Virus record (IMG/VR): IMGVR_UViG_3300045988_137643
Coordinates: 28,377 to 92,376 of that record
Source of the DNA: a virus
Lineage: Duplodnaviria; Heunggongvirae; Uroviricota; Caudoviricetes
DNA length: 64,000 nt
Strand: one strand, 5' to 3'
Shown here: one piece after another, positions 1 through 64,000 of the stretch
How the letters are laid out: each line of letters begins with the position of its first letter
Numbering within the stretch: the first letter of the stretch is position 1
Notes under the pieces: model-generated
Told to the model about the DNA's origin: nothing
Database searches by the model: none
Seen by the model: the letters and a program-made list of their open reading frames with translations, nothing else
Position numbers and translations under genes: made by a program

Positions 1-1
1 T

Positions 2-1501
2 CAGTCTCTTCGCGATACAACGAAATCGCTGACAGATTTGGCTAATGCGGTTCCTAACGAGTTCATCACTCAAGAGATGATCGACAAGGCGAAAAAACGT
101 CTTGAAGACCTCAAAAATGCGACACCTGAATATCGCGAGATGTTTAATCGCCGCAATGTTGAGCAGATGATCTCCACTTGGGCACCGGAGGCGGATTCCA
201 TTATTAGTGCTGGCTATACGCCGTCTCGCGAAGAGAAAGTTGCTGATTTCGAAGACACCTACAACCGCAATCTCAAAGCGTTGATAGAACTTCGTGATAA
301 GGCGTCTGATCCTAAAGTCGTGGCGCTTTATACAAAGAAAATCAATCAACTTATTGCTGCTGGCAATACCGCGCTTATTAAAGAGACGGGGACTGCGACG
401 CAGAAGTTGGCACTGGAATACGAAAACCTGGCAGAGCAGATCGAAAGCACCTGGACTGATTTGTTTAGTGGCTTAACTGATGTCCTGACTGATTTCGTTA
501 TTAACGGGAAGATGAGCTTCTCCAGCCTATCTCAGTCCATTTTGAAAGATATCACCAATATGGTCGTGAAGTCGCAGATCACGCTGCCTCTAATGAACAT
601 GTTGGGGATGGGAACCACCGCAGCTGGTAGTTCACAGAGTGGTAATTTGCTGACCGGGGTTGCTTCCGCCGTTGCTAATCAAGGTGTACGAATGGGTAAC
701 ACTGTTAACGGCGACAAGTCAGTAGGAGAAGCCACGAAGGAGACGTCCAGTTCGGTAACTGGATTGGGGCAAACAACACAGCAGACCACCAGCGCAATTG
801 GCACAGCAACAAATGCGATTGGTAGCTGGGTATCAGGGCTATTTGATAGCACTGAAGCCAAAGATGCTGAGACAAAAGCAGTGAAGGACTCCATCTTCTC
901 GATGCAGAACCTAAGCTCTGTTACCGGCGCGCTGTCTGCCGCGTTTGCAATGCTTGGAGCTAATGCTTCCGGCTCTGGTAATAAGTGGTTGAGTTTTGGA
1001 GCAACGGTTGCATCTGGTCTTGTTTCAGCTTGGGCTGGCGGTGGTTTCGACAGCGTGACATCAAGCTCTGCTAAAACCGCAACCAGCAGTGTGGCTGACG
1101 GAACTAAAGGCATTCCTGCAATCCCGAAGTTTGCAAATGGAGGAATATTCGGAAAAGACGGCGTGATCCCGCTCCGGGCATACCAGAAAGGCGGTATTGC
1201 TAACTCGCCTCAATTAGCGTTGTTTGGGGAAGGTTCTATGAATGAGGCGTATGTTCCATTGCCTGATGGTCGAACAATCCCTGTAACGCTCAGTACCGAT
1301 GGTATGAGTGGAGGAGGAAATGTTCTTTCTCCGGTATCAATTGAGATCAACGTCCATAGTGACGGTAGCACAACTGAATCCGGCGATGCAGAAAGCATAT
1401 GGAACAATGCCGCTCAACGGATGAAAGCAATCGCGCTTGAGACTATCGCTCAAGAGAAACGCCCTGGCGGATCACTCAACCCAAACACTCAACGTAACTA
1501 A
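2..1501 (+). CDS. Tail tape measure protein, C-terminal part (5' end lies outside the window)
   Basis: Reading frame is open from window start; Gly/Ser/Thr-rich; sits immediately upstream of the M-L-K-I-J-like tail genes. Confidence 0.6.
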   Translation, partial: QSLRDTTKSLTDLANAVPNEFITQEMIDKAKKRLEDLKNATPEYREMFNRRNVEQMISTWAPEADSIISAGYTPSREEKVADFEDTYNRNLKALIELRDKASDPKVVALYTKKINQLIAAGNTALIKETGTATQKLALEYENLAEQIESTWTDLFSGLTDVLTDFVINGKMSFSSLSQSILKDITNMVVKSQITLPLMNMLGMGTTAAGSSQSGNLLTGVASAVANQGVRMGNTVNGDKSVGEATKETSSSVTGLGQTTQQTTSAIGTATNAIGSWVSGLFDSTEAKDAETKAVKDSIFSMQNLSSVTGALSAAFAMLGANASGSGNKWLSFGATVASGLVSAWAGGGFDSVTSSSAKTATSSVADGTKGIPAIPKFANGGIFGKDGVIPLRAYQKGGIANSPQLALFGEGSMNEAYVPLPDGRTIPVTLSTDGMSGGGNVLSPVSIEINVHSDGSTTESGDAESIWNNAAQRMKAIALETIAQEKRPGGSLNPNTQRN

Positions 1502-1543
1502 CTATCGACTGCCCCGATCGGGGCAGTCTCACAAGGATGTGAG

Positions 1544-1879
1544 ATGGAAAGACAAACGTTTAATTGGTATCCAGATTACGAATCTGAAAAGAGCGTAAAA
1601 CCGAATGTAACGGTACTTAATTTTGGTGATGACTACGAGCAGCGACAGGCTCAAGGTCTTAATCGTATTAAAGAAGAATGGTCGTTAACCTTTACCAGAT
1701 CATACAACGAAATTAATGCAATCGATGACTTCTTGACTGAGCGATCAGGCGTTGAATCGTTCTATTGGGTTAATCCAAGAGGCAAGCAGATTGTAGTTGT
1801 ATGTGACAGTCATACGGTCAAGCGATATCAGGGGTACTGTGTCTTAACTGCTACATTCAGACAAGTATTTGAGGCTTAA
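1544..1879 (+). CDS. Minor tail protein, lambda gpM-like
   Basis: 111 aa, size and position match lambda M; AAGGA RBS before ATG. Confidence 0.5.
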   Translation: MERQTFNWYPDYESEKSVKPNVTVLNFGDDYEQRQAQGLNRIKEEWSLTFTRSYNEINAIDDFLTERSGVESFYWVNPRGKQIVVVCDSHTVKRYQGYCVLTATFRQVFEA

Positions 1880-1961
1880 GTATCTGGATAAGTAAGTACT
1901 AATTTACTATTATTGTGGCGCTGACAGGATGTTAGCGCCTACTTATTTCAAGGATGAAACA

Positions 1962-2660
1962 ATGGGAATTAAAGCTGATATTCAGAGCTTATCTCCCTCT
2001 GCACTCATTGAGTTGTTCGTACTGGATATGTCGAACACAACTTCAGGGGGGAAGCTATTCTTCCACGCCGGAACAAACGAACTGATGCAACCGGTCGTCT
2101 GGCAAGGAGTGACATATGAGCCGTGGCCAATCAAAGCCTCAGGTTTTGACAAAACGGGCCAGGGAACGTTGCCACGTCCAAAAATTCAGGTATCGAACTT
2201 TGCCGGAACCGTCTCTGCGGAAGTTCAGGCAAACGACGATCTTGTTGGCTGCCGCATTATTCGCAAGATGACGCTGGCTCGCTTCCTCGATGCCGTTAAT
2301 TTTAAAGACGGCAACCCAACAGCAGATCCAAACCAACATTTCCCGGATGAAATGTGGTTTATCGAACAGAAAACTCTCGAAACTCATCAGGTTGTCGAGT
2401 TTGAATTGTCCAGTGTGTTCGATTTGATGGGGGTGCAACTGCCGTATCGTCAGATCATTAAAAACACCTGCCCGTGGAAATACCGAGGGCCAGAATGCGG
2501 CTATACCGGTCCATATTTCGACAAAAATAACCAGCAGACGTCTATGTCTGGTGCGGATTACTGCACAAAACGTTATGACGCCTGTAATGCGCGTCGGAAT
2601 TATTTTGCCAACGGAGTGATCCATTTTGGCGGGTTTATTGGAGCTACGCGATATGGGTAA
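1962..2660 (+). CDS. Minor tail protein, lambda gpL-like
   Basis: Position between M and K; internal ATG at 1962 with AAGGA RBS gives 232 aa (track start 1929). Confidence 0.5.
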   Translation: MGIKADIQSLSPSALIELFVLDMSNTTSGGKLFFHAGTNELMQPVVWQGVTYEPWPIKASGFDKTGQGTLPRPKIQVSNFAGTVSAEVQANDDLVGCRIIRKMTLARFLDAVNFKDGNPTADPNQHFPDEMWFIEQKTLETHQVVEFELSSVFDLMGVQLPYRQIIKNTCPWKYRGPECGYTGPYFDKNNQQTSMSGADYCTKRYDACNARRNYFANGVIHFGGFIGATRYG

Positions 2661-3450
2661 TAAAGCAATCCCTGAGCTTGGCTCTGATGTTATGCAGCAA
2701 ATCTATCTCTGCGCCATAAATCGCTACCCTAATGAAGCGTGTGGCTTTCTGGTTAGAACTAATGGCGACAAATATCGCTTTATGGAAGCGCGGAATGTTT
2801 CGGAGAACCCGCAGAACACTTTTGTAATGCACGTTGACGACATTATGGCGGCAGAGGATGCGGGTGATGTTATCGCAATCTGGCATTCACATACTGATGA
2901 ATCAGCAGAAGCATCTGATGCCGATCGTGCAGGCTGCGAAGCGACGGAAGTTCCGTGGATGATTCTGGCTATTCGCAAGAATGTTGAGGGAGATGCCCCT
3001 TTCCATTTTAGCGAGATGAATGTGATCACACCTGATGGTTTCGAAATGCCATACCTGGGCAGACCGTATGTATTTGGCGTATTCGATTGCTGGATGTTGT
3101 GTCGGGACTATTTGAAGCGTGAGTTTAACGTCGAACTAAACCCGAACGCACACCTGCATATTCCATCGTGGTACACCGGCGATAACGACATTCTAGACCA
3201 GAACTACCGAAACGAAGGATTGGTGCGTCTTGCGCCCGGAACAGAGCCTCAACGTGGGGACATCTTCTTTATCCAATACGGGAAAATGCCTGACCACTGC
3301 GCGGTTTATATCGGCGATGGAATGATTCTTCATCACCAGATCGACCGCCTAAGTTGTCGTGCTTATTACGGCGGGATGTATCAGAAACATACGACGCATC
3401 ACTTGCGTCACAGAGACTTGCTCAAGGGAGATGAGACGTGTCTGAGTTAG
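2653..3450 (+). CDS. Tail assembly protein K-like (MPN/JAMM plus NlpC/P60-like)
   Basis: JAMM-type motif HSHTDESAEASDAD; Cys/His-containing C-terminal half; track start 2626 is TTG, ATG at 2653 has GGAG RBS. Confidence 0.6.
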   Translation: MGNKAIPELGSDVMQQIYLCAINRYPNEACGFLVRTNGDKYRFMEARNVSENPQNTFVMHVDDIMAAEDAGDVIAIWHSHTDESAEASDADRAGCEATEVPWMILAIRKNVEGDAPFHFSEMNVITPDGFEMPYLGRPYVFGVFDCWMLCRDYLKREFNVELNPNAHLHIPSWYTGDNDILDQNYRNEGLVRLAPGTEPQRGDIFFIQYGKMPDHCAVYIGDGMILHHQIDRLSCRAYYGGMYQKHTTHHLRHRDLLKGDETCLS

Positions 3451-4028
3451 TTCATGTGCAGCTTGGCGGCCCTATGGCCAAACATTTTGGCCGCCACTGG
3501 CATCTAAAGGTGCGCAATACAAAACAGGCTCTGGATTTAATTGAGGCCAACAAGCCGGGGTTTAAAGCATGGATGAAGCGCAATATCAAAACCTATGACA
3601 GATACCACATCCAGATCACCAATAAACAGGGCCACAAGTGGTCTGTGGACGAGAGTGAATATCAGATGATGGGGCAGTCTGACAACATTGCCAAAATCCG
3701 CATTACCCCTGTTCCGCGAGGAAGTGGCGGATCTGCTTTTGGATGGTTTCAGACGGTTGTTGGAGCAGTGTTAATGGTTGCCTCGATATGGGTGCCCGCT
3801 CTTGCGCCTCTCGGTTTGTCACTGATGATGGGTGGTATAGCGCAAATCATATCTCCGCAAGCCACTAACGAAAGTGTGAGGCAGGCGGATAACTCGAACT
3901 CTTATTACTTCGATGGACCTCAAAACACAACAAACCAGGGGAACCCTGTACAGCTTATCTATGGTGAGGAAATTTTAGTTGGCTCACAGGTCGTGAGTTC
4001 TTCTATCACCATCGACCAGCTTATGTAA
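3438..4028 (+). CDS. Tail assembly protein I-like
   Basis: Position between K and J; hydrophobic C-terminal segment; GTG start with AGGGAG RBS. Confidence 0.45.
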   Translation: MSELVHVQLGGPMAKHFGRHWHLKVRNTKQALDLIEANKPGFKAWMKRNIKTYDRYHIQITNKQGHKWSVDESEYQMMGQSDNIAKIRITPVPRGSGGSAFGWFQTVVGAVLMVASIWVPALAPLGLSLMMGGIAQIISPQATNESVRQADNSNSYYFDGPQNTTNQGNPVQLIYGEEILVGSQVVSSSITIDQLM

Positions 4029-4045
4029 TCAAGGATTTTTTGGAC

Positions 4046-7000
4046 ATGGAACAGTTCAAGAAGAAAAAATTACCGCTTCTTATTGCCGGTGCTGGTGGCA
4101 AGAAAAGTAAAAGCTCCAGCCGTACTCCGGTTGAAGCTGATGATACTGTCAATTCTCGTGCTATGGCAGCCATCCTCGACCTTCTTGGCGAGGGGGTTAT
4201 CGGTGGCCTGGTAAATGGCGCAAAGTCGATCTTCATCGACGATTTACCGATCTTGAATGAAGATGGCTCTTCCAACTTCAGCGGTATTACATGGGATTTT
4301 CGTGACGGCTCACAAGACCAGACGCCAATGGCTGGTTTTGATTTTGTCGAAACGCCTAAGTCCGTAAATATTCAGCTTAAAAAAACACACGACGTTACGG
4401 TTTCAATCGATAACGATGAAGCTGATCGCGTTCGTGTCATCATGAAATTCCCATCTTTACGTAGCGTTGATAAAAGCTCTGGCGATACAAATGGCACTAC
4501 GGTGAAGTACAAATTCCAGATCGCCAACGGAGACGCAACATTTTCTGATGTAGTGGCAGAAGGTGAGAAAAGCGTTGATATCACGCTAACGGCAAAGAAA
4601 ACCGGCGTGTATTACCGTAGCTATGAGCTGAAACTGCCTAAGCCTGGTCGTGCATACAAGGTTAGGGTGATTCGTCTTACAGATGATAACAGTAGCCAGT
4701 ACCTCTACAACGACACATGGGTTGATTCCATCGGTGAGATTGTCGACACGCCAATGAACTACCCTAACTCAGCTCTTGTTGGCTTGAAGGTCAATTCAGA
4801 GCAGTTTGGTAGCACAATGCCTTCCCGTTCGTATTTGGTGCGCGGTATCAAAATCCGAGTACCGTCAAACTACAACGAATACACCAATACTTATGTCGGC
4901 GTATGGGACGGTACTTTTAAGCTGTTGTCTTCTTCAAACCCTGCGTGGATTCTCTACGATTTGCTTACCAATACTCGGTATGGTCTTGGGCAATTTGTGT
5001 CGGAATCCATGATTGACCTCGGCCAGCTCTACCAGATTGGTCGATATTGTGACGAAGAGGTCGATGATGGCTTTGGGGGTAAAGAGAAACGCTTTGCAAT
5101 CAATACGCAGATCACCAGTCGACAAGACGCATACCGATTAATTCAGGATATTGCCGGTGCATTCCGCGGCATGGTGTTTTGGGCTGGTGGCATGGTTAAC
5201 ATCATGCAGGATAGCCCATCAGATCCGGTAATGATGTTTACCAACTCCAACGTCAAAGATGGACTATTTACCTATAAAGGTTCTGCGCGTAAAGATCGCC
5301 CATCCGTTGCGCTCGTAACCTACAACAACAAGGAGGACGGTTATAAGCAAAACATCGAGTACGTTGAAGATCAGGACGCAATGCGCCGTTATGGTGAGCG
5401 TAAAACAGAAGTCGTAGCATTTGGATGTACAAGCCGAGGCCAGGCTCACCGAGTTGGTTTGTGGCTTTTGTATACCGCCAGAATGGAGTCGGATGTAATT
5501 ACATTTACTGCCGGCTTAGACGCCTCATTTCTGATGCCCGGTGAAACCGTTCTGATTCAGAACAAATATCGTGCAGGTAAACGTAACTCCGGTCGAATTG
5601 TGGAGTTTACCAAAAACAGCATCACTCTCGATGCGCCTGTGTCGTTAGCTAAAAGCGGCAGCTTTATTCGGATATTGAATCAGGAAGGCAAAATCGTTGA
5701 ACGCGATGTTCTTGAAACTGGCGAAAACATAACAAAGGTTACGTTTTCAAAAGCTCTGTCGTCAGCGGAAACGCCTGTTTTGAACGGTGTCTGGACAATT
5801 ACAGAACCAGATCTCGAACCTATGCGCGTTCGCATCGTTAACATCGCGCAGGGGGAAACGCCGGGTAGCTTTGACATCACCGCTGTTGAGAACAATCCGT
5901 CTAAATATGAGGCAATCGACAATGGTGCAACGCTTATCCCGCAGAATACGACGGTATTGGACCCGACTTACTCTAAGCCATCTAATTTGCAAATCACTGA
6001 AGGGACTTACCTCTCAAGCCCGGGAAACCTGTCAGTAAAACTGACTGCAACATGGGAAGGGAAATCTCCAGAGTATTGGATCAGTTGGCGACGTTCTGAT
6101 GAAAACAATGTATCGAACTGGCAATCGGCGCGTGTAACCGAAGAGCAATACGAAATCGTTAATGTAGCGGAGAATGGACGCTACGACTTCCAACTGTATG
6201 CGGTTTCATTCAACGGTAAAAAAACAGAAATTATCAGTACCGTTTATCAGGTGCTGGGAACAATGACACCGCCGGATGCACCAACGTCATTAACGGCCGT
6301 TGGAGACTATCGTAATGTGATACTGAATTGGGTTAATCCAGATTCGGTAGACCTTGATCACATTAATGTTTACGCATCCCAGACCAACAATCTGGATACG
6401 GCGAAACTGATCGCAGAGTCTGCAAGCACCACCTTTACACATGCTGGTCTTGGGGATAGCGAAACGTGGTATTACTGGGTTCGAGCATCGAACAAGCGAG
6501 GTATGTTAAGCCCTCCGAACTCAAACTTGGGTACAGAGGCGACAACTCGCGATGTACTGTCGTTCCTGGCTGGCAAAATTACATCTTCCGAGCTTGGTCA
6601 GGCTCTGCTTGAGGACATCAACAGCAAAGCCTCTCAAGAAGCAGTTGACGAGTTAAATGAGCATATCAACCAGAGCGTCGAATCTTTGGAGGGGTCGGTA
6701 AACGACGTTAAGGAAGATATAGCTGAATTAGATAAGCAGTTCAGCGATAACCTCGCGGATTTTGAAATAAAATTCAACGAGCGTAGCGATGCTTTGGAGA
6801 ACGCACAAACCGAACTTAAAGGTGAGGTTTCGGCAACGATCGACAAGGTCAATGAAGCGTTTGAAAAAATTGATGCTACTGATGCTGCAATTGTTGAAAT
6901 CGAAAACACCGTATCTGAACACGATAAAGCTCTCGCTAATACAGTCGAGGCAATAAAGGCTGCAAGAGATGAAGCAGCAGCTCTTATTGCTAAGGAAAGC

Positions 7001-8770
7001 GAGGCTCGTGTTGAAGGCGATGCTGCAAACGCTAAACAACTGGAAGTGTTGCAGTCAACGGTAGAGGAAAGCTCCGCTGCCGTTGAAGAAATGAAAAAGA
7101 CGGTTGCAGAGGTCGATCGTGCCAGTGCAGAACTGACTACGAACATTGAGGCGTTAGCCAAAACAAATATTGACCTGGCTCTTCGTCAAGATGAAGACCA
7201 GCACAAGCAGATGGTCAATAACGCGAAGATCGCAACAACACAGAAAACCTTTGCTGATGATATGTCTGCAATGGCCACGAAGGTTGAGGAAATTCGCGTA
7301 GAAATTGGCGAAGACATTAAGGCCAGTATTCTGGAAGAGTCCACCGCTCGTGCCGATGGCGATGAAGCGTTGGCAAAGCGTGTCACTCAGCTGCAATCTA
7401 AGTTTGAAGGAGATATCAGCGCGGCGATTAGTACAGAGCAGGAGGCTCGTACATCTGCCGATGAAGCTCTGACGACACAGATCACTCAGCTTGAGTCGAA
7501 AGTAAGCAACGATATCGTCGCAGCTATTAAGGAAGAGCAAGAAGCCCGAGCAACGGAAGATTCGGCTCTGGCAAGCCAGATCACCCAACTACAGGCAAAG
7601 GTTGATGATGATATTTCTGCTGCAATACGTAGTGAGCAGGAGGCTCGAGCAAGCGGGGACTCTGCATTAGCCAAACAAATAAACCAGCTTCAGTCAAAGG
7701 TTGACGGTGATATATCCGCTGCCATCACTCAGGAGCAGGAGGCCAGGGCAAGTGCTGACCAGGCGCTCTCACGAGAAATTAACAGCCTGCGAGCACAGAC
7801 CGGAACTGATATTGCCGCAGCGGTTGCTGTAGAGACAAAGGCAAGGACTGATGCCGATAGTGCATTGTCCACTCAGATTACGTCTCTTACAGCAAAAGCT
7901 AATGATCTCGAGGCATCTCTTGCCAGAGAAACAACGGCTCGTGCAGATGGTGATACCGCTTTAACAAAAGAGGTTTCAAGTTTAAAAGCACAGACTGCGA
8001 AAGATATTAGTGCGGCCGTTGCAGTTGAAACGCAGGCTCGAACTGATGCTGACTCGGCGTTGTCATCTCAGATCACCAAGCTGACCTCTCAATACAAAGA
8101 GGATATTAAAGCGGCTGTAGCAACCGAAACGAAAACGCGTACAGAGCAAGATGCGGCACTGGCGACTCAAATCACAAACTTAGAGTCTCAAACAGCAGCC
8201 AACATTTCTGCGGCTGTCACAACTGAAACGACAGCGAGAACGCAGGCAGATAATGCTCTAAGTGGGCGAATCGATACTCTGAAAGCAGAGGTGGATGGAA
8301 ATACCGCGACAATTCAACAGCAGGCAACAGCCATTGCTGATACCAACAAAAAAGTCTCAACCGCGTGGACGTTGAAAATGGAGACTTCAACGAGCGGAGG
8401 GCAGAAGTATGTTGCCGGTATTGCGCTTGGTATCGACACCACCGGTCTTTCTCAGTTTTTGGTGCAGGCGGACAGATTTGGTTTGGTCAACTCTGTTAAC
8501 GGGAAGATCACCACGCCATTTGTTATCGAAAACAGTATCGCCTATATGAATGGTGCGTATATCAAGGATGGCACAATCACCAATGCAAAAGTAGGCGATC
8601 TGCAATCTACCAATTTTGTTAGCGGTAGATCTGGATGGCGGTTCGGCAAAAATGGAACGCTTGAGATCAACGGTAATAGCGGCGGCAATGGGCGACTGGT
8701 CATAAATGGTCAGCGGATTGACGTTTATGACGATAACAACGTACTACGAGTAAGAATTGGCCTTCTGTAA
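4046..8770 (+). CDS. Host specificity protein, lambda gpJ-like central tail fiber
   Basis: Blocks recognisably similar to lambda J as I recall it (VPSNYN...GVWDGTFK, AFGCTSRGQAHRVGLWLL, KYVAGIALG...LSQFLV); ATG 4046 with AAGGA RBS (track uses TTG 4040). Confidence 0.85.
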   Translation: MEQFKKKKLPLLIAGAGGKKSKSSSRTPVEADDTVNSRAMAAILDLLGEGVIGGLVNGAKSIFIDDLPILNEDGSSNFSGITWDFRDGSQDQTPMAGFDFVETPKSVNIQLKKTHDVTVSIDNDEADRVRVIMKFPSLRSVDKSSGDTNGTTVKYKFQIANGDATFSDVVAEGEKSVDITLTAKKTGVYYRSYELKLPKPGRAYKVRVIRLTDDNSSQYLYNDTWVDSIGEIVDTPMNYPNSALVGLKVNSEQFGSTMPSRSYLVRGIKIRVPSNYNEYTNTYVGVWDGTFKLLSSSNPAWILYDLLTNTRYGLGQFVSESMIDLGQLYQIGRYCDEEVDDGFGGKEKRFAINTQITSRQDAYRLIQDIAGAFRGMVFWAGGMVNIMQDSPSDPVMMFTNSNVKDGLFTYKGSARKDRPSVALVTYNNKEDGYKQNIEYVEDQDAMRRYGERKTEVVAFGCTSRGQAHRVGLWLLYTARMESDVITFTAGLDASFLMPGETVLIQNKYRAGKRNSGRIVEFTKNSITLDAPVSLAKSGSFIRILNQEGKIVERDVLETGENITKVTFSKALSSAETPVLNGVWTITEPDLEPMRVRIVNIAQGETPGSFDITAVENNPSKYEAIDNGATLIPQNTTVLDPTYSKPSNLQITEGTYLSSPGNLSVKLTATWEGKSPEYWISWRRSDENNVSNWQSARVTEEQYEIVNVAENGRYDFQLYAVSFNGKKTEIISTVYQVLGTMTPPDAPTSLTAVGDYRNVILNWVNPDSVDLDHINVYASQTNNLDTAKLIAESASTTFTHAGLGDSETWYYWVRASNKRGMLSPPNSNLGTEATTRDVLSFLAGKITSSELGQALLEDINSKASQEAVDELNEHINQSVESLEGSVNDVKEDIAELDKQFSDNLADFEIKFNERSDALENAQTELKGEVSATIDKVNEAFEKIDATDAAIVEIENTVSEHDKALANTVEAIKAARDEAAALIAKESEARVEGDAANAKQLEVLQSTVEESSAAVEEMKKTVAEVDRASAELTTNIEALAKTNIDLALRQDEDQHKQMVNNAKIATTQKTFADDMSAMATKVEEIRVEIGEDIKASILEESTARADGDEALAKRVTQLQSKFEGDISAAISTEQEARTSADEALTTQITQLESKVSNDIVAAIKEEQEARATEDSALASQITQLQAKVDDDISAAIRSEQEARASGDSALAKQINQLQSKVDGDISAAITQEQEARASADQALSREINSLRAQTGTDIAAAVAVETKARTDADSALSTQITSLTAKANDLEASLARETTARADGDTALTKEVSSLKAQTAKDISAAVAVETQARTDADSALSSQITKLTSQYKEDIKAAVATETKTRTEQDAALATQITNLESQTAANISAAVTTETTARTQADNALSGRIDTLKAEVDGNTATIQQQATAIADTNKKVSTAWTLKMETSTSGGQKYVAGIALGIDTTGLSQFLVQADRFGLVNSVNGKITTPFVIENSIAYMNGAYIKDGTITNAKVGDLQSTNFVSGRSGWRFGKNGTLEINGNSGGNGRLVINGQRIDVYDDNNVLRVRIGLL
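7310..8300 (+). repeat. In-frame tandem array of about ten 33-aa (99 bp) coiled-coil repeats inside the J-like gene
   Basis: Periodic protein motif DISAAI..EQEARA..D.AL..QIT.L..KV repeated back-to-back. Confidence 0.8.
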
Positions 8771-8862
8771 TGTAGAAAAAAATATTTACATCGGTAAAAA
8801 TAAGTATGTACTTACTTAATGGCGGGCAAGGATAGCTCGCCAAATCAAGGAGCATATTCAAC

Positions 8863-11800
8863 ATGTGGTACAGGGAAGGTACTATCACATTTACACAGGG
8901 TAGCAATACTCTGGTTGGGGTTGGGACAGCCTGGAACGTAACAGCTAATGGTGTGTTGCCGGGGATGATCGTCATTGGCCCCGACAATAAGCTGTATGAG
9001 ATCAAGCGCGTAACAAGCGATACGAATATTGTTCTCTCAGAACCTTATACCGGCGAAACTCAGTCTGAAGTTCCGTGCCGAATCATTACGACCTATGAAG
9101 GCGACTTAACACAGTTTAGCGCGCGCTTTACTGCGCTAATGTCGCGTATGTCGGCTGATTCCAAGTCCATGCGCAGTTGGTTGACTGCGCTGGATGAGGT
9201 GACAATCGAGCGTGAAGACGGTACAGAAGTGACCGTTAAGCCGCTGATGCAGATCGTCAACGAGCACAACGAAAACGTTGAGTGGTATAAAAATAACACC
9301 GATGCGATTGACGCTGCTGGCGACAAAGCTCGTGAGGCGGCGGCCAGTGCTGCCGCAGCAGCAGAAAGCGCCAATACCGCTGGAGAAAAAGCCTCTCAAG
9401 CGTCTCAAAGTGCATCCGCTGCGGCTTCCTCACAAAGTGCTGCAAGTGCGAGTGCAACTGCTGCGAAAAAATCTGAAACAAACGCAGAATCAGCATATGT
9501 CGCGGCAGCAGAATCAGCATCTGTAGCGTCGACTAAAGCATCGGAGGCGGCCACATCTGCGTCCAGTGCCTCTGCATCTAAGGATGCGGCTAAAGCATCA
9601 GAGACTAACGCGTCATCGAGTGCAAACGCGGCGGCATCATTTGCAACAGAAGCTGAAAATTCGTCTAAGGCAGCAAAAGCGTCAGAGACAAACGCAAAAG
9701 CATCTGAAACGGCAGCCGGGCAGAGTGCATCGTCTGCAAACAGTTCGAAATCTGCGGCAGAAGCGTCAGCAAGCGCAGCCTCAGCAAGTGCGGATAGTGC
9801 TTCATCAAGTGCAACTGCGGCAGGAAAATCTGCGGAAAGCGCGTCGTCATCAGCGACAACAGCTACCGCAAAAGCGACTGAGGCGACGAATCAGGCTACA
9901 GCCGCTAAAAATTCAGCATCGGCAGCAAAATCCTCTGAAACAAATGCAAAGACTTCAGAAGACAATGCCGCTTCCTCTAAGGCTGCAGCTGCTGAATCTG
10001 CAAGTTCTGCGTCAGCATCAGCCACCTCGGCGTCTGCTTCAAAGGATGAGGCGACCAAGCAGGCATCAGCTGCGAAGGGTAGTGCTTCAACGGCATCCAC
10101 GAAAGCAACAGAGGCGGCAGGCAGTGCGACGGCTGCATCTCAGAGCAAAACTGCTGCTGAATCCGCTGCGGCCCGTGCAGAAGCTGCCGCTGATCGTGCT
10201 GAAGAGATTGCCGGTGCAGTTGCGATGGAAGACGCAAGCCTTACAACTAAAGGTGTTGTGAAACTTAGCAGTGCTGTCGATAGCACCAGCGAATCACTGG
10301 CTGCAACTCCAAAGGCAGTTAAAGCTGCGAATGACAATGCGAATAGCCGATTGGCGAAGAACCAGAATGGTGCTGATATACCAGGTAAGGATACCTTCAC
10401 GAAAAATATTGGCGCTGGGCGAGCATTTGGAGGCTCTGTAAGCACAACAGCAGGAAACTGGACTACGGCACAGTTTGTCGAATGGTTGGACTCTCAAGGG
10501 GCGTTTAATCATCCGTACTGGATGTGTAAAGGCTCATGGTCGTATGGCAACAACAAAATCATTACTGATACTGGTTGTGGCGATATTCATCTTGCCGGGG
10601 CAGTAATTGAGGTAATGGGGATAAAGTCCGCAATGACGATCCGCGTTACCACACCAACAACATCTAGCGGTGGTGGTACTGCTAACGCTCAATTTACTTA
10701 TATTAACCACGGGACAGATTATTCTCCAGGCTGGCGACGAGACTACAATACAAAATACAAACCTACGCCATCGGATATAGGTGCATTATCAACATCAGGA
10801 GGGACGGTTTCAGGTCCGTTGTCTGTTACTGGTGGATTAACTGGTTCATTGAATGGCAATGCGAGTACCGCCACGAAATTGCAGACTGCAAGAACTATCG
10901 GCGGCGTGGCCTTCGATGGATCTGCGAACATAAATTTGCCTGGTGTAAACACGGCAGGTAATCAGAGCACTACTGGTAATGCCGCAACCGCTACAAAACT
11001 TCAAACGGCAAGAACGATTGGTGGCGTTTCATTTAACGGAACTGCCAACATCGACTTGCCCGGAGTTAACAAAGCTGGCAACCAAAGCACCACAGGTAAT
11101 GCTGCTACAGCTACTAAATTGCAGACAGCAAGAACCATCGGTGGTGTTAGCTTCGATGGCACTGCGAATATTAATTTGCCTGGTGTTAATGCTGCCGGTA
11201 ATCAGAACACTACCGGTAACGCGGCCACAGCGACCAAGTTGCAAACTGCTAGAACTATTAACGGGGTGTCGTTTAACGGCTCTGCGAATATTTCAATACC
11301 AACAATTACGTCCAGAGGACGCGTTACTGCGCTCACAGGTACAACACAAGGTGCTGCGACTGGATTGCAGATGTACGAGGCATATAACAATGGCTACCCT
11401 TCGACTTACGGGAATGTGCTTCATCTTAAGGGCGCAACGGCCGTTGGTGAAGGTGAGTTGTTCATAGGTTGGAGCGGTACAAGTGGCGCTCATGCACCTG
11501 TACATGTACGTTCGCGACGAGATACGGATACATCCAGTTGGTCTGAATGGGCGCAAGTTTATACGTCCAAAGACTCAATTCCAGGTGTCAATGCCACCGG
11601 TAATCAGAACACTACTGGCAACGCAGCCTCTGCAACGAAGTTGCAGACAGCCAGAACAATTGGAGGTGTGTCGTTTAATGGTACCGCCAATATTAACTTG
11701 CCGGGTGTTAATATAGCGGGTAATCAGAATACGACTGGTAACGCAGCTTCAGCCACGAAGTTACAAACGGCTCGTACTATCGGTGGTGTTAGTTTTAACG

Positions 11801-12519
11801 GTACAGCCAATATTAACTTACCTGGTGTGAATACGACCGGTAATCAGAACACTACTGGTAATGCTGCAACCGCCACAAAATTGCAGACAGCAAGGAAAAT
11901 TGCTGGTGTGGCGTTTGATGGCTCTGCCGATATTACTTTGACTGCGGCTAACCTTAATGCTTATACGAAAACTGAGGTAACAAACCTTCTAAGTTCCTAT
12001 GCAAGCAGATCATCACTGACAGGCTATAGTGGCAACCTGGATATTATCGCTGAAACACTGGTTGTCAAATCAGGCGGTAGTGGAGGGTTTGCTATATGGG
12101 ATATTGGCACAACTACTAGCGGTGCCAATATGTACATTGATCCAAACCCAGGTATCAATACAGTTTGGCGTTCAACATCTTCAAGGCGCTATAAAAAGGA
12201 TATTGAAACATTACAAGATCGATATGCTGATGAACTTTTGTCATTAAGACCTGTTTGGTATCGTTCAATTTGTCGAGGTGACCGAAAGGATTGGGGGTAT
12301 TACGGCCTTATTGCTGAAGAGGTTGGTGAGATTGCCCCGCAATATGTCCATTGGCGTGAACCAACAAATAATGATTCTCCAGAAGATATTTCCTCAAATG
12401 GTATGGTCGCTGAAGGGGTGATGTATGAGCGTTTGGTTGTACCACTCATTCATCATATTCAGCAATTGACCAAAAGGGTTGAGGAGCTTGAAACGAAGTT
12501 AAATTCACCTAAAGAATAA
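8863..12519 (+). CDS. Side tail fiber protein (lambda Stf-like N-terminal region) with C-terminal S74-type intramolecular chaperone
   Basis: Ala/Ser-rich heptad region with KASETNAKASETAAG-type units as in lambda Stf; 40-aa repeats; C-terminus SSRRYKKDIE...GLIAEEV typical of autoproteolytic chaperone domains. Confidence 0.8.
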   Translation: MWYREGTITFTQGSNTLVGVGTAWNVTANGVLPGMIVIGPDNKLYEIKRVTSDTNIVLSEPYTGETQSEVPCRIITTYEGDLTQFSARFTALMSRMSADSKSMRSWLTALDEVTIEREDGTEVTVKPLMQIVNEHNENVEWYKNNTDAIDAAGDKAREAAASAAAAAESANTAGEKASQASQSASAAASSQSAASASATAAKKSETNAESAYVAAAESASVASTKASEAATSASSASASKDAAKASETNASSSANAAASFATEAENSSKAAKASETNAKASETAAGQSASSANSSKSAAEASASAASASADSASSSATAAGKSAESASSSATTATAKATEATNQATAAKNSASAAKSSETNAKTSEDNAASSKAAAAESASSASASATSASASKDEATKQASAAKGSASTASTKATEAAGSATAASQSKTAAESAAARAEAAADRAEEIAGAVAMEDASLTTKGVVKLSSAVDSTSESLAATPKAVKAANDNANSRLAKNQNGADIPGKDTFTKNIGAGRAFGGSVSTTAGNWTTAQFVEWLDSQGAFNHPYWMCKGSWSYGNNKIITDTGCGDIHLAGAVIEVMGIKSAMTIRVTTPTTSSGGGTANAQFTYINHGTDYSPGWRRDYNTKYKPTPSDIGALSTSGGTVSGPLSVTGGLTGSLNGNASTATKLQTARTIGGVAFDGSANINLPGVNTAGNQSTTGNAATATKLQTARTIGGVSFNGTANIDLPGVNKAGNQSTTGNAATATKLQTARTIGGVSFDGTANINLPGVNAAGNQNTTGNAATATKLQTARTINGVSFNGSANISIPTITSRGRVTALTGTTQGAATGLQMYEAYNNGYPSTYGNVLHLKGATAVGEGELFIGWSGTSGAHAPVHVRSRRDTDTSSWSEWAQVYTSKDSIPGVNATGNQNTTGNAASATKLQTARTIGGVSFNGTANINLPGVNIAGNQNTTGNAASATKLQTARTIGGVSFNGTANINLPGVNTTGNQNTTGNAATATKLQTARKIAGVAFDGSADITLTAANLNAYTKTEVTNLLSSYASRSSLTGYSGNLDIIAETLVVKSGGSGGFAIWDIGTTTSGANMYIDPNPGINTVWRSTSSRRYKKDIETLQDRYADELLSLRPVWYRSICRGDRKDWGYYGLIAEEVGEIAPQYVHWREPTNNDSPEDISSNGMVAEGVMYERLVVPLIHHIQQLTKRVEELETKLNSPKE
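10830..11940 (+). repeat. About nine 40-aa (120 bp) tail-fiber repeats, interrupted at 11290-11570
   Basis: Repeated unit PGVN.(A)GNQNTTGNAATATKLQTARTIGGVSFNGTANINL. Confidence 0.8.
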
Positions 12520-12579
12520 ACAACTTCAATCGGGGCTGGAACTAAACCAGCCCCTGCTTAAAAGTATAAGGATATATTT

Positions 12580-12834
12580 ATGAGCTATGGTGCACAGGTT
12601 TGGTCGCCATCAAGACAGGAGATGGTCGATGCGTTGGCCCCTGTTTATTACCTCGATTATTTTACTCCCTCTGGTTCTGGAAGTAGAACATATGATGTTG
12701 AGGCGGGATTGGGAATCGACTATTACATAATGGACGTAACCAATGGGAAATACACAAGTCTTACGGTTTCTGGAAATACCATTTCATGGTCTGGAGCTAG
12801 TGGTAATTTAAACATATTGGTTTTTCAAAAATAA
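12580..12834 (+). CDS. Hypothetical protein downstream of tail fiber
   Basis: ORF with AAGGA RBS; no recognisable motif. Confidence 0.3.
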   Translation: MSYGAQVWSPSRQEMVDALAPVYYLDYFTPSGSGSRTYDVEAGLGIDYYIMDVTNGKYTSLTVSGNTISWSGASGNLNILVFQK

Positions 12835-13442
12835 TGTACGGAAGCAAGATATATCGATCTGACGGGAAGGTCTGGATGTCTCCTTCTTTGTCTCCTATCG
12901 TTTTTCAGAGAAAGCAGGTTGTTTCTTTATCCGGCGGGACAGAGTTTAACACCCAAATATCTCCAGATCGTTCACCGATGATTTTTGTTGCCTATTCGAA
13001 AGCTGTTTCATTAATAGCCAACAGAATAGTGCGTAACAACCAGGTGATTTACAGTTTCGGAGGTCAGGGTAGCGACTCTAGTGCCACGATATACGTATTT
13101 TCGAAAGGTATAGCCAAAAAAGAAACTTGGGGCATGAGTTTTTTCAATGCACAAGGGGAGGAAATCTATAATACGGCAAATATCCCACTTTCATTTACCT
13201 TTCTTAATAATACGGAGTGGAACAGCTCTGGAGGGCATGTTTTTGATTACCCACCAGCGATAATCCCAACATATGCGAATGTGTTCGCTGTTCCAGTACC
13301 GGGCGGAGCCATGACAATGGTTTATGGATATGCGGCATATGGAAATACTGTTAGCTCGATATTCGTAAACCAACTTAATGGCGGCCATAGTTTTAGCGTA
13401 AATGGCAGAGTACCGGTAATAAATAGAAATCTGTATAACTGA
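12834..13442 (+). CDS. Hypothetical protein, possibly tail-fiber associated
   Basis: Start overlaps upstream stop (TAATG); no recognisable motif. Confidence 0.3.
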   Translation: MYGSKIYRSDGKVWMSPSLSPIVFQRKQVVSLSGGTEFNTQISPDRSPMIFVAYSKAVSLIANRIVRNNQVIYSFGGQGSDSSATIYVFSKGIAKKETWGMSFFNAQGEEIYNTANIPLSFTFLNNTEWNSSGGHVFDYPPAIIPTYANVFAVPVPGGAMTMVYGYAAYGNTVSSIFVNQLNGGHSFSVNGRVPVINRNLYN

Positions 13443-13449
13443 TGAGTAA

Positions 13450-13683
13450 ATGATGAAAAGATTATTTCTAACAATAGCTGTTGTTCTCTCTCTTACTGGC
13501 TGCCAGAAATTGCCGACACCTATATGTTATGGTGAGGCTATCATTGGTGGACAGGAGACAGTCATACCTATATATGCTGTTAAAAAGGTTAACGGCTATA
13601 CCTTATACAAAGCGGGTAGCATCTATAACTGGCGATGGGTTGGAGTAGGTGCTTTCTCATCTGTGCGTTGCAATGCTGAATGA
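13450..13683 (+). CDS. Small lipoprotein, candidate superinfection-exclusion protein (Cor/Llp-like position)
   Basis: Signal peptide plus lipobox LSLTGC; 77 aa; directly after receptor-binding genes. Confidence 0.4.
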   Translation: MMKRLFLTIAVVLSLTGCQKLPTPICYGEAIIGGQETVIPIYAVKKVNGYTLYKAGSIYNWRWVGVGAFSSVRCNAE

Positions 13684-13764
13684 TAAGTAAGTACACACCT
13701 ACAACAAGAAGGTGAAATGTGATATAAATCCGCCATCCCGATTTGACTTTTCATGGAGGAAAAC

Positions 13765-14088
13765 ATGTCGAACGAGATGGCGGGCGTTACAACAGAGCAA
13801 GTTGAGCGTATTGCCGCGATCGTTGCTCGGGAGGTTGTTGGCAAATTAGGCAAAGAGCTACGTGAAGAAATTGGCCAGGAGGTCAATGATCAGCTGAAAA
13901 CCTACTTTGGTGATATGACCCCGGCGCAACATAGTATTCAACACTCCAACCTGGACAAGCTCCTTAACCGGTTAGATTCCATCTCCAGTGGGTTCTTTGG
14001 CGGCATTGTTTCTAAAATAACGTCGTTCATTATTACCGCACTGCTTTTGGGGTTAGCCGCGTATGGCGTAAAAAATGGACTGCAATAA
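13765..14088 (+). CDS. Putative holin or lysis membrane protein
   Basis: C-terminal transmembrane segment; GGAGG RBS before ATG 13765; begins the lysis cassette. Confidence 0.3.
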   Translation: MSNEMAGVTTEQVERIAAIVAREVVGKLGKELREEIGQEVNDQLKTYFGDMTPAQHSIQHSNLDKLLNRLDSISSGFFGGIVSKITSFIITALLLGLAAYGVKNGLQ

Positions 14089-14101
14089 CAGGAGATCAAG
14101 G

Positions 14102-14794
14102 ATGAAGACTCCGAGAGGCATTCGTAATAATAACCCCGGTAATCTTGATAAAGGATCACCGTGGCAAGGTCTGGTTGCGAATCCAGACGAACCGCGCTTT
14201 TGCACGTTTAAAGACCCTGTTTGGGGGATTCGTGCGCTGGCGGTGACTCTAATTACCTACCACGACAAACGTCGCGCAAAAGACGGCTCAAGTATCGATA
14301 CCATTCGTGAAGTTATTGAACGTTGGGCACCGCCGAATGAAAACAACACTGACGCCTACATTAATGAGGTGTCTAAAGCCGTTGGTGTAACCGCAGACAT
14401 GATCATCGATCTGCATGATTACGACATCCTTCGACCTTTGGTTGAGGCAATCATTCGCCACGAGAATGGCCGGGGGCCGCTAAAAACGCTGAACACCTGG
14501 TATGCGGCAGAAGTTATTGAGGAAGGTCTGCGTCGAGCTGGCGTTGTTAAGCCGGTGAAAACCGTGAAGGCTGTTCCTGTAACTAAAGAAACAGCAGGCG
14601 CAACTGTTACAGCAGGTATTGGTCTGGCGCAACTGGCCGATGTTATGCCGCAGGTTTCCGCTGCTATGGATAAGGCACAAGGCCATATCTCTAGCGGGGA
14701 TACAGTACGCATCATCTTCGGTATTGCCACTATTGTTGTGGCCGGATTCATTGCCTGGTCGCAGGTAAGAAAACACCAGAAAGGGATGGTCTAA
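14102..14794 (+). CDS. Hypothetical lysis-cassette protein with C-terminal membrane anchor (endolysin candidate)
   Basis: Motif GIRNNNPGNL near N-terminus; C-terminal TM helix; sits between holin candidate and spanins; AGGAG RBS before ATG 14102. Confidence 0.3.
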   Translation: MKTPRGIRNNNPGNLDKGSPWQGLVANPDEPRFCTFKDPVWGIRALAVTLITYHDKRRAKDGSSIDTIREVIERWAPPNENNTDAYINEVSKAVGVTADMIIDLHDYDILRPLVEAIIRHENGRGPLKTLNTWYAAEVIEEGLRRAGVVKPVKTVKAVPVTKETAGATVTAGIGLAQLADVMPQVSAAMDKAQGHISSGDTVRIIFGIATIVVAGFIAWSQVRKHQKGMV

Positions 14795-14795
14795 T

Positions 14796-15047
14796 ATGCT
14801 AGGCAGCCTGATGACAAAGCTAAAAGTTGCTTTGATTACGCTGGCTGCCGTTCTTTTCGTTCTGGTCGGCGCTTACACGATGGGCGGGAATGCAGCACGA
14901 CGAGCAATGGAAGAGAAGGCAAAACAGGAAGACAGAAAACGACTTCAAAGCACAGTGGACGTCAAAAATGAAACACTTGATGAGTTACGGCGCAAGGATG
15001 CTTCTTCTGTTCATCATGAGTTGCACAATAAGTGGTTGCGTGATTAA
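14796..15047 (+). CDS. i-spanin (Rz-like)
   Basis: N-terminal TM helix followed by charged coiled-coil; contains an embedded out-of-frame lipoprotein ORF. Confidence 0.5.
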   Translation: MLGSLMTKLKVALITLAAVLFVLVGAYTMGGNAARRAMEEKAKQEDRKRLQSTVDVKNETLDELRRKDASSVHHELHNKWLRD

Positions 15048-15198
15048 GCCTCAACCCGCTGGTGTGCTTTTCTGCGATGCGGCTACACCGCTATACATCA
15101 GTCGTGATGATCTCATGACCGAAGAGACTGAAAGAGAGGTGCTTTTTCACAATATGATAGGGGAGCGATTGTGTGGATGGGGCAGAAAATTACCATAA
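14968..15198 (+). CDS. o-spanin (Rz1-like lipoprotein), overlapping the i-spanin gene
   Basis: Signal peptide with lipobox TISGC; starts inside the i-spanin ORF in another frame and extends past its stop. Confidence 0.5.
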   Translation: MKHLMSYGARMLLLFIMSCTISGCVIKPQPAGVLFCDAATPLYISRDDLMTEETEREVLFHNMIGERLCGWGRKLP

Positions 15199-15374
15199 CA
15201 GAAGTGGAGTTTTCTAACATAAAATTTGCATATTATTAGAGCACAAGGTAGATTTAAGGCACGGGTGTCAAGTAAATCATCCGTTGCTTTAAAGCTGCGA
15301 AGCATTATCGTAGCCTCTAAATCCCTTTGGGGTCGCCGCAATAACATACACTTGTTAACGGCTAAGGTGGAAAC

Positions 15375-15794
15375 ATGCTAAATTATCATGACAATACGCG
15401 TTCTATGCAGACGATCCGCACCAATACTGCGGTTATCGACAGCTTTCCTATGCGTATTCACAACAGTGAAGACGCAGTAGAAGTGCGACGTATGTTGTGC
15501 CGTGAATCAGCTAACCGCCAGCACTTCATCGTCACTTTTAAGAGCGATGTGGCGCGTGCCGAAAAGATCTCTAATTCTACGTCACTGGTTAAACCGTTGG
15601 CCGAGGTTGTCGCTAACGGTAAACGAACCTCTTTTGTTTTAGATGTTGCTGAACAATATCCTGACTTGAAGTGTTTAGATCGTGATATTTCTTCACGAAT
15701 CAAACAAGTTGTAGAGTCTTTTATGAAGAAATTCTGTAAAATCGATGATATGGAACCATCAACGGCACAGAATACTTCATGGCACCATCTCTAA
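15375..15794 (+). CDS. Hypothetical protein
   Basis: ORF only. Confidence 0.3.
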   Translation: MLNYHDNTRSMQTIRTNTAVIDSFPMRIHNSEDAVEVRRMLCRESANRQHFIVTFKSDVARAEKISNSTSLVKPLAEVVANGKRTSFVLDVAEQYPDLKCLDRDISSRIKQVVESFMKKFCKIDDMEPSTAQNTSWHHL

Positions 15795-16552
15795 TTGGTC
15801 AGGCGAACAGATTAATCCCTGAAATAGAAGACTACAGCAAGGTCTTGTCTGAAATGCCGAGAGCGACGAGAATTATCGCTCTCGGTGAGTTCTATTTTAT
15901 CTCCCGAGGTTTCGATCTAATTCGATTTACCGAATACGAGCTTGTTGATTCGGCCTATGAACGCTGTATTGTTGGCGAGTGTCTTGAGTCATGTGATCCT
16001 GATTACCAAGAGCAGGAAGTTAAGCGACTCAAACGTGCTGGTTACACACCTCTTGAGATAGGAGCAGAAATTGAATCCTACAAGTTGCATGTGGGGCAGT
16101 CAGTCCAAACAGTCTTCCGCGTGGCCTACTGCGAGTTTCCAATCAAGGATAAATCTGGAGTAAAAGTCAGCGCCAAGCAGATTAGAGGGGTTTTTACTCA
16201 TGCTGATTATATGGGATTAGGCATCGCAAGTTTTGCTTACCTTTATCTCGTAGATAAGTATCAGTACTTGGTTTGCGATACGTTACAGACGGTAAAAGGC
16301 GCAACTCTTTGGGCTGTGAGTATGCGCAAACATGGACTGGTAGAAATTTACGATACGAAGAACGAAAATTTTATAGAGGAATTGGGTGAGGATGCCTGTG
16401 GCGTAAGTGGTTTTATTCCGTGGGATATTGGTAAGTCTGACGGAGGCCAGATGCGAAGACGTGAAGAGTGGGGGACTAATAAAATCAATCTCACCCCAGG
16501 TGCTTGTACTCATATAGTGAACATTCTGAGTAAACGATCTATGAATCCATAA
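15779..16552 (+). CDS. Hypothetical protein (weak GNAT-like motif)
   Basis: ORF; segment HADYMGLGIASFAY loosely resembles an acetyl-CoA binding motif. Confidence 0.3.
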   Translation: MAPSLIGQANRLIPEIEDYSKVLSEMPRATRIIALGEFYFISRGFDLIRFTEYELVDSAYERCIVGECLESCDPDYQEQEVKRLKRAGYTPLEIGAEIESYKLHVGQSVQTVFRVAYCEFPIKDKSGVKVSAKQIRGVFTHADYMGLGIASFAYLYLVDKYQYLVCDTLQTVKGATLWAVSMRKHGLVEIYDTKNENFIEELGEDACGVSGFIPWDIGKSDGGQMRRREEWGTNKINLTPGACTHIVNILSKRSMNP

Positions 16553-16575
16553 ACCCGCTACGGCGGGTTTTTTTG
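16551..16575 (+). terminator. Rho-independent terminator
   Basis: CCCGC-tacg-GCGGG hairpin followed by TTTTTTT. Confidence 0.55.
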
Positions 16576-16701
16576 TTATTAAGCCCCCCTATGTACCTAT
16601 CATTAAACCTTTACACCGCAGCCGTAGGCATTTAGGCTATATCACATATAAGAAAACAAGTTGTTTCAGACGATAATTATATACGCAAAGGGAACTCTCC
16701 A

Positions 16702-17370
16702 ATGACCAAGATCTTTGTGGTTGGCGGCACAAAGGGCGGGCCTGGCAAATCCACCGTTGCCCAGCAAATTGCCGTTTGCCTGAAAGTCAAAAAGAAGAAG
16801 AAGGTTTATATCACCGATATAGATATTCAGCGCACGACAACGAGCTGGTGTGAAGACCGTCGACAGAACGAAGACCTTGAGCTGATTCCTTTTGCATACG
16901 TTCAGGATGACATCATTAAGCACCTAAAATCGCTTCAGGGTAGAGCTGAGTATGTAGTGGTAGATGCTGGTGGCTTCGACTCCGAAATTCAGCGACAAGC
17001 GATGCTGATGGCTGACGTTATCATTATCCCGCTGCGTCCTAAGCGTCGTGATTTGAAATCTTTACGTGACATCGATCCTATTATCGACAATGTTCGCAAT
17101 GTAAACGATAAAGTGAAGGTCCGCGCGGTCATGAACCAGTGCCCGGCTTTGCCATCACAAGTGTCTCGCATTCTGGCGGCTAAAGAGATTGTCGAGACGT
17201 TTGGCATCGAGTCTGCGCCTGTCAATCTATATAACCGCAACGTCTACGATGATGCGGAAGAGTCTGGTCGTTCTATCTTTGAAATGACCGGTAGCGAGCG
17301 CGACAAAAAGGCGGAAGCCGAGTTTGAAGAATTTGTAGATTATCTGTTGAGTCTGGAGGAAGAAGAATAA
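16702..17370 (+). CDS. parA: ParA-type plasmid partition ATPase
   Basis: Deviant Walker A GGTKGGPGKST at N-terminus; 222 aa. Confidence 0.8.
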   Translation: MTKIFVVGGTKGGPGKSTVAQQIAVCLKVKKKKKVYITDIDIQRTTTSWCEDRRQNEDLELIPFAYVQDDIIKHLKSLQGRAEYVVVDAGGFDSEIQRQAMLMADVIIIPLRPKRRDLKSLRDIDPIIDNVRNVNDKVKVRAVMNQCPALPSQVSRILAAKEIVETFGIESAPVNLYNRNVYDDAEESGRSIFEMTGSERDKKAEAEFEEFVDYLLSLEEEE

Positions 17371-17729
17371 TGTCCATGAAAATGGGTGACCTAGCAAAGC
17401 GCAAAGAGCCTGATGCACCGGCTAAGAACACAACTCCTTTGCGCCAACCAGTCAGACCACAGGGACGCCCGACTCGTGGCAAAGAGAAAATTAAAAGCCG
17501 CACAATGTCACTGGAAGACGAATACTTCGAACTGCTGGAGATGATGAAGTTCATCCCTCGCTTCGAGAAATTCACCCGCTCTGATGTGATTCGTGCTGCT
17601 ATTTTCCATCTTGCGGAGAAGACACCGCAGGAAATCGAGGACATCGTGAAACTTAACGAGGCGATCACAGCTGCCGATGTAACGATGCGTACCGATGAAA
17701 TCAAGCGAGAACTCATGAAAAAAGGCTGA
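17370..17729 (+). CDS. Small partition adaptor (ParG/ParB-like centromere-binding candidate)
   Basis: ATGA-overlapped with parA; basic N-terminus; 119 aa. Confidence 0.4.
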   Translation: MSMKMGDLAKRKEPDAPAKNTTPLRQPVRPQGRPTRGKEKIKSRTMSLEDEYFELLEMMKFIPRFEKFTRSDVIRAAIFHLAEKTPQEIEDIVKLNEAITAADVTMRTDEIKRELMKKG

Positions 17730-17922
17730 CAACTTCCGGTCTGGCAGCTTCAATCAGAACCTGTTTCTGTATTTAAATAATAAGTAACTTATTAAATATA
17801 TATACGGAAGCAGGTCTTTTAAAAGACACCCACCAGAACAACTCCCTTCCGTTTTCACTTCCAAAAACTGACACCAGTCGCTATCATCCGCTCATTGTGA
17901 TAAGTAAGTAACTACCTACCAG

Positions 17923-18672
17923 GTGAGCCACATGAGCCAAATCTTTTTCGATACCATCGACAACGACCAGTACGACTTCATGACAGAGTGGAATACCGCT
18001 GTTATGGACAAGTGGGTCGCTGAAAACATTGGTTTGTCGCGCTGTAAAGACGAGGCTGAACTCTTCGAGACGAAGTGGTTTGATTACCGAGACATGCATC
18101 CTCTTATGGCCACCTGTCTGTTTACGGAGGCATACAAACGTCAGTACTCAAATATCATGCTGACGCACGGTCGCGAACACTTTGAAACAGCTCCGTTCAC
18201 CACCGGGTTAAAACGCCTGCCTTATCAGGAGTTGTCGACTGCCAATAAAACGTCGCTATGGAAAGCACGCCAGTTTGCTGATCGCTATTGCTGCTCATAC
18301 GACTACTTTATCTCCACCGTGCTTTCCGCAGCTGCACGACGTCTGTGGGACAAGCTGCCTCGCCCACAGCATTTGTGGCAGCCAGAACTGATTGAGATAT
18401 TTGAAGAGAAATTAGCCAGACGCGCAACAACCCGTCTGGATGACTCTCTGGTTAGTTTTAAGCATATGGGAGACATGCAGTTCAACCCGATCCAGGAAAG
18501 CTATTTTGAGTGGATTCTGGAGCGTTTACGCACCATCCCCCGCAGCAAGCGCATACGCGCAATTTTCTCCGCTATCTGGCTAATGGAAATCGTTCCAGAG
18601 CGCCTTATTTCCGCCCATTTTCCAGAAGAACTGGAGGAAGCACGGCGGTTTATTGATCCCCTATCCAATTAA
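17923..18672 (+). CDS. Hypothetical protein upstream of helicase
   Basis: ORF only. Confidence 0.3.
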   Translation: MSHMSQIFFDTIDNDQYDFMTEWNTAVMDKWVAENIGLSRCKDEAELFETKWFDYRDMHPLMATCLFTEAYKRQYSNIMLTHGREHFETAPFTTGLKRLPYQELSTANKTSLWKARQFADRYCCSYDYFISTVLSAAARRLWDKLPRPQHLWQPELIEIFEEKLARRATTRLDDSLVSFKHMGDMQFNPIQESYFEWILERLRTIPRSKRIRAIFSAIWLMEIVPERLISAHFPEELEEARRFIDPLSN

Positions 18673-18715
18673 CTAATACTAGAAAACAATTTGTTTAAAA
18701 AACAAAGGAAAGCAC

Positions 18716-20056
18716 ATGACCGAACTTTGCCATACAGGACGCGGGCTGTCCGAAGAGTTTGATGAAGATTTCCAGAACAGATTGACGGCATATTTTTGTC
18801 GTGATCACGAGTTTCTTACTCGTGCGGGAGATCTGGTTGTACCTAGCCAATTTGCCAATGCGGCCAATGCCATATTGGTTAATATGGTTTCGGGCTATTA
18901 CCGTATGTACAAGAGCGCGCCCTCTTCATCTGCAATTCTGGATATGCTTAAGCGTGCGAAACGCGATAAGACTATCCGTGAGGAACTATTCGCCGATGTT
19001 GTTGCTGCGTTTAAGCGCATCCTTGCAGAAAAATTGTCCGATACCTCGTACATGGTTGACCAGGTATCAACCTTCGCAAAAAGCGTAGCGTTTGATGATG
19101 CTCTGATTAAGGCTGCTGAACTGAAAGAGAAGGGCGACTTTCAGGGGGCGATGGCAATCATGGCCAAGGTTCAGCAGATTGGATCGAACGAAGCGACCGG
19201 AATCTATGACTACTACACCTCCGCAAGTGAGCGATTGAAAGCGCGTGAATATGAGGCTTCAGAGGAGTATGTACCAAACAGTATTACAACTGGACTCCCT
19301 CTTCTCGATAGGTTGCTGTACCAAAAAGGCTGGGCAAAGCGCGAAATGGTGCTCTTCATGGGGTTCGCTAAATCCGGTAAATCGACCGCAATGGGTGAGT
19401 TTTCCATAAACGCAACGCTTGCTGGCTACAATGTACTGTATCTCTCGCTGGAGGTTCACACCAACATTTTGTCCGACCGTTTTGATGCAAGATTGTCGGA
19501 GACGGAAATGTCCAAGCTGGTGGAACGGCGCGATGAAGTTCATCGTAAGTTGGCAGAGTTGGGAGCCACTAAGGGGATTGGTAGTTTGTGGGTTGTTGAG
19601 CGTCCGTCAGGAAGTATGTCACCGGCAGATCTGGACCGTATGCTTAACAGTATGAAAGCCAATGGCATGGTGCCTGACATGCTTGTTGTCGACTACGCAG
19701 ATTTGATGCGTGCCAGTTATGACCTTCGTGATGATCGCGCCAACATTCGTAGTATCTACACCGATTTACGTGCTCTTTATGACAAACATAACGTTGCTGG
19801 AATCACGGCATCGCAGACAAACCGTGAAGGTGGCGCGTCAGAAGTTGCCACAATGATGCACGCCGCCGACAACATCGAAAAAGTACGTATTGCTGACCTG
19901 GTAATAACGATCAACAAAACCGAAGAAGAAGAAGCGAAAGGAGAGGCTCGTCTCTACTTTGCTGGTTCACGTAACCAGCAGGGAGGGATCAGCATTCGTG
20001 TTAAACAAAACCTCGAACAAATGCGCTTCATTGAGCGGATCTTAGACGTTACCTAA
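18716..20056 (+). CDS. DnaB-family replicative helicase
   Basis: Walker A GFAKSGKST; LVVDYADLM and ASQTNREG helicase motifs. Confidence 0.75.
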   Translation: MTELCHTGRGLSEEFDEDFQNRLTAYFCRDHEFLTRAGDLVVPSQFANAANAILVNMVSGYYRMYKSAPSSSAILDMLKRAKRDKTIREELFADVVAAFKRILAEKLSDTSYMVDQVSTFAKSVAFDDALIKAAELKEKGDFQGAMAIMAKVQQIGSNEATGIYDYYTSASERLKAREYEASEEYVPNSITTGLPLLDRLLYQKGWAKREMVLFMGFAKSGKSTAMGEFSINATLAGYNVLYLSLEVHTNILSDRFDARLSETEMSKLVERRDEVHRKLAELGATKGIGSLWVVERPSGSMSPADLDRMLNSMKANGMVPDMLVVDYADLMRASYDLRDDRANIRSIYTDLRALYDKHNVAGITASQTNREGGASEVATMMHAADNIEKVRIADLVITINKTEEEEAKGEARLYFAGSRNQQGGISIRVKQNLEQMRFIERILDVT

Positions 20057-20137
20057 AAAATAAGCGTGGAGAACACCTCCACGCTTGATTCATTGGTGAA
20101 ACAACTTTTCTTTTGCCAAACCACAAAAGAAAAACAC

Positions 20138-21319
20138 ATGAGCCTTTATGTTATATCAACATTTAGGTTGGTCACAATATTGCCTGTTAAAAGTGGAATT
20201 ATCGTGAGCGAGCTGAAAGAGCTAATTACCGAATTAGATTTTGAACAATGGTTGGACACTGAAGGTATCGTTTATCGACGTGGAGGCGTGAGTGCTCGCG
20301 GTCGTGAAGTGAATATCAAGGAGTGTCCGGTATGCGGCAGCTCCAACTGGAAGGTATATTTCAATCTGACCAGTGGCGTCGGCAAATGCTTCGCTGGTGA
20401 TCATCCCGAAGAGATTCAGTTCAATAAGCTGGTCTTCCTCAAGCACTACAGCGGTAAATCACGACGACAGTTCGAGGAATATGTGCAGAACGCTCTTCTT
20501 TCCCAGGGGTGGGCACCAAAGAAAGAAGAGATAGTGCTTACAAGCACAGTCGAGTTAGAGGGACCACTTGCACTCCCTCGTCATTACGAACTTCCTATAG
20601 ATGGCCGTCTTCCAGACTATCTGGTTGAACGAAACATATCGCCTGAAATGGCAAAGTATTTTGACCTACGATACTGCGTCGAAGGCAAGCACGCTTATGT
20701 AGATCCGTATACAGATCAGGTTAAAGGACAGATATTCGATATGCGAATACTGATACCGGTTTACGATCTGGATGGGGTAATGAAGACATTTCAGGGGCGA
20801 GACATTACCGGTACAGCTGAACGTCGCTACCTCTTTCCTATGCAGCTTCCAGCTTCAGGCAAGTTTCTCTACAACGGCCATAATGCGGTCGGCAAACAGA
20901 CTGTAGTTGTCTGTGAGGGGGCGTTCGATGTTATGGGGGTTAAACGAGCTATTTTTGATGAAGAAACATTACGTGATTACGTGGAACCGATAGGAACGTT
21001 CGGGATGCATCTATCTGGTAACACCACTCAGGATGCAGAAGATCAGTTAGGCGCGTTCCTGACGCTCAAGGCGCGTGGGTTACGTAATGTGATCATGATG
21101 TGGGATAGTGAAAAGCAAGCTATACGCAACACTATGGCCGCAGCCAGGCGACTGACCAGTATCGGTCTTAATGTCAAAGTTGCGTGTTTGGGTGAGGAAG
21201 GACTCGACCCGGGCGGTGCAACGCCAGAACAAATTATCAAAGCCTATTATCGGGCAAAACCGTATACCAAACAGTTGGAGTTGCAAAGCAAGGTTTTGGG
21301 CATTAAGGCTCTATCGTAA
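20138..21319 (+). CDS. DNA primase (zinc ribbon plus TOPRIM)
   Basis: CPVCGSS...GKC zinc ribbon; VVVCEGAFDVMG TOPRIM; ATG 20138 preferred because the track start 20066 overlaps a hairpin and 20138 has the conserved AAAGAAAAACACATG context. Confidence 0.65.
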   Translation: MSLYVISTFRLVTILPVKSGIIVSELKELITELDFEQWLDTEGIVYRRGGVSARGREVNIKECPVCGSSNWKVYFNLTSGVGKCFAGDHPEEIQFNKLVFLKHYSGKSRRQFEEYVQNALLSQGWAPKKEEIVLTSTVELEGPLALPRHYELPIDGRLPDYLVERNISPEMAKYFDLRYCVEGKHAYVDPYTDQVKGQIFDMRILIPVYDLDGVMKTFQGRDITGTAERRYLFPMQLPASGKFLYNGHNAVGKQTVVVCEGAFDVMGVKRAIFDEETLRDYVEPIGTFGMHLSGNTTQDAEDQLGAFLTLKARGLRNVIMMWDSEKQAIRNTMAAARRLTSIGLNVKVACLGEEGLDPGGATPEQIIKAYYRAKPYTKQLELQSKVLGIKALS

Positions 21320-21394
21320 CAAGTGCCGCTAAAATAAGTAGATGATTACTTATCTTTCTGTAAGAATACTTTCATCTGTTAGCTAGGAGTTGGT

Positions 21395-22177
21395 ATGAAA
21401 GACGAAATTCACAAATTAGCCTGCGACATCATTGATAAAACTGGTTTAGAAATCAGCGAGAGCAATCGACTAGACATCATTGAAAAAGCGGTAAAAACAG
21501 CAATGGATCATATCGCCACTCGTTTGGTTGAGATCCCGCTACCAGGGCTACCTTATCTGAAAGTTGAGTTACACGTATGGGGTGAACCTTCTTGTGCACG
21601 GCGTTCTGCATTAGTTGTTTTTATTAGCAAAGAAAACCCGCTCAGTCTTAAAGTGCAGGTTGGTGCATGGATGGATGGCAAAGTGATCTACACAAATACC
21701 GTTTTTTGTGCGCCAAACGACAGTATTATTGAAGAGGCTATTCAGGAATCACTTCTTACTATGCATAGCTTAGTTTTGCTGGAAGACAAGCAAAACTACG
21801 AAGAGTACTTACGGTCGATAAAAGGTGAGAGAACATTGTCACTTAAAGCCGATTTCGTTACCCCGACAAACCTGTTGGAAGTCTTGCTTAATAAAGGGGC
21901 TAATGATGCCGTAAATGTAATCAGAGAGAGTGAGTATGCGTCTCTTTGCGACATGTGCAAAAGCCAGTTGGATCTGGTGCATATCGTTATTGATGCTGGG
22001 AAGGCATGTGATGGCGTAATGGCGGAATTTGCTGGGAAGATGGTCAGGATTGCTAACGAATTACCGATGATAGAGCAAGAGGCTAAATCATACGCCACCA
22101 ATCATGTCACAGAGCTTCTTGTCCCCTATCGCTTAGAAAGCAATCAGCGCAAGATGGTTAGCTGGGGAAGTTGGTAA
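21395..22177 (+). CDS. Hypothetical protein
   Basis: ORF only. Confidence 0.3.
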   Translation: MKDEIHKLACDIIDKTGLEISESNRLDIIEKAVKTAMDHIATRLVEIPLPGLPYLKVELHVWGEPSCARRSALVVFISKENPLSLKVQVGAWMDGKVIYTNTVFCAPNDSIIEEAIQESLLTMHSLVLLEDKQNYEEYLRSIKGERTLSLKADFVTPTNLLEVLLNKGANDAVNVIRESEYASLCDMCKSQLDLVHIVIDAGKACDGVMAEFAGKMVRIANELPMIEQEAKSYATNHVTELLVPYRLESNQRKMVSWGSW

Positions 22178-22232
22178 TCTCTCCGCGCGTCGTTTTTTAC
22201 GCAAATAACGATAGGTAAGTACAAGATTATTT

Positions 22233-22715
22233 ATGGCGGTAGTTGTGAAAACTGATTTGTCAAAAATCCCCTCTATTTCAGGAAATAATGGTTATTCACT
22301 TCGTTGTGAGGAAGTAAAGATAAACGGTGAGTCGGCATATTGCAGCTACTCCGTTTGCCAGCACACCATTCTTGCCTTCAAAGAAAACCGTCTTCCTCGA
22401 ACTTCATTCCAGTCGTGCGCAACCGCTATCAAAGCAGGCAAATGCAAGGCGTTAAAAATGATGCTTGAAGAGATTCGTAAAGGAGAATCTCTGTATTTCG
22501 AAGATATGACCGCGCTCATTAAGGAGGTTGAAGAACGGAATAAACAAGCCAGAACTTTAAAACGAAAACGTGACAGTGTAACGATTAATAGCATGGTTAA
22601 GAAGAGCGCCACATCACAAACAGCGATCACTGACGTGTATGCGGCGTTGCTTGAAGAAACAACAAAAGAAACACATGAGCAAATCGATCAACATATGGAG
22701 GCAAAACAACAATGA
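22233..22715 (+). CDS. Hypothetical protein
   Basis: ORF only. Confidence 0.3.
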   Translation: MAVVVKTDLSKIPSISGNNGYSLRCEEVKINGESAYCSYSVCQHTILAFKENRLPRTSFQSCATAIKAGKCKALKMMLEEIRKGESLYFEDMTALIKEVEERNKQARTLKRKRDSVTINSMVKKSATSQTAITDVYAALLEETTKETHEQIDQHMEAKQQ

Positions 22716-24034
22716 AAAAGTTGATCGCACTTAAGCATAAGCTGGACGAAATGAAAGCTATGGGAACCAATGCAAAAAAAGAGGCATTGGCCAACATGGA
22801 TGACTTCGAGCAAAGCATGGTTTCATTGATGCTCAACCCTTTCATCCGTTTTGGGGTAAAGAAATACAAAGTGGCAGAGCCGCTTAGTGAGTCCGTCCCA
22901 AGTGACGAAAAAGCCATTGATATACTGAATAAGCTGGCCTCTCGCGAGCTGACGGGGAACGCAGCAATAGCTGCTGTTGAGTCTATCGTGGCGTCAATGT
23001 GCGCCGATGGGCAGGACGTGTTCCGTCGTTTCCTCTTAAAAGATCCGAAAGCTGGCGTTGGGATTAGCCTATGCAACAAGGTTTTTGAAAATCCCATTCC
23101 GAAATTCGAGGTGCAGCTGGCGTCACCGTATAAAGAAAAAGGTGACAAATACCCCTTCAAGCCAAATCCTAAAGCCAAATGGCCGATGATTGGCAGCCTT
23201 AAGCTCGATGGTTTGCGAGTAATTTGTGAGGTTATTGTTGACGAGGAAGAGGTTAACTTCCTTTCTCGTACTGGTAATCCAATCACGTCTCTCGATCACC
23301 TAAAGCCAGCCATGCTCGAATTAGGCAAACTTTCAGGCCACAAACACATCTTCTTCGATGGTGAAGGAACAGCCGGTTCATTTAACCAGTCCGTATCTGC
23401 ATTGCGCAAAAAGAACGTGCAGGCAATTGGCGCTATTTATCATGTTTTCGACTTCTTCCTACCGGAATGGCGAGCACAGGCTAAATCCAAAGAGTATGCA
23501 AAGACAGGTATGAAGCTGAAAGAGCGCCTGGCTATGCTGGTGGCGTTGTTCAAAAACGATCGCAGTGAAGGCTACACACAAGACATTCACCTGCATCCGT
23601 TCTATATCATCCATAGCCACGAAGACTTCATCGAACGCTTCATGAAACGCCTGGACGATAACGAAGAAGGGGAGATGGGCAAAGATCCGAACTCTGTTTA
23701 CGAGTTTAAACGTACCCGCAGCTGGTGGAAGTTAAAAGACGAAGATTCAGAAGATGGTGAAATTATCGACTTTGAGCCGGGCGACCCGGACTCTGGTTTT
23801 GCCAACACACTTGGAAAAATTGTTATTCGTCTTGAAAACGGCGTCATCGTTCGTGCGAGCGGCATTAAGCATAAATATCTGGACGAGATCTGGAACAACA
23901 AAGAGAAGTACCGTGGTCGTATTGTCGAGGTTCATTGTCACGAGAAAACACCGGACGGCAGCTTACGCCACCCACGACTGAAATGGCCGCGTTGCTTACG
24001 CGATACAGAAGATCGAATCGGAGATAAAGAATGA
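22712..24034 (+). CDS. ATP-dependent DNA ligase
   Basis: Ligase motif I KLDGLR; 440 aa. Confidence 0.7.
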   Translation: MKKLIALKHKLDEMKAMGTNAKKEALANMDDFEQSMVSLMLNPFIRFGVKKYKVAEPLSESVPSDEKAIDILNKLASRELTGNAAIAAVESIVASMCADGQDVFRRFLLKDPKAGVGISLCNKVFENPIPKFEVQLASPYKEKGDKYPFKPNPKAKWPMIGSLKLDGLRVICEVIVDEEEVNFLSRTGNPITSLDHLKPAMLELGKLSGHKHIFFDGEGTAGSFNQSVSALRKKNVQAIGAIYHVFDFFLPEWRAQAKSKEYAKTGMKLKERLAMLVALFKNDRSEGYTQDIHLHPFYIIHSHEDFIERFMKRLDDNEEGEMGKDPNSVYEFKRTRSWWKLKDEDSEDGEIIDFEPGDPDSGFANTLGKIVIRLENGVIVRASGIKHKYLDEIWNNKEKYRGRIVEVHCHEKTPDGSLRHPRLKWPRCLRDTEDRIGDKE

Positions 24035-24207
24035 TGCTCGGCTGGATGATTGCATTTTTAGCGGTTGGTTTTTTAATCGGTATTGTTGTGATGTCCAGTT
24101 GCATCAATGACTACATTAAAAGCGGTGTTATAGAAAGACGCGGTCGTATTTATCGCATTGTTGAAATAACCAACACCGTGAAGGAGATTAAGGATGATCG
24201 TATTAAG
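24031..24207 (+). CDS. Small membrane protein (paralogue of 24406-24558)
   Basis: 58 aa, below the track cutoff; N-terminal TM then GRIYRIVEITNTVKE; start overlaps ligase stop (ATGA). Confidence 0.3.
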
Positions 24208-24409
24208 TAAACGGGAGAAGGAAACGCTTCATGAAATCAGTAAGTGGCCGGAGTTCCCTGAGTACTGGAAGCCTAAAACGCGAGCTAAGTTAGAGCGTTT
24301 AGGGTTGGTTGCAAACGTTTCTGAAACGAAGTGTTCGGCCAACTACCAGTTAACTGATAAAGGGAAAGTATTGCTACAGCAATTAGTAGAATCAGGAGTG
24401 TTAAAATGA
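24194..24409 (+). CDS. Hypothetical small protein
   Basis: ORF only. Confidence 0.3.
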   Translation: MIVLSKREKETLHEISKWPEFPEYWKPKTRAKLERLGLVANVSETKCSANYQLTDKGKVLLQQLVESGVLK

Positions 24410-24558
24410 TTCCATATATCTCATTAGCTTTTATGGGTGGCTTCCTTATCGGCTTCGGCATCTGTCGTGATTTAATTAAGCAGGAACTTAAAACCAAAAC
24501 ACTGTGCATCGGAAAGCGCGTGTATCGGGTAGTTCATGAAACAAAGGTGAAAAAATGA
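24406..24558 (+). CDS. Small membrane protein (paralogue of 24031-24207)
   Basis: 50 aa; N-terminal TM then KRVYRVVHETKVKK; ATGA overlaps at both ends. Confidence 0.3.
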   Translation: MIPYISLAFMGGFLIGFGICRDLIKQELKTKTLCIGKRVYRVVHETKVKK

Positions 24559-24845
24559 GCAAGTTAACTTCTTGGGAATGGTGGTTGGCCACCTATTTCT
24601 TAGCGACCGGAGTCGCATTCGCCTTTTACGTAGGTCAGTTAGTCGTAAAACTGTTGCTGATTAAATTTGCTAGTCATAAACGTATCGATGATGGTCTGTG
24701 GCGTCTTGGCACCCTGGTGGAAACTCGCTACGGGCAACTTAAGGAGAACGAAACCATTACTATCCAAGCGAAACGATTCACTGCCACCATCACAAGAACA
24801 CCTGATCGTAGAGTGGCCTTGATCAAAAAAGTCACAACCGAATAA
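24555..24845 (+). CDS. Hypothetical membrane protein
   Basis: N-terminal hydrophobic helix. Confidence 0.3.
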   Translation: MSKLTSWEWWLATYFLATGVAFAFYVGQLVVKLLLIKFASHKRIDDGLWRLGTLVETRYGQLKENETITIQAKRFTATITRTPDRRVALIKKVTTE

Positions 24846-25623
24846 AAACACAATAATAAGTATTTACTTACTTATTTTTTATGTATAAGATGACTTTGTT
24901 TTCGTTGAGACGCGACTGTTTGAACTTAAATACAAGTGCAAACGAAGAAGTCTATCTGGCAGTAGCCTAATAAGCCAAACACCAGCGAGGTCAGTTTCCA
25001 GCCTCGTTACCGAAATGGGACACACTGAGCGAGTGTGATTACAGAACGCAGGAGGGAACATTCATGTTCCCTCCGATGAAGTAACAGAATGGGCGGTTGG
25101 TATATTTTCAACTCCATATGACTCCCGGATTCTTAGCCACTGACCGTCCATCCTGTTACGTCATTTTGTTCAATTATGTCGTTTATACTGGGTTAAAAAG
25201 CGGCGACGTAGCCCGGCTGGTATGGTTAGCCAGCACACAACGTTGAGGCCATTACATTTTTATCAATTCTAAGGTTCTATCCACAGAAAAACCGGCGAAC
25301 GTTGATATGTAACATGTTGGGCAAACATTCAATCGGAGTAGTGGCCTCAACGTTGTGAAGACAGGATAGTTGTGTAGGTTTAACCACTGTTGCCATTGGT
25401 GCCTGTTTTCACAACAAATGATTCCATACATCACATTGTATAAATTACAAAGTAGGTGCTGTCCTCAGAAACATCATCTACTTAAAGAGTTTGCCTTCTA
25501 CTATTGAGCGAAGTCGAAAGCGTCTGGCACTAACGAAAAGTGCAAGTAGCGGTGCGTTTCCTGGCAGAAACTAAACCGTCGCGATTGGCACTGTTGAGTA
25601 ATAAATACTGGCAGTGCCGAATT

Positions 25624-25698
25624 GATGGTGTAGCTCAGCGGTAGAGCAGTTGGCTGTTAACCAACTGGTCGGTGGTTCGAATCCACCCACCATCGCCA
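25624..25698 (+). tRNA. tRNA-Asn (anticodon GTT)
   Basis: Cloverleaf read by hand: 7-bp acceptor gatggtg/caccatc, D-arm GCTC...GAGC, anticodon loop ctGTTaa, T-arm GGTGG-TTCGAAT-CCACC, encoded CCA. Confidence 0.8.
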
Positions 25699-25703
25699 AT
25701 TTA

Positions 25704-25790
25704 GGGGAGTTAGTCCGTAGGGGTAGCGGGGTAGACTGTAAATCTACTGTCATTGCGACTCGGGTGGTTCGACTCCATCACTCCCCACCA
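25704..25790 (+). tRNA. tRNA-Tyr (anticodon GTA), long variable arm
   Basis: Acceptor ggggagt/actcccc, anticodon stem GTAGA/TCTAC with loop cuGUAaa, T-loop TTCGACT, encoded CCA. Confidence 0.7.
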
Positions 25791-25794
25791 AATT

Positions 25795-25870
25795 GCCGGT
25801 TTAGCTCAGTTGGTAGAGCAGTCGCTTTGTAAGCGAATGGCCAGCGGTTCAAGTCCGTTAACCGGCACCA
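25795..25870 (+). tRNA. tRNA-Thr (anticodon TGT)
   Basis: Acceptor gccggtt/aaccggc, D-arm GCTCAGTTGGTAGAGC, anticodon loop ttTGTaa, T-loop TTCAAGT, encoded CCA. Confidence 0.7.
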
Positions 25871-26538
25871 ACATAATATTGAGAACATTGGCGTAACGGG
25901 GTCATATCCCAATCTATGAATAAATGTCGCGTTGCAGCGTGACAACCAGTGTTCTCAACATTGTGGTGAATGCACAGGCTGATGTGCCGCAACTACAGTA
26001 GTGCGCGCTTTGCGGGGCTTGCTACAACCCTGTGTCGGAGTTCAGCACCGACCATCACAATTTGGCTCTCTTGCAACAGCATAACGCTGAAATATGTCCA
26101 ACCTGGTGCGGCCTGTTCACCCGCCGTTAGCTCCACGAAACGGAGCGCACAACAGATAAGAGAACTTCCCATATGGGGCTTGGCTTAAATGCATCGAGTT
26201 CTCTTATCGCTGTGTCACAGACAAATTTCCGACAGCCCTGTTTATCATCGGACGCAACCTAAAAGGTCGAGGCAAAGCCAGGTAATAGCGGAGGGAGTGA
26301 CACAGCACACAACAGGTAAGAGCATTTGTAGAGTTCGACTCTCTACCGTGGGCTTTTTCCCGCGATGCGAGCCATAAATGCTCTTTCCGTTGTGGTGGAT
26401 TCGCAGACTGATGCGATAGCTTTCTTGGATGTTAGGGAAATGCGGCCGCAAATCTTCCCTTTCGCGAGCGGTGATCGTCCGTAGTCCTAATTGGCTGCAC
26501 CGTATGCCGGAGATTCAGTACCGGCCACCACAACGGCC

Positions 26539-26625
26539 GGAGAGTAGGGAGCATGGTGCTCAAGCGGTCTTGAAAACCGTCCCATTGTGCAAACGATGAT
26601 GGTTCGATTCCATTACTCTCCGCCA
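26539..26625 (+). tRNA. tRNA-Ser (anticodon TGA) candidate with atypical D-arm
   Basis: Acceptor ggagagt/actctcc, anticodon loop cuUGAaa, long variable arm, T-loop TTCGATT, CCA; D-loop unusually short so may be degenerate. Confidence 0.5.
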
Positions 26626-26804
26626 GACACAGCGTTGAGCGGTTTGGCCTTTTAATCACCCAGATTAAGACTCCGCTAACATAAACCAGACCGCTCAACG
26701 CTGTGATAGACAATTACGGCAGACGTTCTTAACCATAGCTTGCTAACATCCTAGCAACACTTTTTACAGCGCAAAATTCAAAGGGGCTTCGGCCCCTTTT
26801 TTGG

Positions 26805-27701
26805 TTACTGATTATCTAGGTATGCTATTAACTCATTTTTAATGATCAGTGAATATTCTAAAATCTCACCTAGTAAATACTCTGCTTTTTTAAAATGCCA
26901 CCCCATATAGCCTAATTTTTCTGAAGGTTTTTCTAACAACATTATAATATCGCCGTCTTTCTCTTTGGCAATGTATTGTCTTATTTCTATCTCCCCATTA
27001 TTTCTTGCCTTTCCACTTATTGATGATTCATCCAAAACTTTAGTTATAAACTTTTCCGTGTCGGTGAACTTTCCTGCATTATGCACAATTGTATGTCTTA
27101 GCAATTCAATTAGAGTGATCTCTAAACGATAGTTTTTACCCATCTTGTTATTTATTTCTACGTCTCTGAAATTGGGTAATTTTCTTCTAAATACTTTCAG
27201 GATTTTTTTTGGTGCTTTATTATTTCTTTTTATCGCATTGTAGTAGGTTTCCATGTCTCCATTTTGTTCGATCTGAACATTTTTAAATTCACTAGTTGAC
27301 CAAAAATGGTCATGAATACTCACTGTATGGGCATATATTTTCTTAATATAGTCTTCAAACAATTCATATGCTTCGGTTATAACCCATTGATACTGTTTAT
27401 TTTTTAACACCTCACATAATTTTATCTTCTCTGAGAGATCTGTTCTAGTATACCCAATTCCAAATGTTGAACCTGTATATGGATTTGAGCATGTATAGTT
27501 TGCTAACGTTGTCCCGCATGTTATTGGGGAAGTATTATTAGCATCTAGAGTTTGTACGTTTTCAAGTGTATGCTTAAATCGCTTTATGTTGTCTTTCGTT
27601 GTAACATTTATATGACCTAACAAGTCACAACGTAATATTATTTCATTTCTTAAATCAGTGAATATTTTTTCGACAAAAGAACCTGGTGGGTTTTCAATCA
27701 T
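26805..27701 (-). CDS. AT-rich accessory gene: HEPN-motif protein, candidate abortive-infection/RNase effector
   Basis: 298 aa; Rx4H motif (LLRHTIVHN) at about 27078-27110; markedly lower GC than flanking sequence; only minus-strand gene in its neighbourhood. Confidence 0.4.
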   Translation of the reverse strand: MIENPPGSFVEKIFTDLRNEIILRCDLLGHINVTTKDNIKRFKHTLENVQTLDANNTSPITCGTTLANYTCSNPYTGSTFGIGYTRTDLSEKIKLCEVLKNKQYQWVITEAYELFEDYIKKIYAHTVSIHDHFWSTSEFKNVQIEQNGDMETYYNAIKRNNKAPKKILKVFRRKLPNFRDVEINNKMGKNYRLEITLIELLRHTIVHNAGKFTDTEKFITKVLDESSISGKARNNGEIEIRQYIAKEKDGDIIMLLEKPSEKLGYMGWHFKKAEYLLGEILEYSLIIKNELIAYLDNQ

Positions 27702-27876
27702 CTAAACCTCTACGAAAATCTTACCTATAAGACAGTCCTTAATGTAATCTGTTTTCTCCACTACTTCAAATTACCTCACAATCTACCGATAGGTGACTAC
27801 CTACTTACATACAAAGTTGATTTATAGTATAGTCCCTCTGTTGCGTATTAGTATTTTTAAAGGCATTTGTTAAGTT

Positions 27877-28122
27877 ATGACGATCACTATCTACGGACGA
27901 GATAACTGCTCATACTGCAAACGTGCGGTCGAGCTGGCGAAGCAACTAAAGGGACATGGCTACGGTGATTATGAGTACATCGACATCACCACTGCCGGTA
28001 TCGACAAGAAAAAACTAAGTGAAATTGTTGGTAAACCGGTAGAGACTATCCCCCAAGTACTGATCGATGGTCAACCGATTGGCGGATACACAGAACTGGC
28101 TGCATACGTCAGCACCCTCTGA
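27877..28122 (+). CDS. Glutaredoxin-like redoxin (NrdH/Grx family)
   Basis: 81 aa; CSYC active site near N-terminus; thioredoxin-fold size. Confidence 0.7.
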   Translation: MTITIYGRDNCSYCKRAVELAKQLKGHGYGDYEYIDITTAGIDKKKLSEIVGKPVETIPQVLIDGQPIGGYTELAAYVSTL

Positions 28123-28128
28123 TTTTAA

Positions 28129-28152
28129 CGGCTCACAGGAGCCGTTTTTTAT
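28129..28152 (+). terminator. Rho-independent terminator
   Basis: CGGCTC-acag-GAGCCG hairpin followed by TTTTTT. Confidence 0.6.
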
Positions 28153-28202
28153 TCCCACCAAACTCACTCCTGTTTCCCTTAAAATTCAAAAAACAACGTC
28201 TA

Positions 28203-28235
28203 AATGATTCCATACCTACTATGTATGGAATCATT
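28203..28235. other. Lox/dif-like candidate recombination site: perfect 13-bp inverted repeats around a 7-bp spacer
   Basis: AATGATTCCATAC ctactat GTATGGAATCATT, about 100 bp upstream of the tyrosine recombinase gene. Confidence 0.45.
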
Positions 28236-28333
28236 CGTGAAAATGAGTTACTTTTACTCTTGATCCTATAAGAATCTATGCCTAATATACTGTTTACTTA
28301 TACAGTGAATCGGCGTAACTCGGTGATTGTCAT

Positions 28334-29437
28334 ATGAAAAATAGCTTTGACAGAGCACGCGCTGCGGAGAACACCTCAAAAGAGGCGATTGAGTATCTCG
28401 AAAGAGCATCTCAAATGCAGGCCGTTATGATCTCGCAGGTTAGCATTGATATGAGATTCTCGGACGCATTCATGTTATTCACTCGCTTATCTCTGCTGAT
28501 AACCAGACGTCGGCCAGAGATCGCTGTTCATTGTATTTTGATACATGTTTTGCCGCACATTGCCGATGTAAAAGTAAGTGACATTAATAGGTTCATGGTG
28601 AACCAACTGGTCAACCCACTAATACTGGATGGCAAAATTGTTATGGGCCGCCGCGTTTTCTCTCTGATGAAGCAGTTCCTTAGCTGGTGCGCCTTCCAGG
28701 GGATGATAGACGTGTCACCGTTAAACGATATGTCACTAAACAAAGTTGCCGGTGGCGCAAAGCCCACACCTCGCGAGCGGAAGCTGACCGACGCAGAGGT
28801 ATGGGTGTTCTGGAATATATGGGACTACTTCAATGTGTGCGCTGGTACAAAATGGGCGGCCAGGCTGTGTCTTGTATCAGCAAGACGACCTGACGAAGTA
28901 CTGCGGGCTAAAAAAAGTGAGTTCAATCTTAAGCGTGGGGTTTGGAATCAAGGCAAGAGAAACAAGTCAGCACGTGAGCATTCGCTGCCTTTAAGCACAT
29001 TAATGCGCACATGCATTGAAGAGTTGTTCGAATACGGTAAAGACAGCCAGTGGCTCGTGCCTTCGAATAAAAAAATCGGGAAAGACCTTCCTATGTCTAA
29101 AGTGGCAATAGCCCAGGCATTACGTCGTATTCTGGAACGACCAGAACTGATGGAGCTTGAGCCATTTACACCCCGAGATTTGCGCCGTACTGCGCGTAGT
29201 TACTTCCCAGCATTAGGCATAAGCCAGGAGGTATCACGCAAAATCATGAACCACAGTCTTGAGGGGATAGATCGGGTCTACGACCGGCACGATTATATGG
29301 ACGAGATGCGAGACGCCTTAGAAAGTTTCTCGACGTACATCGCATCAATCGTAGAGCAACCGGATTTAGACGAAATTGACCACAAATTCAAGGGAGATCG
29401 TCTATCAACAGAGCTTATTCGTGTAAATTTTTCATAG
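28334..29437 (+). CDS. Tyrosine recombinase (phage integrase family)
   Basis: 367 aa; C-terminal catalytic-region residues (DLRRTARS, HSL, VYDRHDY). Confidence 0.7.
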   Translation: MKNSFDRARAAENTSKEAIEYLERASQMQAVMISQVSIDMRFSDAFMLFTRLSLLITRRRPEIAVHCILIHVLPHIADVKVSDINRFMVNQLVNPLILDGKIVMGRRVFSLMKQFLSWCAFQGMIDVSPLNDMSLNKVAGGAKPTPRERKLTDAEVWVFWNIWDYFNVCAGTKWAARLCLVSARRPDEVLRAKKSEFNLKRGVWNQGKRNKSAREHSLPLSTLMRTCIEELFEYGKDSQWLVPSNKKIGKDLPMSKVAIAQALRRILERPELMELEPFTPRDLRRTARSYFPALGISQEVSRKIMNHSLEGIDRVYDRHDYMDEMRDALESFSTYIASIVEQPDLDEIDHKFKGDRLSTELIRVNFS

Positions 29438-29818
29438 AGACTTTATGGCCTCAACAACCTTTTGTGATGCGCCTTTCTCTTTACCGAATCGCTCGTTATA
29501 TGCAGCAAGAACCTGTTTTTCGTCCTCGTTAAGAGGAGCGGTGCCTTCTTTGTATAAAAATGCTGCGAGTTCAGGTTGGCGTTCTTCCAGCACCATCATC
29601 ATAAGACGACTTGGCTCAATACCCAGCGCCAGCGCCAGCGGACGAACCTTATCGATAGGCAAAGGAATTTTGCCACTTTTAATTAAAGAAAGGTTGTTGG
29701 CATTTTTATAACCAATAAGTCTGGCTATTTGGGCCTGACTCATAGGTGAGGATTCAATCAGCCCTGCGATAAAAGCAGCATAGCGACTTTCTATAAATTC
29801 AATCTTGTTGTCAGACAT
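29432..29818 (-). CDS. XRE-family HTH repressor (CI-like)
   Basis: HTH SQAQIARLIGYKNANNLSLIKSGK; divergent from downstream + strand genes across an AT-rich 250-bp region. Confidence 0.6.
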   Translation of the reverse strand: MSDNKIEFIESRYAAFIAGLIESSPMSQAQIARLIGYKNANNLSLIKSGKIPLPIDKVRPLALALGIEPSRLMMMVLEERQPELAAFLYKEGTAPLNEDEKQVLAAYNERFGKEKGASQKVVEAIKSL

Positions 29819-29849
29819 TGTTACAACCTTTGCGCGTTTAATTCTCTCT

Positions 29850-29863
29850 GGTAAGTGCTTACC
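29850..29863. promoter_or_regulatory. Candidate operator palindrome GGTAAGtgCTTACC
   Basis: Perfect 14-bp palindrome in the divergent region next to the repressor gene; related to the genome-wide TAAGT..ACTTA motif. Confidence 0.4.
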
Positions 29864-30069
29864 GATATTACATCAAAGGTTAGGGTTGTAAAGCTATTAT
29901 CATTTTTTTCGGCAGGCACTTGTAAGACCAAGCAAAGGTCCATGCATGGAGAAAAACTAGCCCAAAATAGGTAAGAAAATTAACTTGCATCTGATATAGA
30001 TGTATTCAGTATTGATACAAATTTTAGTAGTATTCCTTACCATAGTATAAGTTAGAATGGATTGATTGA

Positions 30070-30282
30070 ATGAAAACCACTATTTCCAGCCTAATCGCTC
30101 TTGAGATCGGACACGTACAGAAATTAGCTGATGAGTGTGTAGCTGACATCCTCACCGATCTACCGAATGAGCAGATTCAGGTTGGTGTGAATGACACAAC
30201 TGGCTTTATATTCGAACTTAACAACAAACGCTTCACGCTTCTCAATACCGGCTCCGGGTCTTTAGCCGTCAGAATCTGTTAA
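30070..30282 (+). CDS. Hypothetical small protein
   Basis: ORF only. Confidence 0.25.
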   Translation: MKTTISSLIALEIGHVQKLADECVADILTDLPNEQIQVGVNDTTGFIFELNNKRFTLLNTGSGSLAVRIC

Positions 30283-30380
30283 CCCCTCTTCTCCCTGCGC
30301 GAATGGCTTAGTTCCCTGTTCGCGCAGTGCTACATTAAACACACTAGTAAATAATTTGTTTTCATAACAAAGGATTAGCC

Positions 30381-32489
30381 ATGTCTAAAAAACGTTCCAT
30401 CAAAGAGGTTCAGGACTTCCGTGACAGTGTAAAACGAGTAGTCGCTCTCCTTTCAGGTAAAAACATCCCTGTTGCAGAACGAGGGGACGACGCTTATGTA
30501 CGCTATAACGATGATGGAGAGCCAATTCTCGTAAACATCCCATCAATCCCGGATAACGCAACACCGGCATTGATGAATGCTGTGCGCGGATTTCTCGATC
30601 ATGAGGTTGCTCACATTTTGTTTACCGATATTCGTGTGTCCAACAAAATGAGAGAAAAAGGACGCGTTCCTTCCTGGTCGCTATGGAATGCCTTAGAAGA
30701 CGTGTTCATCGAGCGAAAAATGGGGCAGGTCTTTAACGGAACAAGACGTAATCTGATGGCAACTCAGCGCCTTATAATCGAAAAAGTCTTTAAACCAAAG
30801 GCTTCAGAGGCTATTGCTTATTGTGGCAAAGATCAGCGCGCGCTTTTTCTAAACTTCTTTCTCTGTCCGGTTGTAAGAGCCTGGGATGGCCAAGCACCGT
30901 TCGTAGATTTCATGGATGAATATTGGCCTGTCATTGAGAAACCAATTTCATTATTAAAAGAACATGGTATCGATGTGGCCGTGCGTAACATGTCTTGCAC
31001 CGAGGATTGTGTAAAGGTGGCTGCGACCATAGCTAAGCTCCTCAAAGACACTGAAAGTGAAAGCAAAGGTAAGGAGTCAGCTCCGGGAAAAACTTCCGAT
31101 CCTTCAGACGCTGACCAGACGGATGCCTCTGGAGAAAACAATGAAGACAACGAAGATCATGAGACACCCTCAGAGATAGATAATCACAAATCTATCAAAT
31201 CAGAATCACATAGTAAGCACAAGCATGATAATAACGACAGTGATGATTCAGATAATTCTGAATCATCAGAAACAATATTCGATGATACAGAAAATGATAA
31301 AGAGGTATCAGATTCTGATGCTTCTGATAACGCGGCGTCAGAATCATTAACCGCTGACCACGAAAAAAGAAAAACGACAGAAGACGGCTCTTCAGATATT
31401 CCAACCCCGTCAAAAATGAGTCTGGAAGAGGCTTTAGAGGAGCTGGATAGCATAGAAGATGAAGTCGGAGGCATGACAGAAGATGCTCTATCCGAAACGA
31501 TTAAAAGCGAGTTAACAGAAAGCTCGAAAAGCGAATACAGGCCATACAATCGCTCATACGACTTCATCGGCTCGATTGATCAGGCAGAAGCCCATATCAA
31601 ACGGCTTATTAAAACATTCTCCGATATTGATTTAGGAGGATATCCAATCAGCCGCTATCGCATCGTTCCTGAAGGCAACCAGCTCTTCGACAAATATATT
31701 GAAAAGCATCTTTCGTCAGGTGTTTCGTCGACGCTGGCAAAAGACCTGGAGCGAGCAATAGCAAGCAGAAACAGAGTTCAGTTTATACCGGGCCAGCGTC
31801 GGGGGCGCATTCATGGTTCTAGTATCTACAGATTAGCAATGAATGATGATCGCGTGTTTCGTAAAAAAGAAGAATCTAAAGCCGTTAACGCCTGTGTTCA
31901 ACAAGTGATTGATTTATCAGGTTCAATGAGTGGCGAAACGATAAAACTAGCTCTTGCAAGTGCATATACCATCGCCGATGCTCTTGATCGAATAAATGTT
32001 CCCAACATTATCACCGGCTTCACTACATTTGGCAGTCATCTGGCAGCGATAGAACTTAAGGCTGTCAAGTATGAGTTCTCTCGCTTTGAATCTTTAATGC
32101 TACCTATCATCAAAAATTGGAATGAAAAGGTAAATTCTCGCGAAGTTCGCTCACGTATGGGGTGCGTAGGCTACACATTCCCACTTCTTAATAACGTGGA
32201 TGGTGAAAGCATAGCCAGCCTTGCATCGTTATTTTCCGGTCGCATGGAGGACAGGAAGATCATGCTTGTTCTGAGCGATGGCGAGCCGCTGGCTGTTGGG
32301 AGAGGTTTTGACGCTCATTTGCGTTCGGTTGCGAAGCAAATTGAAACGCAGACTGACATTGATTTGATGGCAATTGGCATCATGACTGACGCACCGGAGA
32401 GATTTTACGCAAATCATGCCCTGGTAACGAGCGTTGATAGTCTTGGTTCATCTGTAGTTACTGAACTATCTCGTATCATTTTGAAGTGA
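30381..32489 (+). CDS. vWA-domain protein (CobT-like) with acidic low-complexity linker
   Basis: MIDAS motif DLSGSMSGE; long D/E/S-rich region; paired with downstream AAA+ ATPase. Confidence 0.6.
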   Translation: MSKKRSIKEVQDFRDSVKRVVALLSGKNIPVAERGDDAYVRYNDDGEPILVNIPSIPDNATPALMNAVRGFLDHEVAHILFTDIRVSNKMREKGRVPSWSLWNALEDVFIERKMGQVFNGTRRNLMATQRLIIEKVFKPKASEAIAYCGKDQRALFLNFFLCPVVRAWDGQAPFVDFMDEYWPVIEKPISLLKEHGIDVAVRNMSCTEDCVKVAATIAKLLKDTESESKGKESAPGKTSDPSDADQTDASGENNEDNEDHETPSEIDNHKSIKSESHSKHKHDNNDSDDSDNSESSETIFDDTENDKEVSDSDASDNAASESLTADHEKRKTTEDGSSDIPTPSKMSLEEALEELDSIEDEVGGMTEDALSETIKSELTESSKSEYRPYNRSYDFIGSIDQAEAHIKRLIKTFSDIDLGGYPISRYRIVPEGNQLFDKYIEKHLSSGVSSTLAKDLERAIASRNRVQFIPGQRRGRIHGSSIYRLAMNDDRVFRKKEESKAVNACVQQVIDLSGSMSGETIKLALASAYTIADALDRINVPNIITGFTTFGSHLAAIELKAVKYEFSRFESLMLPIIKNWNEKVNSREVRSRMGCVGYTFPLLNNVDGESIASLASLFSGRMEDRKIMLVLSDGEPLAVGRGFDAHLRSVAKQIETQTDIDLMAIGIMTDAPERFYANHALVTSVDSLGSSVVTELSRIILK

Positions 32490-32584
32490 TTAAAACAGCC
32501 TTAACGATAAGTAACTACTTATGATAGTTAATGATATATTTATATAAGAAGTTGAACGCTCATTAGAGAACAAAGGAAAAACGC

Positions 32585-33820
32585 ATGACTACTACTGCAC
32601 TGCAAAATGAAAAAAATCCTTCTGATTACCTTGTTTGCAAGTGGTGCGGAAAATCATTTCACTATTTTAAGTCCCATGTAGCCTATGGTAATTGCGAGGG
32701 CATTCCTGAGTCGGTAAAAGATGCCGATCCTGACACCGTACTGAAAATGTACACAACGCAGTTTCCAGATGAACCAACGCTATCGAAAAAGGCACTTGAT
32801 GCAATTCAAGCTAAACGTGCCGAGCAAAAAAGCGAAATGGCCAAATCTTCTGGTGTGACCAGTAGCCCAGGCTACATAGGCACAGTTGAGTACAAGACAG
32901 ATCTGGTCGCAGCTCACGAACTGCTAGACGTAACGGTGGAAGAACTCGGAACAAAACGTGGGACGCCGCTCATGGTTAGCGTCAACGTCAATACGCCGTT
33001 TCCAGAGTTCGTTCCTGAAGTGAAGAAGGGCTACGTATATGGCGACTTCGAACTGATCAAAGACATTTTCATGATGCTTGAACTTGGCATACCAGGCTAT
33101 TTGTGGGGACATGCAGGAACAGGCAAATCGTCATTGCCTACACAGCTATGTGCTTTGCTCAATCGTCCGTTGATCCGTGCCCAACATACAGCATCAATGG
33201 AAGAAGCTCATGTTACGGGTCAAATTCTGGCGCGTGATGGCTCTACGTATTTCGAGCCAGGCTTGCTTGCGCTCGCAATGAAGCATGGCTGGGTTTACCT
33301 CGCGGATGAATACGACTTTGCGTTTCCACAAATTCTTGGCGTGTATCAGCCAGTGCTGGAAGGTGAAGCGTTGGTCATCAAAGAGGCGACACCAGAATGG
33401 CGTCGCATTACTCCGCATAAACGGTTTGCTTTTATTGGCACTGGCAACACGAACGGATCTGGTGATGAAACCGGCTTGTACCAGGGTACAAACATCCAGA
33501 ACGCCGCGAACTTTTCGCGTTTTGGCATCGTTTCGAATGTGAAATACATGAGCAAAGAGGCAGAGATCAACATGTTGATAAATGCCGGCATTGTGGATGA
33601 GTACGCTGAAAAGATGGTTAAGTTTGCCGGTATCGTTCGCGATGGTTACGAAGAACACAATATCAGCCAACCGATTGGGCCTCGTGAGCTTTTGTTGTCG
33701 GCCAAGATTGGAATGATGCGAGGCGACTTTGTGACAGGTATTGAGCGTTCTTTCATTAACAAACTCCCTTCAGCTTCTGCGCAAGCGGCACGTGAAGTTG
33801 TTCAAAAAATATTTGGTTAA
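32585..33820 (+). CDS. AAA+ ATPase, CobS/MoxR-like
   Basis: Walker A GHAGTGKSSL, Walker B VYLADEYD; N-terminal Cys-rich segment. Confidence 0.65.
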   Translation: MTTTALQNEKNPSDYLVCKWCGKSFHYFKSHVAYGNCEGIPESVKDADPDTVLKMYTTQFPDEPTLSKKALDAIQAKRAEQKSEMAKSSGVTSSPGYIGTVEYKTDLVAAHELLDVTVEELGTKRGTPLMVSVNVNTPFPEFVPEVKKGYVYGDFELIKDIFMMLELGIPGYLWGHAGTGKSSLPTQLCALLNRPLIRAQHTASMEEAHVTGQILARDGSTYFEPGLLALAMKHGWVYLADEYDFAFPQILGVYQPVLEGEALVIKEATPEWRRITPHKRFAFIGTGNTNGSGDETGLYQGTNIQNAANFSRFGIVSNVKYMSKEAEINMLINAGIVDEYAEKMVKFAGIVRDGYEEHNISQPIGPRELLLSAKIGMMRGDFVTGIERSFINKLPSASAQAAREVVQKIFG

Positions 33821-34000
33821 TCGTGCGTAAAGGATGTTTCGGCTCTCTTATCGCTGCTTCTGAAACTGGTAAGGCTTGTCTGGTGTGTCCAGACAAGCCC
33901 GATTGTCACCAATCAGCAAAAGAAGTTGCGATTTCGATGCATGGGAAGTTCGTAGGCTTCCCAAATGACAAAATCAAAAAAACCAGAAAGGTAAAAACAC

Positions 34001-37000
34001 ATGAAGGCACTGATGGTTCGAACTGACTTCTCACTTGGGGAGTCGGCTCTAAAAGCAGAAAACGCGGTGAAGATTGCCAGAGAAGCTGGCTACACCGCTG
34101 TAATTTCAGCAGATAGCATGAATATTGCGAGTGTTATTCCACTACAACGTGCCGCTGGTGACGACATGGCGGTTATTTGTGGTGTGAAACTAAACATCGT
34201 TGATGATCCCACATACGAGCACCGGGCTAAACTTGCTAAAGAATCTAAGGGATGTATGGAATCATTAGAGCGAGGACGTAACTACTCGTTTACCGCTCTA
34301 ATTAAAAATGAGCAAGGATATCGCGACATCTGCGAACTAATGACGGTGGCCAACACACGAGAACAGTTCTACTTTGTACCGCGTCTCTCGCTCGAACAGT
34401 TGGTTTCTACATATGCCAAAGGCAACATCATCCTGCTCACTTCCGACATCGGTAGCGTGTTCCAACGCAACGATTTTGCAAAAATCATAAGCACACTGAT
34501 TACAGCGGGTGGAAAAGACAACTTCTATAGTGTGGTTTATCCGCACCCTACCCCATTCTACGACCAGATTAACGTCCGGGCGATGAAAGTCGCCAGCGCA
34601 CTGAAAATAGAGCCAGTAGCGTTCTATCCCGCTTATTACGAATCGATCGACGATGCAGACATTAAAGACATTGCGCACATGGTTACGAACAACATCAAAA
34701 TCGACCAGCCGCATCGTCTGCGTATCCCCCACCAGCGAGATAACGCCGTCAATGGTCGCCGCCATCTCCTTGAGGCGCTGAAAGCCTTCTCCGTTCGCAT
34801 GGATGTGCCGGTAACAGCTGCAATGGCCTCAACAACGCAGGATACCATTATCGATGCCTGCACATGGCGCTGGCATGAATTGCCACCAGCACTGCCAAAG
34901 ATGGCAGACGACGAGCCTGCAACGCTGATGAAACTGGCCGTTGCTGGGCTGCGTAAACGTCTTACCACAAAAGAGTTTGGCTACACACCACCGGCTTCTG
35001 AGAACAGGATTTATGTTGAACGGCTTAAGTACGAAATGGACACGCTGACTCGCCTGGGATTTTGTGGTTACTTCCTGATGGTACGCGATCTGATGAATCA
35101 CAGCCGTGAAACTGGCATTCCTGTCGGGCCTGGTCGTGGTTCCTCTGCCGGTTCTCTGGTGGCGTGGTGCATAGGCATAACCAACGTCGACCCAATCCGT
35201 CACGGTCTTCTGTTTGAGCGTTTCATCAACCCTGAGCGTCTCGACTTGCCGGATGCGGACTTGGACTTCAGCCAGGCACGTCGCCATGAGGTGATCGAGT
35301 ATCTGAATGAACGCTACGGCGAAGATTACGTTGCAGGCATTCCGAACTTCACCTACCTGGGCGCAGCCTCTGCACTACGTGACACCGCTCGTATTTATGG
35401 TGTGGAGTCCGCAGATATGGCGGTATCAAAAGAACTGAAGAACGTCGAGGATGATAGCCTTCCATTGGAAGAACTGCGCGAACAACTGGCAAGTCTCGAC
35501 AAATACGCAACAAAATATCCTGATGCATTCAATGCAGCCTGCAAGTTACAAAGCCTTATGCGTGGCTTTGGTAGACATGCGGCAGGGATGATCGTAGCAG
35601 GTGTTCCTCTGACAGAACGCACACCGGTTGAGCGCCGTGGTGACGCGCGTTGTATCGCATTTGACAAGCGTTACTGCGAGGCTATGGGCCTAATTAAGCT
35701 GGACGTGCTTGGCCTGGCAACTCTCGATTTGCTCGATAGTGCAAAACGCTACATAAAAGAGAACACAGGTGAAGATATCAATCTTGATGCCATTTCTCTT
35801 GAGGATCGCAAGGTGCTGGATGGTTTTGCTGCTGGGTACACTCAAGGTGTTTTCCAGCTTGAATCAGGCCCAATGCGCAAGCTGCTTAAAGATTTAGGTG
35901 GTGGAATTGAGCCAATGAGCTTTAAAACGGTTGTTGCTACGACTGCGCTCTTCCGGCCGGGGCCAATTCAGTCAGGCATGTTGGATGATTATGTTTCTGT
36001 CGCCAAAGGCTTTATGACGCCGGAATCATTACACCCCGTTCTTGATGAACTTACCGCAGAAACAAATGGCGTGATTCTCTATCAGGAACAGACGATGAAC
36101 GCGACTCGATTGCTTGCTGGCTTCACAATGGCTGAAGCTGACGGTGTTCGTAAAGCGATCGGCAAAAAAGACATGGAAAAAATGAAGAGCATGGGCGAGA
36201 AGTTCATCGTTCAGGCTCAAGCTGGCTGGATAGACGTTGAGCTGGAAGATGGCACTACACAGCGCATTCACCGTGCGGAACATTTTAAATGCGAAGACGG
36301 AACTCTGAAAACTGTCGAAGAGGCACTTGAGTACGGCGCAAAACTACCTATAAACGCAGTACGCGTTACAGCGTCACATCCAGGGCTATCAGAGATGAAA
36401 GCGAAGGAGATCTGGACCGCATTCGAAAAGAATGGTGCCTACCAGTTCAACAAATCACACTCTGTTGCTTACTCCTTAATCAGTTATCAATCTATGTGGT
36501 TGAAAACTCATTATCCCGCAGAGTTTTTCGCTGCTGCTCTCACTATTCTTGGCGAAGATAAACACCAGGGGCTGGTTAAAGATGCGCTGACCTATGGTAT
36601 TCGCGTATTGCCACCAGACGTTAACGTGTCATCTAACCGAATCGAGATCCGCACGCTTGAAGATGGCAGCCAGGTGCTGTATGCGCCCTTCTCTGCTGTG
36701 AAAGGTTGTTCTGAGAATGGCTGCCAGGCCATCATGAGAGCGCGAGAAAAAGTTGGCGGCAAATTCGAGTCACTGGCGCAATTCGAAGAAGCTGTCGAGA
36801 AACGTGCCTGTAATAGTCGAGTGCGCGAATCACTGCAAAAAGTAGGGGCGTTTGCATCCATCGAGCCAGGTAGTCTGCCAGCAACTGATCCAGAGCGTCT
36901 CCGCGACCAAGCTGAATTGATGGGAAACCTTGTCATAGACGCAGTTAAAGCCTCACGTCCGTTTGAGATGAACCCCAAACGTTCGGCTGAGATTAACGTG

Positions 37001-37519
37001 CTCATGACACGGATGGCGGCTGAAATGGGATTAGGTGATGAACTAATCCGCCCTAGCATTGGCATTAAGCCGAAAATCATGATCATTCTGGACAATGCAA
37101 ACGGCAATGATGCTCGAACCGGTTACTTTATGGAGAACGGATACGACGATTTTAAGGCCAAGCTGTTGACGGCTGGGGATTTGCGCATGGGCGATCTCTA
37201 TGTCACAGGCGTTTGCAAAAAGGTGAAAGACAAAGAAAAGGACTACACCAAAGACGAGATCGGCCAGTTCACCGACTTTATGCGTGAAGAGATCAATCTG
37301 GTGCGCCCGACCTATGTGCTGACGTGTGGCAGCCGGGCAACGGCATTGTTTAACAACAAAAACAAGCCATCCGATTTGGTCGGCAGGAAGGAGTACCTTC
37401 CAGACCTTGACGTTACTGTCTTTTACGGGTTTAACCCCAACATTCTTTACTTCAGACCTGAAGAGGGAGAACGACTAGAAGCGATATTAGCCGACGTAGC
37501 AGAAACCATTAAGACGTGA
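34001..37519 (+). CDS. dnaE: DNA polymerase III alpha-subunit family (DnaE-like)
   Basis: 1172 aa; PHP-like N-terminus; pol III alpha-like core blocks (GPGRGSSAGSLVAWCIGIT, LDVLGLATLD); AAAACACATG start context. Confidence 0.85.
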   Translation: MKALMVRTDFSLGESALKAENAVKIAREAGYTAVISADSMNIASVIPLQRAAGDDMAVICGVKLNIVDDPTYEHRAKLAKESKGCMESLERGRNYSFTALIKNEQGYRDICELMTVANTREQFYFVPRLSLEQLVSTYAKGNIILLTSDIGSVFQRNDFAKIISTLITAGGKDNFYSVVYPHPTPFYDQINVRAMKVASALKIEPVAFYPAYYESIDDADIKDIAHMVTNNIKIDQPHRLRIPHQRDNAVNGRRHLLEALKAFSVRMDVPVTAAMASTTQDTIIDACTWRWHELPPALPKMADDEPATLMKLAVAGLRKRLTTKEFGYTPPASENRIYVERLKYEMDTLTRLGFCGYFLMVRDLMNHSRETGIPVGPGRGSSAGSLVAWCIGITNVDPIRHGLLFERFINPERLDLPDADLDFSQARRHEVIEYLNERYGEDYVAGIPNFTYLGAASALRDTARIYGVESADMAVSKELKNVEDDSLPLEELREQLASLDKYATKYPDAFNAACKLQSLMRGFGRHAAGMIVAGVPLTERTPVERRGDARCIAFDKRYCEAMGLIKLDVLGLATLDLLDSAKRYIKENTGEDINLDAISLEDRKVLDGFAAGYTQGVFQLESGPMRKLLKDLGGGIEPMSFKTVVATTALFRPGPIQSGMLDDYVSVAKGFMTPESLHPVLDELTAETNGVILYQEQTMNATRLLAGFTMAEADGVRKAIGKKDMEKMKSMGEKFIVQAQAGWIDVELEDGTTQRIHRAEHFKCEDGTLKTVEEALEYGAKLPINAVRVTASHPGLSEMKAKEIWTAFEKNGAYQFNKSHSVAYSLISYQSMWLKTHYPAEFFAAALTILGEDKHQGLVKDALTYGIRVLPPDVNVSSNRIEIRTLEDGSQVLYAPFSAVKGCSENGCQAIMRAREKVGGKFESLAQFEEAVEKRACNSRVRESLQKVGAFASIEPGSLPATDPERLRDQAELMGNLVIDAVKASRPFEMNPKRSAEINVLMTRMAAEMGLGDELIRPSIGIKPKIMIILDNANGNDARTGYFMENGYDDFKAKLLTAGDLRMGDLYVTGVCKKVKDKEKDYTKDEIGQFTDFMREEINLVRPTYVLTCGSRATALFNNKNKPSDLVGRKEYLPDLDVTVFYGFNPNILYFRPEEGERLEAILADVAETIKT

Positions 37520-37525
37520 TCCCAT

Positions 37526-37555
37526 AAACATGGCCTCTATGGCCATGTTTTCCCT
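37526..37555 (+). terminator. Hairpin terminator candidate (weak U-tract)
   Basis: AAACATGGCC-tctat-GGCCATGTTT then tccctt. Confidence 0.35.
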
Positions 37556-37644
37556 TATCCCCTCATATCCCCTATCCTCGAACTCCTTGCCTTATCATCA
37601 CAATGATATAATCAATATAAAATGATAAGTAAAAAGGAAAGCAC

Positions 37645-38076
37645 ATGATCACCGATATTTACGAGAAAATAATGTCTGATCTCGAGTTTGACCGAGACAA
37701 TCTGGAGGAAGTCTGGCGTAGACAACCCCGCCTTTTAATGGAGTATGGCTCAAAACTCGCTCATGCAGAAAGAAGTGTCGCAGAGGCAAAACTTAACCTT
37801 GAAGCTGTTGAAGCAAAGCTATACGACACAGAGCGTAAGAACTTGAGTATGAACGGCATTAAGTTCAACGAGTCTGTACTGGACGCTAAGGTTAAAACAA
37901 ACCCACAGTATCTGTCTAAACGGCAGAAGTTGGATGAAGCACGGCACATCGCAGACATATACAAACATGCTGTCGCCGCCTTTTCGCATCGCCGAGACAT
38001 GATCGTTCAGGCGTCGAAGATGGCCATCGTTGAGTTAGATCGATTAGGCTCTGAACGCTTTATTACTCCCCGTTGA
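37645..38076 (+). CDS. UvsY-like recombination mediator candidate
   Basis: 143 aa helical protein; loose resemblance to T4 UvsY as recalled; placed with SSB, FEN and UvsX-like genes. Confidence 0.3.
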   Translation: MITDIYEKIMSDLEFDRDNLEEVWRRQPRLLMEYGSKLAHAERSVAEAKLNLEAVEAKLYDTERKNLSMNGIKFNESVLDAKVKTNPQYLSKRQKLDEARHIADIYKHAVAAFSHRRDMIVQASKMAIVELDRLGSERFITPR

Positions 38077-38193
38077 TTTTTGATAGATAATAAGTAAGTA
38101 CTGATCTATCATTTAACAGCTCGAAAGAGCCACGAATGAACGAAAGCCCAACGCGCATAGCGCCATCGGCCAAATCACAACAAGGAGAAACAC

Positions 38194-39216
38194 ATGTCTA
38201 AGACATTACTTGATTTGCTTAACAAAACTCGTGAAGACATTGCCGCCAAACGTGGCAAAAACACTGATTTGACCCGCTTAAAAGACGGCATCAACTATAT
38301 CCGCATCTTCCCTAATAAAGACGACCCGAATGGTAAGTTCTTCCAGACTTTTGGTATGCACTACATTAAGTATCAGAACGAGGAAGGTAAAGAAGCAACC
38401 AATGCTTATATTTGTGAGCAACATACTCACGGTCGCGCTTGTCAGCTATGCGAAATGGTGATGGAAGGTCGCGCTCGTCACAAGGGTAACAAAGCAATGG
38501 AAGAGCGCATCGGTCAAATGCGTGCAACCCCTCGCTACCTGGTAAACGGCATTCTTTCAACTCGTGAGGATTTCTCCGATGCAGAGAAATGTCAGTTAAT
38601 CGAACTGCCTTCCACTGTGTTCGATGATATCTGCAAAGCAATCACCGAAGACATCGCTGACGATATCGGCAATCCATTAAGCAAAGAGGAAGGTTACGCA
38701 TTTCAAATTAAGCGCACAGGCTCTGGTCGCGATACAGAATATGACGTTTCACCAAAACGTAAAGTCTTCAAAGGTGATATCGAAGATAAATTCTGGAACA
38801 ACCAACATGACCTGATTGCTTATGTGAATCAGGCCGATGAAACTCGCCTTCTTGCGACAGTTCGCACTATGGGTCGTCTGATTGGCATCGCTGCACCAAC
38901 TGCCACTGCATCGGCACCAGCAATTTCCTCAACAGCGAAAACATCGGCCTCTGCACTGCCTGGATTTGGCTCGATCACTGGTCATACGGAAGGAGCGACG
39001 GCTGTAGCAACCGCCCACACTCCAGCTTCTGAACCAACCAGTCTGGTTGATGAAGAAGTCCTGCGAGCAATGGAATCTGAATTTAAATCAGAAACAAGTT
39101 CTGCTGCCGCATCAGCCAAAGAGTCTGAAGCAGACGCAACGACATCTGTAGCAGCCGCATCTGCGGCGGAAGATGAAGGTATTGATGACCTGCTGAAAGA
39201 ACTGGAGTCTCTGTAA
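38194..39216 (+). CDS. ssDNA-binding protein, T4 gp32-like
   Basis: IRIFPNKDD and YICEQHTHGRACQLC resemble the gp32 Zn-binding region as recalled; acidic C-terminal tail EDEGIDDLLKELESL. Confidence 0.5.
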   Translation: MSKTLLDLLNKTREDIAAKRGKNTDLTRLKDGINYIRIFPNKDDPNGKFFQTFGMHYIKYQNEEGKEATNAYICEQHTHGRACQLCEMVMEGRARHKGNKAMEERIGQMRATPRYLVNGILSTREDFSDAEKCQLIELPSTVFDDICKAITEDIADDIGNPLSKEEGYAFQIKRTGSGRDTEYDVSPKRKVFKGDIEDKFWNNQHDLIAYVNQADETRLLATVRTMGRLIGIAAPTATASAPAISSTAKTSASALPGFGSITGHTEGATAVATAHTPASEPTSLVDEEVLRAMESEFKSETSSAAASAKESEADATTSVAAASAAEDEGIDDLLKELESL

Positions 39217-39232
39217 TCCCATTACGTGACCA

Positions 39233-39261
39233 GTAAGGCGTCTACGGACGCCTTACTTTTT
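39233..39261 (+). terminator. Rho-independent terminator
   Basis: GTAAGGCGTC-tacg-GACGCCTTAC then TTTT; overlaps the track's GTG start at 39226. Confidence 0.6.
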
Positions 39262-39276
39262 GGAAGGAATGTACCG

Positions 39277-40221
39277 GTGAATTATCTCTTCGTAGATGGC
39301 AATAGCCTGGGTTATTACCACCAACAATCTGACAAATTGCACAACGGCGAAATGGAAGTACAGGCTGCTTTCGGCTTTGTTAAGAACGTCCGTCGTTATG
39401 CCTCCATCCTCCATGCCCGACCTATGATTCTTTGGGATGGATTTAGTGACAAGCGTCGCGACTTTTACCCGGACTACAAAGCAAATCGCGACGACGATCC
39501 TGATATGAAAAAGATGAAGGAAGGCTTTGCTGTCCAGAAGCCATACATCCTCAAAATGATGACCGCGCTTGGTGTTAACCAAATCATTGCAAAAGATGCA
39601 GAAGCGGATGATCTGGCCGGGCTGCTGGTATCCCGCATGGCACCGCAGCCAACCGTTGAACACATCTATCTGTTAACAGGCGATAGCGACTGGCTTCAGT
39701 TAGTTCGCGAAAACGTAAGCTGGGTAAGCCTGCGTGAAGACGCCAAAAACAAGCAGGTTAATTTTGAGCAATTTGCGGAGCTGACAGGATTCGCCACGCC
39801 TCGCGCATTTTTGGAAGCAAAAGCATTACAAGGCGATAACTCGGACAACATTAGCGGTGTTGGTGGCATTGGTGCTGGCGGCGCGAAAGAGCTGCTGCAT
39901 GAATGGGGAAGTGTCGCAACGATGGTACGCGGCATCAACGACGGCTCAATCGTGGTTAATAAAGGGCGTCATAAGACCGCCTTCAACAAACTAGCGAAGA
40001 ATGCCTTCAACGAGAAAACAGGCTGTCGAATGCTCGAAGCGTTCAAGAGAAACATCACGCTAATGAACCTGATTGAGACGAAGTTTCCGCCTACCGAAAT
40101 CGAAACAATCAAAGGCAATCGTGACGTGAAAGCATTCGAGCAACTGTGCTACGAGCTGAATTTCCGTTCGTTCCTTGAAGACCTTGAAGTGTTTGTTCTT
40201 CCATTCGAAAGGTATTGCTAA
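39277..40221 (+). CDS. 5'-3' exonuclease / flap endonuclease (FEN, RNase H-like)
   Basis: N-terminal LFVDGNSLGYY and acidic GDSDWLQL blocks; GTG 39277 with GGAAGG RBS, downstream of the terminator. Confidence 0.6.
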   Translation: MNYLFVDGNSLGYYHQQSDKLHNGEMEVQAAFGFVKNVRRYASILHARPMILWDGFSDKRRDFYPDYKANRDDDPDMKKMKEGFAVQKPYILKMMTALGVNQIIAKDAEADDLAGLLVSRMAPQPTVEHIYLLTGDSDWLQLVRENVSWVSLREDAKNKQVNFEQFAELTGFATPRAFLEAKALQGDNSDNISGVGGIGAGGAKELLHEWGSVATMVRGINDGSIVVNKGRHKTAFNKLAKNAFNEKTGCRMLEAFKRNITLMNLIETKFPPTEIETIKGNRDVKAFEQLCYELNFRSFLEDLEVFVLPFERYC

Positions 40222-40487
40222 TGCTTAAATCGATTATTAATGGCGCTACCACCACCCCTACCCAACTGGCAAAAGAGATTGTCTTTTATCACGGTGAGTA
40301 CGCTGTCATCGCACTGCCGTCAATTCTAGGCGCTGCCGGAATGAAAGCGACAGATCGCGAGTTTGGATTAGTCAGCGAGCAGGTCGTAAAAATCCTCGCT
40401 CGTGTATCCAAACACCTTAACCACGATGCGATTGTATTCGACGAATCCGCCGCTTTAAAACGAATCAACAAAACAAAAGGAGCCTGA
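40215..40487 (+). CDS. Hypothetical protein
   Basis: ORF only. Confidence 0.25.
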   Translation: MLMLKSIINGATTTPTQLAKEIVFYHGEYAVIALPSILGAAGMKATDREFGLVSEQVVKILARVSKHLNHDAIVFDESAALKRINKTKGA

Positions 40488-40489
40488 TC

Positions 40490-41563
40490 ATGGCAAAAGG
40501 AAAATCCGCACTGGCACTTGCTCTGAAAAAGAAAATCGGTAGCAACGACGAAATTCAGAAAGTAACCCATTGGATTGACACAGGCTTTCCTCCGTTAAAC
40601 AAAGCTATTTCAGGTCGTTACGATGGCGGTTTCCCATGTGGTCGTATCGTAGAAGTATTCGGGCCGCCAAGCGCGGGGAAAACCTTTTTGGCAACAGCAG
40701 CAATGATCTCCGCTCAGAAACAAGATGGTCTGGCGGTATTCCTCGATCATGAGAACAGTTTTGACGTTGGCCTGGCGGTAGCCAATGGCCTGAATGCAGA
40801 TGAGGATGACGGCCAGTGGGTATACAAGCAGCCTGATACCTTCGAAGACTCTGTAGAGTTGATCGGCACAATACTTAAATTGGTACGTGATGAAGAGCTT
40901 ATCCCTGAATCAGCACCTATCTGTATCGTGGCTGACTCACTTGCGTCTATGGTTCCGAACTCCAAAGCCGAGAAGTTCGAAAAGATGGCTGAAGGCACTG
41001 CCAAAGACAAAGATCAGCTAAACATGAACGACAATACGGCGCTTGCTCGTGCGACGAGCGCGAACTTCCCCACTCTGGCTTTGTGGGCACGCAAATATAA
41101 CGCCTGCATCATCTTCTTGAATCAGGTTCGCACAAAAATCGGTGTAATGTTTGGCGACCCTACGACGTCACCAGGCGGCGATTCACCGAAGTTTTACGCT
41201 TCTGTGCGCATCCGTCTCGGTGCATCGGTGATGAAGGATGGTAAAGAGAAGATCGGTCAGGACGTAGGCGCAGAGTGCATCAAAAACAAAGTTGCACCAC
41301 CGTATGGCAAATGCACCTGGAAATTCTACTTCGATCCTACTCGTGGCCTCGACGTTATCGAATCGCTCGTCGAGTACATGCTGGATGAAGGATACCTGCC
41401 AAAGAACGCCAGCGGGCGCGTAGAAATTGGTGACAAGAAATACACCAAATCACAGATCGTCGAGATGTATCGGGAGAAGCCACTAGCTGAAATCATTGCG
41501 GCTTTACAGGCAATCGACGACCGGAGATCAAAAGACAATCCCACCGAGTCAGTAGAAGAGTAA
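40490..41563 (+). CDS. RecA/UvsX-like recombinase
   Basis: GG.PCGRIVEVFGPPSAGKTFLA RecA-type Walker A context; 357 aa. Confidence 0.7.
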   Translation: MAKGKSALALALKKKIGSNDEIQKVTHWIDTGFPPLNKAISGRYDGGFPCGRIVEVFGPPSAGKTFLATAAMISAQKQDGLAVFLDHENSFDVGLAVANGLNADEDDGQWVYKQPDTFEDSVELIGTILKLVRDEELIPESAPICIVADSLASMVPNSKAEKFEKMAEGTAKDKDQLNMNDNTALARATSANFPTLALWARKYNACIIFLNQVRTKIGVMFGDPTTSPGGDSPKFYASVRIRLGASVMKDGKEKIGQDVGAECIKNKVAPPYGKCTWKFYFDPTRGLDVIESLVEYMLDEGYLPKNASGRVEIGDKKYTKSQIVEMYREKPLAEIIAALQAIDDRRSKDNPTESVEE

Positions 41564-41568
41564 ACACA

Positions 41569-41593
41569 AGGCGTCCACAGGACGCCTTTTTTA
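41569..41593 (+). terminator. Rho-independent terminator
   Basis: AGGCGTCC-aca-GGACGCCT then TTTTTT. Confidence 0.6.
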
Positions 41594-41655
41594 TCTCTTG
41601 AAAATATATAAGTACTTACTTATCATTTTCGCATAACAACCACATAGGAAAACAC

Positions 41656-41856
41656 ATGATCAAAATCTATCTATTGGCAGTAGCCACAGGCCTTTCAGTG
41701 GCTCTCATCTACGGATTACTGGTTCCGTCGCTGATTTCTGCAAAGAGTGATTTGGCCGTCATGCTTGGAGTTCTCGTTGGTTTTGGTACTCCTGTAATCG
41801 GTCTTATTGCTGGTCGTAAGTTTATTAACTCATTAATCAAAGCAAAGGGGAAATAA
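41656..41856 (+). CDS. Small two-TM membrane protein
   Basis: 66 aa, two hydrophobic helices; directly upstream of SPFH lipoprotein. Confidence 0.3.
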   Translation: MIKIYLLAVATGLSVALIYGLLVPSLISAKSDLAVMLGVLVGFGTPVIGLIAGRKFINSLIKAKGK

Positions 41857-41859
41857 GTA

Positions 41860-42690
41860 ATGAAGAAAGGTTTACTTGCAGTTGCTCTGGCGGCTATTTG
41901 CACAATGGGTCTTACTGGCTGTGATCGCGTAGAGCCTGGATACGTTGGCATCAAAGTAAACAAATTAGGTGAAGACAAAGGGATTGGTGAAGTGGTTGGC
42001 GTTGGTCGCCAATGGACAGGTCTTAACACCGAACTTTACGTATTCCCGACCTTCAAACAAATGAAGACCTACGACGAGCCGTTCACATTCCAGATGAGTG
42101 ACGGTACTGCTATTGGTCACAAAATTGGCGTTGCGTATCTGGTTAATCGTGACAAGGTAACGACGGTGTTCCAGACCTATCGCAAAGGCGTAGACGATAT
42201 CACCGAATCAGATCTGCGTCAGAAAATTGCCGACTCTCTAAACCGTTTGGCCAGCCGTATGACCACTGACTCATTTATCGACGGTGGTAAGGCACAATTG
42301 CTGGACAACGCACTGAAAGATATTCAGAAAGAGATGTCTCCGGTTGGTATTGAGGTACTGAGCCTGTCATGGGTTGGAAAGCCTGATTACCCAAAAACCG
42401 TCATTGAATCTATCAACGCCAAAGTAACGGCTAACCAGCGTACTCTGCAACGTCAGCAGGAAGTTGAACAACGTAAAGCTGAGGCGAATATGCTACGTGA
42501 ACAGGCTAATGGTGAAGCTGATGCTATCCGTGCTCGTGCGCAAGCAGAAGCAGACGCCATTCGTCTGCGCGGTGAAGCTCTGCGTCAAAACCCGAACGTT
42601 ATGGAGCTGGAAGCCATCAATAAATGGAATGGCCAGTTACCGCAGTACATGACTCAAGGGGCTAACACTCCTTTCATTACAGTGAAATAA
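41860..42690 (+). CDS. SPFH/band-7 domain lipoprotein
   Basis: Signal peptide with lipobox LTGC; HflK/C-like coiled-coil C-terminus. Confidence 0.55.
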   Translation: MKKGLLAVALAAICTMGLTGCDRVEPGYVGIKVNKLGEDKGIGEVVGVGRQWTGLNTELYVFPTFKQMKTYDEPFTFQMSDGTAIGHKIGVAYLVNRDKVTTVFQTYRKGVDDITESDLRQKIADSLNRLASRMTTDSFIDGGKAQLLDNALKDIQKEMSPVGIEVLSLSWVGKPDYPKTVIESINAKVTANQRTLQRQQEVEQRKAEANMLREQANGEADAIRARAQAEADAIRLRGEALRQNPNVMELEAINKWNGQLPQYMTQGANTPFITVK

Positions 42691-42708
42691 CTCTCTTTGA
42701 GAAGATCA

Positions 42709-42734
42709 GGCGTCCAGTTGGACGCCGTTTTATT
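42709..42734 (+). terminator. Rho-independent terminator
   Basis: GGCGTCCA-gt-TGGACGCC then GTTTTATT. Confidence 0.55.
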
Positions 42735-42785
42735 CTCGTTATTATCACACACAAGAAAACAATTTGTTAAAAGGTTAAGTTAATT

Positions 42786-43610
42786 ATGCCCAACCACATT
42801 ACAAACGAAATCCGAGTCATAGGTGGTACAAATAAACAACGCTTAGATTTCATACGTGCCATAACTAACAAAAAAGGTCTAATTGACTTTAATACCATTT
42901 GCAGACGTCCGAAAAGTATAGAAATGGAAGAAAACAATCATATCAGGCGCATGGCCTCTGCAATGGCGGGCGAAACAGTTTACGACTACATGTTCGGTGA
43001 ATTAAAGACTCCAGAGCAGGTCGAATTAGCTATGCGTGAATCAGGAATGACACGCAAGGAAATTCGCAAAATCAAAGAGCAGGCTCTTATGCGGCTTGAG
43101 AATTATCGTCGCTATGGCTATTACTCGTGGTTTGACTGGTCGCGAGCTAATTGGGGAACAAAATGGAATGCCTACAACATCGAAATGCCCGTAAAACGTA
43201 TCCCTACACGTATTAAGTACGGCCATAATTTCCGCCATACACACGTTCGAGCATATGCAAAACGAATCTATAAAAAACGTCTTGCAAGACATGCCGCAAC
43301 TGGTGGTGAGTTGGTGATTCGCTTTGAAACAGCCTGGTCTATGCCAAAACCAATTTATCAAGCGATGGCTAGAAAGTTCCCGCACCTTGAGTTTGTAATA
43401 CGTTATGCAGACGAAGACTTCGGCAATAACTGCGGATTCATTTTACTTCGCAACGGCAAATGGGAATATGACTACATTGCACCGGCGAATAACGAACAAT
43501 CGTCAGAAGAAAAAATCAAATGGCGCAAGTTCGCCTTTGAGTTATGTTGTCCGGGTATTACTCCACAAGAATACGGTCTAAATGAAGAATACGAATACGC
43601 CGGATATTAA
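42786..43610 (+). CDS. Hypothetical protein
   Basis: ORF; Trp-rich segment YSWFDWSRANWGTKWNA. Confidence 0.3.
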   Translation: MPNHITNEIRVIGGTNKQRLDFIRAITNKKGLIDFNTICRRPKSIEMEENNHIRRMASAMAGETVYDYMFGELKTPEQVELAMRESGMTRKEIRKIKEQALMRLENYRRYGYYSWFDWSRANWGTKWNAYNIEMPVKRIPTRIKYGHNFRHTHVRAYAKRIYKKRLARHAATGGELVIRFETAWSMPKPIYQAMARKFPHLEFVIRYADEDFGNNCGFILLRNGKWEYDYIAPANNEQSSEEKIKWRKFAFELCCPGITPQEYGLNEEYEYAGY

Positions 43611-43643
43611 AGAATTGTCATTTGGCTTTACGCACGAAGCATA

Positions 43644-44396
43644 GTGGTTAAGAAGATGAAAAGAAAAATTGAAGAACCAAAAACGACACTTAATAAACAT
43701 GGGGAAAAAATTCAAACACACCCAGCGTTCGGTCTTGTGAAAACAAGCCGTGTTAACACGACTGGCATTCGCCTATTTGATTCAGAACTGGAACATAGAG
43801 ACTATATTGAAATAGGCGTTTACGAGGCTGAACTGTCCTTAGACAATGAACGAACCCGGCCACAAAGGAGTAGCAATAGACGGCCTTTAGTTGAAATTAG
43901 ACTTAGCCAGGCACAATGGGCTGCTATGGTTAGCAGTTTTGGCGTGGGCGAAGGTGTGCCATGTACTATTTCATATAAAACCATTGGCGACTCAATTAGA
44001 GTTCATGATATTGCCGAGCAAAAAAGTATTCGGCAAAAATTCAACGATCAAATAAAGGCAGCTACGAATAGTGAGATTGATCGACTTAATCAGCAAGTTT
44101 CAGAGCTAGGTGAGCTTGTGAAAAAAGGAAGAGCTGGAAAACGTGACCTTGAAGAACTATATAGAAAACTTGCATCTGCTGTAGCTAACCTTCCTGAAAA
44201 TCTGTGCTTTGCTACCGAATTAATGCAGGAGCAAATGGATGAAATTGTCTCATCTGGAAAGGCGGAGATTGAGGCGTATGTTGCAGGCACTGTTATGCGT
44301 AAAGGGTTAGCAGCATTAGGCACAGAATCATGCATTAACGATGATCCTACTGTCTCTATCACCAAAATGGAAAGCGGTAAAGAATTACTGCCATAA
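43644..44396 (+). CDS. Hypothetical protein
   Basis: ORF only. Confidence 0.3.
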   Translation: MVKKMKRKIEEPKTTLNKHGEKIQTHPAFGLVKTSRVNTTGIRLFDSELEHRDYIEIGVYEAELSLDNERTRPQRSSNRRPLVEIRLSQAQWAAMVSSFGVGEGVPCTISYKTIGDSIRVHDIAEQKSIRQKFNDQIKAATNSEIDRLNQQVSELGELVKKGRAGKRDLEELYRKLASAVANLPENLCFATELMQEQMDEIVSSGKAEIEAYVAGTVMRKGLAALGTESCINDDPTVSITKMESGKELLP

Positions 44397-44416
44397 ATGT
44401 ATCTGAGGTACTGACA

Positions 44417-44806
44417 ATGCTTTTAATTCAACCTGGGTTCGGTTTAAAGATAAAAAAAGGACATATGTTCGGTTTCAAAGAATCGAAACGAAAAATTCTG
44501 TCCATTAGATTGCCGTTTATCACCATTCATTGGTTAAACAGAGAGTCAACCGATTATTGGTATAAATGTGCTCTGGCCGCATTTAACGACCCTGACTGGT
44601 TTATAGAAAACCACCATGCTGTTCGTCAGGCAAAGAGAAAAGCTAATACGACATACATGAAGGCGTATCGGAAGGCATGGAAAGAACACCGCGATCGATA
44701 CCAAAAAGACATGGAGAAACTTGAATTGGAAAATATGGATCTAAGAAGGAAGCTCGGTGAAGCACGGCGAGATATTGAAGCATATAAACGTCTTGTATCG
44801 GAGTGA
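44417..44806 (+). CDS. Hypothetical protein
   Basis: ORF only; basic coiled-coil C-terminus. Confidence 0.25.
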   Translation: MLLIQPGFGLKIKKGHMFGFKESKRKILSIRLPFITIHWLNRESTDYWYKCALAAFNDPDWFIENHHAVRQAKRKANTTYMKAYRKAWKEHRDRYQKDMEKLELENMDLRRKLGEARRDIEAYKRLVSE

Positions 44807-44869
44807 ATATATCTTTGCTTTATTTTTTTCAAAGGTGATTATTTTCCTATTTATAAGGAGAAGTAAAAC

Positions 44870-45295
44870 ATGGCAGCAATTAAGAAACTCTACGATGCCG
44901 CAAACGCGGCTCTGGATGTTATTGATGATGAAGTATCAAAAGGCTTTCCTGAACCTGATTGGGCGCATCAGCTACGAAACGCTATCGCCGAAATGAATCC
45001 ACCAAATCCGACAACCGACGAGACAGACTGGCAGCGATTTATCCGTATGTACGCTCAGGAAATAGGTCCAACGCCAACGGCAGAGCAAGCAATGCTGCTG
45101 AAATACTTCAAAGAGGCGGGAGAGGATTTACCAATTGATGACTCAGCATATTGGTTCCACTGCGCATGGCGTAAGTATGACGTGATATTCACGCAAGGTA
45201 TGGGAAGCAAAGATATGGTTGTGTGGCATCTACTCCATATAGACACAGCCGTTGACAGAGTTATTGAACAGTTTTTCCCTAAACAAGAAGATTGA
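44870..45295 (+). CDS. Hypothetical protein
   Basis: ORF with GGAGAAG RBS. Confidence 0.3.
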   Translation: MAAIKKLYDAANAALDVIDDEVSKGFPEPDWAHQLRNAIAEMNPPNPTTDETDWQRFIRMYAQEIGPTPTAEQAMLLKYFKEAGEDLPIDDSAYWFHCAWRKYDVIFTQGMGSKDMVVWHLLHIDTAVDRVIEQFFPKQED

Positions 45296-45350
45296 TCGCC
45301 TATTCGTAACTAACAAAATAAGTAAACACTAACCACAAAAGGAAAAACAC

Positions 45351-45626
45351 ATGAGAGTTTTAGTTCGAATCGTTACCAGCACTGTCTATGACGTGTTTCC
45401 GCTTTTTATGGTCAAAGCCGATGGCCTTAACGACGAAGAAACTGACGCGCTGATCCAGCGTATTCTCGTTGAATATACAGGTCATGACGCTGATTCAGTG
45501 ATGGTTGATGATGATGGTGTTTGTTGGCATAACGGCAACTGTTGGTACGTAGAAGAGACTCAACAAATCAGTGATGAAGATGCCGCACATCTTGAGCGTA
45601 TTTTAAGCATCAGCACTTTTGAGTGA
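45351..45626 (+). CDS. Hypothetical protein
   Basis: ORF with conserved AAAGGAAAAACACATG start context. Confidence 0.35.
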   Translation: MRVLVRIVTSTVYDVFPLFMVKADGLNDEETDALIQRILVEYTGHDADSVMVDDDGVCWHNGNCWYVEETQQISDEDAAHLERILSISTFE

Positions 45627-45841
45627 GTTTACAGTAAAATTTATATAAGTTAGTATCTACCTATCATGAAGATTTTTATTGAATACTTGTTACTCATCGT
45701 GTCAGTAGCTTTTGTCATCGACTGCATTTTCACTGGTGTCATTCGTAAAGTCTTTTCCCCGGTGAACGACGTAGTAATAAACGCTTTGGCTATCGTGCTC
45801 GTATTTAATTCAGCATTTGATGTAATCAAAGAGGTGGCAGC

Positions 45842-46177
45842 ATGAAGGCCATCCCATTCGCGCTGTTGTTCCTTTCTTCGATCGTTGTGGCCGACACCAC
45901 TGTTTATCAGTGTGAAATGTCTGTAGCCGACGTTAAGAATGGCGCTCTTACCGACGTCATAAAAGCACCATATGGAGCGATGGTCGTAGACAGCGGCGAC
46001 CAGTTCTATGTTGTGCGTGACGATCGAGTGTTGTCATCCCCATATCTCACAAACCGTAATGGCAAATTAACCGGCGTCGGAGAAGACCACTTCGTATACA
46101 ACAAATACAAGGGCTTCTATGGCGTTCACGCTTCTCAGCAAAGCTACCTTTTCGATGACTGCAAGGAGGTTGGATAA
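45842..46177 (+). CDS. Secreted hypothetical protein
   Basis: N-terminal signal peptide MKAIPFALLFLSSIVVA. Confidence 0.3.
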   Translation: MKAIPFALLFLSSIVVADTTVYQCEMSVADVKNGALTDVIKAPYGAMVVDSGDQFYVVRDDRVLSSPYLTNRNGKLTGVGEDHFVYNKYKGFYGVHASQQSYLFDDCKEVG

Positions 46178-46389
46178 TGGCATTAACACTGGCAGGTCTG
46201 GAAATCGAGAAAACAAGCGGCTACTGGCGTGCTAAGGGTTTCAAGCAGCCTGGCATTCTTGAGCGTCTGGAACGTGAAGATGGGTATATCGTCCACCAGC
46301 GGCGTGAATGGCGTATGTACGATCCAGAAACAGGAAAACTGACTACAAAAGCCGGAACACTTTGGGGTCTGTTAAAGAAAATACACTAA
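46177..46389 (+). CDS. Hypothetical small protein
   Basis: ATGA-coupled to upstream ORF. Confidence 0.25.
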   Translation: MALTLAGLEIEKTSGYWRAKGFKQPGILERLEREDGYIVHQRREWRMYDPETGKLTTKAGTLWGLLKKIH

Positions 46390-46397
46390 ATACAAAC

Positions 46398-46428
46398 TGA
46401 CTGCGGCACGTTCCGCAGTCATATTTCA
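46398..46428 (+). terminator. Hairpin terminator candidate
   Basis: TGACTGCGG-cacgtt-CCGCAGTCA then tatttc. Confidence 0.4.
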
Positions 46429-46436
46429 TAGTCGTC

Positions 46437-46971
46437 ACCGCTGACAGCATACACAATCAACTACCGCTGATAGCATATCGAGAGTCTATCTCACCGCTCA
46501 CAGCATACTTTACTCGATTTTTTTACCGCTGACAGCATACTTAAGACATTGCATGAATAATGTGTACCGGTATGGGTATAACCAGAACAAAATTACCGCT
46601 GGCAGCATACGAAGGTCTGACATATACCATTAATTACCGCTGATAGCATATCCAAACAAAAATTCCTCAATAAAACACCGCTGACAGCATACGTTCTATC
46701 AGGGAGCAGCAGGCAATAAATGCCTTTCACTACAAGCAATCAGCGCAATAGCAATAGAATGTTAGTGAGCGCAAACCTATATGGAATGCACTCTTCGAGG
46801 TTAGTAACCACTGGGGAGGTATGACAGAGCATTGAGTGGTGATAGATGATTTACCGCTCACAGCATACGTTCATCTCACTATACCGCTGGTAGCATATCT
46901 TTAACCGTTCACAGCATACTTTTCAGAAAAATAGCCGCTGATAGCATACATTTCACCGCTGACAACATATC
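46437..46971. repeat. Iteron array, about 12 direct repeats of ACCGCTGACAGCATAC (incA-like, 3' of repA)
   Basis: Twelve 16-bp copies with 1-3 substitutions each, irregular spacing, same orientation. Confidence 0.85.
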
Positions 46972-48064
46972 AAAGCAGTTTGAGACTATTGGAAAGGATC
47001 TCAATCATCTTGATATTTTCAGGCGTCAAATTCTGCGAAAGTTCGGTTATCTTGTTGATAATGTTCTGTTTGGCATCAATTTCCCCAGCTTTCTCATCTG
47101 GTTTTTTGGGTTCGATGTCTTCAGGTTTTGGCGGTGCGACTTTAAGTTTTGGATTGCGGCTGTGAATCTGGATATAGATCGACCGCCCTCGCTTAATCTC
47201 GCTGTATTCGAGATAGCCCAAATCTTGGAGAGCTTTTAAGCCGTTACGTATAGTCTGATTCTGCGAGCTGACATTCCTGCTGCTCAAATTTAGTCGCGCA
47301 CGCAATCGAGCAAGCGATACCGGCGCAGGCTTGGTTGGAAGACTTTCGATGAAGGTGTACAGAGCCTGTGCTGTTTCTTTGCGTGGTAGCTTATTGATGA
47401 CCTTTAACTGCAAAAGAACCTTATGATCAAAGCGATATAGTTCGGCCAGCTTCGGTTCTGCATAGAACACCACCGTATCTTTCTGCTCGTTGTAGTCCAC
47501 ACTATTGATTAGGTGCACCATCAGAAGCGAGATCTTGTTAGAGCCGTCGACGTTCTTTTCTTCATACGTTCTCTGGAAAGACAGAGTTGTACGCATGATC
47601 TTCAAAAGACTGTTTGTAAGCCGGTCGCGGAGTGTTTTGCGGATCTGTGACGATGGATAGCCACAAAACTTCGCAAATTTCGTGATGCTTAACTCGACAC
47701 GACCGTTAGGTTCGCCGTATTCTGCCAGCGAACGCACAACGCCCACCCACGTTTTGAAATCATGATCCATGTCGAGACGAGGACCGGTTATCTTGATATC
47801 GGAATAGCCTTCAGAACGGGCTACTTCGAGCTGAACAAGCTCCTTTGAAGCATCGATCTCATTTGGCTTGTTACGCTTGCTGTATTTTGTCCCCTTGAGC
47901 GTGGGCACGAACAACCCCAGCCGCATCAACGCAATTGGTTGGACTGTATTGTTGCTATTAGGGACAAGTTCCCCTGTGTACAATTCAAGGGAACCTTCTT
48001 CAAAGTTGTCGAGATTATCTTCTACTTCTTTGTTATTTTTACCTTTTTTATTTTTTGTGGACAT
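46970..48064 (-). CDS. repA: RepA-type iteron-binding replication initiator
   Basis: Minus-strand ORF flanked on both sides by iterons; start set at internal Met (MSTKNKKGK) because the track start at 48184 overlaps the upstream iterons. Confidence 0.65.
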   Translation of the reverse strand: MSTKNKKGKNNKEVEDNLDNFEEGSLELYTGELVPNSNNTVQPIALMRLGLFVPTLKGTKYSKRNKPNEIDASKELVQLEVARSEGYSDIKITGPRLDMDHDFKTWVGVVRSLAEYGEPNGRVELSITKFAKFCGYPSSQIRKTLRDRLTNSLLKIMRTTLSFQRTYEEKNVDGSNKISLLMVHLINSVDYNEQKDTVVFYAEPKLAELYRFDHKVLLQLKVINKLPRKETAQALYTFIESLPTKPAPVSLARLRARLNLSSRNVSSQNQTIRNGLKALQDLGYLEYSEIKRGRSIYIQIHSRNPKLKVAPPKPEDIEPKKPDEKAGEIDAKQNIINKITELSQNLTPENIKMIEILSNSLKLL

Positions 48065-48085
48065 GTGGACACCTTTGTCATTCAA

Positions 48086-48186
48086 CCGCTGACAGCATAC
48101 TTGATTTGCCGCTGGCAGCATACCAAAAACAGTTGGCAGCATACGGCGAACCGTTGACAGACTATCAATTACCGCTGGCAGCATAC
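48086..48186. repeat. Five iterons upstream of repA (incC-like)
   Basis: Copies of (A/G)CCGCTG(A/G)CAGCATAC in the repA promoter region. Confidence 0.8.
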
Positions 48187-48219
48187 ATGAACATGGCTTC
48201 AGACCAGTCGTGGCGCGGC

Positions 48220-57542: not shown

Positions 57543-58412
57543 ATGAACTTTACCAAACTGACTGACCACCTGAAACTTGCCACCGATCGACTCATTGGAT
57601 TTAAGCCAGAACCATATGAGTTGCATGAAGGTCATGGTGTAGCTACTGAAAGTATTTACAAGATGGTCGATCAGTTTCATGAACTCTTCCAGCATCCGAG
57701 ACGCGTTATGCCGACACCAGAGCTGCTTCGTCTCCGTGCAAGCCTGATTCATGAAGAAGCTGTAGTGGAAGGTATTCCAGCCGCAATGAATGGGGATATT
57801 GAGCAACTGCTGGATGCAATGGCCGACTTTTTATACGTTGGTGTTGGTACGATGGTCGCCATCAAAGGTGGTATTTCTACCGGCATGACCTATTACACGC
57901 AGGAACAGAGCATTGATCGCTTTATGCAGACAATTTTTGTGCCTGGTAACACTGTTTTCGATGATATGGCAATGCCATTTCAGGAAGCTCGTGAGGCGTC
58001 ATGTATGCTCGAAGAGCTGGCAGATAAACTTGAGAACAAGACTGTTAAGGATTCTGAGCTGATTCAGGAACTGCGCCGTGTAATGAACAAAATCTATGTG
58101 GCGTGCATGATGACCTATCGACTGGCTGATTTCCTCGGTATCAATGTCGTCGAACTGGTTGGCGAAATTCATCGGTCCAACATGACAAAATTATGGCCTG
58201 CAGATGCCGAAGAGCGTCGCCATGCTGTGGCCAACTGCAAATACGACTCTTCTGACCTGGGATTTCGCCATGCTGATGGCACCGATAAGATGATCGGTTT
58301 TCGAATTTCCGATGGAAAGATTCTGAAGTCTCCAACCTATAGTGATGTCGATTTATCCTCCTTTGTTGAGCAAGCTAAAGCCTCAGCAATGTACGGAATG
58401 ATCAAAAAATAA
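57543..58412 (+). CDS. Hypothetical protein, possibly an all-alpha NTP pyrophosphohydrolase (MazG/dimeric dUTPase-like)
   Basis: Acidic helical motif LIHEEAVVEGIPA...DIEQLLDAMADFLYV; sits between nrdB and thyA. Confidence 0.3.
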   Translation: MNFTKLTDHLKLATDRLIGFKPEPYELHEGHGVATESIYKMVDQFHELFQHPRRVMPTPELLRLRASLIHEEAVVEGIPAAMNGDIEQLLDAMADFLYVGVGTMVAIKGGISTGMTYYTQEQSIDRFMQTIFVPGNTVFDDMAMPFQEAREASCMLEELADKLENKTVKDSELIQELRRVMNKIYVACMMTYRLADFLGINVVELVGEIHRSNMTKLWPADAEERRHAVANCKYDSSDLGFRHADGTDKMIGFRISDGKILKSPTYSDVDLSSFVEQAKASAMYGMIKK

Positions 58413-58480
58413 TTGTAGGTAGTTATCTATCCGTGTATATTGCATTGGCGCGTTAAATTTCTGAAACAACTATTCGTTTT

Positions 58481-58507
58481 TGGTGGCCTATGGCCACCAT
58501 TTTTTTA
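58481..58507 (+). terminator. Rho-independent terminator
   Basis: TGGTGGCC-tat-GGCCACCA then TTTTTTTT. Confidence 0.65.
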
Positions 58508-58583
58508 TCTGTCTGGTCTTGTTCGCTCAATAAATGTAAACTCACTTAATGAATAAGTAGTTACTTATCTTTGTGAGGTTTTT

Positions 58584-59687
58584 GTGTCACTCCTTTTGAA
58601 TCGTGAGCATACGAACGGTCAGGTAACAAACGCATCGTATGCAAAAGTTATTGAGACGGTGCTTAAAAGCGGCGTGCAGGCTGATGATCGCACAGGCACT
58701 GGTACTTTAAGCACCTGCTACGTTCCCTCTTACTACATGCTTACTGGTGGGACTGTGCCGCTTATTTCTGGAAAGGCGGTAAATCTTAAGCCACTACTTG
58801 TCGAACTTGAGTGGTATCTGAAAGGCACGGGCAACATCCAATTTCTCAAGGATAACGGCGTTAAAATTTGGGATGCATGGGCCGATGAGAATGGCGATTT
58901 GGGGCCGGTTTACGGTAAGCAGTGGCGTCGATGGGAAGATACCCGCATCGTGAGCCATAGTGAATATCTGAGCAAGATCGATACTTTCCGTGAACGCGGG
59001 TACAAAGTCGAGGGATACCTGGGTATCAGTGAAGATCGCGTAGTGCTGTCCCGTGAAATCGATCAGCTACAGCGTATTGTCGATACACTGCGCACGAACC
59101 CTACCGATCGTCGCATCATGCTTAACGCATGGAACGTAGGCGAGCTTGAGGATATGAAACTGCCACCTTGCCACTTTGTCTTCTCTTTGTGGAGTCGTGA
59201 GCTTGATTTTGAAACCCGTTTAACGATGGCAACTGACATTGGTCTTCAACACAGTCGCCTCGGTTATGAGTCTATCTACACCAAGATGCTATACGATCTG
59301 GAGATGGACGGCAGTGTTACTGAAACTGAACTGGATGAACTTGGAATCCCCAAACGCATCCTCAACTCCTGCCTCGTACAGCGTAGCGTAGACACTTTTG
59401 TTGGTATGCCATTCAATATTGCTGGCTATGGCATTCTCACTCATTTTCTCGCGAAGATTACGGGTCACATGGCCGGTGCATTTGTGCATTTTGGCTTTGA
59501 CGTGCATTTATACAATAACCACATGGAAAGTGTGTGTGAGCTAATGAAACGACAGGCTCCAGAGCATTCAGATCCGGTCGTTATTTTCCCTCATGAATGG
59601 TCTGAGCTGGATGATTTCAAATGGGACGATATTCTGATTCTTGGCTATGACCCTCTACCGTGGATCAAGGTTCCAGTGGCGGTGTGA
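58584..59687 (+). CDS. thyA: Thymidylate synthase with an internal insertion of about 45 aa
   Basis: DRTGTGT, WADENGDLGPVYGKQWR, LPPCH, GMPFNIAGY, C-terminal GYDPLPWIKVPVAV; GTG start. Confidence 0.85.
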   Translation: MSLLLNREHTNGQVTNASYAKVIETVLKSGVQADDRTGTGTLSTCYVPSYYMLTGGTVPLISGKAVNLKPLLVELEWYLKGTGNIQFLKDNGVKIWDAWADENGDLGPVYGKQWRRWEDTRIVSHSEYLSKIDTFRERGYKVEGYLGISEDRVVLSREIDQLQRIVDTLRTNPTDRRIMLNAWNVGELEDMKLPPCHFVFSLWSRELDFETRLTMATDIGLQHSRLGYESIYTKMLYDLEMDGSVTETELDELGIPKRILNSCLVQRSVDTFVGMPFNIAGYGILTHFLAKITGHMAGAFVHFGFDVHLYNNHMESVCELMKRQAPEHSDPVVIFPHEWSELDDFKWDDILILGYDPLPWIKVPVAV

Positions 59688-59688
59688 T

Positions 59689-60102
59689 ATGGCAAGAGGT
59701 ATGTATGTCTTATGCGAAATTGAAGGTGTGCTGGCAAATACCAGCCATCGTAAATCTGTATCTGACGCGGATGCAGGCCAGCTCATTGTCGGTGATGAAC
59801 TCATTTTCCCCACCAGCCGTATGTTGCGTGGTTTTGCTCGCTCAGGGGCTGAAGTGGTGCTTATCAGTAGCCGCTCTGAAACTCTTGAAGCGCCCACTAA
59901 ACGATGGCTGAAAGATTTTGGCGTTGATTACGACTGGCTTCATCTTGTACCGAATGGCACCAGTTATGAGAAGCATATTAAGCGCACATTAGCGGAGCAT
60001 AAAGGCGATCTGCTTATCGCTGCGCTGGTGCACGATCCTCGACTCCGTGCTGCTTTAGCTGACTCTCATCATAGACCGGTCATCTATGAGGTGAGCAAAT
60101 GA
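59689..60102 (+). CDS. Hypothetical protein (weak resemblance to 5'(3')-deoxyribonucleotidase)
   Basis: Motif VLCEIEGVLAN where a HAD-type DxDGVLAD would be expected; start at internal ATG after thyA stop. Confidence 0.25.
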   Translation: MARGMYVLCEIEGVLANTSHRKSVSDADAGQLIVGDELIFPTSRMLRGFARSGAEVVLISSRSETLEAPTKRWLKDFGVDYDWLHLVPNGTSYEKHIKRTLAEHKGDLLIAALVHDPRLRAALADSHHRPVIYEVSK

Positions 60103-60575
60103 AGATGATAGCTGCTGTAGGCCGTAACTATGAGATCGGCATAGCGAACGAACTGCCCTGGCGTTGTTCTACCGATCTGAAGCTATTTAAGAGACTCACC
60201 AAAAACGCCACTGTCGTTATGGGGCGTAAAACGATGGAAAGTCTCAAACGCCCTCTTCCAGAGCGTCATAACCTCGTTTTGACGCGCTCTCATGGCTTTG
60301 TACCAAATGGATTCTACCCTGCTGGTGTGGATGATGTGTTGCGATTACCAGAGCCTGTGTGGGTGATTGGCGGGGAACAAATTTACTCGCTATTCATGCC
60401 GCATGTTGAAGAGATTTGGCTCTCTCACATCGGCGTTGATGTACCAAACGCCGATGCATTCTTCCCGGCAAGCATGATGCGTAACTTAGGCTTTGTGCCT
60501 GTTGAAACAGCTTATACCCAACGAGCCAGCGAGGAAGAGCCTGGCTTTTCGCAGATCGTATACAGAAGGTCGTAA
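60099..60575 (+). CDS. folA: Dihydrofolate reductase
   Basis: N-terminus MIAAVGRNYEIGIANELPW...VVMGRKTMESL matches the DHFR fold signature; 158 aa. Confidence 0.8.
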   Translation: MKMIAAVGRNYEIGIANELPWRCSTDLKLFKRLTKNATVVMGRKTMESLKRPLPERHNLVLTRSHGFVPNGFYPAGVDDVLRLPEPVWVIGGEQIYSLFMPHVEEIWLSHIGVDVPNADAFFPASMMRNLGFVPVETAYTQRASEEEPGFSQIVYRRS

Positions 60576-61219
60576 TGGATTACCGGATTGGGATCACTGG
60601 TGCTCAGGGCAGTGGGAAAACAACCCTGGCTAAATATATCGACAAACATTACGGAATCCCTTACGTGGATGCTGGTGTCGGAAGTTTGATGAGCCGCCTC
60701 GGTGTTCGAGTAGGTGAGTCTATGCCTCTATATGAGCGGCTTCAGATTCAAATGGAAATAGCAAAGCATATAGAGCTACTTACACGTGGTGTTGAAGGCT
60801 TTGTTATCGATCGCACACCTGCTGATGTTATGGCCTACACGTTGGATTTGGTCGGCCATACCAATGAAGATCGGTGTATTGAGTTAGCCCTCGATATCGA
60901 AAAGTTTTGCCACAAAACTGCTATTTCAAACTTTAACGCCATTGCTGGCTTACGCCCGGGAGTCGCTCTCTCAGAGCGAGATTACTTGCGATCACAACGA
61001 GCATCATTAGACCGTCTGTATGTCGCTCGTATTGATGCGTTGATGTGCGGGGAACTGACAAAAATTCACCTGCATCCGCAAAGGGGAGATCTGCAAACCT
61101 TCGTCGTTTCCAACCGATATCGCACGGTTGAAGCAAGAGCCAGATCAGTGATGAGAATGCTAGATAACGCTGTAGAAAAGATAGAAAACCGGTTCTGTGG
61201 CCGAGTAACCGTTCATTAG
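60575..61219 (+). CDS. P-loop kinase, putative nucleotide or nucleoside kinase
   Basis: Walker A GITGAQGSGKTT at N-terminus; VIDRTPADV segment. Confidence 0.45.
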   Translation: MDYRIGITGAQGSGKTTLAKYIDKHYGIPYVDAGVGSLMSRLGVRVGESMPLYERLQIQMEIAKHIELLTRGVEGFVIDRTPADVMAYTLDLVGHTNEDRCIELALDIEKFCHKTAISNFNAIAGLRPGVALSERDYLRSQRASLDRLYVARIDALMCGELTKIHLHPQRGDLQTFVVSNRYRTVEARARSVMRMLDNAVEKIENRFCGRVTVH

Positions 61220-61280
61220 AAATTGTTCGCCTCTTCGACATTGCAACAATAAAACTCTCAAAATGGGTTAAGGATAAAAA

Positions 61281-61700
61281 ATGTTTAGTGAAATGTTGCT
61301 TGAAGATGAACTGGATCGGAAAACAACAGAGGCTTTGATTCGTGTAGCGGACGAACATTCCCGGTCGCTTATGACCGATCGAGAGGCTCGTCTGGCTATT
61401 CGTGCCATATTCGAAACTGCGCAGGGGCTTGTTGGCGCACAAGTAGGTGAAGCCATTAACATCGCCATGTCTCAGTTCAGTGAAGACAGTAAAAAGCCTC
61501 TGTTTCCTATGCATTTGATGCTGGCTGGTGGCACGGTGCTTTATATCTCTGTTTGTCTGGATAGCAACCAAATCAATATTCTCAACACTGCGTCAGGTAA
61601 GTGGAAAGATCCGATTGTCTGTGAAACCAGTGAAGAAACTTTGAAAAAAGCGGCTCAATTTGTACGTAGCGCACTACTTAAGGGCGCTAAGAAGTTGTAA
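61281..61700 (+). CDS. Hypothetical protein
   Basis: ORF only. Confidence 0.3.
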   Translation: MFSEMLLEDELDRKTTEALIRVADEHSRSLMTDREARLAIRAIFETAQGLVGAQVGEAINIAMSQFSEDSKKPLFPMHLMLAGGTVLYISVCLDSNQINILNTASGKWKDPIVCETSEETLKKAAQFVRSALLKGAKKL

Positions 61701-61709
61701 GGAGTTCTG

Positions 61710-62267
61710 ATGACAACGATTGTTGCAGGCATCGATATCGAGTCTACGGGACTGGATTTCCTTGCTGGTCATAAAATTATTGAAATCGCAATTACCCGCT
61801 ATGAACTGGAGACACAGAGACATATTGATAGTCTGGAGATGCGTTTTAACCCTCGCAGAAACATAGATCCGAAAGCTCAAGCCGTTCATGGCATTTCATT
61901 GGAACAGCTCGCAGCTGAACCTTTGTTGTCAAATCATGCCAGCGAAATTGGCGCTTATATGGGGGCATGTAGTGCGTGGATTGCTCATAACGGTGAAGCG
62001 TTTGATATACCATTTATTCGACACGAGTTTTCAGGGTATGGAGTAAGACTGCCAGACGTTCCTGTTATAGATACTATGTTATCGGGATTGTGGGCCACAG
62101 AAGACGGTAAACGTCCCCGCCTTGAAGAGTTGGCCTTCTCTCTTGGCTTTATATACGATCATGCCAAAGCACATAGTGCCTTATATGACACAAACTTAAT
62201 GATGCAATGCTTCTTTAAGGCACGTAATAAGTACGGATTTTTTAAATTACCCTCTGAAATTGTGTAA
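61710..62267 (+). CDS. DnaQ-like 3'-5' exonuclease (DEDDh)
   Basis: Exo I GIDIESTG, Exo II HNGEAFDIPF, Exo III HSALYDTNLM. Confidence 0.65.
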   Translation: MTTIVAGIDIESTGLDFLAGHKIIEIAITRYELETQRHIDSLEMRFNPRRNIDPKAQAVHGISLEQLAAEPLLSNHASEIGAYMGACSAWIAHNGEAFDIPFIRHEFSGYGVRLPDVPVIDTMLSGLWATEDGKRPRLEELAFSLGFIYDHAKAHSALYDTNLMMQCFFKARNKYGFFKLPSEIV

Positions 62268-62272
62268 AGCAA

Positions 62273-62312
62273 AAGCCTACTTTAAAGAGAGTTTAAAGTA
62301 GGCTTTCTTTTA
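62273..62312 (+). terminator. Rho-independent terminator
   Basis: AAGCCTACTTTAA-agagagt-TTAAAGTAGGCTT then TCTTTT. Confidence 0.6.
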
Positions 62313-62427
62313 AAGAACAGTCGCCTTTCAATCATTTCCTGCCTGTATTTAATACTTTTCCGCCTGATAGGTTTAGTCAAAATGTAGCCATCGAAACGCA
62401 AATGTAACCAAACAGAAGGAGACTTAC

Positions 62428-63237
62428 ATGAGTTCGGTTGAAAATGTAATGACAAATGATGATCTGGACGAACTGACAGCTATGTTGCAATCACTTGATG
62501 AACCGGTAAAAAAAGCTGCACAGGTTGAGAATACTGATGATATTGACGATCTGCTTCTAGGCCTCGATGCTGGCGTAGCCATGAGTTCTGATGATGTTGC
62601 CGAAGAACTGTTCAATGAAGAAAAAGCAGGTGATTTCAGCTCCGCTTTAAATGAGTTGGAGTTAGCGCATGAGCCTATAAACGTAATTAACACTGAAAGT
62701 GGTGAAGCTGCCGAAAACGAGCCAGAACAATTGGGATTTATTGAGGTTGAAGATTGTGTTGAGGTTAATGATGAATTAAAAGTTCAACAGTCAAATGATA
62801 GCAATACAAATAAAAAAGCTCGTACTGCAAGAGGTCCTCGTTTTACTTTAAGTGATAAAGATGATTCGTTTTTCAATAAAGCAGGCTTAGAAAAAGATAT
62901 TTTCTTAGACGCTTACGAAAACGCGCCTGTCAAAGCAAAGGATAAGATATTAAACCTTCTTAATTGGTTTAGCGGAGGTCCAGATATTAGTGTTTACACG
63001 GTAATTTCCATGAGACACCTTCTCACAGAAAAGAAGGCTACAAGTAATAGTATTAAGATTGCTTTAATGAGCAATCCAGAAAAACCGTATCCGCTTAACA
63101 CTGCGTCAACTCAGGCTGGGCAAATGATGGCTGTATTTCCAGCTACAGGAATTGCTGTTAGAGACGGTGGAAATCTAACATTGAACGAAGAATCACCGAT
63201 CGTTAAGAAGTTTGTCGCGGAGTACACTATTGGATGA
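62428..63237 (+). CDS. Hypothetical protein with strongly acidic N-terminal region
   Basis: First ~110 aa D/E-rich; directly upstream of the Dam methyltransferase gene. Confidence 0.3.
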   Translation: MSSVENVMTNDDLDELTAMLQSLDEPVKKAAQVENTDDIDDLLLGLDAGVAMSSDDVAEELFNEEKAGDFSSALNELELAHEPINVINTESGEAAENEPEQLGFIEVEDCVEVNDELKVQQSNDSNTNKKARTARGPRFTLSDKDDSFFNKAGLEKDIFLDAYENAPVKAKDKILNLLNWFSGGPDISVYTVISMRHLLTEKKATSNSIKIALMSNPEKPYPLNTASTQAGQMMAVFPATGIAVRDGGNLTLNEESPIVKKFVAEYTIG

Positions 63238-63312
63238 CGTTCCCCTACTGAAAATAAAGCCCATAGAGAGCTTTATAGTGCTGGGTAAGCTAACCCATAC
63301 CCAGCACCACAA

Positions 63313-63358
63313 AAACGCGCCAGAGAGCTTCTTGTTCGCATTTCTGGCGCGTTTTATT
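63313..63358 (+). terminator. Rho-independent terminator
   Basis: CGCGCCAGA...TCTGGCGCG stem then TTTTATTT. Confidence 0.5.
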
Positions 63359-63419
63359 TGATTGCCATACATAAAATCAAATGCAAAAATAGGTAATCAC
63401 ATACCTATCGAGAAAGAAG

Positions 63420-64000
63420 ATGATTGCAGCCGAAAAAATCAAACAGCGAAAGCGCGACAACTCTCTTCGTGACCTCTGGAGAACACCTGATTGGCTGTTT
63501 TCTGCCATTCAACGTTATCTTGGAGTGACATTTGATGTTGACGTTGCCTGCAACAAGGACAATGCAAAGCTGCCTAATTTCATAGGCGTTGAGCGCGATG
63601 CTTTGAAATCTGAATGGGGACAGCCAGGTACAATTGCCTTCCTCAATCCACCCTACTCCAAAATCTCCCCCTGGATTGATGCTGCTATACGTGAGCAGGC
63701 TCGCGGAGTTACAACAGTGATGCTAATTCCTCAATCCCTCGATACAAAGTGGTATGAGCGTGCAACAGAGTATGCGAATGAGACGATTATTCTGTCTGGT
63801 GGCCGCGTAGCGTTTGTCGAGCCTGACGTCAATTTGGGTCAGGTAGAAGTAAACATCAACCCCGGTGGCAGTATGCTCGTTGTTTTTCGAGGATTCTGTC
63901 AGGACGCTGGGCACTCTATAAGCAAGATCCCTTTGGACGTAATGAAAAGTCTGGGAGGGTATGATCCTGCGAATGTGGTCAGGAAAAAAAGACCATCAAA
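63420..64000 (+). CDS. dam: Phage-type DNA N6-adenine methyltransferase (Dam family), 3' end outside window
   Basis: Hand translation from ATG 63420: WRTPDWLF, DVDVACNKDNAKLPNF, AFLNPPYS catalytic motif; reading frame still open at window end, so absent from the ORF track. Confidence 0.7.
   Translation, partial: MIAAEKIKQRKRDNSLRDLWRTPDWLFSAIQRYLGVTFDVDVACNKDNAKLPNFIGVERDALKSEWGQPGTIAFLNPPYSKISPWIDAAIREQARGVTTVMLIPQSLDTKWYERATEYANETIILSGGRVAFVEPDVNLGQVEVNINPGGSMLVVFRGFCQDAGHSISKIPLDVMKSLGGYDPANVVRKKRPS

What the first reader, a model, noticed from the sequence alone, without database searches (positions are those of the whole stretch)
30381..34026. vWA (CobT-like) and AAA+ (CobS/MoxR-like) pair plus a small Cys-rich ORF directly upstream of dnaE
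A MoxR-type ATPase with a MIDAS-containing vWA partner is a chaperone/chelatase-like machine, here embedded in the replication block with an extremely acidic linker in the vWA protein. Its role in a phage-plasmid is not explained by cobalamin synthesis. Possibilities include replisome or capsid assembly and host-takeover or anti-defense functions.
Basis: partly seen in the sequence, partly recalled or inferred. Interest (0 to 1): 0.45.

Follow-up and report, generated by a model that had tools for sequence, protein, structure and literature searches.

The report
Phage CobT/CobS-like motor beside DnaE
The two "cobalamin" genes upstream of the phage DNA polymerase are a virus-specific version of an ATP-driven motor-and-adaptor pair that keeps a protease-type zinc site and carries a DNA-binding-type zinc finger, so they probably serve phage replication or transcription rather than vitamin B12 synthesis.

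Summary
At exactly the stated coordinates, an SSU5-like E. coli phage-plasmid encodes a CobT-like vWA protein (702 aa), a CobS-like AAA+ ATPase (411 aa) and a 67-aa Cys4 ORF that overlaps dnaE.

The pair is homologous to cobaltochelatase CobS/CobT. It scores far below NCBI's equivalog cut-offs (87 vs 558 bits; 65 vs 759 bits). No CobN is annotated in the first 100 kb of the 98%-identical phage Cyrano.

Three points go beyond the existing annotation:
1. **Zinc-protease motif.** The adaptor's N-domain keeps an HExxH...ED..IE zincin motif. It is present in 148 of 150 cluster representatives and in the cyanophage and ICP2 homologues. Brucella CobT has S-M-x-x-R at that position.
2. **Zinc finger on the motor.** In this phage clade the motor carries an N-terminal Ros/MucR-type zinc finger that cellular CobS lacks.
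3. **Conserved gene order.** The order CobT-like, CobS-like, (sigma factor, Cys4 protein), DnaE, UvsY-like, gp32, exonuclease holds in about 30 viral contigs down to 35% identity. The 67-aa ORF is a truncated remnant of the ~200-aa Cys4 protein.

My best reading is a DNA-tethered AAA+ remodeller, possibly also a protease, in the replication operon. The client protein is unknown and the function is inferred, not shown. I rate it a new variant of a known kind.

The parts
30381..32489 (+). CobT-like adaptor protein (702 aa): zincin-like N-domain, acidic linker, shaft-like segment, vWA/MIDAS domain
   Evidence: Pfam CobT 1e-27 and CobT_C 2.3e-81. PDB Brucella CobT 9uka_G 1.6e-16. TIGR01651 scores 65 bits against a cut-off of 759. 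phrog_1576 4e-299.
30381..31052 (+). N-domain (aa 1-224), M48-like zincin fold
30600..30614 (+). HEVAH (H74-E75-x-x-H78), HExxH zincin motif
   Evidence: Invariant in 34 diverse homologues. Present in 148 of 150 50%-identity cluster representatives. Replaced by S-M-x-x-R in Brucella CobT.
30687..30713 (+). N103-x-x-E106-D107-x-x-x-E111 on the next helix; candidate third zinc ligand
   Evidence: E106, D107 and E111 are invariant. The motif E[DE]xx[IVLM]E lies 26-31 residues after HExxH in 144 of 150 representatives.
31053..31505 (+). acidic, serine-rich linker (aa 225-375)
   Evidence: 32% D+E, net charge -35. Its length varies among relatives, whose proteins run 684-790 aa. The equivalent Brucella linker is disordered.
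31776..31886 (+). shaft-like segment (aa 466-502) preceding the vWA domain
   Evidence: Aligns with the part of Brucella CobT that holds the shaft Q373-R413. The consensus RVxxxPGQRRGRIH...DDRVFR is conserved among phage homologues.
31887..32489 (+). vWA domain with MIDAS (D511, S513, S515, N605, D633)
   Evidence: CobT_C covers 492-701. DxSGSM, NVDGE and SDG motifs are conserved in all loci. 115 of 119 full-length representatives have DxSGSM.
32585..33820 (+). CobS-like AAA+ ATPase (411 aa)
   Evidence: AAA_5 1.7e-15. CobS 9ujv 3.8e-26, aa 142-411 aligned to Brucella 39-315. TIGR01650 scores 87 bits against a cut-off of 558. phrog_249 2.8e-106.
32618..32794 (+). N-terminal Ros/MucR-type zinc-finger region (aa 12-70; C18, C21, H26, H31, C37)
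   Evidence: Clade profile A4 has Ros87 (2jsp) as top PDB hit, E 3.7e-4. 18 of 23 members hit Pfam ROS_MUCR, best 1e-5. The window's own copy is divergent, with a roughly 12-aa insertion, and does not hit on its own.
33008..33820 (+). AAA+ module: Walker A G175-S182, Walker B D241-E242, sensor-1 N288, Arg finger R312, sensor-2 R367
   Evidence: Residue-by-residue alignment to Brucella CobS, using the motif assignments of the preprint. Conserved in 36 viral loci.
33823..34026 (+). 67-aa Cys4 ORF (C5-x13-C19-x2-C22-x5-C28), translationally coupled to both neighbours
   Evidence: phrog_6337 3e-45. dN/dS 0.10-0.22. jackhmmer links it to the N-terminus of a ~180-230-aa protein found at the same position in distant relatives. 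Resemblance to WhiB is weak.
34001..37519 (+). DnaE-type DNA polymerase III alpha; downstream partner in the conserved module
   Evidence: Pfam DNA_pol3_alpha 9e-74, finger domain, HHH_6 and PHP. It follows the pair in about 32 loci.
37645..40221 (+). UvsY-like mediator, gp32-type SSB and 5'-3' exonuclease; rest of the conserved module
   Evidence: Pfam gp32 6e-65 and 5_3_exonuc_N 1e-24. phrog_231 (UvsY-like) 1e-4. Conserved order.

Best explanation
This is a virus-lineage version of the CobS-CobT motor-adaptor machine. In this host it is not a cobalt chelatase.

**Shown by sequence.**
- The 411-aa protein has every catalytic element of a CobS-type AAA+ ATPase.
- The 702-aa protein has the CobT layout: N-domain, disordered acidic linker, shaft-like segment and vWA domain with a complete MIDAS.

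**Inferred from the Brucella CobST structures.** The ATPase forms a hexameric ring. The adaptor docks on it and inserts its shaft into the pore. ATP turnover is passed through the vWA/MIDAS face to a bound client protein.

**Differences from the cellular enzyme.**
- The adaptor's M48-like N-domain keeps an intact HExxH plus a downstream Glu, a protease-type zinc site that cellular CobT has lost.
- The motor carries an N-terminal Ros/MucR-type zinc finger, a DNA-binding type of domain.
- The genes open the conserved operon that continues with DnaE, a UvsY-like mediator, gp32 SSB and a 5'-3' exonuclease.

**Proposed function (inferred).** The ring is held on DNA by its zinc fingers. It remodels, and perhaps cleaves, a DNA-associated protein of the host or the phage, so that replication or transcription of the phage genome can proceed. 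The client is unknown.

**The small ORF.** It is the retained Cys4 metal-binding head of a larger protein which, in relatives, sits with a phage sigma factor between the ATPase and DnaE.
For: **Homology and motifs.** establish the homology. All AAA+ and MIDAS residues are conserved across 36 viral loci.

**Not an equivalog of CobS/CobT.** TIGR01650 gives 87 bits against a cut-off of 558. TIGR01651 gives 65 bits against 759.

**No chelatase context.** No CobN or other cob gene is annotated in the first 100 kb of Cyrano. Its ribonucleotide reductase is the NrdAB type, which is B12-independent by general knowledge. E. coli needs about 30 heterologous genes, including cobN, for de novo B12 synthesis.

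**Zincin motif.**
- H74, E75, H78, E106, D107 and E111 are invariant in 34 diverse sequences.
- HExxH is present in 148 of 150 cluster representatives, drawn from 7,867 clusters with E up to 0.001.
- It is also present in the T4-like cyanophage P-SSM7 'peptidase' and in podophage ICP2.
- Brucella CobT has S-M-x-x-R at that position.
- The AF2 model (pLDDT 91) places the two motifs on consecutive helices.

**Zinc finger.** The clade profile's top PDB hit is Ros87, E 3.7e-4. 18 of 23 members hit PF05443. It is present in 32 of 36 loci.

**A second DNA/RNAP-type fusion.** Split forms of the N-domain protein end in a sigma-70 region-4 HTH.

**Synteny.** The pair sits with replication genes in three polymerase contexts:
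- DnaE phages.
- PolA podophage ICP2.
- T4-like cyanophage, next to gp45/gp44.

**Position in the element.** The operon lies just downstream of the integrase and a divergently transcribed HTH repressor-like gene.
Against: - No experiment exists. Protease activity, zinc binding, DNA binding and hexamer formation are all inferred.
- The window's own zinc finger is divergent. It has a roughly 12-aa insertion and no His at the position of the last Ros ligand, it does not hit ROS_MUCR alone, and it could not be modelled (pLDDT 45).
- A few homologues lack HExxH: BUCTxx99, L035, and 2 of the 150 representatives.
- The cyanophage and ICP2 ATPases have no recognisable DNA-binding N-domain. DNA tethering is therefore not universal for viral CobS.
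- Conserved gene order within one phage lineage may reflect shared ancestry and shared expression timing rather than a direct functional link.
- The window's ATPase ends where Brucella residue 315 aligns. It therefore lacks the C-terminal helix that docks CobT_N in Brucella, so the assembly may differ.
Confidence: 0.4

Rival explanations
1. Auxiliary metabolic gene. Viral CobS/CobT join a host CobN to raise cobalt insertion and vitamin B12 supply during infection. This is the usual literature reading.
For: The pair is truly homologous to cobaltochelatase subunits. The hypothesis is stated in PMC8651126 and repeated in phage genome papers. MIDAS and shaft-like elements, which face CobN and the ring in Brucella, are kept.
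Against: - The aerobic pathway and CobN are absent from E. coli by general knowledge. Consistent with that, about 30 genes including cobN had to be added to make B12.
- Salmonella uses the anaerobic, CobN-free route.
- No cob gene or B12-dependent enzyme is annotated in the element.
- Scores are 6- to 12-fold below the equivalog cut-offs.
- The conserved HExxH and the added zinc finger have no role in chelation.
- More than 1,000 phage-plasmids of enterobacteria and Acinetobacter carry the gene.
Confidence: 0.08
2. Metal-cofactor insertion or enzyme-reactivation chaperone, as with NorQ/NorD, CbbQ/CbbO or CoxD/CoxE. The client would be a phage or host enzyme of nucleotide or DNA metabolism, such as ribonucleotide reductase or the polymerase, with no DNA tethering and no proteolysis.
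For: The nearest solved relatives after CobS are midasin, CbbQ and NorQ. The motor-adaptor-effector logic is shared by these systems. The element encodes metal-dependent enzymes, NrdAB and ThyX, and a DnaE whose PHP site looks degenerate.
Against: It does not explain why HExxH is kept in 148 of 150 lineages when the chelatase adaptor lost it. It also does not explain the Ros/MucR finger or the sigma region-4 fusions. No specific client is indicated by gene neighbourhood.
Confidence: 0.2
3. Transcription take-over module. The pair acts on RNA polymerase or sigma or anti-sigma factors, together with the neighbouring phage sigma factor and Cys4 protein, to switch the host polymerase to phage middle or late genes.
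For: - In distant relatives a Sigma70_r2 protein and the ~200-aa Cys4 protein lie between the ATPase and DnaE.
- About 9% of the best N-domain representatives are split forms ending in a sigma region-4-like HTH.
- The Cys4 motif C-x13-C-x2-C-x5-C resembles WhiB-like proteins. By general knowledge these bind sigma region 4. The top three PDB hits are WhiB proteins.
Against: The WhiB resemblance is below significance: E 0.35-0.5, and Pfam Whib in 2 of 17 members. This window has lost the sigma gene and keeps only a 67-aa stub, yet the pair is intact. Cyanophage and ICP2 contexts show no sigma gene next to the pair.
Confidence: 0.15
4. Anti-defence or general host-shut-off protease that degrades a host immunity or housekeeping protein and has nothing to do with DNA.
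For: The likely early position right after the repressor-like switch region and an intact zincin motif would suit a counter-defence effector.
Against: PADLOC gave no real hit. The AcrIIA26 similarity seen with one profile (E 0.007) fell to 0.15 with a deeper profile. Anti-defence genes are usually variable, whereas this pair is core across very distant phages.
Confidence: 0.1

Closest known systems
Aerobic cobaltochelatase CobS-CobT of Brucella melitensis (PDB 9ujv, 9uka; bioRxiv 10.64898/2026.07.21.739949)
   Same: Both have an AAA+ ring protein with Walker A/B, sensor-1, Arg finger and sensor-2. Both adaptors have an M48-like N-domain, an acidic disordered linker, a shaft-like segment and a vWA/MIDAS domain. 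The gene order is adjacent and the two-protein logic is the same.
   Different: - There is no CobN partner.
- Scores are far below the equivalog cut-offs.
- The adaptor keeps HExxH where Brucella has S-M-x-x-R.
- The motor has about 100 extra N-terminal residues with a zinc finger, and its alignment ends at Brucella residue 315, before the C-terminal helix that docks CobT_N.
Viral cobST cluster: cyanophage CobS plus 'peptidase', Vibrio phage ICP2, haloarchaeal tailed viruses (PMC8651126)
   Same: The same two-gene cluster. The P-SSM7 'peptidase' and the ICP2 CobT have HExxH, ED..IE, an acidic linker and a MIDAS vWA domain. Both clusters lie next to replication genes.
   Different: The ATPases of those phages have no recognisable Ros/MucR finger. 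Their polymerases are PolB or PolA types rather than DnaE. The published interpretation is CobN hijacking.
MoxR-type AAA+/vWA pairs: NorQ-NorD, CbbQ-CbbO, RavA-ViaA
   Same: A hexameric AAA_5-type motor with one vWA/MIDAS adaptor that couples ATP hydrolysis to remodelling of a client protein.
   Different: Those adaptors are not known to have a zincin N-domain, and those motors are not known to have a DNA-binding finger. This rests on my own knowledge and was not tested here. Their clients (cNOR, Rubisco) are absent from this element.
Ros/MucR prokaryotic zinc-finger regulators (PF05443; Ros87, PDB 2jsp)
   Same: C-x2-C-x9-H-L-x3-H followed by T-x-E-x-Y. This is the top PDB hit, and the Pfam family matches for most clade members.
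   Different: Here it is an N-terminal module of an AAA+ ATPase rather than a stand-alone regulator. Some members lack the second Cys. The window's copy has an insertion, and no His at the position of the last Ros ligand.
M48/M56 zinc metallopeptidases (Ste24, ZMPSTE24, BlaR1)
McrBC, and SPRTN/Wss1 with Cdc48/p97 (functional analogies only, from my own knowledge)
   Same: McrB is an AAA_5-type ring with an N-terminal DNA-binding domain and a partner inserted in the pore. SPRTN/Wss1 are DNA-dependent HExxH proteases that work with an AAA+ unfoldase at replication forks.
   Different: No homology beyond the AAA+ fold was shown. The Wss1 Foldseek hit was not significant. There is no nuclease domain.

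Membership tests
Cobaltochelatase subunit CobS (TIGR01650 equivalog) | Whole-protein score at or above the curated cut-off (558.55 bits) | tested here: not met
   87.2 bits.
Cobaltochelatase subunit CobS (TIGR01650 equivalog) | AAA+ catalytic residues (Walker A/B, sensor-1, Arg finger, sensor-2) | tested here: met
   G175-S182, D241-E242, N288, R312 and R367 align to Brucella G71-S78, D141-E142, N186, R210 and R271.
Cobaltochelatase subunit CobS (TIGR01650 equivalog) | Works with a CobN encoded in the same genome or host | tested here: not met
   No CobN or other cob gene is annotated in the first 100 kb of the 108-kb phage Cyrano, which is 98% identical over the finding. Absence from the E. 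coli chromosome rests on established knowledge, and was not searched here.
Cobaltochelatase subunit CobS (TIGR01650 equivalog) | Single-module architecture of about 330 aa | tested here: not met
   The protein is 411 aa. Residues 142-411 align to Brucella 39-315, and the extra N-terminal region carries a zinc finger.
Cobaltochelatase subunit CobT (TIGR01651 equivalog) | Whole-protein score at or above the curated cut-off (759.05 bits) | tested here: not met
   65.2 bits.
Cobaltochelatase subunit CobT (TIGR01651 equivalog) | CobT N-domain, acidic linker and CobT_C vWA with MIDAS | tested here: met
   PF06213 1e-27 and PF11775 2.3e-81. Linker composition. MIDAS residues D511, S513, S515, N605 and D633.
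Cobaltochelatase subunit CobT (TIGR01651 equivalog) | N-domain is a peptidase-like fold without the HExxH site, as in Brucella CobT | tested here: not met
   The window has H74-E75-V-A-H78. Brucella has S-M-A-L-R in the aligned positions.
MoxR-type AAA+ / vWA motor-adaptor pair | AAA_5-type ATPase gene adjacent to a gene for a vWA protein with a complete MIDAS | tested here: met
MoxR-type AAA+ / vWA motor-adaptor pair | Hexameric ring with the adaptor engaged in the pore | not testable with these tools
   Inferred from the Brucella structures. Only single-chain prediction was available.
Ros/MucR zinc finger (PF05443) | Profile-level match to the family | tested here: inconclusive
   Met for the clade: 18 of 23 members, best 1e-5, and Ros87 as top PDB hit at E 3.7e-4. 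The window's own copy does not match alone. It is placed in the family by alignment.
Ros/MucR zinc finger (PF05443) | C-x2-C-x9-H-x3/4-H zinc ligands | tested here: inconclusive
   The window has C18, C21 and H31 at the right spacing. There is no His at the position of the last Ros ligand, where a roughly 12-aa insertion carrying C37 begins. The AF2 model is unusable.
Ros/MucR zinc finger (PF05443) | Binds DNA | not testable with these tools
   Needs EMSA or ChIP.
Zincin (M48-like) metallopeptidase | HExxH plus a downstream Glu ligand | tested here: met
   H74, E75, H78, E106 and E111 are invariant. 148 of 150 representatives have HExxH and 144 of 150 have the downstream motif. The two motifs lie on consecutive helices in the model.
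Zincin (M48-like) metallopeptidase | Zincin fold | tested here: inconclusive
Zincin (M48-like) metallopeptidase | Zinc binding and peptidase activity | not testable with these tools
   Needs biochemistry.
WhiB-like Fe-S proteins (for the 67-aa ORF) | C-xn-C-x2-C-x5-C motif and a profile match | tested here: inconclusive
   The four Cys are invariant with spacing 13/2/5. The top three PDB hits are WhiB proteins, but at E 0.35-0.5. Pfam Whib matches 2 of 17 members, best 0.0095.
SSU5-like phage-plasmid | Near-identical DNA and synteny with known members | tested here: met
   98% identity to PhiR41_1 and Cyrano, 74% to SSU5 with the same gene order. 456 plasmid records match.

The most novel reading that the evidence does not exclude
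The widespread viral 'cobS/cobT' genes are not vitamin B12 genes. They encode a new kind of phage machine: an AAA+ ring tethered to DNA by zinc fingers, whose vWA adaptor carries an active zinc protease. The machine would strip or cut proteins bound to DNA (host nucleoid or silencing proteins, stalled complexes or transcription factors) to clear the template for the phage replisome. These genes are core in T4-like cyanophages and are present in more than 1,000 phage-plasmids, among them plasmids of Yersinia pestis and Salmonella. On this reading, cellular CobT would be a derived form that has lost the protease site.
Probability: 0.25. Interest if true: 0.8.

Novelty: new variant of a known kind. 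Interest (0 to 1): 0.55.

Why it matters
Viral cobS/cobT are routinely counted as auxiliary metabolic genes for cobalamin in marine, gut and wastewater viromes. One genome paper states that the function of phage cobS remains uncertain, and some annotations confuse them with the unrelated Salmonella CobS/CobT.

If the pair is a replication- or transcription-linked remodeller or protease, three things follow:
- Many virome 'B12 metabolism' inferences would be wrong.
- A core gene pair of cyanophages and of clinically common phage-plasmids would gain a testable role.
- The cellular cobalt chelatase adaptor could be placed in evolutionary context, as related to a protease-type ancestor.

The motif and domain findings give precise point mutants to test.

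Tried and rejected
1. **Zinc finger model.** AF2 on the window's zinc-finger region with a 3-sequence alignment gave pLDDT 45, which is unusable. No fold search was run on it.
2. **Foldseek of the N-domain model against the PDB.** No hit at E up to 0.001. The CobT entries appear to post-date that copy.
3. **AcrIIA26 similarity.** E 0.007 with profile A3, but 0.15 with the deeper profile A6. Treated as chance.
4. **PADLOC.** Only a 16-bit DrmE hit across the low-complexity linker. Rejected.
5. **The idea that the cyanophage 'DNA binding protein' between the 'peptidase' and cobS is a detached MucR finger.** It is a DenV-type pyrimidine-dimer glycosylase.
6. **A search for a DNA-binding domain at the N-terminus of cyanophage, ICP2 and related CobS proteins.** Nothing found.
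7. **Staphylococcus and Listeria phage AAA_5 hits.** In Staphylococcus phage A5W the neighbours are PcfJ-like and DUF7192 proteins, with no vWA partner. It is probably a different system. The Listeria context was not examined.
8. **Promoter and terminator scan of 29400-38200.** No more matches than in shuffled sequence, so operon boundaries remain inferred.
9. **tblastn of the vWA domain against plasmids, to fetch a bona fide cobT.** It returned only phage-plasmids. The Brucella N-domain was recovered from the PDB instead.
10. **The third large protein search, using the short zinc-finger profile.** It found only 2 proteins because of the word index. No deep alignment of the ATPase could therefore be handed to structure prediction.

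Full report
**1. What is there**

The window belongs to an SSU5-like phage-plasmid of E. coli.
- Region 30381-34026 is 97.5-97.9% identical to Escherichia phages PhiR41_1, Cyrano and CMS-2020a, and 74% identical to Salmonella phage SSU5.
- It matches 456 plasmid records.
- The vWA domain alone is found by tblastn in 1,016 plasmids, mostly 100-115 kb. They come from Klebsiella, Escherichia, Acinetobacter, Enterobacter, Yersinia, Salmonella and others.

- **30381-32489.** Encodes 702 aa, with Pfam CobT (1e-27, residues 9-294) and CobT_C vWA (2.3e-81, residues 492-701).
- **32585-33820.** Encodes 411 aa, with AAA_5 (1.7e-15).
- **33823-34026.** Encodes a 67-aa protein with four Cys. It starts 3 nt after the ATPase stop codon and overlaps dnaE (34001-37519) by 26 nt.

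Downstream follow a UvsY-like protein, a gp32-type SSB and a 5'-3' exonuclease. Upstream lie an integrase, a divergently transcribed HTH repressor-like gene and a 70-aa ORF. The genes are under purifying selection: dN/dS against SSU5 is 0.04 for the ATPase, and 0.10-0.22 for the small ORF against six relatives.

**2. Relation to cobaltochelatase**

Both large proteins are homologous to the motor and adaptor of the aerobic cobalt chelatase.
- The best solved relatives are Brucella CobS (9ujv, 3.8e-26, residues 142-411 aligned to 39-315) and Brucella CobT (9uka_G, 1.6e-16, residues 440-697 aligned to 347-616).
- Residue assignments come from the 2026 preprint on these structures.
- The window's ATPase has Walker A G175-S182, Walker B D241-E242, sensor-1 N288, Arg finger R312 and sensor-2 R367.
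- The adaptor has MIDAS residues D511, S513, S515, N605 and D633. It also has a conserved segment (466-502) where Brucella CobT has the shaft that enters the ring pore.
- These elements are conserved in 36 viral loci.
- The acidic linker (residues 225-375, net charge -35) is ordinary for this family. Brucella CobT has a disordered acidic linker of about 90 residues.

Membership as chelatase subunits fails on tested features.
- NCBIfam equivalog scores are 87 against a cut-off of 558 for CobS, and 65 against 759 for CobT.
- The annotation of the first 100 kb of the 108-kb phage Cyrano has no CobN and no other cobalamin gene.
- Its ribonucleotide reductase is NrdAB and its thymidylate synthase is ThyX. 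By general knowledge neither needs B12.
- De novo B12 synthesis in E. coli had to be engineered with about 30 heterologous genes, including cobN. Salmonella uses the anaerobic, CobN-free route.
- The published hypothesis that viral CobST hijacks host CobN (PMC8651126) therefore cannot work in this host.

**3. The adaptor keeps a protease-type zinc site**

The N-domain contains H74-E75-V-A-H78. About 28 residues later it contains N103-x-x-E106-D107-x-x-x-E111.
- *Conservation in diverse homologues.* In an alignment of 34 diverse homologues, H74, E75, H78, E106, D107 and E111 are invariant.
- *Size of the family.* A full HMMER search of 1.84 billion cluster representatives found 7,867 clusters with E up to 0.001, and 616 with E up to 1e-30.
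- *Conservation in the best 150 representatives.* 148 have HExxH, and 144 have E[DE]xx[IVLM]E 26-31 residues downstream. Of 119 full-length ones, 115 have DxSGSM.
- *Other phage lineages.* The same motifs, acidic linker and MIDAS occur in the 'peptidase' of the T4-like cyanophage P-SSM7 (GHEVGH...NVLEDARIER). ICP2 CobT has HECYH. This explains the phrog_459 'peptidase' hit and the cyanophage annotation that PMC8651126 called a mistake.
- *Cellular CobT.* I recovered the Brucella N-domain sequence from the PDB. Profile alignment places RGLGDSMALRQARHN opposite the window's RGFLDHEVAHILFTD. H, E and H are therefore S, M and R in Brucella.
- *Homology of the domains.* It is supported by Pfam and by a profile search whose top PDB hit is Brucella CobT, 9e-6.
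- *Structure.* An AF2 model of the window's N-domain is confident (pLDDT 91.4). It has one helix, a three-stranded sheet and a helical bundle, with the two motifs on consecutive helices. This matches the preprint's description of CobT_N as M48C-peptidase-like.

Shown: deep conservation of a zincin-type motif that the Brucella chelatase adaptor lacks. Inferred: zinc binding and catalysis.

**4. The motor carries a Ros/MucR-type zinc finger**

Brucella CobS is 328 aa, and the window's protein has about 100 extra N-terminal residues.
- In 32 of 36 viral loci this extension contains the pattern I-x-C-x2-C-G-x3-H-x-I-x2-H-L-x3-H-P-x2-T-x-E-x-Y-x3-Y-P-x-A-P-x-L-S.
- A profile of 23 such segments has Ros87 (2jsp) as its top PDB hit, E 3.7e-4. 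Cys and His positions are in register.
- 18 of the 23 segments individually hit Pfam ROS_MUCR, best 1e-5.
- A subgroup has lost the second Cys.
- The window's subgroup (C18, C21, H26, H31, C37) has a roughly 12-residue insertion, and no His at the position of the last Ros ligand. It does not hit the family on its own, and the attempted structure prediction failed.
- Ros/MucR domains bind DNA. That rests on established knowledge of the family and was not tested here.
- Cyanophage and ICP2 ATPases show no such domain.

**5. Context**

Gene order:
- In about 30 IMG/VR contigs with ATPase identity down to 35%, and in Stenotrophomonas phage BUCTxx99 and Rhizobium phage RHph_N2_6, the order is conserved. 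It runs CobT-like, CobS-like, 0.2-2 kb of variable genes, DnaE, UvsY-like, gp32 and exonuclease.
- In podophage ICP2 the pair precedes primase, helicase and a family A polymerase.
- In P-SSM7 it sits beside denV and the clamp and clamp-loader genes gp45 and gp44.

The variable segment and the small ORF:
- In distant relatives the variable segment holds a sigma-70-family protein (Sigma70_r2) and a conserved protein of about 180-230 aa. That protein has an N-terminal Cys4 motif and a C-terminal helical domain.
- The window's 67-aa ORF is homologous to the Cys4 head only. It is a truncated but selected remnant.
- Its C-x13-C-x2-C-x5-C pattern resembles WhiB-like proteins. The top three PDB hits are WhiB proteins, but the E-values are 0.35-0.5. 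This is a lead only.

Split forms of the adaptor:
- About 9% of the best N-domain representatives are split forms. In these the N-domain and linker end in a sigma-70 region-4-like HTH, and the vWA domain is a separate ORF.

**6. Interpretation**

The system has acquired modules of nucleic-acid-binding or RNA-polymerase-binding type twice. It keeps a protease-type site, lacks the chelatase effector, and travels with replisome genes in three phage lineages.

The reading I favour (confidence about 0.4) is an AAA+ motor-adaptor machine that works on a DNA-associated protein client and possibly cleaves it, in the replication operon.

Rivals:
- An enzyme-maturation chaperone in the manner of NorQD or CbbQO (0.2).
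- A transcription take-over device linked to sigma factors (0.15).
- An anti-defence protease (0.1).
- The conventional B12 auxiliary-gene reading (0.08).

Conserved synteny inside one lineage is weak evidence on its own. No experiment exists, and the papers I read treat the function as speculative.

**7. Verdict**

The gene pair itself is known and widely annotated. I found no mention in the searched literature of the following:
- the near-universal HExxH site in viral CobT-like proteins, set against its absence from Brucella CobT;
- the Ros/MucR finger on the ATPase in this clade;
- the sigma region-4 fusions;
- the origin of the small ORF.

I rate it a new variant of a known kind, with interest 0.55.

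Noticed in passing
window 30295-30327: A stable 12-bp hairpin (CUGCGCGAA...UUCGCGCAG) lies between the 70-aa ORF and the CobT-like gene. It has no U-tract. Folding z-score is -2.56, and 1 of 200 shuffles folds as well. It could be a regulatory or processing site.
   Followed up: partly
window 25624-26625: Four tRNA genes (Asn-GTT, Tyr-GTA, Thr-TGT, Ser-TGA) lie upstream of the switch region. Cyrano is annotated with three tRNAs at the corresponding place.
   Followed up: no
window 26805-27701 (- strand): A 298-aa ORF on the opposite strand sits in a low-GC (0.41) stretch with negative GC skew. It has no Pfam match. It is a possible accessory or defence-type cargo gene.
   Followed up: partly
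window 34001-34060: The DnaE N-terminus (MKALMVRTDFSLGES) lacks the His-x-His that normally opens the PHP metal site, judged by eye. A separate epsilon-like exonuclease is annotated elsewhere in Cyrano.
   Followed up: no
OV696614.1 (Cyrano) CYRAN_47 and CYRAN_48, equivalent to window 30381-33820: Public annotation calls the pair 'dimethylbenzimidazole phosphoribosyltransferase' and 'cobalamin synthetase'. Those are the unrelated Salmonella-nomenclature CobT and CobS. The same mix-up appears in the text of PMC11288001.
   Followed up: yes
P0154, P0163, P0164, P0161, P0151, P0243-P0251 and others; L021:7199-9897, L019:2014-4553: A recurrent split architecture: zincin-like N-domain, acidic linker and a C-terminal sigma-70 region-4-like HTH, with the vWA domain as a separate downstream ORF.
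   Followed up: partly
L002:10213-10920, L003:10209-10844, L017:11624-12403, L032:4045-4686: In distant relatives a phage sigma-70-family gene (Sigma70_r2) lies directly after the CobS-like gene. It is absent from the window and from SSU5.
   Followed up: partly
L007, L011, L014, L015, L024, L031, L035 (dnaE regions): In several related viral contigs DnaE matches two separate ORFs, with a gap in some of them. This suggests an intein, a homing-endonuclease insertion or a split polymerase. L017 has a GIY-YIG/NUMOD3 homing-endonuclease gene next to the CobS-like gene.
   Followed up: no
window 33820 (ATPase C-terminus) compared with Brucella CobS residues 316-328: The phage ATPase ends where Brucella residue 315 aligns. 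It therefore lacks the last helix, whose hydrophobic patch docks CobT_N in Brucella. The motor-adaptor docking may differ.
   Followed up: no

Follow-up and report, generated by a model that had tools for sequence, protein, structure and literature searches.

Two adjacent ORFs in the 64-kb window (the whole stretch of 64,000 nucleotides that was analysed), which derives from an SSU5-like E. coli phage-plasmid, encode a small protein with two predicted transmembrane (TM) segments and an SPFH/band-7 protein with a lipoprotein signal (Table 1). Both ORFs lie where the original prediction had placed them, the two-TM miniprotein preceding the lipoprotein gene, and the observation is real, far beyond what chance would give. 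The two ORFs share a reading frame and are separated by 3 nt, and the Shine-Dalgarno sequence GGGGA of the SPFH gene sits within the 3' end of the small-protein gene. The 3-nt same-frame gap, the single promoter-like site and the one terminator indicate that the small membrane gene is co-transcribed with the SPFH gene. A pattern search of the whole window found the terminator stem GGCGTCC/GGACGCC in two copies against none expected, and both flank the pair. The copy at 41568 forms the upstream border of the cassette and the copy at 42709 its downstream border. Both hairpins are kept in the related element Cyrano, which also keeps both promoter hexamers though the neighbouring intergenic bases differ. 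The TTGAAA/TATCAT site probably has promoter activity, judging by its sequence. The arrangement is best explained as an autonomous two-gene cassette made of a promoter, two translationally coupled genes and a terminator. It holds a single SPFH ORF, whose neighbours are the two-TM miniprotein and unrelated ORFs, and it is located among early/replication genes.

Table 1. Features of the two-gene cassette and its borders (positions in the window).
Feature	Positions	Strand	Description	Basis
Terminator of recA-like gene (intrinsic hairpin)	41568..41588	+	AAGGCGTCC-aca-GGACGCCTT then T-run	Terminator scan
Putative sigma70-like promoter	41598..41626	+	TTGAAA-17 nt-TATCAT	Consensus scan, 10/12 matches
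Perfect palindrome TAAGTACTTA	41609-41618		Inside the spacer of the sigma70-like promoter	
ORF of two-TM partner	41656..41856	+	66 aa	
ORF of SPFH/band-7 lipoprotein	41860..42690	+	276 aa	
Second copy of the same terminator hairpin	42709..42736	+	GGCGTCC-agtt-GGACGCC then T-run	Terminator scan and pattern search

The E. coli plasmid p009_B (NZ_CP048306.1) matches the region with 100% identity, and SSU5 and Cyrano are relatives, which bears out the phage-plasmid setting proposed for the region. The predicted lysis cassette of the element lies about 28 kb from the pair, at roughly 12250-13530 of the window, as placed by size and by synteny with the holin, endolysin and Rz genes of Cyrano.

The 276-aa protein contains a Pfam Band_7 domain (PF01145) at residues 23-209 (41926-42486), which scored 106.2 bits (cut-off 23.6; E 2.6e-30) and spans profile positions 2-176 of 176. 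It also matches PHROG 200, annotated 'lipoprotein' (3e-108). The AlphaFold2 (AF2) model, with a pLDDT of 82.8, consists of an anchor helix, a beta-rich SPFH1 domain, an alpha/beta SPFH2 domain and a continuous helix, in which residues 179-243 (42394-42588) are modelled as a 65-residue coiled coil. The Band_7 match, this helix and the lipobox LTGC described below agree with the original description of an SPFH lipoprotein with an HflK/C-like coiled coil. In the monomer model the last 20 residues are disordered, and such a segment might serve as a cap. The C-terminal tail KWNGxLP...PF is conserved, with W256 and G258 as family invariants.

The remote homology search called for in the original prediction led in the same direction. 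Foldseek against the PDB gave 64 matches at E<=0.001. HflK/C, prohibitin and erlin headed the list, the best entries being HflC/HflK 7vhq (4e-14), prohibitin 8rrh and erlin 9vvj. The top matches are all cage-forming SPFH proteins (HflK/C, prohibitin, erlin, stomatin, flotillin and QmcA-YbbJ). By sequence, the best solved-structure match was HflK/HflC 7vhq (E 0.007). The HflC and HflK equivalog cut-offs were both missed, with 30.2 against 134.4 bits for TIGR01932 and 18.7 against 159.4 bits for TIGR01933. Some relatives, among them phiP27 L05 and proteins of P88, Stx2 phages and Pseudomonas phages, carry product names that would make the SPFH protein a serine protease or a transposase fusion protein. 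That these annotations are correct is extremely improbable, given that Pfam and NCBIfam at E up to 1 give Band_7 only and that the SPFH fold and the coiled coil account for the entire chain. We regard both labels as annotation artefacts, since no such domain is found in Pfam/NCBIfam; the names presumably stem from the old label 'membrane protease subunit, stomatin/prohibitin homologue'.

The closest structural counterpart, HflK/HflC (PDB 7vhp/7vhq/7wi3/9cz2), has an anchor, SPFH1, SPFH2, a long coiled coil and a C-terminal cap segment in the same order, and it lies on the periplasmic side of the inner membrane, the side predicted for the phage protein. The two differ in sequence (about 17-18% identity, with scores below the equivalog cut-offs), in the anchor, which is predicted to be a lipid in the phage protein and is an N-terminal TM helix in HflK/C, and in gene organization, a heterodimeric gene pair in the host as opposed to one SPFH gene and a separate two-TM partner in the phage.

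The N-terminus of the SPFH protein reads MKK-GLLAVALAAICTMG-LTG-C, with a signal peptide at residues 1-20, the lipobox Cys at position 21 (41920-41922) and Asp22 at +2. The n-region, the hydrophobic core and the [LVI][ASTVI][GAS]C pattern of a lipoprotein signal are all present. The Cys is kept in 53 of 54 aligned distant relatives; in some sister alleles it is recurrently replaced by Tyr, Trp or Phe. Among the closest cluster representatives, 97 of 120 have the sequence CDRV, while the +2 residue is Glu, Ser, Thr or Tyr in other clades of the family (CYDR in N4 gp20), so that sorting may differ between clades. We know of no tested retention signal in which Asp at +2 is followed by Arg. Among 116 distant cluster representatives, 24 are without a lipobox and have an N-terminal hydrophobic anchor only, and at least 15 are fusions in which a two-TM hairpin is joined through a third TM segment to the SPFH domain (12 with the partner motif). 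The model of a fusion has three TM helices at a pLDDT of about 85. These fused and TM-anchored variants can only fit an inner-membrane protein with the SPFH domain outside, and the fusions fix the topology. The 'outer face' location originally proposed thus holds for the periplasmic face of the inner membrane only, on the strength of Asp+2 and of the TM-anchored and fused relatives. The same features disfavour an outer-membrane, receptor-blocking lipoprotein of the Cor/Llp type. For the phage protein we infer lipidation and inner-membrane retention and, from its homologues, cage formation and direct contact with the partner.

The 66-aa partner has hydrophobic segments at about residues 4-27 and 33-53 in hydropathy analysis, a short turn of the sequence SAKSD and a tail that is basic (+5), from which an N-in/C-in hairpin is predicted. 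The conserved turn, predicted to lie on the periplasmic side, is LLVPSLISAKSD. In the partner family the turn motif is invariant and the TM residues drift. The protein matches PHROG 1130 'membrane protein' (7.6e-26), a group categorized as 'moron, auxiliary metabolic gene and host takeover'. In a Pfam search, the window protein and 60 relatives (61 members) had no match to NfeD, at E<=1, or to any other family. The partner is a member of an unnamed family, described here for the first time, whose turn keeps the pattern P-x-hydrophobic-hydrophobic-S.

Several other identities were considered for the small protein and set aside. It is not an NfeD protein, as both a PF01957 match and a soluble OB-fold domain are absent. 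Homology to T4 Imm, suggested by a shared 'IY.LP..I' look, was rejected, since in hhalign the partner profile aligned with T4 Imm at a probability of 2.7%; none of the 61 family members matched an Imm or Sie family in Pfam. A holin or antiholin is unsupported, with no holin family match and the predicted lysis cassette about 28 kb away. The 'superinfection exclusion protein' annotated upstream of the SPFH gene in PhiSH19 is soluble, unrelated to the partner and irrelevant here. Neither protein of the pair matched any defence-system model of PADLOC-DB 2.0 at E<=1, on which ground the pair was rejected as a known anti-phage defence system.

The original prediction had likened the pair to NfeD-SPFH operons. 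What remains of this is a co-transcribed small membrane partner; the NfeD domain is absent, which makes the likeness an analogy. In QmcA-YbbJ (PDB 8z5g), a fold match at 2e-7, a small membrane protein is likewise co-transcribed with the SPFH gene, but the phage partner is without NfeD/OB-fold and has nothing beyond two TM helices and one short turn on the periplasmic side. QmcA-YbbJ, the solved NfeD-SPFH pair, faces the cytoplasm, whereas the phage SPFH protein is predicted to face the periplasm. By analogy with SPFH-NfeD operons, the phage partner probably resides within the membrane patch under the cage.

How widely is the pair kept together? The partner adjoins the SPFH gene in 78 of 80 close viral loci and in 47 of 80 distant loci. 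In 19 more distant loci a different small TM ORF lies upstream of the SPFH gene, and the partner is missing or different in TL, phiEa104 and 14 of the 80 distant loci. The two genes are adjacent or overlapping in P88, phiP27, KpCHEMY26 and N4 (gp19-gp20) and nearby in PVP-SE1. N4 gp19-gp20 is the same module, its genes standing in the same order and likewise overlapping: gp20 shows 64% identity over 274 residues, and gp19 is 41% identical to the window partner and shares the turn as LLPSMVSA. N4 differs in being strictly lytic and in its gp20 lipobox, LTSC followed by Tyr-Asp. PVP-SE1, phiP27, P88, SSU5 and Cyrano carry the same module as members of PHROG 1130 and PHROG 200. Altogether 413 phage records contain the module, strictly lytic phages among them; the lytic carriers include N4-like, PVP-SE1-like, Felix-like, Bruynoghevirus, phiCbK, Lak and crAss-like phages. 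A copy is also carried by 373 of 5426 complete E. coli genomes (about 7%), and every context examined was a phage or a prophage. Lambdoid prophages carry the gene between repressor and integrase, in the part of the early leftward region that harbours cIII in lambda. The non-NfeD partner family, its conserved linkage, the SPFH fusions and the spread into strictly lytic phages are all new here. In the literature up to 2026 we found no experiment on any member of the SPFH subfamily, whose role the papers themselves call unclear, and publications on phage SPFH function, on N4 gp19/gp20 and on genome-wide phage essentiality screens offered speculation or nothing relevant.

Expression data are available for Cyrano. 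In lysogens grown in LB its homologues of the pair, CYRAN_56/57, are at background, at the detection floor; the list of lysogen-expressed genes in the Cyrano paper does not contain them. In LF82 inside macrophages at 6 h they rise about 10- to 40-fold, to log2 7.3-7.7, in two replicates of one strain, with Cyrano standing as a relative of the window element. The flanking recA and CYRAN_58 stay near log2 4 (silent) in macrophages. The pair is thus shown to be transcriptionally autonomous in this close relative. Cyrano major capsid and tail genes are also up at the same macrophage time point, and the rise of CYRAN_56/57 could be partial lytic induction.

The reading that we put forward, and that we consider about evenly poised between right and wrong, is that the pair forms a periplasmic SPFH assembly on the inner membrane, of which the two-TM protein is a dedicated partner, and that this assembly acts chiefly during infection. 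The 276-aa product would be exported, lipid-modified at Cys21 and held in the inner membrane by Asp+2, leaving the SPFH domains and the long coiled coil in the periplasm. It would then multimerise into a closed dome, as HflK/C, prohibitin, erlin and stomatin do, enclosing an inner-membrane patch on its periplasmic face, with the KWNGxLP...PF tail as the cap. The 66-aa hairpin would be the dedicated in-membrane subunit of the enclosed patch, its periplasmic turn (P-x-L-I-S-A-x-S/D) touching the membrane-proximal SPFH1 domain; it would stand in for the transmembrane helices that NfeD supplies to QmcA, or for those that HflK/C have themselves. At an early stage of infection the phage would set up this compartment on the inner membrane of its host and so condition the membrane, and temperate carriers might build it under envelope or intracellular stress. 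As to what the conditioning might achieve, we would rank highest that the inner membrane and the proton-motive force are kept intact until programmed lysis, or under stress, followed by a block on DNA entry by a superinfecting phage and then by the trapping of, or competition for, FtsH. No single physiological role seems to us better than somewhat unlikely.

The job of the pair is probably not lysogen-specific, as the module is common in strictly lytic phages and stands among early/replication genes. Lysogen fitness or superinfection exclusion by a prophage, the functions suggested in the original prediction, is doubtful in view of the carriage by lytic N4, N4-like and PVP-SE1 phages, the early/replication placement and the background expression in LB lysogens; the macrophage rise of the Cyrano homologues leaves room for a conditional lysogen role. 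Exclusion in a wider sense would have a periplasmic cage and hairpin stop the DNA of a second phage from crossing the inner membrane, with early expression in lytic phages, as for T4 Imm/Sp, and prophage expression in lysogens. T4 Imm/Imm.1/Sp offers a functional analogy for exclusion only, an early small two-TM inner-membrane protein beside a lipoprotein gene; homology to Imm is not detectable by hhalign, Imm.1 is not SPFH and the gene order is reversed. The envelope location and the early-region placement would suit lytic and temperate carriers alike, and the PHROG 1130 category is in keeping with such a function. Between the window and Cyrano the partner diverges far faster than the SPFH gene (dN 0.15 versus 0), as expected if it faces variable invaders, but its dN/dS of 0.23 means that overall positive selection is absent. 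With no PADLOC model or Sie family matched by the proteins searched and no kinship to T4 Imm, we regard exclusion as unlikely, and its constitutive prophage form is rendered so already by the detection-floor expression of the Cyrano homologues in LB-grown lysogens.

Another possibility is that the protein mimics or competes with host HflK/C in the periplasm and so alters what FtsH degrades among phage or host proteins, such as CII-type lysogeny regulators or membrane proteins. Several authors have suggested such a role. HflK/HflC is the best solved match by both sequence and fold, the predicted membrane side is the same, and the gene position in lambdoid prophages matches the lambda cIII region. 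Nevertheless, the scores fall far under both equivalog cut-offs, there is one SPFH gene rather than an hflK-hflC pair, and the module is common in strictly lytic phages, which take no lysogeny decision; we therefore find FtsH control quite unlikely. An equally improbable role, in our estimate, is lysogenic conversion, by which a stress-induced moron would aid the host by making its envelope more resilient or by acting as an immunostimulatory lipoprotein virulence factor, the copies in lytic phages being put to a different use. Its own promoter and terminators, the macrophage rise beside silent neighbours and the copies in E. coli genomes speak for it. So does PM0222 of a P. multocida prophage, a 25-35 kDa HflK/C-like protein found in OMVs and reported as a virulence factor via TLR1/2, which resembles the phage protein, by description only, in being prophage-encoded, HflK/C-like, of similar size and envelope/OMV-associated. 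TLR1/2 signalling is what a triacylated lipoprotein would elicit; the reported role of PM0222 is in host inflammation, not phage biology. Against lysogenic conversion, Cyrano capsid and tail genes rise at the same time point, the macrophage data come from two replicates of one strain, and the sister alleles that have Tyr, Trp or Phe in place of the Cys argue that the protein can do without lipidation and hence without TLR2 signalling. It also leaves the lytic dominance among carriers unexplained.

A broader version of the inner-membrane SPFH assembly is conceivable, if on balance rather unlikely: a pan-phage, virus-controlled cage on the outer face of the inner membrane, present from N4 to phage-plasmids, Stx phages and megaphages, that seals the membrane against incoming phage DNA or pore-formers or captures an inner-membrane machine of the host, for example FtsH. 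If true, it would be a previously unrecognised class of host-takeover or exclusion device, and no SPFH cage before it would have had a defined function for a virus. The structures of SPFH cages (HflK/C, prohibitin, stomatin, flotillin, erlin) are well resolved and their functions have been hard to establish. The phage subfamily is useful in this respect, being predicted to face the periplasm, having a minimal partner of 60-70 aa that is sometimes fused to it, and occurring in the tractable N4, P2-like P88, SSU5 and Cyrano. This small system lends itself to the study of how an SPFH cage acts on a bacterial membrane, and of what leads phages of every lifestyle to retain such a cage. An effect on exclusion, lysis timing or survival of envelope stress would matter for phage-plasmids in clinical Enterobacteriaceae and intracellular survival of lysogens, as well as for the annotation of therapeutic phages. 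In therapeutic phages the pair is sometimes read as a lysogeny marker.

The window is a portion of an SSU5-like E. coli phage-plasmid. Positions 41500-42800 match plasmid p009_B (NZ_CP048306.1) at 100% identity; the figure is 92-98% for Escherichia phages Cyrano, PhiR41_1 and CMS-2020a and 79% for Salmonella phage SSU5. The original prediction of an SPFH lipoprotein with a two-TM partner on a phage-plasmid was borne out, with both open reading frames at the predicted positions (see the table). They are 3 nt apart, and the ribosome-binding site of the SPFH gene lies within the 3' end of the small gene. Upstream on the same strand is a replication and recombination block composed of dnaE, a 5'-3' exonuclease and a recA-like recombinase, with the tail genes farther upstream. 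The cassette is flanked by two terminator hairpins sharing one stem, of which the 64-kb window has these two copies (41570-41586 and 42709-42726) and no others, against 0 expected by chance. The paired hairpins may mark the borders of an inserted moron-type cassette.

Features of the SPFH cassette and its surroundings in the window
Feature	Position	Strand	Remark
recA-like recombinase	40490-41563	+	precedes the pair
Terminator hairpin 1	41568-41588	+	follows recA-like gene; stem GGCGTCC/GGACGCC
Promoter-like site TTGAAA-17-TATCAT	41598-41626	+	between hairpin 1 and small gene
Small two-TM protein gene	41656-41856	+	ORF, 66 aa
SPFH lipoprotein gene	41860-42690	+	ORF, 276 aa
Terminator hairpin 2	42709-42726	+	follows SPFH gene; stem GGCGTCC/GGACGCC

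The larger protein begins with a textbook lipoprotein signal, consisting of MKK, a hydrophobic core and the lipobox LTG-C21, followed by Asp22. Pfam Band_7 covers residues 23-209 at 106 bits (threshold 23.6), and PHROG 200 ('lipoprotein') matches at 3e-108. A Pfam flotillin match over the coiled coil was below threshold, HflC and HflK models matched weakly and far under their cut-offs, and anti-phage defence models gave no match. The AlphaFold2 model (58 input sequences, pLDDT 82.8) runs from an anchor helix through a beta-rich SPFH1 and an alpha/beta SPFH2 to an unbroken helix at 179-243, after which come a second, short helix and a tail that is disordered. When the protein was compared with the PDB by Foldseek, the best matches were all cage-forming SPFH proteins, HflC/HflK (7vhq, 4e-14), prohibitin (8rrh) and erlin (9vvj), followed by stomatin, flotillin and QmcA-YbbJ. 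W256 and G258 are among the family-wide invariants and fall within a C-terminal KWNGxLP motif specific to this SPFH subfamily.

In the partner, a five-residue turn connects two hydrophobic helices, and the tail carries a net charge of +5. Based on the positive-inside rule and the basic tail, both termini are predicted to be cytoplasmic. The turn has the form P-x-hydrophobic-hydrophobic-S, which in the window reads LLVPSLISAKSD. PHROG 1130 ('membrane protein') matches the partner at 7.6e-26; Pfam and NCBIfam returned no family match, and every name returned by a profile search was 'hypothetical protein'. When 61 members of the partner family were scanned singly, none matched the NfeD, Imm or holin families. 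The likeness to NfeD-SPFH operons therefore stands as an analogy, while an NfeD identity of the partner is ruled out. A loose parallel is found in phage T4 (L171 4374-5014), where imm.1, whose product has the lipoprotein signal LAGC, is immediately followed by imm, the gene for a two-TM superinfection immunity protein; homology between this pairing and the cassette is not detectable.

The association of the two genes is widely conserved. A small ORF with the turn motif lies directly 5' of the SPFH gene in P2-like P88, Stx phage phiP27 and N4-like KpCHEMY26. In phiP27 (L002, AJ298298) it is an unannotated 62-aa two-TM gene at 4756-4944, directly upstream of L05, itself labelled 'putative serine protease'. 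Coliphage N4 gp19-gp20 is the same pair, with identities of 41% and 64%, and PVP-SE1 has one ORF between the two genes. Among close viral contigs the partner is present in 78 of 80, the other two carrying a disrupted or truncated copy. In 80 distant environmental viral contigs, whose SPFH proteins are about 35-45% identical to that of the window, a neighbouring two-TM ORF that carries the motif is present in 47, mostly overlapping or abutting the SPFH start; a different small TM ORF lies upstream in 19, and 14 lack any. Exceptions are Pseudomonas phage TL and Erwinia phage phiEa104, which lack such a partner, and phiCbK, which has a different multi-TM protein. Natural fusions of the hairpin, a third TM helix and the SPFH protein make up at least 15 of the 116 parsable representatives of 50%-identity clusters, and 12 of these keep the motif; fusions also occur in P0021, a relative with 77% identity to the window protein, and in a Rhodopseudomonas prophage. 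Such fusions tie the two proteins together functionally, and they set the topology, with the hairpin ends inside and SPFH outside. Another 24 representatives lack the lipobox and have an N-terminal hydrophobic anchor alone, and CDRV (Asp+2) occurs in 97 of 120 representatives of the window clade. Taken with the fusion topology, these features place the family, by prediction, on the periplasmic face of the inner membrane.

Comparison with related elements adds to this picture. In a sister allele of SSU5-like plasmids (P0002-P0012), Tyr takes the place of the lipobox Cys; in a second clade (P0075, P0076, P0081, P0082) the replacement is independently Tyr, Trp or Phe. The proteins concerned are otherwise intact and 73-96% identical, and each replacement is one base from a Cys codon. 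Such a recurrent loss of the lipidation site in two separate clades suggests that an uncleaved signal anchor can stand in for the lipid. Between the window (41656-42690) and Cyrano (L172 4157-5191), the SPFH proteins are identical (dN 0, dS 0.027), whereas the adjoining small gene has diverged (dN 0.15, dS 0.645, ratio 0.23; about 27% protein divergence). Because the boundary is sharp, a recombination breakpoint must lie between the two genes or at their junction. The small gene is under purifying selection, its TM residues drifting while the turn motif is fixed.

The SPFH protein was detected by tblastn in 413 phage records, many strictly lytic. These include N4-like Schitoviridae, PVP-SE1/rV5-like myoviruses, Felix-like Erwinia phages, Bruynoghevirus, Caulobacter phiCbK, Lak megaphages and crAss-like phages. 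When 1.84 billion cluster representatives were searched exhaustively, 2816 relatives were recovered, 195 at E<=1e-30. In lytic phages the gene lies in the early/middle region, beside RNA polymerase II and dUTPase in N4-likes, ligase and exonuclease in PVP-SE1, and polymerase and ligase in phiEa104. Two distant bacterial members examined are both in lambdoid prophages between repressor and integrase, as in phiP27. Copies occur in 373 of 5426 complete E. coli genomes; 195 places are on plasmids and hold both genes, and 204 are chromosomal, with an identity of about 75%.

Cyrano keeps the promoter-like hexamers and both hairpins, while nearby intergenic bases diverge. Expression of its homologous pair, CYRAN_56/CYRAN_57, is available from two replicates of LF82 RNA-seq, given as log2(5+FPKM) (PMC9928086, S1 Table). 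Overnight in LB the values were 2.32/2.32 and 4.3/3.0, at or near the detection floor; they were about 5 after 1 h in medium and 7.6/7.7 and 7.25/7.4 after 6 h inside macrophages, when the flanking recA (4.05) and CYRAN_58 (about 4.0) were unmoved. Judged from this relative, transcription of the cassette does not depend on that of its neighbours, and the lysogen does not express it constitutively. A small lytic subpopulation, instead of stress-specific induction, could also produce the macrophage signal, as the major capsid and major tail genes rose at the same time point. Several other small genes were strongly induced in macrophages (CYRAN_60-62 to 8.3-9.0, CYRAN_46 to 10.8), in a patchy pattern that does not resemble a coherent lytic programme; ORFs homologous to them lie downstream of the cassette at about 45350-46400.

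These observations support a structural model in which the SPFH protein, probably lipidated and retained, would be anchored in the inner membrane facing the periplasm and would form an oligomeric dome, as its solved relatives do. A dedicated in-membrane subunit of this dome would be supplied by the hairpin, contacting it via the conserved periplasmic turn. Given that many lytic phages carry the module, that it is placed in early regions and that it stays silent when lysogens grow in LB, its function more probably belongs to infection than specifically to lysogeny, and the lysogen-fitness role first proposed is doubtful. Among possible roles, we rank first the upkeep of the inner membrane and proton-motive force, either up to lysis or during stress. 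Second is the exclusion of superinfecting phage, third interference with FtsH/HflKC, and fourth a conditional moron benefiting the host. In the literature, the role of these phage SPFH genes is called unclear, or lysogeny is speculated from the HflK/C analogy. A P. multocida prophage HflK/C-like protein found in OMVs, a candidate subfamily member only, was reported as a TLR1/2-activating virulence factor. The SPFH gene itself is already known, its product being labelled an SPFH domain protein in databases. Three things appear to be undescribed in searchable papers: a non-NfeD partner that is conserved and at times fused, the predicted periplasmic lipoprotein topology, and the spread of the module over lytic and temperate phages, including N4 gp19-gp20.

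Several minor features were also observed. A perfect 10-bp palindrome, TAAGTACTTA (41609-41618), lies in the -35/-10 spacer of the promoter-like site, with one mismatch in Cyrano, and could be a candidate operator for a dimeric regulator. The recA-like product has 357 aa in the window versus 779 aa in Cyrano (L172 1724-4063), and a LAGLIDADG homing endonuclease is annotated at this spot in some related plasmids, which points to an intein or homing-endonuclease insertion that relatives have and the window lacks. The 303-aa relative P0018 is a chimera of the first ~226 residues of the SPFH protein and the C-terminal half of ORF 44870-45295. In window terms, 41860-42540 is joined to about 45080-45295, implying a ~2.5-kb deletion variant of the element.
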